From an uncultured Thermoanaerobaculia bacterium (GTDB lineage: Bacteria > Acidobacteriota > Thermoanaerobaculia > Multivoradales > J023): a stretch of 43,732 bases of DNA. The notes under the pieces are model-generated. The model had not been told where the DNA came from and ran no database searches. It saw only the letters and a program-made list of their open reading frames with translations. This document shows positions 1 to 43,732 of the stretch, in pieces. Position 1 is the stretch's first letter; every line of letters starts with the position of its first letter. The stretch is taken from NCBI GenBank assembly GCA_964565225.1, contig CAZMEL010000024.1, forward strand, positions 1 through 43,732. The letters run 5' to 3'. Position numbers and translations under genes: made by a program.

Positions 1-46
1 CCCGCCGGCGGTCGACCCCTCGAATCCCTACTTCGTGTACTCGTAG

Positions 47-1960
47 TGGCAGCAGGGCAACCAGGTTCGCTACGACCGCAAGCCCTGTGAGATCGTCTAC
101 ATCCAGCCCCAGCCGGAGCCCGGGGATCCGGCGGAGCGCTGGAACTGGGATTCGCCGATCCTCATCAGCCCTCACGATCCGGCCCGGCTGTACTTCGCCA
201 GCCAGCGCGTGTGGCGGTCCGACGACCGGGGCGATTCGTGGCGCCCGATCTCCGGCGACCTCTCCCGCGGACAGGATCGCCTGACGCTGCCGATGATGGA
301 CCGGGTCTGGAGCTACGACGCGATCTGGGACCTGTGGGCCATGTCGAATTTCGGCAACGTCACCTCGCTCTCGGAGTCTCCCCTGGTGGAGGGCCTGCTC
401 TACGCCGGCACCGACGACGGCCTGGTGCAGGTGAGCGAGAACGGCGGCGAGAGCTGGCGACAGGCGGGCAGCCTGCCGGGCGTGCCGGAAGGGAGCTTCG
501 TCAACGACATCAAGGCCGATCAACACGACGCCGACACCGTGTACGTGGCCCTCGACAACCACAAGCAGGGCGACTTCCAGCCCTACCTGCTGAAGAGCAC
601 CGACCGCGGGCGCTCGTGGGCCGATCTCGCGGGAGATCTTCCCGATCGTCACCTGGTCTGGCGCCTGGTGCAGGACCACGTCGATCCCGACCTGCTCTTC
701 GTCGGTACCGAGCTCGGCGTGTTCTTCTCCGCGAACGGTGGCGGGCGCTGGGTCGAGCTCACCGGTGGCGTTCCCAACATCCCGTTCCGGGATCTGGCGA
801 TCCAGGCGCGGGAGAACGACCTCGTGGGTGCCACGTTCGGGCGCGGCTTCTACGTCCTCGACGACTACTCCCCCCTTCGGGATCTGTCGGAGGAAGCACT
901 GGACCAGGAAGCTCGGCTCTTCCCGGTCAAAGATGCCTGGTGGTACATCGAGCGACGGACCCTGGGGGCGAGCCAGAAGGCCTCCCAGGGAGATGCTTTC
1001 TACACCGCGCCGAATCCACCCTTCGGAGCGGTCTTCACCTACTACCTGCGCGACGGCTACGAGACCCGCGAGGCGCGGCGGCAGAAGAGCGAGAAGGAGA
1101 TCGCAGAAGCCGGTGGCGACACTCCGTATCCCGGCTGGGACGAGCTGCACCGGGAGGCGCGGGAAGAGGATCCGCGGATCGAGCTGACTGTGCGCTCCGC
1201 CGATGGGGATGTGGTGCGGCGCCTCACCGGGCCCGCCACTCCGGGTTTCCACCGCGTCGCCTGGGACCTCCGGTATCCCGACACGGATGCCTGGAATCCC
1301 GATCCCGAGGTCGATTTCTTCGGCACCTGGTCGACTCTTGCGTTCCCCGGCTCCTACTCGGTCACCCTGGCGAAGAGGGTCGACGGAACAGCCGAGGCTC
1401 TGGGCGAGCCCCAGAGCTTCGAGGTGGTTCCGCTCACCTCCGGCACCCTGCAGGGCATGAGCTACGAGAAGCTCGCAGGTTTCTTCTCCGAGTATCGTTC
1501 GTTCCGCCTCGCCTTGAGCGGAGCCGGCGCCACCCTGGAGCAGATGAGCCAGCGCCTGCGAGCCCTGCGGGAGAGCATGCTGTCGTCGGCGGTGGAGGAC
1601 GAAGCGCTCGAAGCCGAGGTCCGCGCCCTCGAATCGAGGCTGCTCGACACCCGGCAGAGCCTGTTCGGAGATCCGTTGAAGGACGAGCTCGGTGAGCCCG
1701 CACCGCCGGGAATCGCCGGCCGACTCCAGGTCGTGGAATTCGGCAACCGTTTCTCGACCTACGGACCGACCCCGACCCATCTACGGGTCTTCGAGATCGC
1801 GAAGTCCGAGTTCGCGGCGATCGAGAGCGAGCTCAACCGGATCTTCGAGACCGAGCTGCCCGCACTCGAGAAACGCCTCGAGGCCGCCGGCATCCGCTGG
1901 ACACCGGGCCGCGGCGTTCCGAGCCCGCGCGCAGAACCTCAGAATTCCTCTCGTCGATAG
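47..1960 (+). CDS. BNR/Asp-box repeat (sortilin/VPS10-like, 'glycosyl hydrolase BNR') protein. 5' partial: the frame continues to the window start but is interrupted by TAG at 44-46.
   Basis: Frame-2 translation from 47 reads WQQGNQVRYDRKPCEIVYIQ...WNWDSPILISPHDPARLYFASQRVWRSDDRGDSWRPIS. It contains repeated S/D-x-D-x-G-x-(T/S)-W Asp-box motifs (SDDRGDSW, SENGGESW, STDRGRSW, SANGGGRW), typical of sortilin-like BNR proteins. The ORF track starts at GTG 209, but family-like sequence clearly extends upstream to the stop at 44-46. Before that stop the same frame reads ...DPSNPYFVYS. Confidence 0.6.
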   Translation, partial: WQQGNQVRYDRKPCEIVYIQPQPEPGDPAERWNWDSPILISPHDPARLYFASQRVWRSDDRGDSWRPISGDLSRGQDRLTLPMMDRVWSYDAIWDLWAMSNFGNVTSLSESPLVEGLLYAGTDDGLVQVSENGGESWRQAGSLPGVPEGSFVNDIKADQHDADTVYVALDNHKQGDFQPYLLKSTDRGRSWADLAGDLPDRHLVWRLVQDHVDPDLLFVGTELGVFFSANGGGRWVELTGGVPNIPFRDLAIQARENDLVGATFGRGFYVLDDYSPLRDLSEEALDQEARLFPVKDAWWYIERRTLGASQKASQGDAFYTAPNPPFGAVFTYYLRDGYETREARRQKSEKEIAEAGGDTPYPGWDELHREAREEDPRIELTVRSADGDVVRRLTGPATPGFHRVAWDLRYPDTDAWNPDPEVDFFGTWSTLAFPGSYSVTLAKRVDGTAEALGEPQSFEVVPLTSGTLQGMSYEKLAGFFSEYRSFRLALSGAGATLEQMSQRLRALRESMLSSAVEDEALEAEVRALESRLLDTRQSLFGDPLKDELGEPAPPGIAGRLQVVEFGNRFSTYGPTPTHLRVFEIAKSEFAAIESELNRIFETELPALEKRLEAAGIRWTPGRGVPSPRAEPQNSSRR

Positions 1961-1973
1961 CGCTTCTGGGTTC

Positions 1974-4064
1974 TCAAGTCGTCGTCAGGCCCCGGCGTTC
2001 GAGCAGTGGCTCGATGTCGGGGTCCGTGCCCCGGAACCGCCGGTAGAGGTCCATCGGCGGTTCCGTATCCCCCGCCTCGAGAATATTGCGCCGGTACGAC
2101 GCCGACAGCTCCGGGTCGAAGAGACCGGTTTGCTCGAAGGCGTGGAAGGTATCGGCGTCGAGCACCTCGGCCCAGATGTAGCTGTAGTACCCGGCGGAGT
2201 ACCCGCCGCCGAAGATATGGCTGAAGTTGGTGCTGTGGTAGCGGGGCGCGATCTCGGGAATCAGGCCGAGGTCGTCCATCACCGCCTTCTCGAACGACAA
2301 GACGTCGAGCTCTTCGTCGGTCACCACGCGATGCCAGGCCATGTCGAGAAAGCTGGCGGCGAGATACTCGGTGGTGGCAAAGCCCTGGTTGAACCGCTGC
2401 GCCCGGAGCATCTTCTGCACCAGCTCGGCGGGAATCACCTCGTCGGTTTCGTAGTGGCGGGCGTAGAGCTCCAACACCTCGGGAGCGGTGGCCCAGTTCT
2501 CGAAGAGCTGGGAGGGAAGCTCCACGAAATCGCGGGCGACCTCGGTGCCGGAGTGGCTGCGGTACTGGCAGCGGGTCAACATACCGTGCAGGGCATGCCC
2601 GAACTCGTGGAAGAGAGTAAAGACCTCCTCCATGCTGAGCAACGCGGGTCGGTCGTCCGTGGGGCGGGTGAAATTGCAGACGTTGGTCACCAGGGGCCGA
2701 ATGTCTTCGCCGTCGGGGGTGATCCACTGGTCGCGGAAGACGGACATCCAGGCACCCCCGCGCTTGCTCGGGCGGGGGTGGAAATCGCAGTAGAAAAGAG
2801 CGAGGTGGGAGTCGTCGGCATCGCGCACCTCGAAGACATTCACCTCCTCGTGGTAGGTCGGAATGCCCGACAGCCGATGGAAGCGAATGCCGAAGAGGCG
2901 CTCGGCCACGAGAAAGGCACCGTCTCGCACGCGTTCGAGGGAGAAATAGGGACGCAGCTCCTCCTCGTCGAAGTCGAAACGCAGGCTGCGAACCTTCTCG
3001 GCGTAGAACCACCAATCCCACGGGGCGAGCTGGAAGCCTCCGTCTTCCTGGTCGATCAGGGCCTGCATCTCCGCCCGCTCGCGCCGGGCCCGCTCCAGGG
3101 CCGGAGCCCAGAGCTGCCGCAGGAGCGCCTCGACCTTCGCCGGGGTCTCGGCCATGTTGTCTTCGAGAATCATGTGGGCGTGGCTCTCGTAGCCGAGCAG
3201 GCGAGCCTTCTTCGAACGCAGAACCACGGTTTCGCGAATGATGGCCTTGGTGTCGTTGGCGTCGTCGTGGTTTCCCCGCTGGGTGTAGGCGCGGTACATC
3301 TGCTCTCGCAGGTCTCGCCGCTCGGAATACTGCAGGAAGGGGATCAGGCTCGGCTTGTGCAGGGTGAAGGCCCAGGCTCCGGCATGGCCGCGGGCCTCGG
3401 CGGTGCGGGCGGCCGCGTGGCGCGCGCCCGGAGACAGGCCGGCGAGGTCGGCCTCGTTCTCGATCACCAGCTCGAAGGCGTTGTCCTCCGCCAGAACCTT
3501 CTTGTAGAACTCCTGCGCGAGAACGGCCAGGCGCTGGTTGTAGCCCCGCAGCGTCTCCTTGTCTTCGTCCGCGAGATTGGCCCCACCGCGGAGAAACTCC
3601 TTCCAGGTCTGGTCGAGAAGCCGGCGTTGCGCCTGGCTCAGCTCGCTCGGGTCCTGGGCCTCGTACACCGTGCGGATGCGCTCGAACAGGCGGGGATCGA
3701 GCAAGATGTCGTCGGAGTGTTGCGAGAGCTGCCCGGCGATGCGGGAGATGATCTCCTGCAGCTCGGGAGTGGTGTGGGCGGAGTTCAGGCACGAGATCAG
3801 GTTGTCCATGCTCGCCAGCAGCAACCCCGAGTGCTCGAGCGCCTCGATGGTGTTGTGGAAATCGGGAGGCGCCGGGTCGTTCAGGATGGCCTCGACCTCC
3901 CGCTTCTGAATGGCCATCGCCTCCTCGAAGCCGGCATCGAAGTGCCGTGGGCGAATGCGGTCGAAAGGAGGAGCGCCGAATGGGGCGGTGAAGGGCCGGA
4001 CGAGAGGGTTCTCGGTCTCGGAAGAGGATTCTGGAGTCGTATCGAGCGTCGCGGTGTCGTTCAT
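1974..4064 (-). CDS. dcp: Peptidyl-dipeptidase Dcp (M3A zinc metallopeptidase), 696 aa.
   Basis: HEFGHALH zinc-binding motif. Long-range similarity pattern typical of M3 oligopeptidase/Dcp (FHEFGH...E...GGYSAGYYSY...). I chose the MNDTATL start at 4064 (plus-strand 'cat' at 4062-4064) because the longer ORF-track N-terminal extension is Arg/Pro-rich junk. The ATG overlaps the upstream gene's TGA as ATGA. Confidence 0.85.
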   Translation of the reverse strand: MNDTATLDTTPESSSETENPLVRPFTAPFGAPPFDRIRPRHFDAGFEEAMAIQKREVEAILNDPAPPDFHNTIEALEHSGLLLASMDNLISCLNSAHTTPELQEIISRIAGQLSQHSDDILLDPRLFERIRTVYEAQDPSELSQAQRRLLDQTWKEFLRGGANLADEDKETLRGYNQRLAVLAQEFYKKVLAEDNAFELVIENEADLAGLSPGARHAAARTAEARGHAGAWAFTLHKPSLIPFLQYSERRDLREQMYRAYTQRGNHDDANDTKAIIRETVVLRSKKARLLGYESHAHMILEDNMAETPAKVEALLRQLWAPALERARRERAEMQALIDQEDGGFQLAPWDWWFYAEKVRSLRFDFDEEELRPYFSLERVRDGAFLVAERLFGIRFHRLSGIPTYHEEVNVFEVRDADDSHLALFYCDFHPRPSKRGGAWMSVFRDQWITPDGEDIRPLVTNVCNFTRPTDDRPALLSMEEVFTLFHEFGHALHGMLTRCQYRSHSGTEVARDFVELPSQLFENWATAPEVLELYARHYETDEVIPAELVQKMLRAQRFNQGFATTEYLAASFLDMAWHRVVTDEELDVLSFEKAVMDDLGLIPEIAPRYHSTNFSHIFGGGYSAGYYSYIWAEVLDADTFHAFEQTGLFDPELSASYRRNILEAGDTEPPMDLYRRFRGTDPDIEPLLERRGLTTT

Positions 4065-5965
4065 GGAGAGATACTTTCTGGCTTTTTCTCCGCCCGGCGC
4101 TGCCGGAACGAAGGAAATGAATGGGTTGGTCTGCCGGCTCTCCCCTCTCGGGCCAGGCGGCCGGCGGTCTTGATGCCTCCCATGGCGGCACCAAGGGTGC
4201 TCTGGCCGGGGAATATAGAGTCTCCCACGAGATACAGCCCGGGCAAGATCCGGGGTGGGATCAGATCCCGATAGCTCGTCCACCCCGCTCGGCGTGGAAT
4301 GCCCCCCACGAAACCTTCGGGGCGCCCGGTGAAGCGCTCGAAGGTACGTGGAGAGGCGGTCATCTGGTGTTTCACTTCGGCGCCGAGCTCGGGGGCGAGC
4401 CGATCGAGGGTTTCCGACATCCGCCGGTGGATGGCATCGATCCGGGCGATCCGCTGATCTTTCGGCAGAGTGCGGAGCTCGGCCAGGGGCGCATGGGTGG
4501 AGACGGTGAGCGTCCGGAAGCCATCGGGAGCTCGGTCTCCGTCCTCGGGGCCGCTGAGGGAGCAGAAGAGGTGATTGCCTTCTTGGAGCGGGGCCCGAGG
4601 ATCGGCGATCAGCTCGAAGTGGTGGGGGTGGTCGGCCAGATGCCAAGGAGGCCGCAAGACCCGGTAGAGCATGCAGGCGCCCCAACCCGTCTCGACCCGC
4701 TCCTGGGCGCGCTGTAGCCAGCGGTGCCGGTCGAGCCTCCCGCCCGTCATCTTACGGAGCGCCACGGGCAGGAGATTGGCCACCACGGAGCGGGTCCGGA
4801 TCTCGCCACGCCGGGTGTGGACGAGGAAGGAGCCGTCCTGGGGCTCGATCTCCCGCACCCGATGGGTGAACGAGACCTCACCGCCCGCCTGCTCGATGGC
4901 GTCGACCATGCCCCAGGCGAGGCTGCCGATGCCGCCGCGCACGTGCCCGGTGCCGCGGAAGTAGTAGTCCATGGCGCTCAGGGCGAAGGGCGCCTCGGCC
5001 TCGTCGACCCCACACTGTACGGTGATCTGGCAGAGAGCGTCGAGAAAGGTGCGGAGTGGCGTGAAACCGGCCAGCCCGTAGCGTTCCAGAACCGCCCCCA
5101 CGGGGCGTCCGACCAGGCGCAACAGGGGCAGGTAGCGGAGACTTCGCCGCAGGTGCCACCCACCTGCGGCGAGCGAGCCCGACGAGAAGGAAAACGGAGG
5201 CAAGCGGCTGGGGTCGTCGAAGAGGGGCCAGAGGAGATCGGCGATCTCTTGTTGGTGACGAAAGAATCGTTCGAGGCGTTCCCTCGGGGCGCCGGGCAGA
5301 TCGAGAAACCTGGCCTCGAAAACGGAACGCCGGCTGGAGATGGGCAGGGTCAGCTCGGGGGTTCGCAGCTCCACGGCGGGGTCGAGGGGCTCGAAGGTCA
5401 CCGGGAGCGAGTAACGATCGATCCACCGGCGAAAGATCTGCCCCTCGCCGAATCCCGAGAACAGGGTGGCCCCGGCTTCGAAACGAAACCCTCCGTGAGA
5501 GAAGGTGCTGGCGCATCCGCCGGGGTATTTGAGGGACTCGCAGAGCTCGACCCGTGCTCCTCCTTCGGCCAGCGAGAGAGCGGCGGCGAGACCGGCGAAA
5601 CCGGCTCCGACCACCACGCAATCTCGATCTTCGGTTCGGCCCGACGACTTCATGGAAGGGTGATCTGTGCCGGAGCGCCGGGGGCCACCTGGACGGAGGG
5701 GCTCGAAGGTCACCGGGAGCGAGTAACGATCGATCCACCGGCGAAAGATCTGCCCCTCGCCGAATCCCGAGAACAGGGTGGCCCCGGCTTCGAAACGAAA
5801 CCCTCCGTGAGAGAAGGTGCTGGCGCATCCGCCGGGGTATTTGAGGGACTCGCAGAGCTCGACCCGTGCTCCTCCTTCGGCCAGCGAGAGAGCGGCGGCG
5901 AGACCGGCGAAACCGGCTCCGACCACCACGCAATCTCGATCTTCGGTTCGGCCCGACGACTTCAT
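4061..5965 (-). CDS. FAD/NAD(P)-binding oxidoreductase of the phytoene-desaturase (CrtI/COG1233) family. It carries an in-frame 104-aa N-terminal duplication. The un-duplicated gene would be 4061..5653.
   Basis: N-terminal Rossmann dinucleotide-binding motif VVVGAGFAGLAAALSLAEGGARVELCE (GxGxxG) followed by GGCASTFSHGGFRFEAGATLFSGF. C-terminal GLYLVGDSIFPGQSTLGAAMGG is typical of CrtI-like amine-oxidase-fold enzymes. The first 104 residues (MKSSGRTEDRDCVVVG...VTFEPL + RPGGPRRSGTDHPS) are repeated exactly, because of the 312-bp tandem duplication. The stop overlaps the dcp ATG (ATGA). Confidence 0.6.
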   Translation of the reverse strand: MKSSGRTEDRDCVVVGAGFAGLAAALSLAEGGARVELCESLKYPGGCASTFSHGGFRFEAGATLFSGFGEGQIFRRWIDRYSLPVTFEPLRPGGPRRSGTDHPSMKSSGRTEDRDCVVVGAGFAGLAAALSLAEGGARVELCESLKYPGGCASTFSHGGFRFEAGATLFSGFGEGQIFRRWIDRYSLPVTFEPLDPAVELRTPELTLPISSRRSVFEARFLDLPGAPRERLERFFRHQQEIADLLWPLFDDPSRLPPFSFSSGSLAAGGWHLRRSLRYLPLLRLVGRPVGAVLERYGLAGFTPLRTFLDALCQITVQCGVDEAEAPFALSAMDYYFRGTGHVRGGIGSLAWGMVDAIEQAGGEVSFTHRVREIEPQDGSFLVHTRRGEIRTRSVVANLLPVALRKMTGGRLDRHRWLQRAQERVETGWGACMLYRVLRPPWHLADHPHHFELIADPRAPLQEGNHLFCSLSGPEDGDRAPDGFRTLTVSTHAPLAELRTLPKDQRIARIDAIHRRMSETLDRLAPELGAEVKHQMTASPRTFERFTGRPEGFVGGIPRRAGWTSYRDLIPPRILPGLYLVGDSIFPGQSTLGAAMGGIKTAGRLAREGRAGRPTHSFPSFRQRRAEKKPESISP

Positions 5966-6010
5966 GGAAGGGTGATCTGTGCCGGAGCGCCGGGGGCCAC
6001 CTGGACGGAG
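5384..6010. repeat. Perfect tandem direct duplication, 2 x 312 bp (5384-5695 and 5696-6007), with 3-bp GAG microhomology at the junctions.
   Basis: Base-by-base comparison shows the two copies are identical by eye over 312 bp. Each copy contains the last about 45 nt of the giant upstream gene, the ATGA start/stop overlap, and the first 267 nt of the oxidoreductase gene. The unit length is divisible by 3, so the oxidoreductase reading frame is preserved. Confidence 0.85.
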
Positions 6011-9000
6011 CCGGTCCAGGCTCGCCCGTCCTGGGCCTCGACCGTGACCGTCCAGAAACCAGGAGCGAGGTCGGAGATCTGGAAGCGACCACTCCGTACC
6101 GAGATCTCGGTGGAGACCGTGCCGGTCCAGCCCAGGCGGCGGTAGCGGGTGCCTCCCGCGTCCACCAGTCGGGCGGAGGCGTCCACGGGATCGGATTCGA
6201 GCTCGGAGACGGTCACGTCCAGGCTCGCTGCGGGCTGCAGAGTCAGGACCCCCGGATTGCCCGGCGCGGTGACGCGGAAGCTCGACACGGCGCTCTCCCC
6301 ACCTTGCAGGAGCAGCTCCCAGCTGCCGGAGGGAACCGTGGAGATCTCCACCAGACCGCCGTCGGTGGTCTCGAAGGTACCGCTGGCGATGCGCTCTCCG
6401 GAGGCGCCCAGGACCGCGGCCCGAACCCCTTCGAGGGGGCGTCCGGAGGGCTGCGCGACCCGGAAGCGAATCCCCTCGGTCGCTTCGAGGGCGAGCTCCA
6501 GGTCGTCGATGACGAGGCCGGCATCGACCTCTACGGTGATCTCGTCGGTGGCGTAGCCGGTCTTGATGGCGCGCACGTTGAAGCGCCCCTCGGAGACCTC
6601 GCCGAAGCTGAAGTATCCCCGTACGTCGCTGCTCGCCTGGTCGCGGAGGCCGGGGTTGTCCGGGTCGGCGGATTCGAGACGCAACACGGCGTCGTTGATC
6701 GGTGTCGAGTCGTCGGCGTCGCGAACGAATCCGGAGATCCGGCCGGTGAAGATGTCGATCCGGATGTCCTCGTCGCTCGTGAGCTCGAGCTCACGCCGGT
6801 CGCTGAGGCCGTTGTCGAAGCTGCGGACCCGGACCTCGTAGGTGCCTTCTTCGAGACCTTCGATCCGGAAGGTCCCGTCTTGCCCGGTCACCGCCGACGA
6901 CGCCCCGGGGCCGTCGCGGCGAGAGACGTAGACGTTCATGCCGGGCAAGGGCTCGTCGGACCGATAGACGGTTCCGGTCAACGTGAAGCCGGTCCCGAAC
7001 TCCAGATCCTGGGTCACCTCCACGGCTCCCTCCGGAATCGGCACGGATTCCTGGACCCGGCGTCCGGTGCCCGGAATCTCCGCTTCGAGAATGACCGAGC
7101 CTGTGGGGAGGTTGGGCAGGGAGTATCGGCCCTCGTAGTCGGGGCGGGCCGTCTGGGTTCCCCGGGACAGGGCCCGGACCTGGACCTTGACCATGTCGTC
7201 GTACTCCAGGCCGAGAATTCGTCCGCTGACCGTGGCGCCGCGGGTCATCACGACTTCCAGGCCCTGGAGAGGCGCGATGTCGACCTCCAGCGTATCCTGC
7301 TCTTCCCGGGCGACGAATCCTTCTTTGGAGGCGCGCAGGCGGTAGGTTCCCGGGCGCACGTCACCGATCCGGAAGGTGCCGTCGGGCCCGGTGGTGCTCC
7401 CCAGGTTGCCGAGGCGGAATCCCGCCGTCCGCCGTTCCTCTCGCAGGTACACCTCGACAGCCGAGACCGGCTGGCCCTGCTCGTCGCGCACCCAGCCACT
7501 GACATCTACCCCGTTCTCGAACACCAGGTCGACCTCGAGCTCGTCGCGATCGAGGACCACGCTGGTGGCGGCTCGCCGACCCTCGGTGTCGGTCGCCGAC
7601 AGGCGATGGTTGCCGTAGGGTATGCCGGAGAGCTCGTAGTGCCCCTCGCCGTCGGTAGCGGCGAAACCCTTGTTCTGGCGCGTCCCGGAGTGATCGCCGA
7701 GCATCACGTAGGCGTCGATGGCGGGGCTCCCGTCGGCGAGGGTGACCCGGCCGCGAATCGTGGCGCCGGCCGCGAGCTCGATCTGCAGGTCGGTGAGCGG
7801 GCGATCCGCGGGGATCTCGACGCCCGAGAGCTGGAATTCCTGGAAGCCGCTGGCCCGGGTGGTGATGGTGGCGCTGCCGGGCTCGACGTTGCTGACCTCG
7901 AAGGCGCCTTCCTCGTCGCTGGTTGCCTGGCGGCTCGACGGGCTGTAGCGGCCCGAGCTTCCACTTCCCTCGGGATGCACCATCACCAGCGCCGCCGCAA
8001 CCGGTAGCCCCGAGTCGTCGACCACTCGCCCGGAGACGGAAGAGCCGCGGCGCAGAGTGACCCGCAGAGGAGTTTCGGTAGGGGCTCGGACACTGGCGAG
8101 AACCTGGGGCAGGAAACCCTCCTTGCCGACCACCACGTGCACCGCCTCTCCACGGGTGCGGTCGGAAAGGGTGAACTCGCCCTCGACGTCGGACGTCGTG
8201 TCGGGCTCCTGCTGGCCGACCAGCTGCACCAGGAAGGTGGCGGGCATGCGGCTGCGCTGCTCGATCACCAGCACCATGGCTCCGGCGATCGGCTGCCCCT
8301 GAGAATCGAAGACCTTGCCTCGGATGTGTGCGCCGGGGGTCATCACCAGGGTGCCGAGGTCGATCGGGCTCACGTCTTCGGGGATCTCCAGCCCCGGTGC
8401 TTGGGTCGGCGCGAAACCGTCGGCCCGGGCCTCGAGGTCGAAACGTCCGGCGGCGATATCGCGGATCTCGAAGAACCCTTCGGCGTCGGTCACGGCATCG
8501 GCCGGAGTCTCTTCGCGGGGCCTGAACGCAGTCGATCGCCGGCTCTGGGGAGGATTCGTGGGCTGTAGGAAGATCTCGGCACCGGCGAGAGGTTGGTCCT
8601 CTTCGTCTACCACCCGACCCTTGCCGACCAATCCCTGGGCGAGGACGATCTCTACGGGTTCCTGGTCGATGGGGGCCTCGAGGCGCACCTCTCGCGGACC
8701 GAAGCCCGTTTTCGAGACTCGCAACAAGACTCCGTCTTCGGGAGTCAGGCCGCTGATTCGAAAATGGCCGTCGGGCAGGCTGCGGCCGAGCACCGAGCGC
8801 ATCTGTCGCGAAAGGCGGCGGCGTTGGTTGGTGAAGAGGGGCCGTGCCTCGATCTCGGCGCCGACGATCGGGTTCGAGTCGGTATCCACCACGGTGCCTT
8901 CGAGCGCCGTGGCAGGCTCCAGGCTGAAGGTCGGTCCGCGGGCCTCCGCGCCCTCGGTCCACTCGACGGCGGGTTGGTAGCCGCGGGCCGTCGCCCGTAG

Positions 9001-10107
9001 AACCCGCGAGGTACCCGGATCGAGGGGCAGGGTATAGCGGCCCTGGGAGTCGCTGAAGGTCCACTGGTCGAGATGAGCGCTGTCGAACACGATGGCGTCG
9101 GGTAGGGGGTCCCGGCTCTTGGCGCCGATGACCTTGCCGGTCGAGGTCTGGCCCGGAGTCAGCTCCACCACGAGGGCCGGGTCGCGATGCTCCTCGGGCA
9201 GATCTCGCGGCAGCTCGATCCGACCCTCCGCGTCGGCGGCCAGCACCCGGAGCTTGGTTTCCTCACCCTTGGTCCAGGAGATCTCGGCCAGCCCTTCGGC
9301 GCCGGTGGCGGCGAGCGGCAGGGCCCCCTCGGCGAGAAAGACCAGGGCACCCGCGACGGGTTTGCCCTGGGAATCGATCGCCTGGAGCGTCAGCGGCGAG
9401 CCGGCCCGGAGTTGCGGTTTGAAGGTTTTTCGTCGTGGATTCTCCAGATCCTGGGTCAACGGAAGGAGCCGGTCGGCGACCACTTCGATCTGGTATTTCT
9501 GCTCGGGGTCGACCTCGAAGCGCAAGATCCCTTCCTCGGAAGCGAGGCGGAGGTCCGCCGGGCTCCACTTCTGCGACAAGAAGCCGCGCCAGCCGAACGA
9601 GGTGGGTTGGTCCTTCGCCTGGCTGAGCCGTACTCGACCCGCGATCGGCTTTCCCTCGGAATCGAGCAGCTCGATGGCGAGAGGTCGGGCGGCCGGCAGG
9701 CGAGCGGGAGGAAGGGTGGCGGTTTCGAAGATCGGGGAGGTGAAGAGCTCGAGGGTTGCTTTCCCGGGATGGCTCGCCCGCAGACGGAAGAGCCCGGGCT
9801 CCGGCGCCAGGATCTCGAAGGTCCCGTCGCCTCCGGTCTCGGACTCCGCCAGAGTGAGGTCGTCACCTTCCAGCAGGGCTCGGGAGCGGTCGAGATCCGA
9901 GAGCACCGGGTGCAGGGTGACCTCGGCTCCGGCGAGCGGGCGCCCCCGGGTATCGGTCACCTGGCCGAAGATCGAGAGATCTGCCGCCGCCGAGGAGGGG
10001 ACGAGGCACGAGAGCAGCAGAGCACCCGCGAGTCGGCCGATACCTCGTGCTCGTCGCCGGCTCTGCATCGAACCCTCCTGCAGATTCAAGCTGTGTCGAG
10101 AGCCCAT
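5962..10107 (-). CDS. Giant secreted protein (1381 aa) built from about 12-14 tandem carboxypeptidase-regulatory-like (CarbopepD_reg/Cna-B-like) beta-sandwich domains.
   Basis: N-terminal signal peptide MQSRRRARGIGRLAGALLLSCLVPSSAAADLS. Recurring approximately 80-100-aa units begin G-x-V-x-D-x-x-G-x-P-(L/I)-A-G-A-x-V, for example GQVTDTRGRPLAGAEVTL, GRVVDEEDQPLAGAEIFL, GKVFDSQGQPIAGAMVLV, GRVVDDSGLPVAAALVMV, GWVRDEQGQPVSAVEVYL. GGAGG RBS 5 nt upstream of the ATG at 10107. The stop overlaps the oxidoreductase ATG. Confidence 0.6.
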   Translation of the reverse strand: MGSRHSLNLQEGSMQSRRRARGIGRLAGALLLSCLVPSSAAADLSIFGQVTDTRGRPLAGAEVTLHPVLSDLDRSRALLEGDDLTLAESETGGDGTFEILAPEPGLFRLRASHPGKATLELFTSPIFETATLPPARLPAARPLAIELLDSEGKPIAGRVRLSQAKDQPTSFGWRGFLSQKWSPADLRLASEEGILRFEVDPEQKYQIEVVADRLLPLTQDLENPRRKTFKPQLRAGSPLTLQAIDSQGKPVAGALVFLAEGALPLAATGAEGLAEISWTKGEETKLRVLAADAEGRIELPRDLPEEHRDPALVVELTPGQTSTGKVIGAKSRDPLPDAIVFDSAHLDQWTFSDSQGRYTLPLDPGTSRVLRATARGYQPAVEWTEGAEARGPTFSLEPATALEGTVVDTDSNPIVGAEIEARPLFTNQRRRLSRQMRSVLGRSLPDGHFRISGLTPEDGVLLRVSKTGFGPREVRLEAPIDQEPVEIVLAQGLVGKGRVVDEEDQPLAGAEIFLQPTNPPQSRRSTAFRPREETPADAVTDAEGFFEIRDIAAGRFDLEARADGFAPTQAPGLEIPEDVSPIDLGTLVMTPGAHIRGKVFDSQGQPIAGAMVLVIEQRSRMPATFLVQLVGQQEPDTTSDVEGEFTLSDRTRGEAVHVVVGKEGFLPQVLASVRAPTETPLRVTLRRGSSVSGRVVDDSGLPVAAALVMVHPEGSGSSGRYSPSSRQATSDEEGAFEVSNVEPGSATITTRASGFQEFQLSGVEIPADRPLTDLQIELAAGATIRGRVTLADGSPAIDAYVMLGDHSGTRQNKGFAATDGEGHYELSGIPYGNHRLSATDTEGRRAATSVVLDRDELEVDLVFENGVDVSGWVRDEQGQPVSAVEVYLREERRTAGFRLGNLGSTTGPDGTFRIGDVRPGTYRLRASKEGFVAREEQDTLEVDIAPLQGLEVVMTRGATVSGRILGLEYDDMVKVQVRALSRGTQTARPDYEGRYSLPNLPTGSVILEAEIPGTGRRVQESVPIPEGAVEVTQDLEFGTGFTLTGTVYRSDEPLPGMNVYVSRRDGPGASSAVTGQDGTFRIEGLEEGTYEVRVRSFDNGLSDRRELELTSDEDIRIDIFTGRISGFVRDADDSTPINDAVLRLESADPDNPGLRDQASSDVRGYFSFGEVSEGRFNVRAIKTGYATDEITVEVDAGLVIDDLELALEATEGIRFRVAQPSGRPLEGVRAAVLGASGERIASGTFETTDGGLVEISTVPSGSWELLLQGGESAVSSFRVTAPGNPGVLTLQPAASLDVTVSELESDPVDASARLVDAGGTRYRRLGWTGTVSTEISVRSGRFQISDLAPGFWTVTVEAQDGRAWTGSVQVAPGAPAQITLP

Positions 10108-10294
10108 GATTCCTCCAGCATGGAACGGTTTCCCTGGCCGATAGATCTCCAGGGATGTATACGATAGCGGATGGGAGGGCGTTGCATGCCCTGGACGGAG
10201 CTCTCCCGCGTCCGGTCGCAGGTCTCCCTACGATTTCGTTTCGAACGAAGAAGAGAAATAGATTTCGTGGAGGCCTCTCGATCGTGCCGGGCCC

Positions 10295-11584
10295 CTATGG
10301 GACATCGGTCGGCGGGGCCGTCTCGGCGCGTAGAGAGCGGAGCTGGCCTTCGAGGAAGCGCCGCTCCGGAGCGTTGCATGGGCAGTCCAGGGCCAGCCGG
10401 TAGGCGGCCGCGGCAGCGTCGAGCTCTCCCAGCTCGGTGTGCAGCTCGCCGCGGATCGCGCCCAGCAGATAGTACTTCCGTACTGCCCGGTGGCTCTCGA
10501 TCTCTCGCAGGGCTTCGAGACCCTGCCTCGGCCCGTGGACTCGGGCCACGGCCACGGCACGGTTGAGGGCGACGATCGGTGAGGGGTTGATGGCGTGCAG
10601 GCGGTCGTAGAGCTCGAGGATCGTACGCCAGTCGGTGTCCCCGTCGCCCGACGCCACGGCGTGGTGGGCGGCGATGGCCGCCTGGAGATGGTAGGGCGAT
10701 TGCTGCTGCCCCGTGGTCGCCCGCCGCAGCGCCTCGAACGCCTTCTGCACCAGTCCCCGATGCCAGAGCCGACGGTCTTGTTGGGGGAGACGCACCAGGT
10801 TGCCCTGGGCGTCGACTCGGGCGGGCAGGCGAGAGGCCTGGAAGAGCAGCAGGGCGTGCAGGGCAAATACGGCCGGGCGCGCGGTGATCGGCAAAGAGGC
10901 CAGGTGCTCGACGAGGCGGAGAGACTCCGCGCAGAGGTCGGAGCGCACCAGCTCGTCGCCGCCGCTGGTGGCGTACCCCTCGTTGAACAGGAGGTAGAGC
11001 ACCTCGAGCACGGCGTCGAGCCGACTCTCCAGCTCGGCGCCAGCAGGGAGCTCGAAGGGGATGCGGCGGTCGCGGATGCGGCGCTGGGCCCGCACGAGCC
11101 TCTGGGCCACGGTGGTCGGCTGGGCGAGGAAGGCGCGGGCGATCTCGGGCACGCTGAAGCCCCCCACGGTCTTGAGCGTGAGGGCTACCCGAGCATCGAG
11201 CGGAACCTCCGGATGACAGCAGAGAAAGACCAGGCGCAACTGGTCGTCGCTGACCTCGTCGTCGAGGTGGGCCCGGGGGATGCCCAGGTCGGATTCGTGC
11301 TGCAGGGTGTGGCGGATCGAGTCTTCCTTGTCGCGAAAGGTGGCGTCGCGACGGAGGCGATCCAGGGCGAGGTTGCGAGCGACCCGGTAGAGCCAGGCGC
11401 CGGGTTTGTCGGGGATGCCGTGGAAAGGCCAGCGGCGGAGGGCCTGGATCAAGGCCTCCTGCACCACTTCTTCCGCCAGTCCGAGGTGGGCAGGTCCGAA
11501 CGAGCGGGTCAAGGCGGCGACCATCCGCCCCGCCTCGTGGCGAAACAGATGGTCGACCAGGCCGTGAATCGAATCCGCCGACAT
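10295..11584 (-). CDS. ECF-subfamily RNA polymerase sigma-70 factor with an approximately 250-aa C-terminal (TPR-like) extension.
   Basis: Sigma region 2 (EEVVQEALIQALRRW...AWLYRVARNLALDRLRR) and region 4 HTH (LKTVGGFSVPEIARAFLAQPTTVAQRLVRAQRRIR). The overall 429-aa architecture matches ECF sigma factors typically encoded next to a YciI-like gene. Confidence 0.8.
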   Translation of the reverse strand: MSADSIHGLVDHLFRHEAGRMVAALTRSFGPAHLGLAEEVVQEALIQALRRWPFHGIPDKPGAWLYRVARNLALDRLRRDATFRDKEDSIRHTLQHESDLGIPRAHLDDEVSDDQLRLVFLCCHPEVPLDARVALTLKTVGGFSVPEIARAFLAQPTTVAQRLVRAQRRIRDRRIPFELPAGAELESRLDAVLEVLYLLFNEGYATSGGDELVRSDLCAESLRLVEHLASLPITARPAVFALHALLLFQASRLPARVDAQGNLVRLPQQDRRLWHRGLVQKAFEALRRATTGQQQSPYHLQAAIAAHHAVASGDGDTDWRTILELYDRLHAINPSPIVALNRAVAVARVHGPRQGLEALREIESHRAVRKYYLLGAIRGELHTELGELDAAAAAYRLALDCPCNAPERRFLEGQLRSLRAETAPPTDVP

Positions 11585-11609
11585 TTCTCGGGATCCGTGG
11601 GTATCGAGC

Positions 11610-11963
11610 TCAGTGCAAGGCGTCGATCTGGCGAATCTCGATCGTGCCCTCGTATGCGAGGTGAGGGCAGCTCTTCGAGATCTCCACCGCTTCGTCGTAA
11701 TCGGCGGCGCGAATGGCGAAATAGCCGCCGATCACTTCCTTGGACTCGCTGTAGGGCCCGTCGATCACCCGCACTTTCCCCTGGTCGGGGCGCAGGACGC
11801 GACCTTCTTCGTCGACCAGCTTGTTGCTGCCGATGAGCTTGCCGGCCGCCTCGAGAGAATCCCCCCAGGCCTTGTATCGTTCGATGATCTTCTGCATCTC
11901 CTCCGGGCTCATCTCGCTGAAATCGAGGGCGTTGTCGTAGAGCAGTAGCAGGTAGTCGGCCAT
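11610..11963 (-). CDS. YciI-like (YCII-related domain) protein, 117 aa.
   Basis: MADYLLLLYDNALD...WGDSLEAAGKLIGSNKL...GGYFAIRAADYDEAVEISKSCP is the characteristic YCII-domain signature. Perfect AAGGAG RBS 7 nt upstream of the ATG. Sits immediately upstream of the ECF sigma gene on the same strand. Confidence 0.8.
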   Translation of the reverse strand: MADYLLLLYDNALDFSEMSPEEMQKIIERYKAWGDSLEAAGKLIGSNKLVDEEGRVLRPDQGKVRVIDGPYSESKEVIGGYFAIRAADYDEAVEISKSCPHLAYEGTIEIRQIDALH

Positions 11964-12004
11964 CTGAATCTCCTTGTTCGGATTGTAAGGGGCTCTTCGC
12001 GAGC

Positions 12005-12017
12005 CGGAAAGACTTTC
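12005..12017. promoter_or_regulatory. Perfect inverted repeat GGAAAG-a-CTTTCC, about 45 bp upstream of the yciI-like ATG, in the divergent yciI/VOC intergenic region.
   Basis: The palindrome was read directly at 12005-12017 (ccGGAAAGaCTTTCgtc). Its position upstream of the YciI/ECF-sigma operon suggests an operator or an ECF -35-like (GGAAx) element. I found no matching -10 element. Confidence 0.25.
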
Positions 12018-12165
12018 GTCGCGCGGAGGCCGGACGTCGGCTTGCGGCCTTGGGTGCCGAGCTCTCTACGCGTTCGAGGGGATGACGAACGGGCCCGGAG
12101 GAGAATCGACACTCGCCGAAGATTTCTCGAGAAATTCGCGGTTGACGTGGCGTAGGCTCCGGATC

Positions 12166-12567
12166 ATGCGACAGAAGATCGGCAGCCTCACGCTCCTGGT
12201 CGCCGACTACGACGAGGCGATCGACTACTACACCCGGATCCTCGGCTTCGAGCTGCTGCAGGACACGCCCCTGAGCGGCGGCAAGCGGTGGGTGCTGGTG
12301 GCTCCGCCCGGCTCGTCCGAAACGGCCTTGCTCCTGGCGCGGGCCGCAACACCGCAGCAGAAGGCGCAGATCGGCTGCCAGGCAGGAGGCCGGGTGTTCC
12401 TGTTCCTTCACACCGACGACTTCCGGCGCGACTATCGGGCGATGAGGTCTCGCGGTGTGCGATTTCTGGAAGAGCCCCGGGAAGAGGTCTACGGTACGGT
12501 GGCCGTTTTCGAAGACCTCTACGGCAATCGTTGGGATCTGCTGGAGCTGGCCGGGGAAGGGGAGTAG
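12166..12567 (+). CDS. VOC-family (glyoxalase/bleomycin-resistance/dioxygenase fold) protein.
   Basis: MRQKIGSLTLLVADYDEAIDYYTRILGFELLQD...RVFLFLHTDDFRRDYRAMRSRGVRFLEEPREEVYGTVAVFEDLYGNRWDLLE is typical of the VOC beta-alpha-beta-beta-beta module. I chose the ATG at 12166 over the longer ORF-track start at 12082. Confidence 0.7.
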   Translation: MRQKIGSLTLLVADYDEAIDYYTRILGFELLQDTPLSGGKRWVLVAPPGSSETALLLARAATPQQKAQIGCQAGGRVFLFLHTDDFRRDYRAMRSRGVRFLEEPREEVYGTVAVFEDLYGNRWDLLELAGEGE

Positions 12568-12834
12568 CTCTACTTTGTCAGATTCTCTCGCGAGGTCGAG
12601 TCGGCGTTCCTTCCGCCAGGTCTCGAAGGGTCGCGTCGGCTGCGGAGGCTGCGGAAGCTCTCCTGGCGCTGTGTTCCGAAGGCTTCTTCGGCACGGTCCT
12701 CGTTGACCCGCTCGACCGGGCTCCAGGAACGCCGACTCTTACGAGAGCGGGGTCGAGATCTGGCAAGGTAGGAGTTGGCGGGTGGGAGAGGCCCGAGCCT
12801 CCGGGGTGGAGACTCGGGCTCGAGAATCAGCGAA

Positions 12835-13767
12835 TCAGAAGCAGACCGCTCCCGGAGGGCCGATGAAGGGGAAGGAGCAGAAGCCACCCTGGTAGAGGTA
12901 GCAGTAGCTGAACGGATAGGTGACGGTGGTGGTGGTGCTCGTCGTGCCGTCACAGTTGTTGGTGGTGGTGGTGGTGGTGACCTGGTAGTTGGCGCGCGAG
13001 AACACGAAGTAGGCGCCGTCGAAGATCCACTCATAACACTCGAAGCCACCGAGCCAGGTGTAACCCAGGAAGGCGGTGCTCGTCTGGGTGGTGGTGGTCG
13101 GGCAGACCGGCGGCGGCGGGTCGCAGTTGTTCACGCAAGAAAAGTACTGGCTGTTGCACTGGCCGCAGCTCGGGCGCAGCTCGGGAGCACCGGTGGTCAG
13201 GCCACGGTCACCTTCGCCCTGCAGGGGAATCTCGCAACCGGCCTGGTTCAGGCACTGGTACCACTGGAGCTCACACTGGAGCTCGCAGTTGCCGCCGTTC
13301 TGCGGCGGGGTCTCGCCCCGCGCCAGGCTGGCGTCGAAACGCAGGCCAACGATCCGGGAGCCATTGCTCAGCAGGCCCTGGCTATCGGAAGCGATCTGGC
13401 TCAGATCGAGATCGGCCAGCACCTGATCGGCGCTGGTGACCCGGACCACCACCTGCGACGAACGCGCTTCGGTCATGGTGACGAAGCTTTCCTGTGCGTC
13501 GGGGCTGGAGGCGAGAATCGGCAGGGCGAACGCCCCTTCGTCCCCTTCGGCACCGAGGGTGACCGCTTCTTCGGTGTGCACCAGGTTACCGTCGACGAAG
13601 ACCTCGATCAGCATCGGCGCACCGACGGCGAGTCTCTCGTCGATCTCCAGGAGGAGCGGCTGGAGATCAGCCGCCGGGGTACTCTGCGGCTGGAGGGCGG
13701 ATGCTCCCGCGGCGCTGGCCGTCAGGGCCAGGAGACAAAGGGTCAAGGTACAAAGATTCTTACGCAT
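12835..13767 (-). CDS. Secreted hypothetical protein (310 aa) with a Cys-rich C-terminal half and poly-Thr linkers.
   Basis: Signal peptide MRKNLCTLTLCLLALTASAAGASA. The C-terminal half contains about 20 Cys (CELQCELQWYQCLNQAGCE..CGQCNSQYFSCVNNCDPPPPVCP..) and Thr runs (TTTTQTST, TTTTTTNN, TTSTTTTVT). The Thr runs are encoded by (GGT)n/(ACC)n microsatellites, for example (GGT)6 at 12961-12978. I recognise no known family. Confidence 0.5.
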   Translation of the reverse strand: MRKNLCTLTLCLLALTASAAGASALQPQSTPAADLQPLLLEIDERLAVGAPMLIEVFVDGNLVHTEEAVTLGAEGDEGAFALPILASSPDAQESFVTMTEARSSQVVVRVTSADQVLADLDLSQIASDSQGLLSNGSRIVGLRFDASLARGETPPQNGGNCELQCELQWYQCLNQAGCEIPLQGEGDRGLTTGAPELRPSCGQCNSQYFSCVNNCDPPPPVCPTTTTQTSTAFLGYTWLGGFECYEWIFDGAYFVFSRANYQVTTTTTTNNCDGTTSTTTTVTYPFSYCYLYQGGFCSFPFIGPPGAVCF

Positions 13768-13985
13768 AAGTAAAGGTTCTCCTTTTCCAAGAAGTAATGG
13801 ATGAGGAGACGCTATGGCAAAACGGTTCCCCTCGCAGGCTCTCCGCCTGCCAATTTATTGTTACGCCCCCTCTGGACTCGTAAATTTTGGCCTGAAACTC
13901 TAATCATTGCAAGCCAAATCCGGGCCTTCCAGATGAATCGTCAGGAGCGATGAACGGCGAGTGCCGTTGAGCCGTCTGGAGGAAG

Positions 13986-16900
13986 CTACTCGGTGCTCAG
14001 GTCTCGTGTGTCGATTCGTCGCAGGGAGAGAACGAGACCTTTCATCATGTCGAGGTATTTGAGAGTGCGATCGAGGTGTTTGGTGAGCTTGCGATCGTCT
14101 GCGATCCCTTCGCTCTTGAGATGCCGGCCGATCCCCTGGACGAGAGGTAGCAGGTTCTCGTCGATGGAGACGGCCAGGCGACCGAGCACGTCGTGCACGC
14201 CGGGTTTGAGGGTCTGGATGATCTCGCGGCCTTTGGGGGCCTCGGCGAGGCTGCGCAGGGTGTCGTCGAGCCTTTCGAGGTAGGGCGAGAGATCGGCGGA
14301 TGCCGGGGTGGCTTCCGCCGCGGCCGCCGGCAGCGCGGGAGGGCGCCGTTCGGCGATGGTGGCGATGGACCGTGCCAGGGCCTCGAAGTGCGGGGCCAGG
14401 TCCGCGGCAGGCGCCCTCTCTCCATTGCCGAGACCCGCAAGGGATTGCCCCAGGTGGTCGAGGCGCTCGACCACCGCGGCCAGCTGCTGGGAAACCAACC
14501 GGGCTCCGTTCTCGAGTCGCGGGGCCAGGTCGTCGGCCGAGGTCGGCTCGGCCGCGAGCCCCTGGAGGGTTTTCTCCAGGCCCGAAACGAGTGGTGCGAG
14601 CGCCGACTCGAGGGCTCGTTCCAGGCGTTGCATCTGCAGCTCGGTGGTCTCGGCGTCCGCGTCTGCCCGGTTGTGGCTCTTGGCGGCTCCGGCGAGGGTG
14701 TCGCCGATGTGGTGGAGGCGTTCGGAGACCAGGCCGATCTGGCCGATGAGCCGGGTGGCGGGGTCGTCCTCGGCGCCACCCATGGCCTGCACTCGCGCGA
14801 AACCGCGTTTGATCTCTTCCCAGCGCTGTTCCTGCTCCGTGGTCATGACTCCCCGTAGCTCCGCCAGCTTGAGCAGGTTGTGCTCGGCACCGGTGGTCAG
14901 GGTCTGGGCCTCGCCCTGGTAGTGGTCGTCGACCAGGGACTCCAGCTCCCGCTCGTTCATCACCGCCACGATTTTCTCGGCCAGCTTGTTCATGTTGCGG
15001 TAGGAGCCCTGGAGCTGGAATCGCGGCTCGGTGCGGAAGGCGTCGTCCTGGGAGGCGGAGGAGATGTACTCCTGGTTCACGGCGAGCAGGATCTGCTGGA
15101 TTCGCAGCAGCTTGCGGAGCACCGAGAGCATCTCTTCGAGCTCTACGCCGGAGTATTCGTGGCTCAGCTGATCGGCGGCCTGGCCGTTGCCGGCAGCCAT
15201 GGCGAAGAGCTTGTGGATGTCGCCGGGCTCCCGGGTGGTGAGGGGAGCGAGCGCGGGGTTCGAGGTCAGAGCGTTCTCGAGATAGCTGAGCGCGAACACT
15301 TCTTCTCGACCCTCGAGGATGTCGCCGAGATTGTAGGTGTCGGCGCGGTTGGCGAGCATGTCGGGAATCTGGAACTTCTCCCCCGCCTCGGTGTAGGGAT
15401 TGCCCGCCATGCAGATGGCGAATCGTTTGCCTCGCAGGTCGTAGGTGCGGGTGCGTCCCTTCCACACGCCTTCGATTCGTCGCTGGGCGTCGCAAAGGGA
15501 GATGAACTTCTGCAGCAGCTCGGGATGGGTGTGCTGGATATCGTCGAGGTAGAGCAGCACGTTGTTGCCCATCTCGAGGGCGAAGTTGATCTTCTCGACC
15601 TCTTGCCGGGCGGTGGCGTTCGGAGCTTCGCTGGGATCGATGGAGGTGACCGCATGGCCGAGGGCGGGGCCGTTGATCTTTACGAACACCATCCCCAGGC
15701 GGTTGGCGATGTACTCCATCAGGGTGGTCTTGCCGTAGCCCGGGGGCGAGATGAGCAGCAGGAGCCCCATCTGGTCGGTGCGTTTGCCCTCGCCGAGGGA
15801 TCCCATCTGTTTCGCCAGGTTGTCGCCGAAGATGGGAAGGTAGACCTCGTTGATCAGCCGGTTGCGCACGAAGGCGCTCATGACCTTGGGCTGGTACTCG
15901 CCGAGCCGCAGCTCCCGGCGCTTGGTCTCGAGCAGCTGGTGTCGTACCTCCTGGTAGTGCCGGAAGCGAGGCACCCGCTGGCTGCGAAAGGTGGTGAGCC
16001 GGGCCAGGAACTCGTCCAGGCGCAGGGTCAGCTTGCGTTCCTTGATACGCGGATGTTGCCCCAGGAGATCTTCGACCACGAGCTCCTGCAGCCCGCTGTG
16101 GGGGCGGCGCTCGAGGCGCCGGGTGGTGAGCAGAGAAGCCACGACCTCGTCGCGCGCGCGGGCCAGCGCTCGGAGCTTCGGATCCCCGCCGCGGGCGAGG
16201 CAGGCGTCGAGCCAGGCGGTGGTGAGCCGGTGGCGGTTGGCGAGGTCGTTCTCGAGCTCGCCGAGGTCGTCCTGGAAGGAACGCAGGTCAGCGTTTTCCT
16301 TGAGAAAGGAAGTGAAGGCCTTCTCGAGCTCGGCTGCCTCGCCGCTGGTGGTGAAACGGACGGGATGTTGGGTCAGCTCCTCGAAGAGGTACTGACCCGC
16401 CTGGCGAGCGGCTTCTTCGTCGACCTCGAGGCCGTGTGTCGTAAGGAACTCTGTTGAAGCCCGCGACAGCTCTTCGGCGAGCTCGGTGATCGCCGGGCTG
16501 TGGCCCAAGCGCGCGCGCAGACGGCCGAGGCTCTGGGCCTGGCGTTCCCAGGTGGCCCGGGCGGTCTGCTCGCTGAAGAACGCCCAGAACAGGCAGGCCA
16601 GTGATCTCGCGGCCGGCGTGAAACGCAGGAGGTCGGCGGTGCCGTAGAGAGCGAGCAGCTTCTCCAGGATCAAGGTGGCATCGTGGTCGTGCAAACCGCG
16701 CTCGTAACCCTCTTCGTAGCGCTCGCTCGACCACCGCCGGACCACTGCCAGGAGCTGGTCGCGATCGAGGGCGGCCTGTTGCAGCCGGGCCAGGTCGAGG
16801 CCGGCTTCGCCTGCTTCGGCGGCGGCCAGCAGGCAGGCGGCCAGGTACTCGCCGCGGTAGACCCGGGGCGTCTCGGAGACGAGCAACTGGTTCCAGACGT

Positions 16901-19664
16901 CCCGGGTCTGGTTGAACTCGGGGTCGTCGAGCACCTCGTAGTAGTCGGTGCCGGTGAGGTGCAGCGCCATCTGCAGATCGGATTCACGCTCGCCGGTGCG
17001 AGGCACCAGGGTGAGATCGAAGGGCTGGGTGTTGACGCTGAAGCGATGGCGACCGAGCTTGAGAACCTCGGCCCCTCCTTCGAAGATCTCCTGCCGATCC
17101 CGCAGGGACCGGGCCGCGTCTTCCTTGGCGGCCTTGAGACGCGACTCCAGCTCGTCGGCCTTGACGCTCTCCTGGATCTTCCGCAGCTGGCCGGCGAGGT
17201 CTCGCACCTTGGCGACCATGGCGTCGCCGACGAAGTAGGTGTTGAGCTCGTCGGCATCGCCGAGGGCCGACGCGCGCCGCACGATGCCCTGGAGGATCCG
17301 GTCCGCGGCCTGGAGCATGCGCCCGGCTCGCCGCTGGCGCTCGTCGAGCAAGGCCTGCTTGCGCGAGCTGAAGGCTTCGTAGACGTCTTCGCGCTTGGTG
17401 GCGAGCTGGTCCAGGAAGTCGTCGAACTCACCGAAGCGACTCTCGAGCTCTTCGAGCTGCAGCAGCAGCTTGGAGAGCTGGTCGTCACACTTCTCCGGTG
17501 TGTCACACATGGCCAGGGCGCCGCTGACCGCCTGGCCGAGGAGCTTGAACTGCGCCCCGAATTCCGCGGCTCCCTCGGACGTCATCAGCTCCTTGCGTCG
17601 GGCCTCCAGCAGGGCGCGGCCGCGGTTGAGGCCCGAGAGGATCTCGGAGACGTCTTCGAGGATCCGGGTGCGAATGGTGGCGTCGGAGATCTCGAGCCCG
17701 CCGATGACCTCGGTGAGCAGCTCCAGGCCGTTGCCGACACCCTCGAAGGCTTCGCGGATCGGTTCGGCGGCAGCGGCGGTCTCGACGGTTTCGATCTCCG
17801 CGACCTGTCGCTCGATCTGGTGCAGGTAGGGAGCCAGAGCGGAGTCTTCTTGCAGGAAACCGACCATGCGATCGCTGAGCTCGTCGAATTTCTCGGCCAG
17901 CAGAGTCTCGAGCTCGTCGAGCTTGCCGAGATCGACATAGCGAAGCTCGCGCAGGGTGAGCAGGTGCCCGCGCTGGTGACGCAGGCGATCGAGGGCGTCG
18001 ACGAAGCGGTCGACCGAGGCGAGCTCCTGCCGCCGCAGCTCTTCCCACAGGGTGTCGACATCTTTGGACGAGGCGTCGACGGCCTCGGCGGCCCGGCGGC
18101 GGAGAGCCTGGACTTTCGCGAACTCGTCGACGATCAGCTCGGCGGTGGCGCGGATCTCGGCCAGGGGGACCGACAAGGCCTCGGCCTCGTCTTCGGTCAG
18201 CCAGTAGTAGGCGTCGGCGGCGCGCACGGTGGAGGCGATCAGGTCTTCGTAGCCCACGGCCGACGGGGTCTGCTCCTCGATGGCGCGACAGATGGAGAGG
18301 GAGTCGGAGATCCCGCGGACCAGGTCGGGATTGCCGAACGTCTCCAGAAAGGTACCTCTTGAAGGGACCTGGGCGGCGTGCAGATCGCTCATGAACGGTG
18401 TCTGCCAGATCTGCATCGGGTGCACCCGGGTGGGCTCGTCGGATTGGGAATTGAAGATCACCATCCGACCGTCTTCGAAAAAGCTGTAGCCGTGGCAGTA
18501 GATGGGGTTCTGCACGTCTTTGCGGATCATGTTGTACGACAGGAGGATGCTGCGGCCGCTCTCGCGCTCGTGGAAGATGAAGAGCACGTCCTCACCGTTG
18601 GGTGAGCGCACCTTCTTCAAGAACTCCATGGCCGCCACGTCGCCTTCGAAGGTCTTGGTCTCGCCGCTCTGGAGGTAATACCCGCCGGGGAAGATCAGCC
18701 CGTGGTCTTCGGGCAGAAGCAGGCACGAGCGGCCGATGGCATCGATCCGGTCGACCTGCTGGTTGCGCGTGTTGAAGACCAGGAAACGTTCGACCTCTTC
18801 GTTGTAGGGCCTGATCTTCAGCAGGATCAGGGTCCCTACCCGGGCGTAGGCGATGTCGGCATCGTCGAGGCTCTGTCGGGGATCTGCGACCTCTTCCCGG
18901 TAGATTCCGAGCCCGTCTTCCGTGTTGTCCTCGACCTTGACCGTCAGGTCGCCACCCACCGTCTCGACGAAGACCTCGTCGAGAATGTTGACGTGTGGAT
19001 GCCGCCCGTGCACATGGTCCTCACGGGTGGTGGGGGTCCACTCGAAGTCGTGGGACGGCGGGAAGGTATGGTCGCGCTCGCCGCGACCATCGATGTACCG
19101 GACCCTGCCGTCGGGCTCCACGGCCCAGCGGAAAACCCGCAGATCCTTGGCACCGGCGCCGATCTGGAAGACGGCGAGCAGCTTGGTTTCGGTCCGGCGG
19201 ATCTGGAGCAGCCGCGCGTTCTTGTAGTACTTGAAGAGCTCGCGGAAATCGCTGACGAAGCTGCTGTCGGCCAGGTAGTTGGACCGATCGTCGCCGGAGA
19301 CCTCTTCGAACGAAAACCGCCCCTCCGACTCCTGGAAGGAATGCAGGCTGAGGACGTCGTCGACCTTGGTGTCGGTGCGTAGGCCGAGGAAGACCTGGTA
19401 GCCGAAGAGAAGATACCGGCCGGTGGCGCGGATGTCCCGAGGCACGCAGTTGTTCTCGGTGCGGATCCGCTCGTTGCCGATCACCTTCATCTCGGTGCCG
19501 CCGAACAGCTCGAGCCGGCGGCTGTTCAGGCGATCGGCGCGTTGCCGCAGGTCGGCGGCGTGCTCGCGCAGCCGGTCGCGGAGAATTTCGTAGGTGCCGT
19601 GCTCCAGGGAGCTGGCTTCTCCAGCGGCCTCGGTGTCGGCGGCTGTCTGGCTCTCTTCACTCAT
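13986..19664 (-). CDS. Giant (1892 aa) multidomain protein. It has a beta-rich N-terminal domain, about 800 aa of coiled-coil/helical region, an AAA_5 (MoxR/dynein/McrB-type) ATPase module, and a C-terminal coiled-coil region.
   Basis: Walker A is LLLISPPGYGKTTL (about aa 1304-1316, nt about 15726-15746). Walker B is NVLLYLDDIQH. The sensor/AAA_5-like segment is FAICMAGNPYTEAGEKFQIPDMLANRADTYNL. The N-terminal 60-420 is beta-strand-like (DG/G-rich, no NTP motifs). The long helical stretches are rich in E/R/L/A. The gene starts 60 bp downstream of the flotillin stop on the same strand. Confidence 0.7.
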   Translation of the reverse strand: MSEESQTAADTEAAGEASSLEHGTYEILRDRLREHAADLRQRADRLNSRRLELFGGTEMKVIGNERIRTENNCVPRDIRATGRYLLFGYQVFLGLRTDTKVDDVLSLHSFQESEGRFSFEEVSGDDRSNYLADSSFVSDFRELFKYYKNARLLQIRRTETKLLAVFQIGAGAKDLRVFRWAVEPDGRVRYIDGRGERDHTFPPSHDFEWTPTTREDHVHGRHPHVNILDEVFVETVGGDLTVKVEDNTEDGLGIYREEVADPRQSLDDADIAYARVGTLILLKIRPYNEEVERFLVFNTRNQQVDRIDAIGRSCLLLPEDHGLIFPGGYYLQSGETKTFEGDVAAMEFLKKVRSPNGEDVLFIFHERESGRSILLSYNMIRKDVQNPIYCHGYSFFEDGRMVIFNSQSDEPTRVHPMQIWQTPFMSDLHAAQVPSRGTFLETFGNPDLVRGISDSLSICRAIEEQTPSAVGYEDLIASTVRAADAYYWLTEDEAEALSVPLAEIRATAELIVDEFAKVQALRRRAAEAVDASSKDVDTLWEELRRQELASVDRFVDALDRLRHQRGHLLTLRELRYVDLGKLDELETLLAEKFDELSDRMVGFLQEDSALAPYLHQIERQVAEIETVETAAAAEPIREAFEGVGNGLELLTEVIGGLEISDATIRTRILEDVSEILSGLNRGRALLEARRKELMTSEGAAEFGAQFKLLGQAVSGALAMCDTPEKCDDQLSKLLLQLEELESRFGEFDDFLDQLATKREDVYEAFSSRKQALLDERQRRAGRMLQAADRILQGIVRRASALGDADELNTYFVGDAMVAKVRDLAGQLRKIQESVKADELESRLKAAKEDAARSLRDRQEIFEGGAEVLKLGRHRFSVNTQPFDLTLVPRTGERESDLQMALHLTGTDYYEVLDDPEFNQTRDVWNQLLVSETPRVYRGEYLAACLLAAAEAGEAGLDLARLQQAALDRDQLLAVVRRWSSERYEEGYERGLHDHDATLILEKLLALYGTADLLRFTPAARSLACLFWAFFSEQTARATWERQAQSLGRLRARLGHSPAITELAEELSRASTEFLTTHGLEVDEEAARQAGQYLFEELTQHPVRFTTSGEAAELEKAFTSFLKENADLRSFQDDLGELENDLANRHRLTTAWLDACLARGGDPKLRALARARDEVVASLLTTRRLERRPHSGLQELVVEDLLGQHPRIKERKLTLRLDEFLARLTTFRSQRVPRFRHYQEVRHQLLETKRRELRLGEYQPKVMSAFVRNRLINEVYLPIFGDNLAKQMGSLGEGKRTDQMGLLLLISPPGYGKTTLMEYIANRLGMVFVKINGPALGHAVTSIDPSEAPNATARQEVEKINFALEMGNNVLLYLDDIQHTHPELLQKFISLCDAQRRIEGVWKGRTRTYDLRGKRFAICMAGNPYTEAGEKFQIPDMLANRADTYNLGDILEGREEVFALSYLENALTSNPALAPLTTREPGDIHKLFAMAAGNGQAADQLSHEYSGVELEEMLSVLRKLLRIQQILLAVNQEYISSASQDDAFRTEPRFQLQGSYRNMNKLAEKIVAVMNERELESLVDDHYQGEAQTLTTGAEHNLLKLAELRGVMTTEQEQRWEEIKRGFARVQAMGGAEDDPATRLIGQIGLVSERLHHIGDTLAGAAKSHNRADADAETTELQMQRLERALESALAPLVSGLEKTLQGLAAEPTSADDLAPRLENGARLVSQQLAAVVERLDHLGQSLAGLGNGERAPAADLAPHFEALARSIATIAERRPPALPAAAAEATPASADLSPYLERLDDTLRSLAEAPKGREIIQTLKPGVHDVLGRLAVSIDENLLPLVQGIGRHLKSEGIADDRKLTKHLDRTLKYLDMMKGLVLSLRRIDTRDLSTE

Positions 19665-19724
19665 TGCGTCGCTCGGATTCCTTCGGGCGTCTCAGGGATC
19701 GATCGGCTTCGGCACGTCGCGGGC

Positions 19725-21782
19725 TCAGTCCTCGCTCTGCCGCGGATCCCCGAGCTTGAGGGAGTCGACACCGAGGCGTTCGGCCACCTCCAGCAACTGC
19801 CCCATCTTCACCTGCCGGTCGCCCTCGCTGCGCTCCGCGAGGCCGTGGAGCAGAGAGGCGAGAGAAAGATTTCGCAGGTCGCCGCTCGACACTGCCGGGC
19901 GGGTGAGGACGTCTTTGAGATCCTCGGTGAAGCTGGACTCGCCTTCGAGATAGTCGTGCAGGAGCTTCTGGCCGGTTGCGCTCTTGTCGATGAATCCGTC
20001 GACCGCCTTGCCGTGGCTGATGGCGCCCACCAGGCGATCGAAGAAGATGTCGGAGCCGCCGACGATATCGATGTTCGCGGCCTTGAGCCCCTCGGCCACC
20101 AGCGACGCCTGGGCCTCGGCCACCTTCCGGTGAGCCTCGACCTTCGCCAGCTCGATGTCTCTGCCCGTCTCGAGGCGCAGCCGGTACTCCTCGTGCTCGC
20201 GGCTCGCGGCGTCGAGAGCTTTCATGGACTCGGCCTTCTCGGCCAGGCCCTCGGCTTCGGCCTTGAGCTTCTCGCGGATCCCCTCGGCCTCGGCCAGCCC
20301 CTTCTCCTTCAACACCAGAGCTTCGATCAGGCGCTGCTTCTCCTCTGCCTGGGCGTCGGCTTCCTTGATCCGTGCCTCGGCGAAGCCCATCTTCTCGGTG
20401 GCCTGGGCATCGGCTTCCTTGACCCGAACCTCGGCCAGGCCGAGCTTCTCGATGGCTTCGGCGTCGCGCTCGCGGACCTGCACCGCTGCCAGACCCGCGG
20501 CGGCGCTCTCGGCCTGGGTGCCCTCGGCCAGCCGGATCTTGGCCTTGGCCTCGCGGTCGGCGGCCTCGAGCTGCGCCTCGGCCAGGATCAACTGCTCGCG
20601 GCCCTTGAACTTGGCGGCCTCCTCGGCGGCCTCGGCGGCCTTGATGTTCTTGACCAGCTCTTCCTGGGCCTCGGCCTCGGCGGCGATGATCGTCGCTTCT
20701 TTGCCTCGGCTTGCCTCTTCCACCAACCGCAGACGTTTGATCGCTTCTTCTTCCTCGGCCACGGTTTTCTCGACCGAGATCCGTTCCCGGACCACCGTTG
20801 CGATATCTCGTTTCTCCTGCTCCACCTCTTTGTTCTTGGCGATGGTCTGGAGCTCGGTCTCCCGCTCGCGATCGATCACCTCGAGCATGCGGTCCTTCTC
20901 GACCCGCTCGGTCTCGACGGCGACCACCCGTTCGCGATTCTTGCGCGCCACCTCGACCTGGCGATCCATGTTCTCCTGCTGGATCGCCACCTCTTCTTCG
21001 GTCTTGATGCGGGCGGTCTCGGCCTTGAGCTTCTCTTCCGCCTGGATCTTCTGGGTTTCGGCCTCTTCCCGTGCCTTGACGCTATCGATCTCGCGTCTCT
21101 GCTTGGCCTCGGCGTCGGCCTTCTGGCGTTCGAGCTCGAGGATGGCCTCGGCGGCTTCCACATCCTGCTTGGTGATCAGCTTTCTCTCGTTGTTCTGGAA
21201 TTCGTTGGTCTTCACGTGCTCGATGGCGGTGAGCTCGGTGATCTTGCGAATACCCTGGGCATCGAGGATGTTGTGCTGGTCGAGCTGGGTCAGAGGGGTC
21301 TGCTCGAGATAGTCGATGGCGCAGTCTTCGAGGGAGTAGCCGTTGAGGTCGGTGCCGATCACACGGATGATCTGGTCGCGGAACTCGTCGCGTTTGGTGT
21401 AGAGATCGACGAAGTCGAGTTGTTTACCCGCGGTCTTGAGGGCCTCGGAGAACTTGGCAGCGAAGAGGATCTCCAGGGTCTTCTGGTCGGAGGCCCGGTT
21501 GCAGCCGATGTTCTGCGCCACCTTGATCACGTCTTCCTCGGTCTTGTTGACCCGGACGAAGAAGGTGACCTTGATGTCGGCGCGGATGTTGTCCTGGCAG
21601 ATCAAACCGTCGGAGCCGCTGCGGTCGATCTCGATGGTCTTCACCGAGATGTCCATCAGCTCGGCCTTCTGCATGATGGGGATCACCAGGCCGCCGGTGA
21701 AGCTGACGTTCACCTGACCGGACATGACGTTGCTGACGATGAGAGCTTTTCCCTGCTCGACTTTTGTGATGAGAAATGCCAT
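19725..21782 (-). CDS. Flotillin-family SPFH/Band-7 protein (YqiK/FloT-like), 685 aa.
   Basis: The SPFH core begins ALIVSNVMSGQVNVSFTGG...ICQDNIRADIKVTFFVRV (compare the start of the YqiK SPFH domain). It is followed by about 350 aa of EA/KE-rich coiled coil (AEAEAQEEL, EADAQATEK, EADAQAEEK repeats) and a C-terminal flotillin tail. There is no N-terminal hydrophobic hairpin. Confidence 0.85.
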   Translation of the reverse strand: MAFLITKVEQGKALIVSNVMSGQVNVSFTGGLVIPIMQKAELMDISVKTIEIDRSGSDGLICQDNIRADIKVTFFVRVNKTEEDVIKVAQNIGCNRASDQKTLEILFAAKFSEALKTAGKQLDFVDLYTKRDEFRDQIIRVIGTDLNGYSLEDCAIDYLEQTPLTQLDQHNILDAQGIRKITELTAIEHVKTNEFQNNERKLITKQDVEAAEAILELERQKADAEAKQRREIDSVKAREEAETQKIQAEEKLKAETARIKTEEEVAIQQENMDRQVEVARKNRERVVAVETERVEKDRMLEVIDRERETELQTIAKNKEVEQEKRDIATVVRERISVEKTVAEEEEAIKRLRLVEEASRGKEATIIAAEAEAQEELVKNIKAAEAAEEAAKFKGREQLILAEAQLEAADREAKAKIRLAEGTQAESAAAGLAAVQVRERDAEAIEKLGLAEVRVKEADAQATEKMGFAEARIKEADAQAEEKQRLIEALVLKEKGLAEAEGIREKLKAEAEGLAEKAESMKALDAASREHEEYRLRLETGRDIELAKVEAHRKVAEAQASLVAEGLKAANIDIVGGSDIFFDRLVGAISHGKAVDGFIDKSATGQKLLHDYLEGESSFTEDLKDVLTRPAVSSGDLRNLSLASLLHGLAERSEGDRQVKMGQLLEVAERLGVDSLKLGDPRQSED

Positions 21783-21977
21783 GGGGTCTCCTTGACGTGA
21801 AGGCTCGAAACGTAGAGTCGGTCACTCCGGCGTCGGTCTCGGACGCGGAGTCGAGCCCCGGCCTCTCGTTCGACTCGGAAGGCTCGAAAAATCTATCTGC
21901 AGGCGCCGTGTCCTCGTCCAGAGAAACATTGGACGGGCACCCTTTCCGGGTTGTGGTCGAATCTTAGCCGTTCGAGG

Positions 21978-22679
21978 TCACGAAGTATCTGCCGGCAAGA
22001 GATGCTCGTCCATGGGCATGATGAAGAAAATCTCCTGCAGCGGATCGTATTCGAAGATCAGCGCCCGGGCATTGCGACGCAGCATCGGATCGGGCTCGTG
22101 GCTGCGGACCTGGATCAGGAGCTCGACTCCTTCGTCGTCGAGCACCTCGGCCTGGCCGAACTTCTGGTCGACGGTGAGGGTCGTGACCCGGCAGGTGCGT
22201 CCCACGAGGTCGCGGCGATGGGTCACGGGGGCGATGCGGAAGATCTTCCGCAAAGGGCGGATGGCGAGTCCGGTGGCCCCGACGGACAGGACCGAGGCAC
22301 CCAGGCCGATTCCGAAGAGGATCAGGAGCCCTCCGCCGGCCAGAAACGGAACCGTTGCCGCCAGCCAGGTGCCCGCCAGGGAGAAGAACCAGCCGAAGAA
22401 GGCGAGGAGCGAGCCGGTGATGGCGAGCGGAACCCCGCTCAGGCCCAGGCAGCCGTCGCGACCCTCGGTCAGACCGTCCGCGGCGCCTTCGACCAAGCCT
22501 TCTGCCGTCCCGTCGACCGCGCCTCCGAAGAAACCCTCGATCAGGTCGAGGAGACCATCGAATATTTCGAGGTCCAGAAGGCCGAGGAGAACCGTCAGCC
22601 AGTACAGGCAGACCAGGCCGACGAACACGGTGAAAACCGTGGTGGGCATGGTAAACGCGGCATCGTAGAGGGCTTTCAT
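21978..22679 (-). CDS. NfeD/YqiJ-like inner-membrane protein (DUF1449-like). It has an acidic Gly/Asp-rich segment, transmembrane helices and a C-terminal OB-fold.
   Basis: N-terminal TM (TVFTVFVGLVCLYWLTVLLGLL). Acidic DxxxD/G region (LDLEIFDGLLDLIEGFFGGAVDGTAEGLVEGAADGLTEG). Two more hydrophobic helices. C-terminal beta-barrel-like NfeD tail (GRTCRVTTLTVDQKFGQAEVLDDEGVELLIQVRSHEP). In E. coli the yqiJ-yqiK pair has this same gene order. Confidence 0.7.
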   Translation of the reverse strand: MKALYDAAFTMPTTVFTVFVGLVCLYWLTVLLGLLDLEIFDGLLDLIEGFFGGAVDGTAEGLVEGAADGLTEGRDGCLGLSGVPLAITGSLLAFFGWFFSLAGTWLAATVPFLAGGGLLILFGIGLGASVLSVGATGLAIRPLRKIFRIAPVTHRRDLVGRTCRVTTLTVDQKFGQAEVLDDEGVELLIQVRSHEPDPMLRRNARALIFEYDPLQEIFFIMPMDEHLLPADTS

Positions 22680-22748
22680 GAATCACTGTTCCAGGAATCG
22701 GACATGTTTTCCTCTACGGGGGGTGAGTACCGGGTATTCGTTCGGTCC

Positions 22749-23060
22749 CCTCCGCCCAGGTGCCCTCCGCCCAGGTGCCAGCCACCTGTGCCGATCCACG
22801 GGTGCCCTCTCCATAGGTGGCAGCCACCTGTGCTGATCCACGGGTGCCAGCCACCTGTGCTGATCCGGCCACCTGTGCTGATCCGGCCACCTGTGCTGAT
22901 CCGGCCACCTGTGCCCTCTCCACAGGTGCTGCCACATAGGTGCCAGCCACCTGTGATGATCCGGATCTGATGATCCGCGGGTGCCAGCCACCTGTGATGA
23001 TCCGGATCTGATGATCCGCGGGTGCCAGCCACCTGTGATGATCCTCGGGTGCCACTCGAA
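22749..23060. repeat. REP/BIME-like array: at least 9 direct, imperfect copies of a unit with core GCCACCTGTG(C/A)TGATCC. It also has a 2 x 15-mer (CCTCCGCCCAGGTGC), a 3 x 18-mer (CCGGCCACCTGTGCTGAT), about 2.5 x a 41-mer (CGGGTGCCAGCCACCTGTGATGATCCGGATCTGATGATCCG), and two inverted copies that form hairpins.
   Basis: I read the core motif starting at about 22781, 22824, 22851, 22869, 22887, 22905, 22946, 22988 and 23030. Inverted copies CACAGGTG (22921) and CATAGGTGGC (22811) create stem-loops, for example CACCTGTGccctctcCACAGGTG at 22908-22930. There are no unique spacers. The array lies between the start of yqiJ and the RAYT-like gene. Confidence 0.75.
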
Positions 23061-23142
23061 GGCTGGCTGCGGACGCCTCGAAGCGACTTCTTGAAGAATT
23101 GGCTGTCGAATCACGAGCACTCTTTCGTCTAGGAAGGGTGTC

Positions 23143-24078
23143 ATGAGTAGACCACTACGAAACGTTCGTCCAGACGGTACTTGCTTCGAGATCACCACTC
23201 GAGTCATGCAGGGCAGATTCTTGCTGCCTCCCGGCGATCACTTCCGACGAATTGCCATCGGCATTCTCGCACGAGCCAAGGAGCTGTATCCCATTGAGCT
23301 CTATGGGTTTTGCGGCTTGTCGAACCACGTCCATCTACTGGTCGGCGCCCAGGACGTGGACCTCCTCGCAGGTTTCATGTGTCACCTGAAGAGCAACCTG
23401 GCTCGGGAGGCTGGCAGAATCGTTGGCTGGAGGGAGAAATTCTGGGGGCAACGGTACCGCGCGATCGAGATCAGTGACGAAGAGGAGGCCTGGGTCGCCC
23501 GATTGCGCTACTTGCTGAGTCATGGGGTCAAGGAGAATCTGGTGCTCTGTTGTCGAGACTGGCCAGGGTTGCAGTGCATCGACGCTCTGACCACGGGAAA
23601 GCCTCTGGAGGGTGTCTGGATCGATCGCACTCGAAGGACGGCGACGGGAGAACCTACGAATCATTCGTACGTCCTGGAGCTCGACCCCATCCCTTGTTGG
23701 CGGCACCTGTCGAAACAGGAGCATCAGGCACGAATTGCCGGCCTCGTTACCGAGATCGATGAAGAGAATGCCGAGCGGATCGTCCTGGGCGGCGGGGCAC
23801 CGCCTCTCGGGATCGAGGCGATCCTCGCCCAGGATCCTCACGACAAGCCGGAAGACTTCGAGCCCAAACCGGCGCCAGGCTTTCACGCAGCGACCCGATC
23901 GGTTCGGGCCCTGATGAAAGAGGCCTATCGGCTTTTTGTCGAGGCGTATCGTGCGGCCGCGAAGCGACTGCGAGCGGGCGATCTGACCGTCGAGTTTCCT
24001 CCGGGGTGTTTTCCGCCACCTCGCCGCTTCGTGTCGGCCCGATACGGGACGTCCGCTCCTCGCGATGGTCCCCTGTAA
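23143..24078 (+). CDS. IS200/IS605-family HuH Y1 transposase-like protein (REP-associated tyrosine transposase, RAYT-like), with an approximately 160-aa C-terminal extension.
   Basis: HuH motif ...GLSNHVHLLVGA. Downstream signature FWGQRYRAIEISDEEEAWVARLRYLLSHGVKENLV, matching the family pattern FWQ-RY...I-DE.....Y-..NPVK..LV that contains the catalytic Tyr. It is immediately flanked on the 5' side by the REP-like array. Confidence 0.65.
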   Translation: MSRPLRNVRPDGTCFEITTRVMQGRFLLPPGDHFRRIAIGILARAKELYPIELYGFCGLSNHVHLLVGAQDVDLLAGFMCHLKSNLAREAGRIVGWREKFWGQRYRAIEISDEEEAWVARLRYLLSHGVKENLVLCCRDWPGLQCIDALTTGKPLEGVWIDRTRRTATGEPTNHSYVLELDPIPCWRHLSKQEHQARIAGLVTEIDEENAERIVLGGGAPPLGIEAILAQDPHDKPEDFEPKPAPGFHAATRSVRALMKEAYRLFVEAYRAAAKRLRAGDLTVEFPPGCFPPPRRFVSARYGTSAPRDGPL

Positions 24079-24098
24079 AGAGAGGGGCGGGCAAGCCG

Positions 24099-26390
24099 TC
24101 AATAGCCCCAGGAGGGCCAGAGCAGCTCCGTGCCCGTCACCTTGCCCAGGCCTTCGGAGTACATGCGTGCCGTTTCCACGAGGCCGGGAGACAGCAGGTG
24201 GCGTCCGTCGTGGTCCTGCAAAAAGAGGTGTTTCCAGGTCTCTCGGGTCCCGAGCTGCACCTTCCGGTTCTTCACTTGGTGATAGAGGCGCTCCAGGCGT
24301 AGCTCGAGCGCTGCCAAGCCGACGGTCGTAAAGTAGGAGCCCGACCTCTGTGTTGCCAGCCACTCGCTGATCTCTTCGGGGGTCTCGAACCGGTGGACCT
24401 GGTCCGCCAGGTTCCTGCTCGGCTCTTTGGCCTGGCTGATCAGGCCGTGGGCCCGCAGATCGATGAAGCCATTGTTGGCGATGGTCCAGTCGCGCAGGGT
24501 CTCGTAGGAAGTGCCGGCCTCCTCGGCCGTTTTCTGCCAGGAGAGGTGCAGATCCTGTGCCGTCGCGATCGCCATATCGAGCGGGGCCGCGTAGGGGCCC
24601 ACGAGGATTCGATCTCCCTTGCCCGACGGGTCGGAATAGAGGATCGGGATCCCGAGAGATGTGATGGCCTGGAGGTATCTGCCGATCTGGGTGGCCAGGC
24701 GCGCCAGAAATTTTTCACGACCCGGCAGGCGGCGCCCTTGCTGGCGCGGATCGAACCCCAGCAGATGCCCGGCCGATTCCATCGAGCGGGTCTCGCAGAG
24801 CTCTGCCAGGAGAAGTGCCAGGCGTTTGTGGTCGAGCTCGGCGAGATCTTCGAACGAAGGGATCCGCGTCTCTCGCCAGAGAAACTCGTCGGGATCGGTG
24901 AGGCTTCCAAGGAGGGTCTGCTCTTCGTAGGTCTCGAATTTCTGGCCGAGCTCTCGAAGCCGCAGAAGCAACATGATCAGGCCGAGCTCGTGCAGGCGTG
25001 CCTGGTGGGTGGCGGATCCCAGGGCTTGAAACGCCTGGAGGTTGAAGGGGCCGTGGTGGGCCCGCATCAGCTGGGGGTAGTTGTCCAGGAGGCGGAGGGC
25101 GAAGTAGGAGTTCTCGGTTTCGCCGTAGTAGCAGATCTTGTCCTGGAACCAATCCCGCCTTCGCTCGGGGCCGAAGAGGGCGTGGCGAACCAAGACCATG
25201 GCCAGCTCTTCGGGGATGGCGACCTTCATGACGTTGTAGAGAGCTATACAGTTGGCGACCGAGAAGAGGCCGTTCTCGCCCGACCGGATCGCGGCGTCCA
25301 CGATCAATTCGCGACCACCACCGAACTCGAGGGGCTCGTTTTCCGGGGCCCCTTCGCCGGGAGACAGGGGAAGACGGTGGAACGGATAGAGGAGGATGGA
25401 CTCGGAATCGAGGTCGGCCGGGCGTACCGGGTTGTGGTCGAGCGCGGCGAGTCGGCTCTGCAGAGTGCCCCGGATGCCTCGATCCGCAGGTAGGTGGCAC
25501 CGGAACTCCACGGCGTCGATACCGATGGCGGCGGCGGTGACCAACACGTCGAAGCCCTGGTCGATATAGAGCTGGGTCAGCTCGTCTGCGAAGTACTTCT
25601 TGTCGACCAGGCGTTTGCCGAGGGCGCTGTGGGCAAAACCGAGGCGGATCTCCGCCTGCCCTCCATCGACCCGATACATTCCACCCACGGCCGTGGTGTG
25701 GGCGATCACCACGTGGCGGGCGTAGCGTTGCTGAATGACCGCCAGACCGCGGACGAAGGTCTCGAGGTAGTGCTTCTTGATTCTTTGTTTCGCCGGATGA
25801 TCGAGGCCGTGCTCCGCCGTCAGCCGGTCGATCGCGACGAGGGTGTAGGTCGCCACGCTGGGAAGCGGAATCGCCACGGCGACCGAGTGCAGAAGATCGC
25901 TGTCGAGGCCCTTGGCGAAATCGAGGAAAGGACACCGCTGGTTGGCGAAGTAGTCCTTGAGCGTGGCCTCCAGGTCGAAGGAAGCTCCATCCTCCGTACG
26001 GCGCCGCTCCACGGTATCGGGAAGATCTTGAGGAATTTCGAGCTGCAGCAGGGAGAAGTGCAGGTCGATCCGATCGTCGATACGGTAGTGCCTTCGCGGC
26101 TCGACTTTCTCGATATCCACCTGGTCTTCGAGAGCCAGATACAGGCGGCTGACGAACTTGGTGATCTCTTTGTCGGAGAGGCCCGTGGCATGGATTTCGC
26201 CGGTCAAGGGCCGCTGCCGGCAGGTCTTGGACAGGAGAATCAGGCGGCAGAGCTCCATGATCGAGGCTCCACCCACGGCTCCGGTGCCACCGAAGACCAC
26301 GAAACGCACGGGGTGTCGGCCGCCACCCGGGAGCAGGCGGGTCGACAACAGGTGTTCTAGAGATTCGAATTCGTGATAGAGCGTCCGCAT
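24099..26390 (-). CDS. Hypothetical 763-aa protein with an N-terminal NAD(P)-binding Rossmann motif.
   Basis: VRFVVFGGTGAVGGASIMEL (GxxGxxG after a beta-strand) lies near the N-terminus. The rest is helical with no recognisable catalytic motifs. I chose the ATG at 26390 (MRTLYHEFESLEHLL) over the longer ORF-track start. Confidence 0.5.
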   Translation of the reverse strand: MRTLYHEFESLEHLLSTRLLPGGGRHPVRFVVFGGTGAVGGASIMELCRLILLSKTCRQRPLTGEIHATGLSDKEITKFVSRLYLALEDQVDIEKVEPRRHYRIDDRIDLHFSLLQLEIPQDLPDTVERRRTEDGASFDLEATLKDYFANQRCPFLDFAKGLDSDLLHSVAVAIPLPSVATYTLVAIDRLTAEHGLDHPAKQRIKKHYLETFVRGLAVIQQRYARHVVIAHTTAVGGMYRVDGGQAEIRLGFAHSALGKRLVDKKYFADELTQLYIDQGFDVLVTAAAIGIDAVEFRCHLPADRGIRGTLQSRLAALDHNPVRPADLDSESILLYPFHRLPLSPGEGAPENEPLEFGGGRELIVDAAIRSGENGLFSVANCIALYNVMKVAIPEELAMVLVRHALFGPERRRDWFQDKICYYGETENSYFALRLLDNYPQLMRAHHGPFNLQAFQALGSATHQARLHELGLIMLLLRLRELGQKFETYEEQTLLGSLTDPDEFLWRETRIPSFEDLAELDHKRLALLLAELCETRSMESAGHLLGFDPRQQGRRLPGREKFLARLATQIGRYLQAITSLGIPILYSDPSGKGDRILVGPYAAPLDMAIATAQDLHLSWQKTAEEAGTSYETLRDWTIANNGFIDLRAHGLISQAKEPSRNLADQVHRFETPEEISEWLATQRSGSYFTTVGLAALELRLERLYHQVKNRKVQLGTRETWKHLFLQDHDGRHLLSPGLVETARMYSEGLGKVTGTELLWPSWGY

Positions 26391-26491
26391 ATCTCGGTTT
26401 TCTTCGGGTGCGGGCAATCCACGAGCCCAGCCTGGGAAGCAGGTTCGATTGGACGGTAAGAAATGACTCCGGCCAGAATTTGAACAGAGGC

Positions 26492-26508
26492 CTCCATCAT
26501 ATATGGAG
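26492..26508. promoter_or_regulatory. Inverted repeat CTCCAT-N5-ATGGAG in the divergent promoter region between the 763-aa gene and the CRTAC1-family gene.
   Basis: ctccatCATATatggag was read at 26492-26508, in a 180-bp, comparatively AT-rich divergent intergenic region. It also overlaps a possible alternative ATG (26503) for the CRTAC1 gene. Confidence 0.25.
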
Positions 26509-26571
26509 ATCGAGGCTTCGTGCCGAGCTCCGGTGAGTTTGACCAACAGGGGAACGGGTTATGATTCTCCA

Positions 26572-28830
26572 ATGTCGCCATGGATCCCAATGTCTCTCCT
26601 CCTCGTGGCAGGCGGGCTCTTCGACCCCGCGTTGCTGCCGACCCCCGAGGAGACCCGATCCGAGCTGAGCGCGGTTTGCCAGCGTCTGGCTCGAGGCGAG
26701 AATCCCTACTTCGGAAATGCCCTGGCAAGGCGTCTCGAGACCAGGATCGGGACCCTGAAAGAAGATGGGGATGCCGAGCTCGCGGTCGGGCTGAGGGGGC
26801 GTCTCGCCGAAGAGTATCTGCGGCTCGGGCAGCTCGACGATGCCCGCGCTCGCCTGCTCGAAGCCCTGCAGATCACCGAGTCCCGGGAGCTTCCGGCCGG
26901 CCTTCGCAGCCGACTGGTGTACCTGCTGGGATTGTGTGAGCTACGGCTGGCCGAACGCCAGAACTGTGTGGCCCACCACGGCGGCGAGAGCTGTATCCTC
27001 CCCCTCGCCGAAGGTGGAATCCATCGCGACCCCGATGCGGCGCGGCGCGCCATGAAGCACTTCGAGACAACCCTCGAGGAGAATCCCGAAGAGGTGCAGG
27101 CGCGCTGGTTGTTGAACCTGGCCTCGCTGGTCGCTGGTGAGGGCTTCGATGCGGTCGCTCCGAATCTGCGAATGGCTCCCGCGGCGGCAGCCCGGCTGAC
27201 GGAGGCCGGGAACGGAGCCCGGTGGGCCAATCTCGCGTCGGAGCTCGGGGTCGACGCGATCGACCTGGCGGGAGGCTCCGTGATCGAGGACTTCGACGGG
27301 GATGGTTGGCTCGACCTCGTGACGTCGACCTGGGATCCTTGCGGCCCGCTGAAGGCGTTTCGAAACGATGGCCGAGGCCGATTCGAGGAGGTCACCGAGG
27401 CCTGGGGGCTACACGGGCAGCTCGGGGGCCTGAACCTCTCGCATGCCGATTTCGACAACGACGGTCGGCAAGACCTGCTGGTCCTGCGGGGTGCCTGGCT
27501 CGGAGACGACGGCAAGGTCAGGAACTCACTGCTGCGCAACGACCTCGGGTCGAGCGGTGGTGGATTTCAGGATGTCACGGCGGTTGCCGGATTGGCCTAT
27601 CCCTCGTACCCGACACAGACCGGGGCCTGGGCCGACTACGACGGGGACGGAGATCTCGACCTGTACGTGGGCAACGAAGCGGCTTCGAGCCAGGTCTTCT
27701 CCTGGCAGATGGCCGAGAATCCCGGCCGTCCTTTCCCCTCCCAGCTGTTCCAGAACCAGGGGGACGGGACTTTCATCGACAAGGCACGAGAGGCCGGGGT
27801 CATGAATCTCCGTTTTGCCAAGGGTGTGGCCTGGGGCGACTTCGACAACGATGGCGACCCCGACCTCTACGTCTCGAATATCGGTCTCAACCGGCTGTAC
27901 CGGAACGAGGGTGTCGGCGCCGACGGAAAGGTGCGTTTCACGGACGTTGCTCCACAGCTCGGAGTGACGGCACCGGAGCGAGCGAGCTTCGCCATCTGGT
28001 TCTTCGACGTCGACAACGATGGTGATCTCGACCTCTTCGTCTCCGACTACAGCGCCCGGTTTCGCCGAGTTTCGTCCTGGTATGTCGGCGAGGACCCGGG
28101 GCCGGAAGGCCACTCGAGGCTGTACCGCAATGTGGGTGGCACCTTCGAGGATGTGTCGTTGGAAGTGGGGTTCGATCGGCCTCTGTTGCCGATGGGAGCG
28201 AATTTCGGTGATCTCGACAACGACGGCTGGCTCGATGTGTTCCTGGGAACCGGGGTGCCGGACCTCGAGGCGGCGATGCCCGACGCGGTATTTCGAAATC
28301 TCGAAGGAAAGCGGTTCCAGGAAGTGACCTTCTCGGCCGGATTCGGGCATTTGCAGAAGGGGCACGGGGTGTCGTTCGGAGATCTCGATCACGATGGAGA
28401 TCTGGACGTGTTGCATCAGATAGGAGGTGCCTTCCCGTCGGACGGCTTTGCCAACGCCCTCTACGAGAACCCGGGGAACGATCATTCCTGGGTAGCCTTC
28501 GAGCTCGAGGGGAAACGTGCGAATCGCTCGGGCCTCGGGGCTCGAATCGAAGTGCGGGTTGCCGGCGAGGGCCAGGGTCGCTCGATCCATCGGGTCGTCG
28601 GCACCGGAGGGTCGTTCGGGAGCTCGAGCCTGCGGCAGGTCATCGGCCTCGGCACGGCCCGCCGAATCGAGCGAGTCGAGATCCTCTGGCCGGGTAGCGG
28701 GGCTCGTCAAACCTTGAAAGGCCTGGAGCCCGAACGGCTCTACCGGATCCTCGAGGGGGAGGATCAGCCCGTGTCTCTGGAGCTTTCCCCGGTTCGGCTG
28801 GGGGGTCGAGAGCAGGAGCAGGAACCATGA
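26572..28830 (+). CDS. CRTAC1-family protein (ASPIC/UnbV with FG-GAP/VCBS-type beta-propeller repeats).
   Basis: Repeated D-x-D-x-D-G-x-x-D calcium-binding/FG-GAP-like motifs (FDGDGWLDLV, FDNDGRQDLL, YDGDGDLDLY, FDNDGDPDLY, VDNDGDLDLF, LDNDGWLDVF, LDHDGDLDVL). The C-terminal UnbV_ASPIC-like segment is ENPGNDHSWVAFELEGKRANRSGLGARIEV. Alternative in-frame starts at 26503 and about 26590 are possible. The stop overlaps the next gene (ATGA). Confidence 0.75.
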   Translation: MSPWIPMSLLLVAGGLFDPALLPTPEETRSELSAVCQRLARGENPYFGNALARRLETRIGTLKEDGDAELAVGLRGRLAEEYLRLGQLDDARARLLEALQITESRELPAGLRSRLVYLLGLCELRLAERQNCVAHHGGESCILPLAEGGIHRDPDAARRAMKHFETTLEENPEEVQARWLLNLASLVAGEGFDAVAPNLRMAPAAAARLTEAGNGARWANLASELGVDAIDLAGGSVIEDFDGDGWLDLVTSTWDPCGPLKAFRNDGRGRFEEVTEAWGLHGQLGGLNLSHADFDNDGRQDLLVLRGAWLGDDGKVRNSLLRNDLGSSGGGFQDVTAVAGLAYPSYPTQTGAWADYDGDGDLDLYVGNEAASSQVFSWQMAENPGRPFPSQLFQNQGDGTFIDKAREAGVMNLRFAKGVAWGDFDNDGDPDLYVSNIGLNRLYRNEGVGADGKVRFTDVAPQLGVTAPERASFAIWFFDVDNDGDLDLFVSDYSARFRRVSSWYVGEDPGPEGHSRLYRNVGGTFEDVSLEVGFDRPLLPMGANFGDLDNDGWLDVFLGTGVPDLEAAMPDAVFRNLEGKRFQEVTFSAGFGHLQKGHGVSFGDLDHDGDLDVLHQIGGAFPSDGFANALYENPGNDHSWVAFELEGKRANRSGLGARIEVRVAGEGQGRSIHRVVGTGGSFGSSSLRQVIGLGTARRIERVEILWPGSGARQTLKGLEPERLYRILEGEDQPVSLELSPVRLGGREQEQEP

Positions 28831-30518
28831 GGAACCGTCGTATGCAACGAGCAGTTCGTCGAGGCGAAGAAGGTGGAGCCTGGAGATGTCTCCGGATCCG
28901 GGCCGCAGTGGTGCTGGGTTTCATGGCCCTGCTCGGCTCGGTGCCTGCGTCCTGGGCGCAGGCGGCTTCGGAAGAGTCCGTCGCGCGGCTACGAGAGGTG
29001 ATCTCCCAGGTCGAAGGTGGCGACCTCGAAGGCGCTATCGAGAAGCTGGAACGAGACGGGGCAGCCGAGGCGGCGAGCCCGCTCACGGCCTTGCTCGGGA
29101 CCCTCTATCTCGAGTCCGGCCGGGTGGCCGAAGCCTTCGCGGTCCTCGGTCCGATGGCGAAGGAGACCGAGGCGGATCCGGCCGTTCTCTACAACGCGGC
29201 GCGGGCCGCTCTGCGCCTGGGCAACCGCGCCGAAGGAGAGGAGCTTCTCACCCGCTCGGCCGCGAAGATTCCTCTCTCGCCGGCCGGCAGGGAGCTCGGT
29301 CTGCTGCGAGGCCGGCAAGGGAGTACGACCGAAGCCTACCGACTCCTCCGTCCTTGGGCCCTGGCGAATCCCGGCGATTTCGAAGCCCGTCAGGCGGCGG
29401 CGATCTGTGCTCTGCAGCTGGAACGACCCGCGGAAGCCGAAGAGCTGCTGGCCGATCTGCCTCAGGATCAACCGAGAGTGCGCTTGCTCTGGGCCCGCTT
29501 GTTGATGGCGAAAGACGATCCACGAGCGGCGATCGCCACCCTCGCGCCCCTGGAAGCCGAAGTGTCGGCAGAGATCGAGGGCGACCTCCGTCGAACCCTG
29601 GGAGAGGCCTATCTCCTGACCGGGCGGTCCGACCTGGCCGTTGCCCAGCTGTCCCGGCTTTCCGACTCCGCCCCCTCCGACGCGCTACTGCTGGCGCAGG
29701 CCCACTACCAGAACGGCGATCCCGAGAAAGCCCAGGAAGCGCTCGGCCCGTTTGCCGGTGCCGTTCTGGAAAAACCGGCGGAAGCGTGGAAAGGGAGCGA
29801 CCGGGACCTGGCAGCCAAGGTGGCCCTGGAGCTCGGGCGGGCTCGGGTGGCAAGTGGTGACCCTGCAGCTGCGGTCGAGGCGTTGGAGAAAGCCTCCGAG
29901 CTCGATCCGTGGGAAAAACAGATCTGGCAACAGCTGGGCCAGGCGCTGGCGGCGTCTGGCCGTCGCGACGAAGCCACCCGAGCTCTCGAGGAGTTCCGGC
30001 GCCTGGCCGAAGCCGAGGCGTCTCCTGGAGATCGGGTCGTCGAGCTCGAACAGGATGCCAGGGACCCCACCGGCAAGGTGATGCGCGAAGCGCAGCTCTG
30101 GTTGGGCCGCGGCGAGCCGCAGCGAGCTCTCGAGCTGGCCCGCAGGGAAAACGGCCTGGCCCCTGACGATCTCCGCCCGCGGTTCGTCGAGGTGCAGGCA
30201 CTGTTGATGATGCGGCAAGTGGAAGAAGCGGCTGCTGCCGCGGAAGCAACACTCCTCGAGGCCCCGGGCAATGCCGATGCCCAATACCAGCTGGGGCTCG
30301 CTCGCATGGCGCAGGAGCGCATGGAAGAAGCGGAAGCAGCCTTGCGGAAGGCCCTCGAGCTGGCTCCCGAGCACACGGCAGCGTTGAACGACCTCGCGGT
30401 ATTGCTGCTGGCGATGGACAGGGTGGACGAAGGCCGCCAGATGTTGGAACGGGTGTTGGCTCTCCGCCCGGACGACCCGGTGGCGAAAGCGAACCTCGCC
30501 CGAATCGAGGGACGTTGA
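28827..30518 (+). CDS. Secreted tetratricopeptide-repeat (TPR) protein.
   Basis: Signal peptide (RIRAAVVLGFMALLGSVPASWAQA). Then multiple 34-aa TPR-like units (AxxYxxLGxAxxxxGxxxEAxxxxxxAL patterns). Overlaps the CRTAC1 stop by 4 nt. Confidence 0.7.
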   Translation: MRNRRMQRAVRRGEEGGAWRCLRIRAAVVLGFMALLGSVPASWAQAASEESVARLREVISQVEGGDLEGAIEKLERDGAAEAASPLTALLGTLYLESGRVAEAFAVLGPMAKETEADPAVLYNAARAALRLGNRAEGEELLTRSAAKIPLSPAGRELGLLRGRQGSTTEAYRLLRPWALANPGDFEARQAAAICALQLERPAEAEELLADLPQDQPRVRLLWARLLMAKDDPRAAIATLAPLEAEVSAEIEGDLRRTLGEAYLLTGRSDLAVAQLSRLSDSAPSDALLLAQAHYQNGDPEKAQEALGPFAGAVLEKPAEAWKGSDRDLAAKVALELGRARVASGDPAAAVEALEKASELDPWEKQIWQQLGQALAASGRRDEATRALEEFRRLAEAEASPGDRVVELEQDARDPTGKVMREAQLWLGRGEPQRALELARRENGLAPDDLRPRFVEVQALLMMRQVEEAAAAAEATLLEAPGNADAQYQLGLARMAQERMEEAEAALRKALELAPEHTAALNDLAVLLLAMDRVDEGRQMLERVLALRPDDPVAKANLARIEGR

Positions 30519-30522
30519 GAGA

Positions 30523-32625
30523 GTGCTCGCGGACGCGCCGCCCGATCCACGGCGGACGCTGACCACGGTCTACGCCCTCGGGCTCGGGGCGCTGGCCGTG
30601 TTGCTGCAGGTCATCACCCCGATCATCGCCTTCGATACGGATCTCTGGTACCACCTCTCCCACGGGCGAACCGTGGTCGAGAGCGGTGAGATTCCTACCA
30701 CGAGCTATTTCTCCTATCTCGACCCTCCCCGCTCTTGGGTCGACTACTACTGGGGTTTTCAGGTTCTCGCCTACGGCGCCTTCGAAATGGCCGGTTACTG
30801 GGGGCTCCTGGTGCTGCGGGGCCTCGGATTCGCGGCGCTCCTCGGGATCGTCGGGAGCTGGCTCGGGATCTCGAAGGCCTCGGGTTGGCGCCTGGTGTTG
30901 TGGGCGGCGTTGATCGTCCAGTTCTTCCCCAAGGCCCAGCTCGTGAGGCCCCATGCCGCGAGCTACCTCTGTATCGCTCTCTTCCTCTGGATTCTCGAAC
31001 AGCGCCGGTCCTGGATGCCGGCCCTGCCGTTGGTGGCCTGGGGCTGGGTCAATCTCCACGGCGTCGAGTATCCGATTCTGCTCGTGATCATCGCCGCCTA
31101 TGGAGTCGAGGCGGTGGTTCGGCGGCGGAAGACCGAGAATCTGCACCGAGAGCTCGCCGTGTACCTGCTCTGCCTCGTGGCCATTTTCCTGACACCCCAC
31201 GGGGCGCGGCTCCTCTCGGTACCCTTTCGTTCGACCGAGCTCGCGTCGCAATACCTCACCGAGCTGGCACGGCCCGAGCTGTGGGAGCTCTTCTCGTTGT
31301 CCGTCTCGCCCCACACCGTACCCACTCTCACGGTGGTCTCGTTCTTCTTCGTCGCCTCTCTGCTCTGTGCGGTGGGGAGCCTTCGCCGCGGGCAGGCCTT
31401 CGCTCCCCTATTGCTCTGGGTTGCGGGTTGTGCCCTGCTCCTGCGCGGCTTCCGCTTTCACCACGAATTCACTCTGCTCTCGTTGCCCCTTCTGCTCTCG
31501 CAGGGCCCTCCGATCTTGCTGTCCCCCCGGCTGGCCGTGCGGAGGATGGCCGATCTCGGGGTGCTCCTCTGCTGTGCCCTGCCGCTGGTCGCGCTGCTCC
31601 CGCGAACGAGCCAGATGGCAGAGAGCTTTCCCCTGTCCTTGCGCAATCTGCCCCACGGTGCTGCGCGTTTTCTGGTCGAGCATGGCGCGGGCGGGCGGGT
31701 CATGAACCCACCCAACTTCGGCGGGTACCTGCAGTGGGAGCTGGGCGAGGATTTTCGGATCTTCATGGATATGGAGGTCCCGTTCCTGTTCAGCGACCTC
31801 GACATCTACGAGGTGAGCGCCGCCTTTGTCGATTCCCCGGCGCTGGCCCACGTATTGGCTCGGGATCGTCCGACCTTCATCGCCGCGCCTCGCCAGCCCG
31901 ACGACTTCTCGCGCCTGGCCCGCGAGCATCCACGCTACGTGCCCGTATTCTTCGACGATCTGGTCGTCGTCTATGCCGACCAGCAGCAGCGGCCGGAGCT
32001 CGTGTCTCGTTTTCGACTGCAGGCCCTCGACCCCTACGCTCTGGAGCAGAAGTCTCTGTCGGAGCTGCCGGCCGAACAAAAGGCCGCGTGGCAGCTAGAG
32101 CTGGAGAGAGTCGCCGGAATCGACGGACGGATCGTTGCCGTGAACCAGGCTCTGGCGATCCTCTACCTGCAGTCGGGCGACTTGCCACGGGCCGAGGCAC
32201 GGGTGTTGGCGATCTTGGACCGCGACCGCCGTATCGCCCGCGGATGGCAGCTCCGAGGCGACTGGTTTCGCAGCTCGGGCCAGCTGGCGGAGGCCCTGGC
32301 CGCCTACCGGAAAGCTCTCCGGCTGAGCACGGAAGAGGTCGAGGAACGTTCGATCTCGCGTTCGATGGCCAGCTTGCTCGACGAAATGCAGCGGCCGGAA
32401 AAGGCCTATCGAGCGTTGCTTCGTGCGGTCGGGTCCTTCGATCCCCACGCTTCCTGTGTCGATCTCTACAACCTGGGGATCCTGGCGGCGCGCACTGGCC
32501 GACTCGAAGATGCCCATCGCCTCCTGACCTGGGCCTCTCTGAAGGCGCCACCCGACCAGACGATATGGGAAGAAAGGGTCCGATCGGCTCTCCGATCTCT
32601 CGAAACCCCGGAATCGGCACCTTAG
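30523..32625 (+). CDS. Polytopic membrane protein (GT-C-like / glycosyltransferase-39/87-like fold) with a C-terminal TPR domain.
   Basis: About 11 predicted hydrophobic helices in the first 350 aa (VYALGLGALAVLLQVITPIIAF, YWGLLVLRGLGFAALLGIV, ILLVIIAAYGV, ...). Then a soluble domain with TPR-like repeats (AVNQALAILYLQSGDLPRAEARVLAILDRDRR..., AEALAAYRKALRL). Starts 4 nt after the TPR gene stop. Confidence 0.55.
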   Translation: MLADAPPDPRRTLTTVYALGLGALAVLLQVITPIIAFDTDLWYHLSHGRTVVESGEIPTTSYFSYLDPPRSWVDYYWGFQVLAYGAFEMAGYWGLLVLRGLGFAALLGIVGSWLGISKASGWRLVLWAALIVQFFPKAQLVRPHAASYLCIALFLWILEQRRSWMPALPLVAWGWVNLHGVEYPILLVIIAAYGVEAVVRRRKTENLHRELAVYLLCLVAIFLTPHGARLLSVPFRSTELASQYLTELARPELWELFSLSVSPHTVPTLTVVSFFFVASLLCAVGSLRRGQAFAPLLLWVAGCALLLRGFRFHHEFTLLSLPLLLSQGPPILLSPRLAVRRMADLGVLLCCALPLVALLPRTSQMAESFPLSLRNLPHGAARFLVEHGAGGRVMNPPNFGGYLQWELGEDFRIFMDMEVPFLFSDLDIYEVSAAFVDSPALAHVLARDRPTFIAAPRQPDDFSRLAREHPRYVPVFFDDLVVVYADQQQRPELVSRFRLQALDPYALEQKSLSELPAEQKAAWQLELERVAGIDGRIVAVNQALAILYLQSGDLPRAEARVLAILDRDRRIARGWQLRGDWFRSSGQLAEALAAYRKALRLSTEEVEERSISRSMASLLDEMQRPEKAYRALLRAVGSFDPHASCVDLYNLGILAARTGRLEDAHRLLTWASLKAPPDQTIWEERVRSALRSLETPESAP

Positions 32626-32700
32626 AGGTGCCACCCACCTGTGATGGGTGGGTGATTTAGAGGTGCGGGCACCTTAGAGGTGCCACCCACCTGTGATTCG
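32622..32700. repeat. Second REP-like element: two direct copies of CTTAGAGGTGCCACCCACCTGTGAT with nested inverted repeats (CACCCACC/GGTGGGTG, AGGTGC/GCACCT), lying between convergent genes.
   Basis: The 25-mer occurs at 32622-32646 and 32672-32696. The spacer contains GGGTGGGTG (the reverse complement of CACCCACC) and a third partial copy TTAGAGGTGC. It shares the 20-mer GGTGCCA(C/G)CCACCTGTGATG with the 22.9-kb array. It sits exactly between the stop codons of two convergent genes, so it may also act as a bidirectional terminator hairpin. Confidence 0.65.
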
Positions 32701-32702
32701 AC

Positions 32703-34745
32703 TCAGGTCGTTCGCGGCTCCGAGTCGGTCCGGGTGCGGTAGATCCATCCGCCGAAGCCGAGAAGAGCGAGAAGCGCCAGGGCGCCACCGAGACGAATTC
32801 CCGAGTCTTCGAAACGGATCCGGACCTCGGCACAGGTGGGTGGCACCTCGATGACCAGGTGGTGGGAAGGGGTTTCGGCGAGGGGAATCGGGCGGTCGTC
32901 GGCGTAGGCTCGGTAGGCGGCGAGAGGTGCCAGGGTGATACGGACGGGGCCGCTTCGGCCTTTGGTTTCGATCCGCACCTCGTTGGCCAGGAAGCGGGTT
33001 TCGAGGGCCTGGTAGGGAGAGTCGACGAAGGCGGCGAATGGCCAGGCGGCGGGATTCTCCCAGACGTCGATACCGTCTCGCGAGGAAAGGAGCCGGAGGA
33101 GGGGAAGGGATTCGATTCTCGAACGCAGCTCGTCTCGCGACGGCACCAGCAGGTATCGGACGCTCCACGAGCTCAGGTGCTCGAGGGCCCTCGGGTCGAG
33201 ATCCCAGCGGAAGATGTTCGAGAACTCCAGGCCCATGGCGAGGTCGAGGCGGCTGCGGGCGATCAGGGGATCGTACCCCCCGAGATGGTACGCATTGGCG
33301 AGAGAGGCGAAGTTGAAGATCAGGTAGCGGGCGATTCGCGACTCGTCGGGCGCCAGCCAGAGCGACACGACCCGCCCGGCCGACGGATCCCCGAGGCGTT
33401 CGGCGGTTTCGGCAACCAGCTCTTCGACCGTGCCGTGCAGTCGGTTGGGACCGAAGGGGCGGTCGTGAGCCGGGTCGAAGAGCACGGCCAGGTTGGTGCC
33501 GATCGCCACCGTCAGCACCAGGGCGGCGAGCCACTGGCCGTCGCGAGGTCGGCGACGCCGGACGAGCTCGCAAGCTCCGACCACCGCCACGGTGGTGAAG
33601 AAGAGGAAGAGCAGGAAGAACTTGAAGGGCCAGCGAAAGCTCGACAGGAGCGGGAGCCAGTAGGCCACGCCGTAGGCCCGGGTCGAGAACAGGAGCGCGA
33701 GGAGGGCCACGAGGCCGGCGGCCACGAAGGGGCCCGCTCCCGGTCGTCGACGCAGAAAGAAGAGAAGCAGCAGCAAGGCGAGCAGGCAGGGGGCGCCGAC
33801 ATAGAAGATCGAGGCCCCCGCCTGGTGGATGACCGGTCCGGTCGGACGCAGCATCTGGGCGTCGACGAAGCTCCCCAGCGGCATGGCGTTGGAGATGAAC
33901 TCTTCGAAGGAAAGGGAGCCGGTGCGGTAGGCGGAAAGGCTCTTGGCCTCCAGCATCGGCAGCAATACCGGGGCCGCGAGCAGACCGCAACCGAGAATCG
34001 CTACGGCGTAGGCGGCCGCGGACCGGCTCCATCGTCGGCGAGCCTCGGAATCGACGAGCCATCGGGCGCCGAGGTAGAAGAGATCGAGCAGCGCCGCCAG
34101 CACCGGATACTGGACATACCCCTGGTAGAAGTAGAGGGCCTTGACCGCCGCGAGGGCAGCGATGCGCGAGGGGGAAGGACGCCGCAACAGGCTTTCGAGA
34201 GCGAGCAGGTTGAGCGGCAGAACCATCGCCGAGTAGGTCACGACGATCCAGTTGCGCCCCACCTGGGCCAGGAAGGGAAAGGTCACCCAGAGCAGCCCTC
34301 CGCCCGCGGCGATCCAGCGCTGTGCCCCGAGCCGGTGGCGCAGGAGCGCGGACATGGCGAGGGCTCCGCCCACCAGGTGGAGAGAGGCGAGCACATCCAT
34401 GGTGTGGCGGAGATCGCCGAGGAGGGTTTGGGAGAGGCCCGCCGCGAGATAAACCGCGGGATAGAGCACTGCGGACTGGCCGCTGCCGTGGTAGAGGTAG
34501 CCGAGGTACTGGTGGAAGCTCACCAGGGGAAGCTCGCCGTGGGTGGCGAGAGTGCGCCAGTTGAAGGCGTATTGGGGCAGGAAGAAGGTCGCGTTGTCGT
34601 CCCAGAGGAAATACGAAGGAAAGACCGCCTGCAGGCCGGCGAGCCAGGCGAGAGTGGCGAGGAGCAACGCCAGGTCGGCGCTGAGATCTCGGGGCGACCA
34701 GGGGGGCGAGTCTGGATGGGCAACCGAAGTCACGACGGGTGGCAC
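32703..34745 (-). CDS. Large polytopic membrane protein (YfhO-like / GT-C-fold glycosyltransferase-like), 680 aa.
   Basis: At least 12 hydrophobic helices (LALLLATLAWLAGLQAV, VLYPAVYLAAGL, GGLLWVTFPFLAQVG, YAVAILGCGLLAAPVLLPML, APCLLALLLLLFFL, FVAAGLVALLALLF, FKFFLLFLFFTTVAVVGA, LAALVLTVAIGTNLAVLF). A C-terminal soluble region and a terminal TM (LALLALLGFGGWIY) follow. Confidence 0.5.
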   Translation of the reverse strand: MPPVVTSVAHPDSPPWSPRDLSADLALLLATLAWLAGLQAVFPSYFLWDDNATFFLPQYAFNWRTLATHGELPLVSFHQYLGYLYHGSGQSAVLYPAVYLAAGLSQTLLGDLRHTMDVLASLHLVGGALAMSALLRHRLGAQRWIAAGGGLLWVTFPFLAQVGRNWIVVTYSAMVLPLNLLALESLLRRPSPSRIAALAAVKALYFYQGYVQYPVLAALLDLFYLGARWLVDSEARRRWSRSAAAYAVAILGCGLLAAPVLLPMLEAKSLSAYRTGSLSFEEFISNAMPLGSFVDAQMLRPTGPVIHQAGASIFYVGAPCLLALLLLLFFLRRRPGAGPFVAAGLVALLALLFSTRAYGVAYWLPLLSSFRWPFKFFLLFLFFTTVAVVGACELVRRRRPRDGQWLAALVLTVAIGTNLAVLFDPAHDRPFGPNRLHGTVEELVAETAERLGDPSAGRVVSLWLAPDESRIARYLIFNFASLANAYHLGGYDPLIARSRLDLAMGLEFSNIFRWDLDPRALEHLSSWSVRYLLVPSRDELRSRIESLPLLRLLSSRDGIDVWENPAAWPFAAFVDSPYQALETRFLANEVRIETKGRSGPVRITLAPLAAYRAYADDRPIPLAETPSHHLVIEVPPTCAEVRIRFEDSGIRLGGALALLALLGFGGWIYRTRTDSEPRTT

Positions 34746-34867
34746 GGTATCTCATTTTCCAAGTTTCGTCCCGGTCCTCGGAGGATCTTTCGAACGATAT
34801 ACTCTGGTTCAGATTCATTCGAGCCGTGTAGCCTTCTCCTTCCGCGACTTCTCTGTTCGAGGTGCAA

Positions 34868-35662
<795 letters not shown>

Positions 35663-35681
35663 CTCGGGTACCGGAGACGAG

Positions 35682-37430
35682 TCAGGAAGAGAGCCGTACT
35701 TCTCCGGGCAAGACCGAGGAGCCGGAGACGCTGCGAACCTCCAGGAGATGCATCTTCGGCTCGACCGGAATCTCGAGCCGGAGGGTCTGGCCCTGGGCCA
35801 CGGGCACGGTGGTGATTCGGGCTCCATCCCAGAGGATGTCGACCACTTCTCCGGTGGCTGGCGCCTTGGCGATCACCAGCTCGAGGCCGGGTGCGGAGCG
35901 GCCCGGAAACAGCTGGAGACTCGATTCGGTCTCGGTCCCCTTCCACATCAGAGCGGTCCACTCCTCGGAAGCCAGCTTGGCCAGCTCACTCGCCGCTTCT
36001 TCCAGCTGTGCTGCGGCCTCGGAGCGTTCCTCGTCCGACGAGTCCGGAGCTGCACGTACCGCCCTGGCCAGCTCTTGCCGATGGAGCCAGTACGGGGCCT
36101 CGAGAGTGGCGAGCCGATCGACGTTCGACAGGCGCTCGGCCGCGGCCTCGAGGGCACCCGCTTCGGTCAGCTGCCGAGCTCGCCGCAAGAGAAACCGGCG
36201 CCACTGGAGCTCGGCCCGGGCTCGGCGCTCGAAGAGCTCCAGCGCCAGGGGATCGTTGCCCATCAGGGCGACCTGGGCTTCCTCTGCGGGAGCGAGATCT
36301 CCCGCGGCGTCGGCGATTCGTTTGACCGTCTGCGGTGTCAGGGTGGGGATGCCGAGACCGTCGAGCTCGAGGCTCCAGCGGAGCCAGCCCTGCAGCTGCG
36401 TGTTGGAGCTGAGGCCGCGTAGCCCTGGCGGAAAGATCTCCAGAGCCTCCACCACCAGGGGTACGAAATCCAGCTGCCGGGGTGCGCGCCGCAAGACACC
36501 GATACAGAGGGTGCGACTCTGTTCGAAGTCGCCGAGCCGTAGGCGCTCCCGTGCTTCATCGAGATCGCGACGAAATCTCGTCCGGAGCGATTCGAGCCAC
36601 CGCTGGTGGGCCTCGACGAACGCGCGCCAGTCGGGTTGCCGGCGAAACAGGGTACGCAAGTGAGCCCAGGCCGTGGGCTGATCCGGGATGATCTCGAAGG
36701 CTTCTTCGAAGCCGCGGGATCCCGGCTTCCGGGCGACCTGGAGCCACCTCGGGCTGAGGCTGGTGAACGAACGCTGGTCCTGCTCGAAGAGATCTCGAAG
36801 CAGGCTCTTGGCCTCCTGTTTCTTGGCGGGTGACAGGGCCCACCAGGTCTCCAGGTAGGCGGCCGCCAGCATCCTTCTCGGCTCCGCCTTGCCACCGGTG
36901 ACCTCGACCGCCTGCCGCAAGGGCTCTTCCCAGGCGGAGGAGGATTCGAAGAGCCGTCGATCCCGGGTGAGAGACCACTCCAGGTACCTGGACGCACCGA
37001 GGAGCATGGAAGCCTGCCAGCTGTTGGGTTGGGCTCGAAGCGCCTGGCGAGAGAGCTCTCTCGCCTCCTGCAGGCCGAGCACCTGTTCTTCGACGCTGCG
37101 AACGGGCTCGCCGTTGGCGTCGACATCCACGCTCATCACTTCGTGGACCAGGGCTCTTGCCGTGAGTAGCTGGGCGTGGTGGGCGGTGCGCTCGCGAGAG
37201 ACGCCGCGCACCGCGGTTTCGTTGAAGTCCGCAACTCCCGTGTCGACCAGCAGACCCTGGAGCTGTTCGCGATTCCCTGCCCAGCTCAGGTAGTTGGCGA
37301 TCAACGAGACGGCGAGGGCCGCACACAAGCCGAGCAGGGCGACCGTTCCCGGGTTCTGAGCGATTCGGCGCCGCGCCGTCGGCCGAGGGATGTCGTCGAG
37401 GCTCTGGTGGGTGTCTGCAGGGTGGTTCAT
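35682..37430 (-). CDS. Hypothetical membrane-anchored protein (582 aa). One N-terminal TM, then a large helical domain and a C-terminal beta-rich domain.
   Basis: I chose the start MNHPADTHQ... at 37430. TM segment is GTVALLGLCAALAVSLIANYL. I recognise no catalytic motifs. The long Arg/Glu/Leu-rich helical region resembles TPR-like solenoids. Confidence 0.45.
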   Translation of the reverse strand: MNHPADTHQSLDDIPRPTARRRIAQNPGTVALLGLCAALAVSLIANYLSWAGNREQLQGLLVDTGVADFNETAVRGVSRERTAHHAQLLTARALVHEVMSVDVDANGEPVRSVEEQVLGLQEARELSRQALRAQPNSWQASMLLGASRYLEWSLTRDRRLFESSSAWEEPLRQAVEVTGGKAEPRRMLAAAYLETWWALSPAKKQEAKSLLRDLFEQDQRSFTSLSPRWLQVARKPGSRGFEEAFEIIPDQPTAWAHLRTLFRRQPDWRAFVEAHQRWLESLRTRFRRDLDEARERLRLGDFEQSRTLCIGVLRRAPRQLDFVPLVVEALEIFPPGLRGLSSNTQLQGWLRWSLELDGLGIPTLTPQTVKRIADAAGDLAPAEEAQVALMGNDPLALELFERRARAELQWRRFLLRRARQLTEAGALEAAAERLSNVDRLATLEAPYWLHRQELARAVRAAPDSSDEERSEAAAQLEEAASELAKLASEEWTALMWKGTETESSLQLFPGRSAPGLELVIAKAPATGEVVDILWDGARITTVPVAQGQTLRLEIPVEPKMHLLEVRSVSGSSVLPGEVRLSS

Positions 37431-37492
37431 CGGCGTTTCGCAGGAGGTGGCGAAGAGCGGCTCTGGTGGAGAGCGGCTATAGTATCGTAGCC

Positions 37493-37930
37493 ATGTTCCC
37501 GGGATTCTCCTCTGCTGCCTCGCGCCGCCGTCTCGATGTCCTTGCCGCCGTTTCTTGCACGTTGGTGGTCGGCCTTTTCCTCTTTCTTCCCGGTGATAGC
37601 ATCGACGGCCTGGATGGGGGCCTGCCCTGGCCGTTTCCGGTTCCGGCGGACAAAGCAGGGCACGGAGTCTTGTTCTGGATCGAGACCCATTTCTTGTACC
37701 GGGCATTGCGCTGGCGTGCCGGAGCCCTGCCCGTCGCCGTCGCCATGTCCCTGGTCTACGCCGGGCTCAGCGAGGTGGTGCAGCTCGCGATCCCAATGCG
37801 CAGCGCCGACGCTCTAGATGTCGTGGCCGACGCTTGCGGGATTGCCGCGTATGCCGCCTTTGCTTCCTGGATCTTTCGCAGAGAAGCTAGCAAATCGGCC
37901 GCCGAAGCGGCTGAGTGGAACTACCCATGA
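37493..37930 (+). CDS. VanZ-like family membrane protein.
   Basis: Small 4-TM protein with the conserved VanZ motif region (PADKAGHGVLFW...YAGLSEVVQLAIPMRSADALDVVADACGIAA). Alternative GTG start at 37466. The stop overlaps the metF ATG (ATGA). Confidence 0.6.
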   Translation: MFPGFSSAASRRRLDVLAAVSCTLVVGLFLFLPGDSIDGLDGGLPWPFPVPADKAGHGVLFWIETHFLYRALRWRAGALPVAVAMSLVYAGLSEVVQLAIPMRSADALDVVADACGIAAYAAFASWIFRREASKSAAEAAEWNYP

Positions 37931-38874
37931 AAGTCATCGAACATCTCGAAAAGGCCTCTTCGCCACCGATCAGCTTCGAAATCATTCCGCCCTTGCGAGG
38001 TGGAGATCTCGCCGGGCTGCTGCAGCTGATCGAAGATCTCGCCCAGCACAAACCACCGTTCATCGACATCACCAGTCACGCCGCGGAGATCGTCTACGAC
38101 GAGACGTCCCAGGGCATCAAGCGGCGGGTCAAACGCAAGCGCCCGGGGACTCTCGGCGTCTGTGCGCTGATCCAGAACAAATACAACATCGACGCCGTTC
38201 CTCATGTTCTCTGCCAGGGGTTCACGCGGCAAGAGACCGAAGATTTCCTGATCGAGCTGCGGTATCTCGGGATCGACAACATCCTGGCGATCCGTGGCGA
38301 CGATCACGGGTATCGCAAGCCCCTCGACCACGGCCGGACGGTCAACCGGTACGCCGAGGATCTGGTCCGCCAGGTCAGCGACATGAACCGGGGCAAATAC
38401 CTCGAAGATCTTCTCGATGCCGATCCGACGAGCTTCTGTGTCGGAGCCTCGGCGTATCCCGAGAAACACTTCGAGGCGCCCAATCTCCAGACCGACGTCC
38501 GCTACACGAAGAAAAAGGTCGACGCGGGGGCCGACTACCTGGTGACCCAGATGTTTTTTGCCAACGAGCACTACTTCTCGTTCGTCGAAGAGTGCCGCAA
38601 GCAGGGCATCGAGGTGCCGATCATTCCTGGCCTCAAGATCATCACCAAGAAGTCGCAGCTCACCAGTATTCCGCGCAACTTCTACTGCGATCTTCCCGCC
38701 GAGCTGACCGAGGAGGTAGAGGCGGCCAAGCCGCGCCACGTGCTGGATATCGGGGTCGAATGGGCCGTGCGCCAGGCGACCGAGCTGCTCGACCGCGGGG
38801 TGCCTTCGCTGCACTTCTACATCATGCAGAGCTCCAAGGCGATCAACAAGGTTCTGCCGCGGCTCGGAGTCTGA
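37927..38874 (+). CDS. metF: 5,10-methylenetetrahydrofolate reductase.
   Basis: ISFEIIPPLRGGD...IDITSHAA...VPHVLCQGFTRQETEDFL...GIDNILAIRGD...GASAYPEKH...ADYLVTQMFF...LHFYIMQS are MetF family hallmarks (FAD-binding TIM barrel). Stop/start overlap with the next gene (TGATG). Confidence 0.85.
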   Translation: MKVIEHLEKASSPPISFEIIPPLRGGDLAGLLQLIEDLAQHKPPFIDITSHAAEIVYDETSQGIKRRVKRKRPGTLGVCALIQNKYNIDAVPHVLCQGFTRQETEDFLIELRYLGIDNILAIRGDDHGYRKPLDHGRTVNRYAEDLVRQVSDMNRGKYLEDLLDADPTSFCVGASAYPEKHFEAPNLQTDVRYTKKKVDAGADYLVTQMFFANEHYFSFVEECRKQGIEVPIIPGLKIITKKSQLTSIPRNFYCDLPAELTEEVEAAKPRHVLDIGVEWAVRQATELLDRGVPSLHFYIMQSSKAINKVLPRLGV

Positions 38875-40286
38875 TGCCCGTTCCCGGGCTCTGGCGACGG
38901 TTCGTTGTCGGAGCTCTGTTCTCGGTTCTCCTGGTGTCGGCCGTGGGTCATCCGCCGGCCCGGGCCGAGTCGGGTCGCCCTCGTGGGGTCGAGGCTCGAT
39001 TCGCGGTCCGCGGGGATCGGATCCTCGTCGACGAGCAGGCGGATGTTCTGATGACTCCCGCCTCGGTGACCAAGCTGGTGCTGGCCACGACGCTTCTCCA
39101 CCATCTCGGGCCCGAGCACCGTCTGCGGACGCGCCTGTGGGGCGGCTCGAGGCCCGTCGAGGGAGTGCTCGCCGGAGACCTGGTGGTGCAGCCCGCCGGA
39201 GATCCCTCGTGGAGCTGGCCGGATTCCGAGGCTTCACCCGTCGAGATCACGAGGCTGGCCCGTCGCCTGCGAGAAGCGGGAATTCGTCGGGTTGCCGGCG
39301 ATCTCGTCGTCGACTCGGCTCGTTTCCCCGGGCGGTCTCTGCCGCCGAGCCGCGCGCTCTCGGAGGCTCCGTTCGCGTACGGAGCACCCACGTCCGGCCT
39401 CGCCATCGGTGGCAACTCGGTGACTGTGGAAATCGCCCCGGGTGCCCGAGCAGGGGAACCGGGGAAGGTCCGCCTGCTCGAGCCGGCCCGCGGTCTGCGA
39501 GTGGAGAGCCAGATCCGAACCGTGGGCCCGGAACGCCACGAGAAGGGGACGGTGGACTTCTTTCCCGTCTGGGGAACCTCTCGGATCCTGGCCGGCGGGG
39601 AGTATCCCGTGAGCGAGCCCGCCTACCGGATCGAGCTCAGCGTTCCCGATCCCGACCTGCGAGCGGCGCGAGCGTTGCACGAGGCTCTGCGGAATGCGGG
39701 GGTCGAGATCGAAGGCGAGGCACGGCTGGGCGAGGGTTTGCCGCCGACAGCGGTGGAGCTGGCGTTCCTGGATTCGCCCCCGGTGGCCGAGATGTTGCGG
39801 TCGGTCCTGACCGACAGCGACAACTGGACGGCGGAGATGTTGCTGCGCGCCCTGGCGGCGGAGCTTCGCGGGGAGGGACGTAGCGATACCGGGCTCGAGA
39901 TCGAGCGCCGGTTTCTCGAAGAGATCGTTGGTCTGCCGGCCGGCTCGTTCGAGCTCGACGACGCCTCGGGCCTCTCGCCCTACAACCTGCTCACCCCCCG
40001 GGCGACGGTCGAGCTCCTGCGATTCGGCTGGCACCAGGTCTGGCGCGAGAGCCTGCGGGCGGCCCTGGCTTCACCGGGCCGCGGGACCCTGGCCATCTGG
40101 GGAGCTCTGCCCGAGCTGCGGGCGAAGACGGGAACCCTACGCCACACCGTGGCCCTGGCGGGATGGATCCCTCCGGCGAGACCGGAAGGCGAGCCGGTGT
40201 TCTTCGCCGGTTTCCTCAACCACCGGCCGGGAGATCGAGGGGATCTGCGGGCGGAGCTGCGCCGTTTCGTGCACTCGCTGCACTAG
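38874..40286 (+). CDS. dacB: D-alanyl-D-alanine carboxypeptidase/endopeptidase (PBP4-like, peptidase S13).
   Basis: Signal peptide (LWRRFVVGALFSVLLVSAVG). Active-site SxxK (PASVTKLV). Downstream SDN-like motif (LTDSDNWTAEMLLRAL). KTG triad (ELRAKTGTL). All characteristic of S13/PBP4. Confidence 0.75.
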   Translation: MPVPGLWRRFVVGALFSVLLVSAVGHPPARAESGRPRGVEARFAVRGDRILVDEQADVLMTPASVTKLVLATTLLHHLGPEHRLRTRLWGGSRPVEGVLAGDLVVQPAGDPSWSWPDSEASPVEITRLARRLREAGIRRVAGDLVVDSARFPGRSLPPSRALSEAPFAYGAPTSGLAIGGNSVTVEIAPGARAGEPGKVRLLEPARGLRVESQIRTVGPERHEKGTVDFFPVWGTSRILAGGEYPVSEPAYRIELSVPDPDLRAARALHEALRNAGVEIEGEARLGEGLPPTAVELAFLDSPPVAEMLRSVLTDSDNWTAEMLLRALAAELRGEGRSDTGLEIERRFLEEIVGLPAGSFELDDASGLSPYNLLTPRATVELLRFGWHQVWRESLRAALASPGRGTLAIWGALPELRAKTGTLRHTVALAGWIPPARPEGEPVFFAGFLNHRPGDRGDLRAELRRFVHSLH

Positions 40287-41409
40287 CGGCCGCGAAATCG
40301 ATCGTCTCCGCCAGGTAGTGGGCGATGTGGCGGTTGCCCTCCACGGAGTAGTGGCCGCCTTCGAGGCCCTTGGTGAAGAGCACTCGAACGGCGTCCTCGG
40401 TGAGGTCTCCGGTGACCAGAAGCGGGAAGTGGCACTGGAGACCGGCTCGCTCACACATCTTGCGGGTCGATCGGACGCTCTTGGGCAGGATGTCGTGTTT
40501 GCGAAAGGCCTCTACCTCCCAGACCACGGGGAAGTGGATCACGTGCAGATCCGCGCCGGCCGCCTCGGCCTGCTCCTGGAGACGGCGCAAGATCAGCTCG
40601 AAGATTCGCTGGGGCTCTTCGAGCTCCCACAGGCGGTCGCGGGTCTGGCCGTGGCGGGCGAAGGTCCAGAATCCCTTCTCGAAGAAGAGACGCAAGTGAG
40701 GAAATCCACGTTTGGGCATGGAGCGCGGGTTGTACCACCAGTCGTTGGCGCCGATCTCTTCGATCCATCGAGGGTCCTGTAGCCCGGCGCGCAGCTCCTC
40801 GGTGGTAGAGGCGGGATTGGGCAGGAGCTCGAGGGAATCGTCGCGCAGCAGGAAGCGGGGCTTGGTGAGGCTCAGGGTTTGCTGCGGGTAGAGGAACCGC
40901 CAGTACACGCTGACATTGCGCTCGATGTCGTTGGTGATGAAGCCGAAGAGCACCACCGGCGTCGGGCGTTTGGGGAACATCTGCTCGAAGCGGAGCAATG
41001 CCTGGTCGGTACCGTAGGCGCCGCCACCGAAGTTGAGCACGTCGGCATCGATCAATGCCCCGAGCTGCTCCGCCCAGCTCTCGGTATGGGCCACCTCGTC
41101 GGCATGGGTGAAGGAGTCGCCGTAGGCGCTGACCAGTGGTCGGCCGCGATCCACCGCTCGCGGTCGCTCTCCGTACGGCGTGGCGTAGCGATTCTTCCAG
41201 CCGAGCTCGGCGTCGAAGATCGACGCGGCAAATTCGAGGTCTTTGTCCTCCGCCAGGTAACGGGTCGGATCGGGCAGGGGAATGCGATCGCCGTAGACGG
41301 CGAAGAAGATCGCGGCAATACCTTCCACCCCCCCGAAGATCAGCAGAATCATGAGGGCCGCGAAGCGGAAAGAGGGTGCCGGAGGGCTGGAAGCTGCGGG
41401 GGTGTGCAT
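40216..41409 (-). CDS. Membrane-anchored SGNH/GDSL-family hydrolase (AlgX/AlgJ-like fold possible).
   Basis: N-terminal TM (FRFAALMILLIFGGVEGIAAIFFAVYG). GDS(L)-like nucleophile block VSAYGDSFTHADE. The later regions are compatible with SGNH blocks. I chose the ATG at 41409. The 3' end overlaps dacB convergently by 71 bp. Confidence 0.55.
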   Translation of the reverse strand: MHTPAASSPPAPSFRFAALMILLIFGGVEGIAAIFFAVYGDRIPLPDPTRYLAEDKDLEFAASIFDAELGWKNRYATPYGERPRAVDRGRPLVSAYGDSFTHADEVAHTESWAEQLGALIDADVLNFGGGAYGTDQALLRFEQMFPKRPTPVVLFGFITNDIERNVSVYWRFLYPQQTLSLTKPRFLLRDDSLELLPNPASTTEELRAGLQDPRWIEEIGANDWWYNPRSMPKRGFPHLRLFFEKGFWTFARHGQTRDRLWELEEPQRIFELILRRLQEQAEAAGADLHVIHFPVVWEVEAFRKHDILPKSVRSTRKMCERAGLQCHFPLLVTGDLTEDAVRVLFTKGLEGGHYSVEGNRHIAHYLAETIDFAAASAASARNGAAPPADPLDLPAGG

Positions 41410-41636
41410 GGGCTCGGGAATTTTTCGGCTCCCAATCGGGTTCGAGTGGTTGGTCGGCGGCTCTTGCCGCGAGACGGCGCTTAGGTTACTCTTGCCGGCT
41501 CTCGGGCACAATGTGCCGATCGGCTCCGGATCTCCCGGGGCGACTTCGTGCGACGGTCCGATCGGGACCGCACAACCACCACACGGGGTGGATCCGGCTC
41601 GAAGGAGCGACGCCCTCTCCGTGAAGGAGCAAGATC

Positions 41637-41849
41637 ATGAAATCCGACCTTCATCCCGGGCTCAATCTCATCGATGTGGTCTGCGCCTGTGGCAACACCT
41701 TCCAGACCCACTCGACCCTGGAAGAGCTTCGTCTCGAGATCTGCAGTGCCTGCCATCCGTTCTTCACCGGCAAGCAGAAGCTGGTCGATACCGCCGGACG
41801 CGTGGAGCGCTTCAAGCGTCGCTACGGCCTCAAAGAAAAAGAAGCCTAG
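41637..41849 (+). CDS. rpmE: 50S ribosomal protein L31 (zinc-ribbon type).
   Basis: [64 protein letters not shown] carries the CxC...CxxCHPFFTG zinc-binding signature. AAGGAG RBS 7 nt upstream. Confidence 0.9.
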
Positions 41850-42014
41850 CCCCCTCGGTCGTCCGACGTTTCGGGAGCGTGGCGCTCTGGCAGATTGCCG
41901 CGGCGCCTCCTCCCGACACCCAGCGCCGGCCTCGGGGCCACACATCCTTCGGTCGGAGCTCGGGCCCGAAGCCTTCTGAATCGCCACCGTGGCGCAGGAA
42001 ACGGACTCCGACCG

Positions 42015-43094
42015 ATGTTCGAAAAGCTCGCCGAGCTCGAAAAGACCCACGACGATCTCACCCTTCGCCTCGCCGATCCCGAGGTGCTGGCGCAGCCCGC
42101 GGTCTACCGTGAGACCAACAAGGCTCTCGCGGAGATCTCCCACGTCGTCTCTCTCTATCGCCAGTACAAGAAACTCGATACCGAGCTCCGGGAAGCCGAC
42201 GAGCTGCTGCAGACCCTGCCCAAGAGCGACGAGCTCTACGAGATGGCGCGGGAGGAGAAAGAAGGGTTGGGCCAGCAGCTGGCCGAGCTCGACGAAGAGA
42301 TCCAGCAGGAGCTGATTCCCAAGGATCCCAACGACGAGCGCAACGTGGTTCTCGAGATCCGTGCCGGTACCGGTGGCGACGAGGCCACCCTCTTCGCCGC
42401 CGAGCTCTTCCGTATGTACGGGCGGTATGCCGAGCAGCGGGGCTGGCGGGTGAACATCCTCGATCTCTCCGAATCGGAAGCTGGCGGCATCAAGGATGTC
42501 GAGGCGATCGTCGAGGGGCGGGGCGCGTTTTCCCGGCTCAAGTTCGAAGGCGGCGTGCACCGCGTCCAGCGAGTGCCACAGACCGAAGCCTCGGGCCGGA
42601 TCCACACCTCTGCGGTCACGGTGGCGGTGCTACCCGAAGCCGAAGAGGTCGAGGTCGGGGTCGACGAGAAAGATCTGCGGATCGATCGTTACTGTTCTTC
42701 CGGGCCTGGTGGCCAGGGGGTGAACACCACCTACTCCGCGGTGCGCCTGACCCATATCCCCACCGGTCTGGTGGTCCAGTGCCAGGACGAGCGGAGCCAG
42801 ATCAAGAACAAGGCCAAGGCCCTGCGGGTCCTGAAGTCGCGCCTTCTGCAGCTCGAGGAGGAGAAGGCCCATGCCGAGCTCAGCGCCGAGCGCAAACGAA
42901 TGGTCGGGAGCGGGGATCGGTCGGAGAAGATCCGCACCTATAACTTTCCCCAGAACCGGATCACGGACCACCGGGTAGGGCTGACCCTACACCAGCTGCC
43001 GGCGATCCTGGAAGGAGGGCTCGACCCCCTGATCGATCCTCTGGTGAGCCACTTCCAGGCCCAGAGAATGCAGGAAGATGCAGCCGGTACTTGA
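42015..43094 (+). CDS. prfA: Peptide chain release factor 1.
   Basis: Universal GGQ motif ([26 protein letters not shown]) and the RF1-type anticodon-like tripeptide region ([26 protein letters not shown]). Full-length 359 aa. Confidence 0.9.
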
Positions 43095-43732
43095 CTCCGT
43101 CCGCAGCTCCCGGCGAACCGGAGACCGGCTCGCCTATGACCTCGATCCCTACCGGGCGAGCCTCGAGGGCGAAATCCTCGAAGTCGGCGACGACGCGGGC
43201 CGGGCCTACGTGGTCCTGGCCGATACGGTCTTCTATCCCGAAGGCGGAGGGCAACCCGCCGATCTCGGCTCCATCGACGAGTGGCGCGTGGTCGATGTGC
43301 AGCGGGTCGACGGCGAGATCCGCCATTACCTGGAGCCGGGGAGCGGCTCTGCGCCACGGCTCGGGCCGACCCGCCTCGAGCTCGACTGGGAGCGGCGGTT
43401 CGATCTCATGCAGCAGCACACGGCGCAGCACCTGCTGACCGCCCTGGCCCTCGCCCGCTTCGGCTGGCCCACGACCTCTTTCCATCTCTACGACCAGGTC
43501 AGCGATATCGAGCTCGGCGTCACCGAGCTCGGGCGCGACGATCTCGAAGCCCTGGAGGCCGAAGTCGCCCGCGAGATTCGTGCGGCTCGCCCGGTAGTCG
43601 CCGGCTGGGTCTCACCCGAGACCTATGGCCAGCTGGAGGTTCGTTCTCGGCGTCTGCCGGCCGGCCACTCCGGCGATCTGCGCCTGGTGGAGATCGCCGG
43701 CATCGACCTGAACACCTGTGGCGGCACACATC
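43078..43732 (+). CDS. AlaX-like alanyl-tRNA-synthetase editing-domain protein (misacylated tRNA(Ala) deacylase). 3' partial.
   Basis: The ATG at 43078 overlaps the prfA end by 17 nt. Zinc-binding motifs HxxxH (QQHTAQHLL) and CxxxH (NTCGGTH). An N-terminal beta-barrel-like segment ([21 protein letters not shown]) matches AlaX-M/threonyl-alanyl tRNA synthetase SAD architecture. Truncated by the window end. Confidence 0.7.

Follow-up and report, generated by a model that had tools for sequence, protein, structure and literature searches.

Operons that combine a band-7/flotillin protein, a YqiJ/YuaF protein and a beta-propeller AAA+ ATPase, with or without CesT/Tir-PspA, have been reported (Ravi et al., mSystems 2024, PMC11237479). 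The accessible text of that report describes the PspA-less, "abbreviated" form as widely distributed, notes occasional AAA+ neighbours of PspA/Snf7, and gives no mechanism or structure for the operon. In Pseudomonas aeruginosa, the bac operon PA3732-PA3727 is one transcript by RT-PCR, its proteins are co-regulated, PA3731 is induced by osmotic shock, and mutants show defects in biofilm formation, swarming, rhamnolipid production and virulence (PMC2587700, PMC10948618). Within bacABCDEF, the order of BacC (23 kDa, with a TM segment), BacD (76 kDa) and BacE corresponds to YqiJ-like protein, flotillin-like protein and giant ATPase. In Pseudomonas loci, the primers published for PA14 match the flotillin-like gene and the "NNCIA" motif of DUF3686. 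BacE (PA3728) is probably the orthologue of the giant ATPase, judging from synteny, primer mapping, protein masses and the "ATPase" label rather than from a direct alignment; in a full-text literature search, PA3728 was found in mutation lists only. BacF is probably a rhomboid protein by comparison with other Pseudomonas loci. In E. coli YqiJ-YqiK and B. subtilis YuaF(NfeD2)-FloT, an SPFH/flotillin protein is paired with an upstream NfeD/YqiJ-type membrane protein, as in the locus described here, but these operons lack an ATPase gene, and yqiK of E. coli is followed by sibD/ibsD.

The window, that is, the whole stretch of DNA analysed, was 43,732 nt from an uncultured Thermoanaerobaculia bacterium (Acidobacteriota; GCA_964565225.1, contig CAZMEL010000024.1). 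Its gene trio is very probably the "abbreviated" version, lacking PspA, of a widespread operon of YqiJ/NfeD, YqiK/flotillin SPFH and giant DUF3686 AAA+ proteins, with a mechanism that we infer below. P. aeruginosa carries this core within its bacABCDEF operon. A preliminary description of the DNA had presented the trio as a possibly undescribed machine and knew of no characterised YqiJK or FloT operon with such a component. That it is undescribed is not supported: Ravi et al. report the operon in PspA-linked and abbreviated forms in the text accessible to us, and the core sits in the bac operon (PMC2587700, PMC10948618). The three minus-strand ORFs of that description, separated by 60 and 195 bp, were confirmed from the ORF list. 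Scanning the window for Rfam families and tRNAs gave no hits. The features are as follows.

21978 to 22679, minus strand: YqiJ/NfeD-like membrane protein gene, 233 aa (ORF list, hydropathy, family profile)
21783 to 21977, minus strand: spacer between the YqiJ-like and flotillin-like genes, 195 bp (sequence read directly)
19725 to 21782, minus strand: YqiK/flotillin-like SPFH protein gene, 685 aa (ORF, family profile against E. coli YqiK)
19665 to 19724, minus strand: spacer between the flotillin-like and giant genes, 60 bp (sequence)
13986 to 19664, minus strand: giant cytoplasmic ATPase gene, DUF3686 family, 1892 aa (ORF, Pfam)
18204 to 19553, minus strand: DUF3686 domain of the giant protein, residues 38-487 (Pfam)
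17589 to 17840, minus strand: DUF7902 of the giant protein, residues 609-692, in the helical middle region (Pfam, E 2.4e-26)
14745 to 15785, minus strand: AAA+ module of the giant protein, residues ~1294-1640 (motifs, structure model)
13989 to 14687, minus strand: variable C-terminal tail of the giant protein, residues ~1660-1892 (alignment conservation, tblastn)
22744 to 23061, no strand assigned: REP-like repeat array, directly upstream of the trio and beside the RAYT gene (direct-repeat families)
23143 to 24078, plus strand: RAYT-type (IS200-like Y1) transposase gene (Pfam Y1_Tnp)
24099 to 26390, minus strand: gene for a lineage-specific 763-aa protein of no known family (70% identity to L081:653-3076)

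The giant protein matched DUF3686 (PF12458) along the entire profile (positions 1-448 of 448; 690.6 bits, cutoff 25, E 1e-207), and this domain comprised a long N-terminal helix followed by a beta-propeller-like domain. Residues 488-860 were rich in helix formers, and helical bundles were found at residues 935-1250 of the predicted structure. Weak Pfam matches to AAA (29.8 bits) and AAA_5 (26.2 bits, cutoff 22, E 8.8e-6) fell within residues 1302-1425, and the AAA+ fold was borne out by the structure model. The Walker A motif was GYGKT at 1309-1313 and Walker B was D1374-D1375; N1422 and R1440 were the candidates for sensor 1 and the arginine finger, respectively. The residues K1312, D1374/D1375, N1422 and R1440 were invariant in the homologue alignment. 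Hence, the giant protein is predicted to be an active ATPase, because its motif residues are invariant and its AAA+ fold was confirmed. A beta-hairpin (~1396-1409) lay between helix alpha-3 and strand beta-4, and a helical lid followed the AAA+ core; the model places the domain in the pre-sensor-1-hairpin group, but in no specific family. The preliminary label "AAA_5/MoxR/McrB-type" was only loosely right. No aromatic pore loop was recognisable in the AAA+ domain, and since the domain also fits no functional clade, remodelling by threading is not implied. No hydrophobic stretch that could form a membrane segment was detected by hydropathy. Within the C-terminal tail, the final ~80 residues were conserved; most actinobacterial homologues do not align to the tail, and the tblastn matches stop near query residue 1650-1660. 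At 90% identity the family falls into more than 6000 clusters, and at 50% identity it has 775 representatives; it spans at least seven phyla.

The names of the two smaller proteins were recovered through their families. The YqiJ-like protein had three hydrophobic segments and an acidic Gly/Asp/Glu-rich loop by hydropathy, and its C-terminal domain aligned to the OB-fold region of YqiJ. The protein itself had no match in Pfam, even at E<=1, in NCBIfam or in PADLOC, and matches among its 45 orthologues were all weak (YqiJ_N, PF21001, in 5; YqiJ_OB, PF07290, in 2; NfeD, PF01957, in 1). The family profile matched E. coli YqiJ with a probability of 91.9% (hhalign, E 7e-7, 130 columns). In the flotillin-like protein, an SPFH domain (~1-200) was followed by a helical region rich in Ala, Glu, Lys and Arg (~200-560), and the C-terminal part was conserved. 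This protein had no Pfam match, including Band_7 (PF01145), even at E<=1, no PADLOC match and a weak match to NCBIfam FloT; Band_7 was matched by 7 of 45 orthologues (best E 1.8e-9). The SPFH homology is nevertheless retained because the family profile matched E. coli YqiK at 99.9% (hhalign, E 1.5e-32, 415 columns). For both proteins, the sequences and family profiles returned nothing useful against PDB chain sequences. The earlier names "NfeD" and "flotillin" are to be used with this caveat.

The flotillin-like protein departed from its family in one respect. An N-terminal transmembrane helix was present in all 44 orthologues aligned from genome loci and absent from the window protein, in which hydropathy revealed no hydrophobic segment anywhere. 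The same anchorless start was common to four relatives (L081-L084) at 64-73% identity, and a GGAG ribosome-binding site was found 8 nt before the ATG; these two observations indicate that the anchorless protein is real. The 195-bp spacer contained no hydrophobic reading frame. The loss of the membrane anchor in the flotillin of this lineage is new here, and it could mean an altered or reduced function.

The linkage of the three genes was counted at 71 genome loci with enough flanking sequence. By strict criteria, the flotillin-like gene was adjacent to the giant gene in 67 loci, and three further loci were start-codon calling artefacts, so that it lies directly upstream on the same strand in 70 of 71. 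The YqiJ-like gene was upstream of the flotillin-like gene in ~69 of the 71. Across 80 loci, no families other than the three of the trio (78, 76 and 70 loci) were universal in the surroundings of the giant gene. The loci came from Acidobacteriota, Myxococcota, Actinomycetota, Gammaproteobacteria and Planctomycetota; plasmid records added Bacteroidota and Deinococcota, and annotated Hymenobacter, Deinococcus and pQBR103 records had the identical gene order. In other genomes, the flotillin-like and giant genes were separated by a median of 31 bp and overlapped in 19 of 67 loci; the median gaps within the trio were 31 and 35 bp, and many pairs overlapped, often by stop/start codons. The trio proteins were 50-70% identical across phyla, with a stable order and ordinary neighbours that varied by locus. 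The linkage of the trio is not due to chance. At the sequence level, the trio was shown to be homologous to YqiJ, YqiK and the DUF3686 ATPase family, and to be adjacent and co-oriented across phyla. This adjacency (70/71) upheld the proposal that the SPFH/YqiJ pair has a recurrent and closely linked partner in the giant protein, and it means that homologues of the giant protein do occur linked to SPFH/NfeD genes.

Additional partners recurred at other loci, namely PspA, a CesT-like protein, rhomboid and polyamine genes, a set that reads as an envelope-stress signature from the predicted gene content. In Gammaproteobacteria and Bacteroidota, the trio occurs together with PspA/IM30 and a CesT/Tir-like (DUF2170) protein, and in many cases with a rhomboid protease. 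PspA_IM30 and DUF2170 genes preceded the trio in 13 gammaproteobacterial loci, a rhomboid gene was near the trio in 9 loci (downstream in 8), and Tir-chaperone and PspA genes were upstream in Hymenobacter. A tblastn search of the window for PspA, DUF2170 and rhomboid found nothing significant; the link to stress is therefore borrowed from other clades.

No terminator-like or promoter-like site was found in either intergenic gap of the window, and regional counts were not above those of shuffled sequences; the preliminary remark that no obvious terminator follows the flotillin gene was borne out. The YqiJ-like/flotillin spacer was 195 bp in the window versus 48-63 bp in close relatives, and its RNA structure was not unusual (fold z-score -0.14). 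The REP array and RAYT gene noted earlier directly upstream were real: the RAYT protein matched Y1_Tnp (E 1e-5, 26.1 bits, cutoff 23), and a 17-mer repeat core had 10 matches in the window versus 0 expected, including matches outside the array at 5152 and 32627-32847. The RAYT gene lies on the strand opposite to the trio, between the trio and the 763-aa gene, and the insertion was absent from the close relatives L081-L084, where the 763-aa gene directly precedes the YqiJ-like gene in the same orientation. The REP/RAYT insertion that splits the trio from this lineage-specific gene is new here, and it could have cut the trio off from its native promoter. A search with the sigma-54 consensus returned one site with one mismatch (22930-22945, minus strand, inside the REP array); it was set aside as evidence, with 0.71 sites expected by chance. 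The 763-aa protein had a Rossmann-like N-terminus (GGTGAVGG) and no Pfam match, and its family comprised ~370 clusters, mostly from Acidobacteriota MAGs. The gene was rejected as a fourth core component because distant family members (35% and 53% identity) were not beside the trio and it was present at none of the 80 genome loci.

Other explanations were weighed against the operon reading. The databases name the giant family "DNA repair ATPase" or "DNA repair protein", and the protein could accordingly be a repair enzyme whose flotillin and YqiJ neighbours are unrelated to its function. Weak RuvB_N and RuvB matches, a Foldseek match to RuvB and a LexA-family gene near the trio on a Hymenobacter plasmid point in that direction. 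However, the RuvB likeness was confined to the P-loop region (1294-1338) and scored 21-22 bits, below cutoffs that range from 27 to 299 (RuvB equivalog models, 20.8-22.1 bits, cutoffs 282-299). Foldseek against the PDB gave weak AAA+ matches only, RuvB (E ~5e-5) among them, and in structure ClpA, Lon, NorQ and dynein matched as well as RuvB or better. No DNA-binding or nuclease domain was detected in the giant protein, and its invariant neighbours in 70/71 loci are membrane-associated proteins. Full-text literature searches found no paper with DUF3686 or PF12458 and none pairing "DNA repair ATPase" with flotillin. The repair name has no support, and a repair function is extremely improbable.

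A role in anti-phage defence or conflict, in which the ATPase senses infection and the flotillin/YqiJ pair acts as membrane effector or protection, is very improbable. Defence systems often contain large multi-domain NTPases, some megaplasmids carry the trio, and a REP/RAYT element adjoins it in the window; in L083 it is flanked by toxin-antitoxin genes (RelE, HicA, ParE) and AAA_14/DUF4143, and an HTH-plus-M78 peptidase gene comes after it in L084. In PADLOC-DB 2.0, by contrast, the giant protein had only P-loop-level matches to mad8 and IetA (E 2e-3 to 3e-3) and the other two proteins had none; no relative occurred among 2.9 million viral contigs, and the 13 of 72,556 plasmid records that carry it are mostly chromids and megaplasmids. 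The stable order, cross-phylum identity, ordinary varying neighbours and envelope-stress partners described above also argue against this explanation. The earlier option of a defence-type ATPase found no support. Decay of the trio in this genome, leaving it poorly expressed or non-functional, is very unlikely. The missing TM helix, the unusually long 195-bp spacer, and the RAYT gene and repeat array that part the trio from its immediate neighbour in relatives would fit such a loss. Against it, all three ORFs were intact and full length, the ATPase motifs were intact, and the flotillin ATG had a good GGAG site. Furthermore, the anchorless start is shared with four relatives whose genes are intact, which argues for a variant selected in the lineage and against a recent lesion.

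The best reading of the trio is an ATP-driven submembrane stress or remodelling module, a mechanism that we infer. The SPFH protein would oligomerise into a submembrane scaffold or cage, like other SPFH proteins, and the YqiJ-like protein would hold this scaffold at the membrane through its C-terminal OB-fold domain. As the flotillin of this lineage has no anchor of its own, the YqiJ-like protein would be its sole tether. The giant protein may form a ring through its single AAA+ domain, with its propeller and helical arms binding the scaffold or its clients, and ATP hydrolysis would assemble, disassemble or remodel the scaffold under envelope stress. FtsH inside HflK/C cages and Vps4 on ESCRT-III are the closest analogies. 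A more specific version, tentative and on balance doubtful, is that the giant protein is a dedicated, Vps4-like motor of flotillin-scaffold assembly and disassembly, and that the soluble flotillin here reaches the membrane only via the YqiJ-like anchor, possibly together with the 763-aa protein. If true, membrane recruitment of flotillin would be a regulated, ATP-dependent step.

Flotillins and PspA/ESCRT-III proteins have a central place in the way bacteria organise and repair their membranes. Except for the AAA+ genes that Ravi et al. occasionally find beside PspA/Snf7, we know of no energy-consuming partner in bacteria. The giant family is large, spans at least seven phyla and is almost always flotillin-adjacent, and in pathogens such as P. 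aeruginosa it belongs to an operon required for biofilm formation and virulence, which makes it the obvious candidate for such a motor. Correcting the database label "DNA repair ATPase" would be useful, as would a solved complex, and the naturally anchorless flotillin is a possible soluble entry point for biochemistry.

In HflK/C-FtsH and mitochondrial SLP2-YME1L-PARL, an SPFH scaffold acts with an AAA+ machine, and the PARL case adds a rhomboid protease. The latter parallels the SPFH, AAA+ and rhomboid gene set of the gammaproteobacterial loci, by analogy only. FtsH and YME1L are AAA proteases of the classical clade and carry membrane anchors, whereas the giant protein has no TM segment or protease domain and a different AAA+ type. 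MoxR/AAA_5 (CbbQ, NorQ, RavA) and HCLR-clade ATPases (ClpA/B D2, Lon, HslU, RuvB) share only 10-20% identity with it. Unlike these, its Walker B is DD rather than DE, set in a 1900-aa protein with propeller and helical arms; the model has no beta-hairpin within helix alpha-2 and shows no helix-2 insert, and there is no VWA gene among the conserved neighbours. Compared with YqiK/FloT, the window flotillin subfamily is too diverged for Pfam Band_7 and lacks the TM helix. The bac operon also contains BacA (DUF2170/CesT-like), BacB (PspA-like), BacF and a putative sigma-54 promoter, which have no counterpart in the window; the upstream DUF2170 and PspA/IM30 genes of the full PspA-linked, bacABCDEF-type form are likewise lacking. 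Both forms in the accessible text of Ravi et al. 2024 were reproduced among the loci here, and their operon agrees with the window trio in its three proteins and in the domains described for them; the 763-aa neighbour does not appear in that text. The window trio has the 3TM YqiJ/YuaF-type protein, the adjacency and co-orientation, and the band-7 and helical flotillin-like parts of the abbreviated form. The published band-7/flotillin carries a TM segment, in contrast to the window protein and those of L081-L084, and for this reason the window trio was classified as a variant of the abbreviated operon.

Three consecutive minus-strand ORFs were present exactly where the preliminary description had placed them, and they were separated by gaps of 195 bp (YqiJ-like/flotillin-like) and 60 bp (flotillin-like/giant). 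Neither gap contained a terminator-like or promoter-like site in a consensus scan, in which the site counts of the region were not above those of shuffled controls. The remark that no obvious terminator separates the flotillin-like and giant genes was thereby borne out. The stop codon of the giant gene was followed by a hairpin and an AT-rich stretch. Judged from their translations, the neighbours in the window appeared to be ordinary chromosomal genes, and the adjacency of the Cys-rich gene to the module was not kept at other loci.

Module genes and neighbours (coordinates, strand where assigned, description)
21978-22679, minus: YqiJ/NfeD-like protein, 233 aa (ORF)
19725-21782, minus: flotillin-like SPFH protein, 685 aa (ORF)
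13986-19664, minus: giant ATPase, 1892 aa (ORF)
12835-13767: Cys-rich secreted protein, next gene after the giant gene
10295-11584, minus: ECF-type sigma factor (translation)
5962-10107, minus: 1381-aa protein with many CarboxypepD_reg-like repeats (translation)
26503-28830, plus: FG-GAP/ASPIC-like repeat protein (translation)

The linkage of the three genes was evaluated by a scan at one genome per species. It yielded 563 giant-protein relatives, from which 80 loci were retained. These loci span Acidobacteriota, Myxococcota, Actinomycetota, Planctomycetota and Gammaproteobacteria (Pseudomonas, Xenorhabdus, Methylomonas and others). All-against-all clustering of their ORFs yielded just three universal families around the giant gene, namely the giant (78 loci), flotillin-like (76) and YqiJ-like (70) families, and their strand and order were identical in every case. 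Upstream sequence of 3.2 kb or more was available at 71 loci; strict adjacency held at 67 of these, and three more failed solely through the choice of start codon. The single exception was L045, where the flotillin-like gene (1323-3590) lay 6.3 kb from the giant gene (9953-15736). The median gaps were 31 and 35 bp, with 19 and 14 overlapping pairs. The association with flotillin-like and YqiJ-like genes is therefore recurrent in other genomes, and these comparisons establish a strict operonic linkage. The identical core was also found in annotated plasmid or chromid records of Hymenobacter (Bacteroidota), Deinococcus and pQBR103, and no relative was found among 2.9 million viral contigs. In an Archangium MAG built from nanopore reads (L024:7925-15529), the flotillin-like and giant genes formed one continuous ORF, as the result of a fusion or of an error in the assembly.

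The 233-aa and 685-aa proteins had no Pfam match even at E<=1, and neither they nor their family profiles matched PDB sequences; therefore, the names NfeD and flotillin could not be verified at face value from the window proteins. The profile of the 685-aa family (45 members) matched E. coli YqiK with 99.9% probability (E 1.5e-32, 415 columns), and seven orthologues passed Band_7 in Pfam. The profile of the 233-aa family matched E. coli YqiJ (91.9%, E 7e-7) over the final membrane segments as well as the C-terminal OB-fold region, and a few orthologues matched YqiJ_N, YqiJ_OB or NfeD in Pfam. Homology of the two proteins to YqiK and YqiJ is thereby shown. The YqiJ-like protein had three hydrophobic segments. 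The loop after the first of these (residues about 40-75) was a variable acidic Asp/Glu/Gly/Ala repeat, as in the protein of the close relative L082 (L082:4525-5304; DAVDAVDAVDAMDALDGVDALDG), and its length varied among close relatives.

The flotillin-like protein of the window begins with MAFLITKVEQGK, and this start lies only six residues ahead of the conserved KVEQGKALIV motif. A hydrophobic N-terminal helix of 20-30 residues was present in 44 of 44 flotillin-like orthologues aligned from genome loci and was missing from the window protein. The same anchorless start was shared by L081-L084, four close relatives whose giant proteins are 64-67% identical, no reading frame of the 195-bp spacer encoded a hydrophobic anchor helix, and a GGAG site preceded the flotillin-like ATG. 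Because of these three observations, the anchorless flotillin is, on the sequence evidence, a variant of this lineage rather than an artefact. One of these relatives carried an extra 164-aa gene (L082:5322-5816) between the YqiJ-like and flotillin-like genes, which duplicated the anchorless SPFH N-terminal domain only; its product passed Band_7 in Pfam (E 1.5e-13), whereas the full-length paralogue failed.

In the giant protein, Pfam matched DUF3686 over its full length at residues 38-487 (E 1e-207) and DUF7902 at residues 609-692. The AAA_5 assignment of the preliminary description held in part, since AAA_5 was matched at residues 1294-1425, but weakly and alongside AAA, AAA_22 and RuvB_N. 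Against PDB sequences, the Walker A region alone was detected. The predicted structure of residues 860-1660 (pLDDT 86) contained helical bundles and a small beta domain together with a canonical AAA+ domain. In the model, a beta-hairpin lay after helix alpha-3 and before strand beta-4 of the AAA+ domain, and helix 2 carried no insert. K1312 (Walker A), D1374/D1375 (Walker B), N1422 and R1440 were invariant in 51 homologues. Hydropathy revealed no hydrophobic segment, and the protein is cytoplasmic as judged from its sequence. DUF3686 had 775 representatives at 50% clustering and was always N-terminal in full-length proteins (1590-2036 aa). A full-text literature search found no mention of DUF3686 or PF12458.

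The REP array and RAYT gene described upstream of the module were both found, and this element was inserted between genes that adjoin each other in relatives. It separates the module from a 763-aa gene, whose counterparts in L081-L084 (about 760-807 aa, no Pfam match) lie immediately upstream of the YqiJ-like gene.

Upstream features (coordinates, strand where assigned, description)
22744-23061: repeat array with GGTGCCAGCCACCTGTG core, beside the RAYT gene; the core recurs at 5152-5168 and 32627-32847
23143-24078: RAYT (Y1_Tnp) gene
24099-26390, minus: 763-aa gene, GGTGAVGG Rossmann-like N-terminus, 70% identity to a relative's homologue
L081:653-3076, L082:2190-4472, L083:2605-4902, L084:2759-5074: relatives' copies of the 763-aa gene

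The 763-aa family comprised about 370 clusters and was found chiefly in Acidobacteriota MAGs; at least 17 members lay on contigs equal in size to those bearing giant-protein homologues. The gene was directly upstream of the module solely in the anchorless-flotillin clade, and the 80 genome loci all lacked it. More distant members, at 35% and 53% identity, were located elsewhere in the genome, not beside the module. Its position is best taken as a lineage synteny of uncertain meaning. A single sigma-54-like site with one mismatch (TGGCACCTATGTGGCA; 22930-22945, minus) lay inside the REP array, on the correct strand and some 250 bp ahead of the YqiJ-like start, with 0.71 expected and hence not above chance. 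It was recorded because the bac operon of Pseudomonas aeruginosa is thought to be sigma-54 dependent.

The extended context pointed to the envelope. DUF2170 (YjfI, CesT-like) and PspA_IM30 were upstream of the module in 13 gammaproteobacterial loci, and a rhomboid gene was nearby in nine loci (downstream in eight). In Hymenobacter, a 'Tir chaperone' and PspA were upstream. On the P. fluorescens megaplasmid pQBR103 (L088; 86407-92281 of NC_009444.1), the upstream genes were a rhomboid gene, DUF2491, DUF350, DUF1190 and a glutathionylspermidine-synthase-like gene. The recurrent extra partners are associated with envelope stress rather than with DNA repair or defence. It is extremely improbable that the giant protein is a DNA-repair ATPase, a reading whose sole basis is its database name and a P-loop-level resemblance to RuvB. 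The defence-type role put forward earlier lacked PADLOC support and any viral or island association, and these partners also speak against it, so a defence system is very unlikely. Local decay of the module in this genome, which the missing anchor might suggest, is highly improbable, since all ORFs were intact and the anchorless flotillin is conserved across the clade.

The three-gene finding is real and biologically meaningful, and the identity of the module and its membrane-associated role are quite probable. From general knowledge of SPFH proteins, NfeD proteins and AAA+ machines, the flotillin-like protein may form a submembrane oligomeric scaffold, which the YqiJ-like protein would tether via its OB-fold domain. 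The giant protein would assemble into a ring by means of its AAA+ domain, with the propeller and helical arms engaging the scaffold or clients. ATP hydrolysis might then power assembly, disassembly or remodelling in envelope stress. This specific motor-on-scaffold mechanism is tentative and rather doubtful.

The proposal of an undescribed machine did not survive comparison with the literature. CesT/Tir-PspA operons that also encode a band-7/flotillin protein, a 3TM YqiJ/YuaF protein and a beta-propeller AAA+ ATPase were described by Ravi et al. (mSystems 2024, first posted in 2020; PMC11237479), who also noted a wide distribution of abbreviated operons without PspA. The upstream gene set of pQBR103 is similar to the E. 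coli yjfKLMC genes and connects the two PspA-associated operon classes of Ravi et al. In P. aeruginosa, PA3732-PA3729 were named a biofilm-associated cluster in 2008, with PA3730 of 23 kDa containing TM domains and PA3729 of 76 kDa (PMC2587700). RT-PCR and proteomics enlarged the cluster in 2024 to six genes, the operon bacABCDEF, for which a putative sigma-54 site was noted (PMC10948618). The published bacD/E forward primer was an exact match to the flotillin-like gene of locus L074 at its 3' end, and the bacC/D reverse primer mapped to the flotillin-like 5' region. Moreover, the peptide PKNNCIA, encoded by the bacD/E reverse primer, corresponds to the DUF3686 motif RTENNCIARD. We infer from these primer matches that PA3728 (BacE), listed as 'ATPase', is probably the orthologue of the giant protein. 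The module is a known operon of uncharacterised mechanism, and the anchorless flotillin is a new variant of it.
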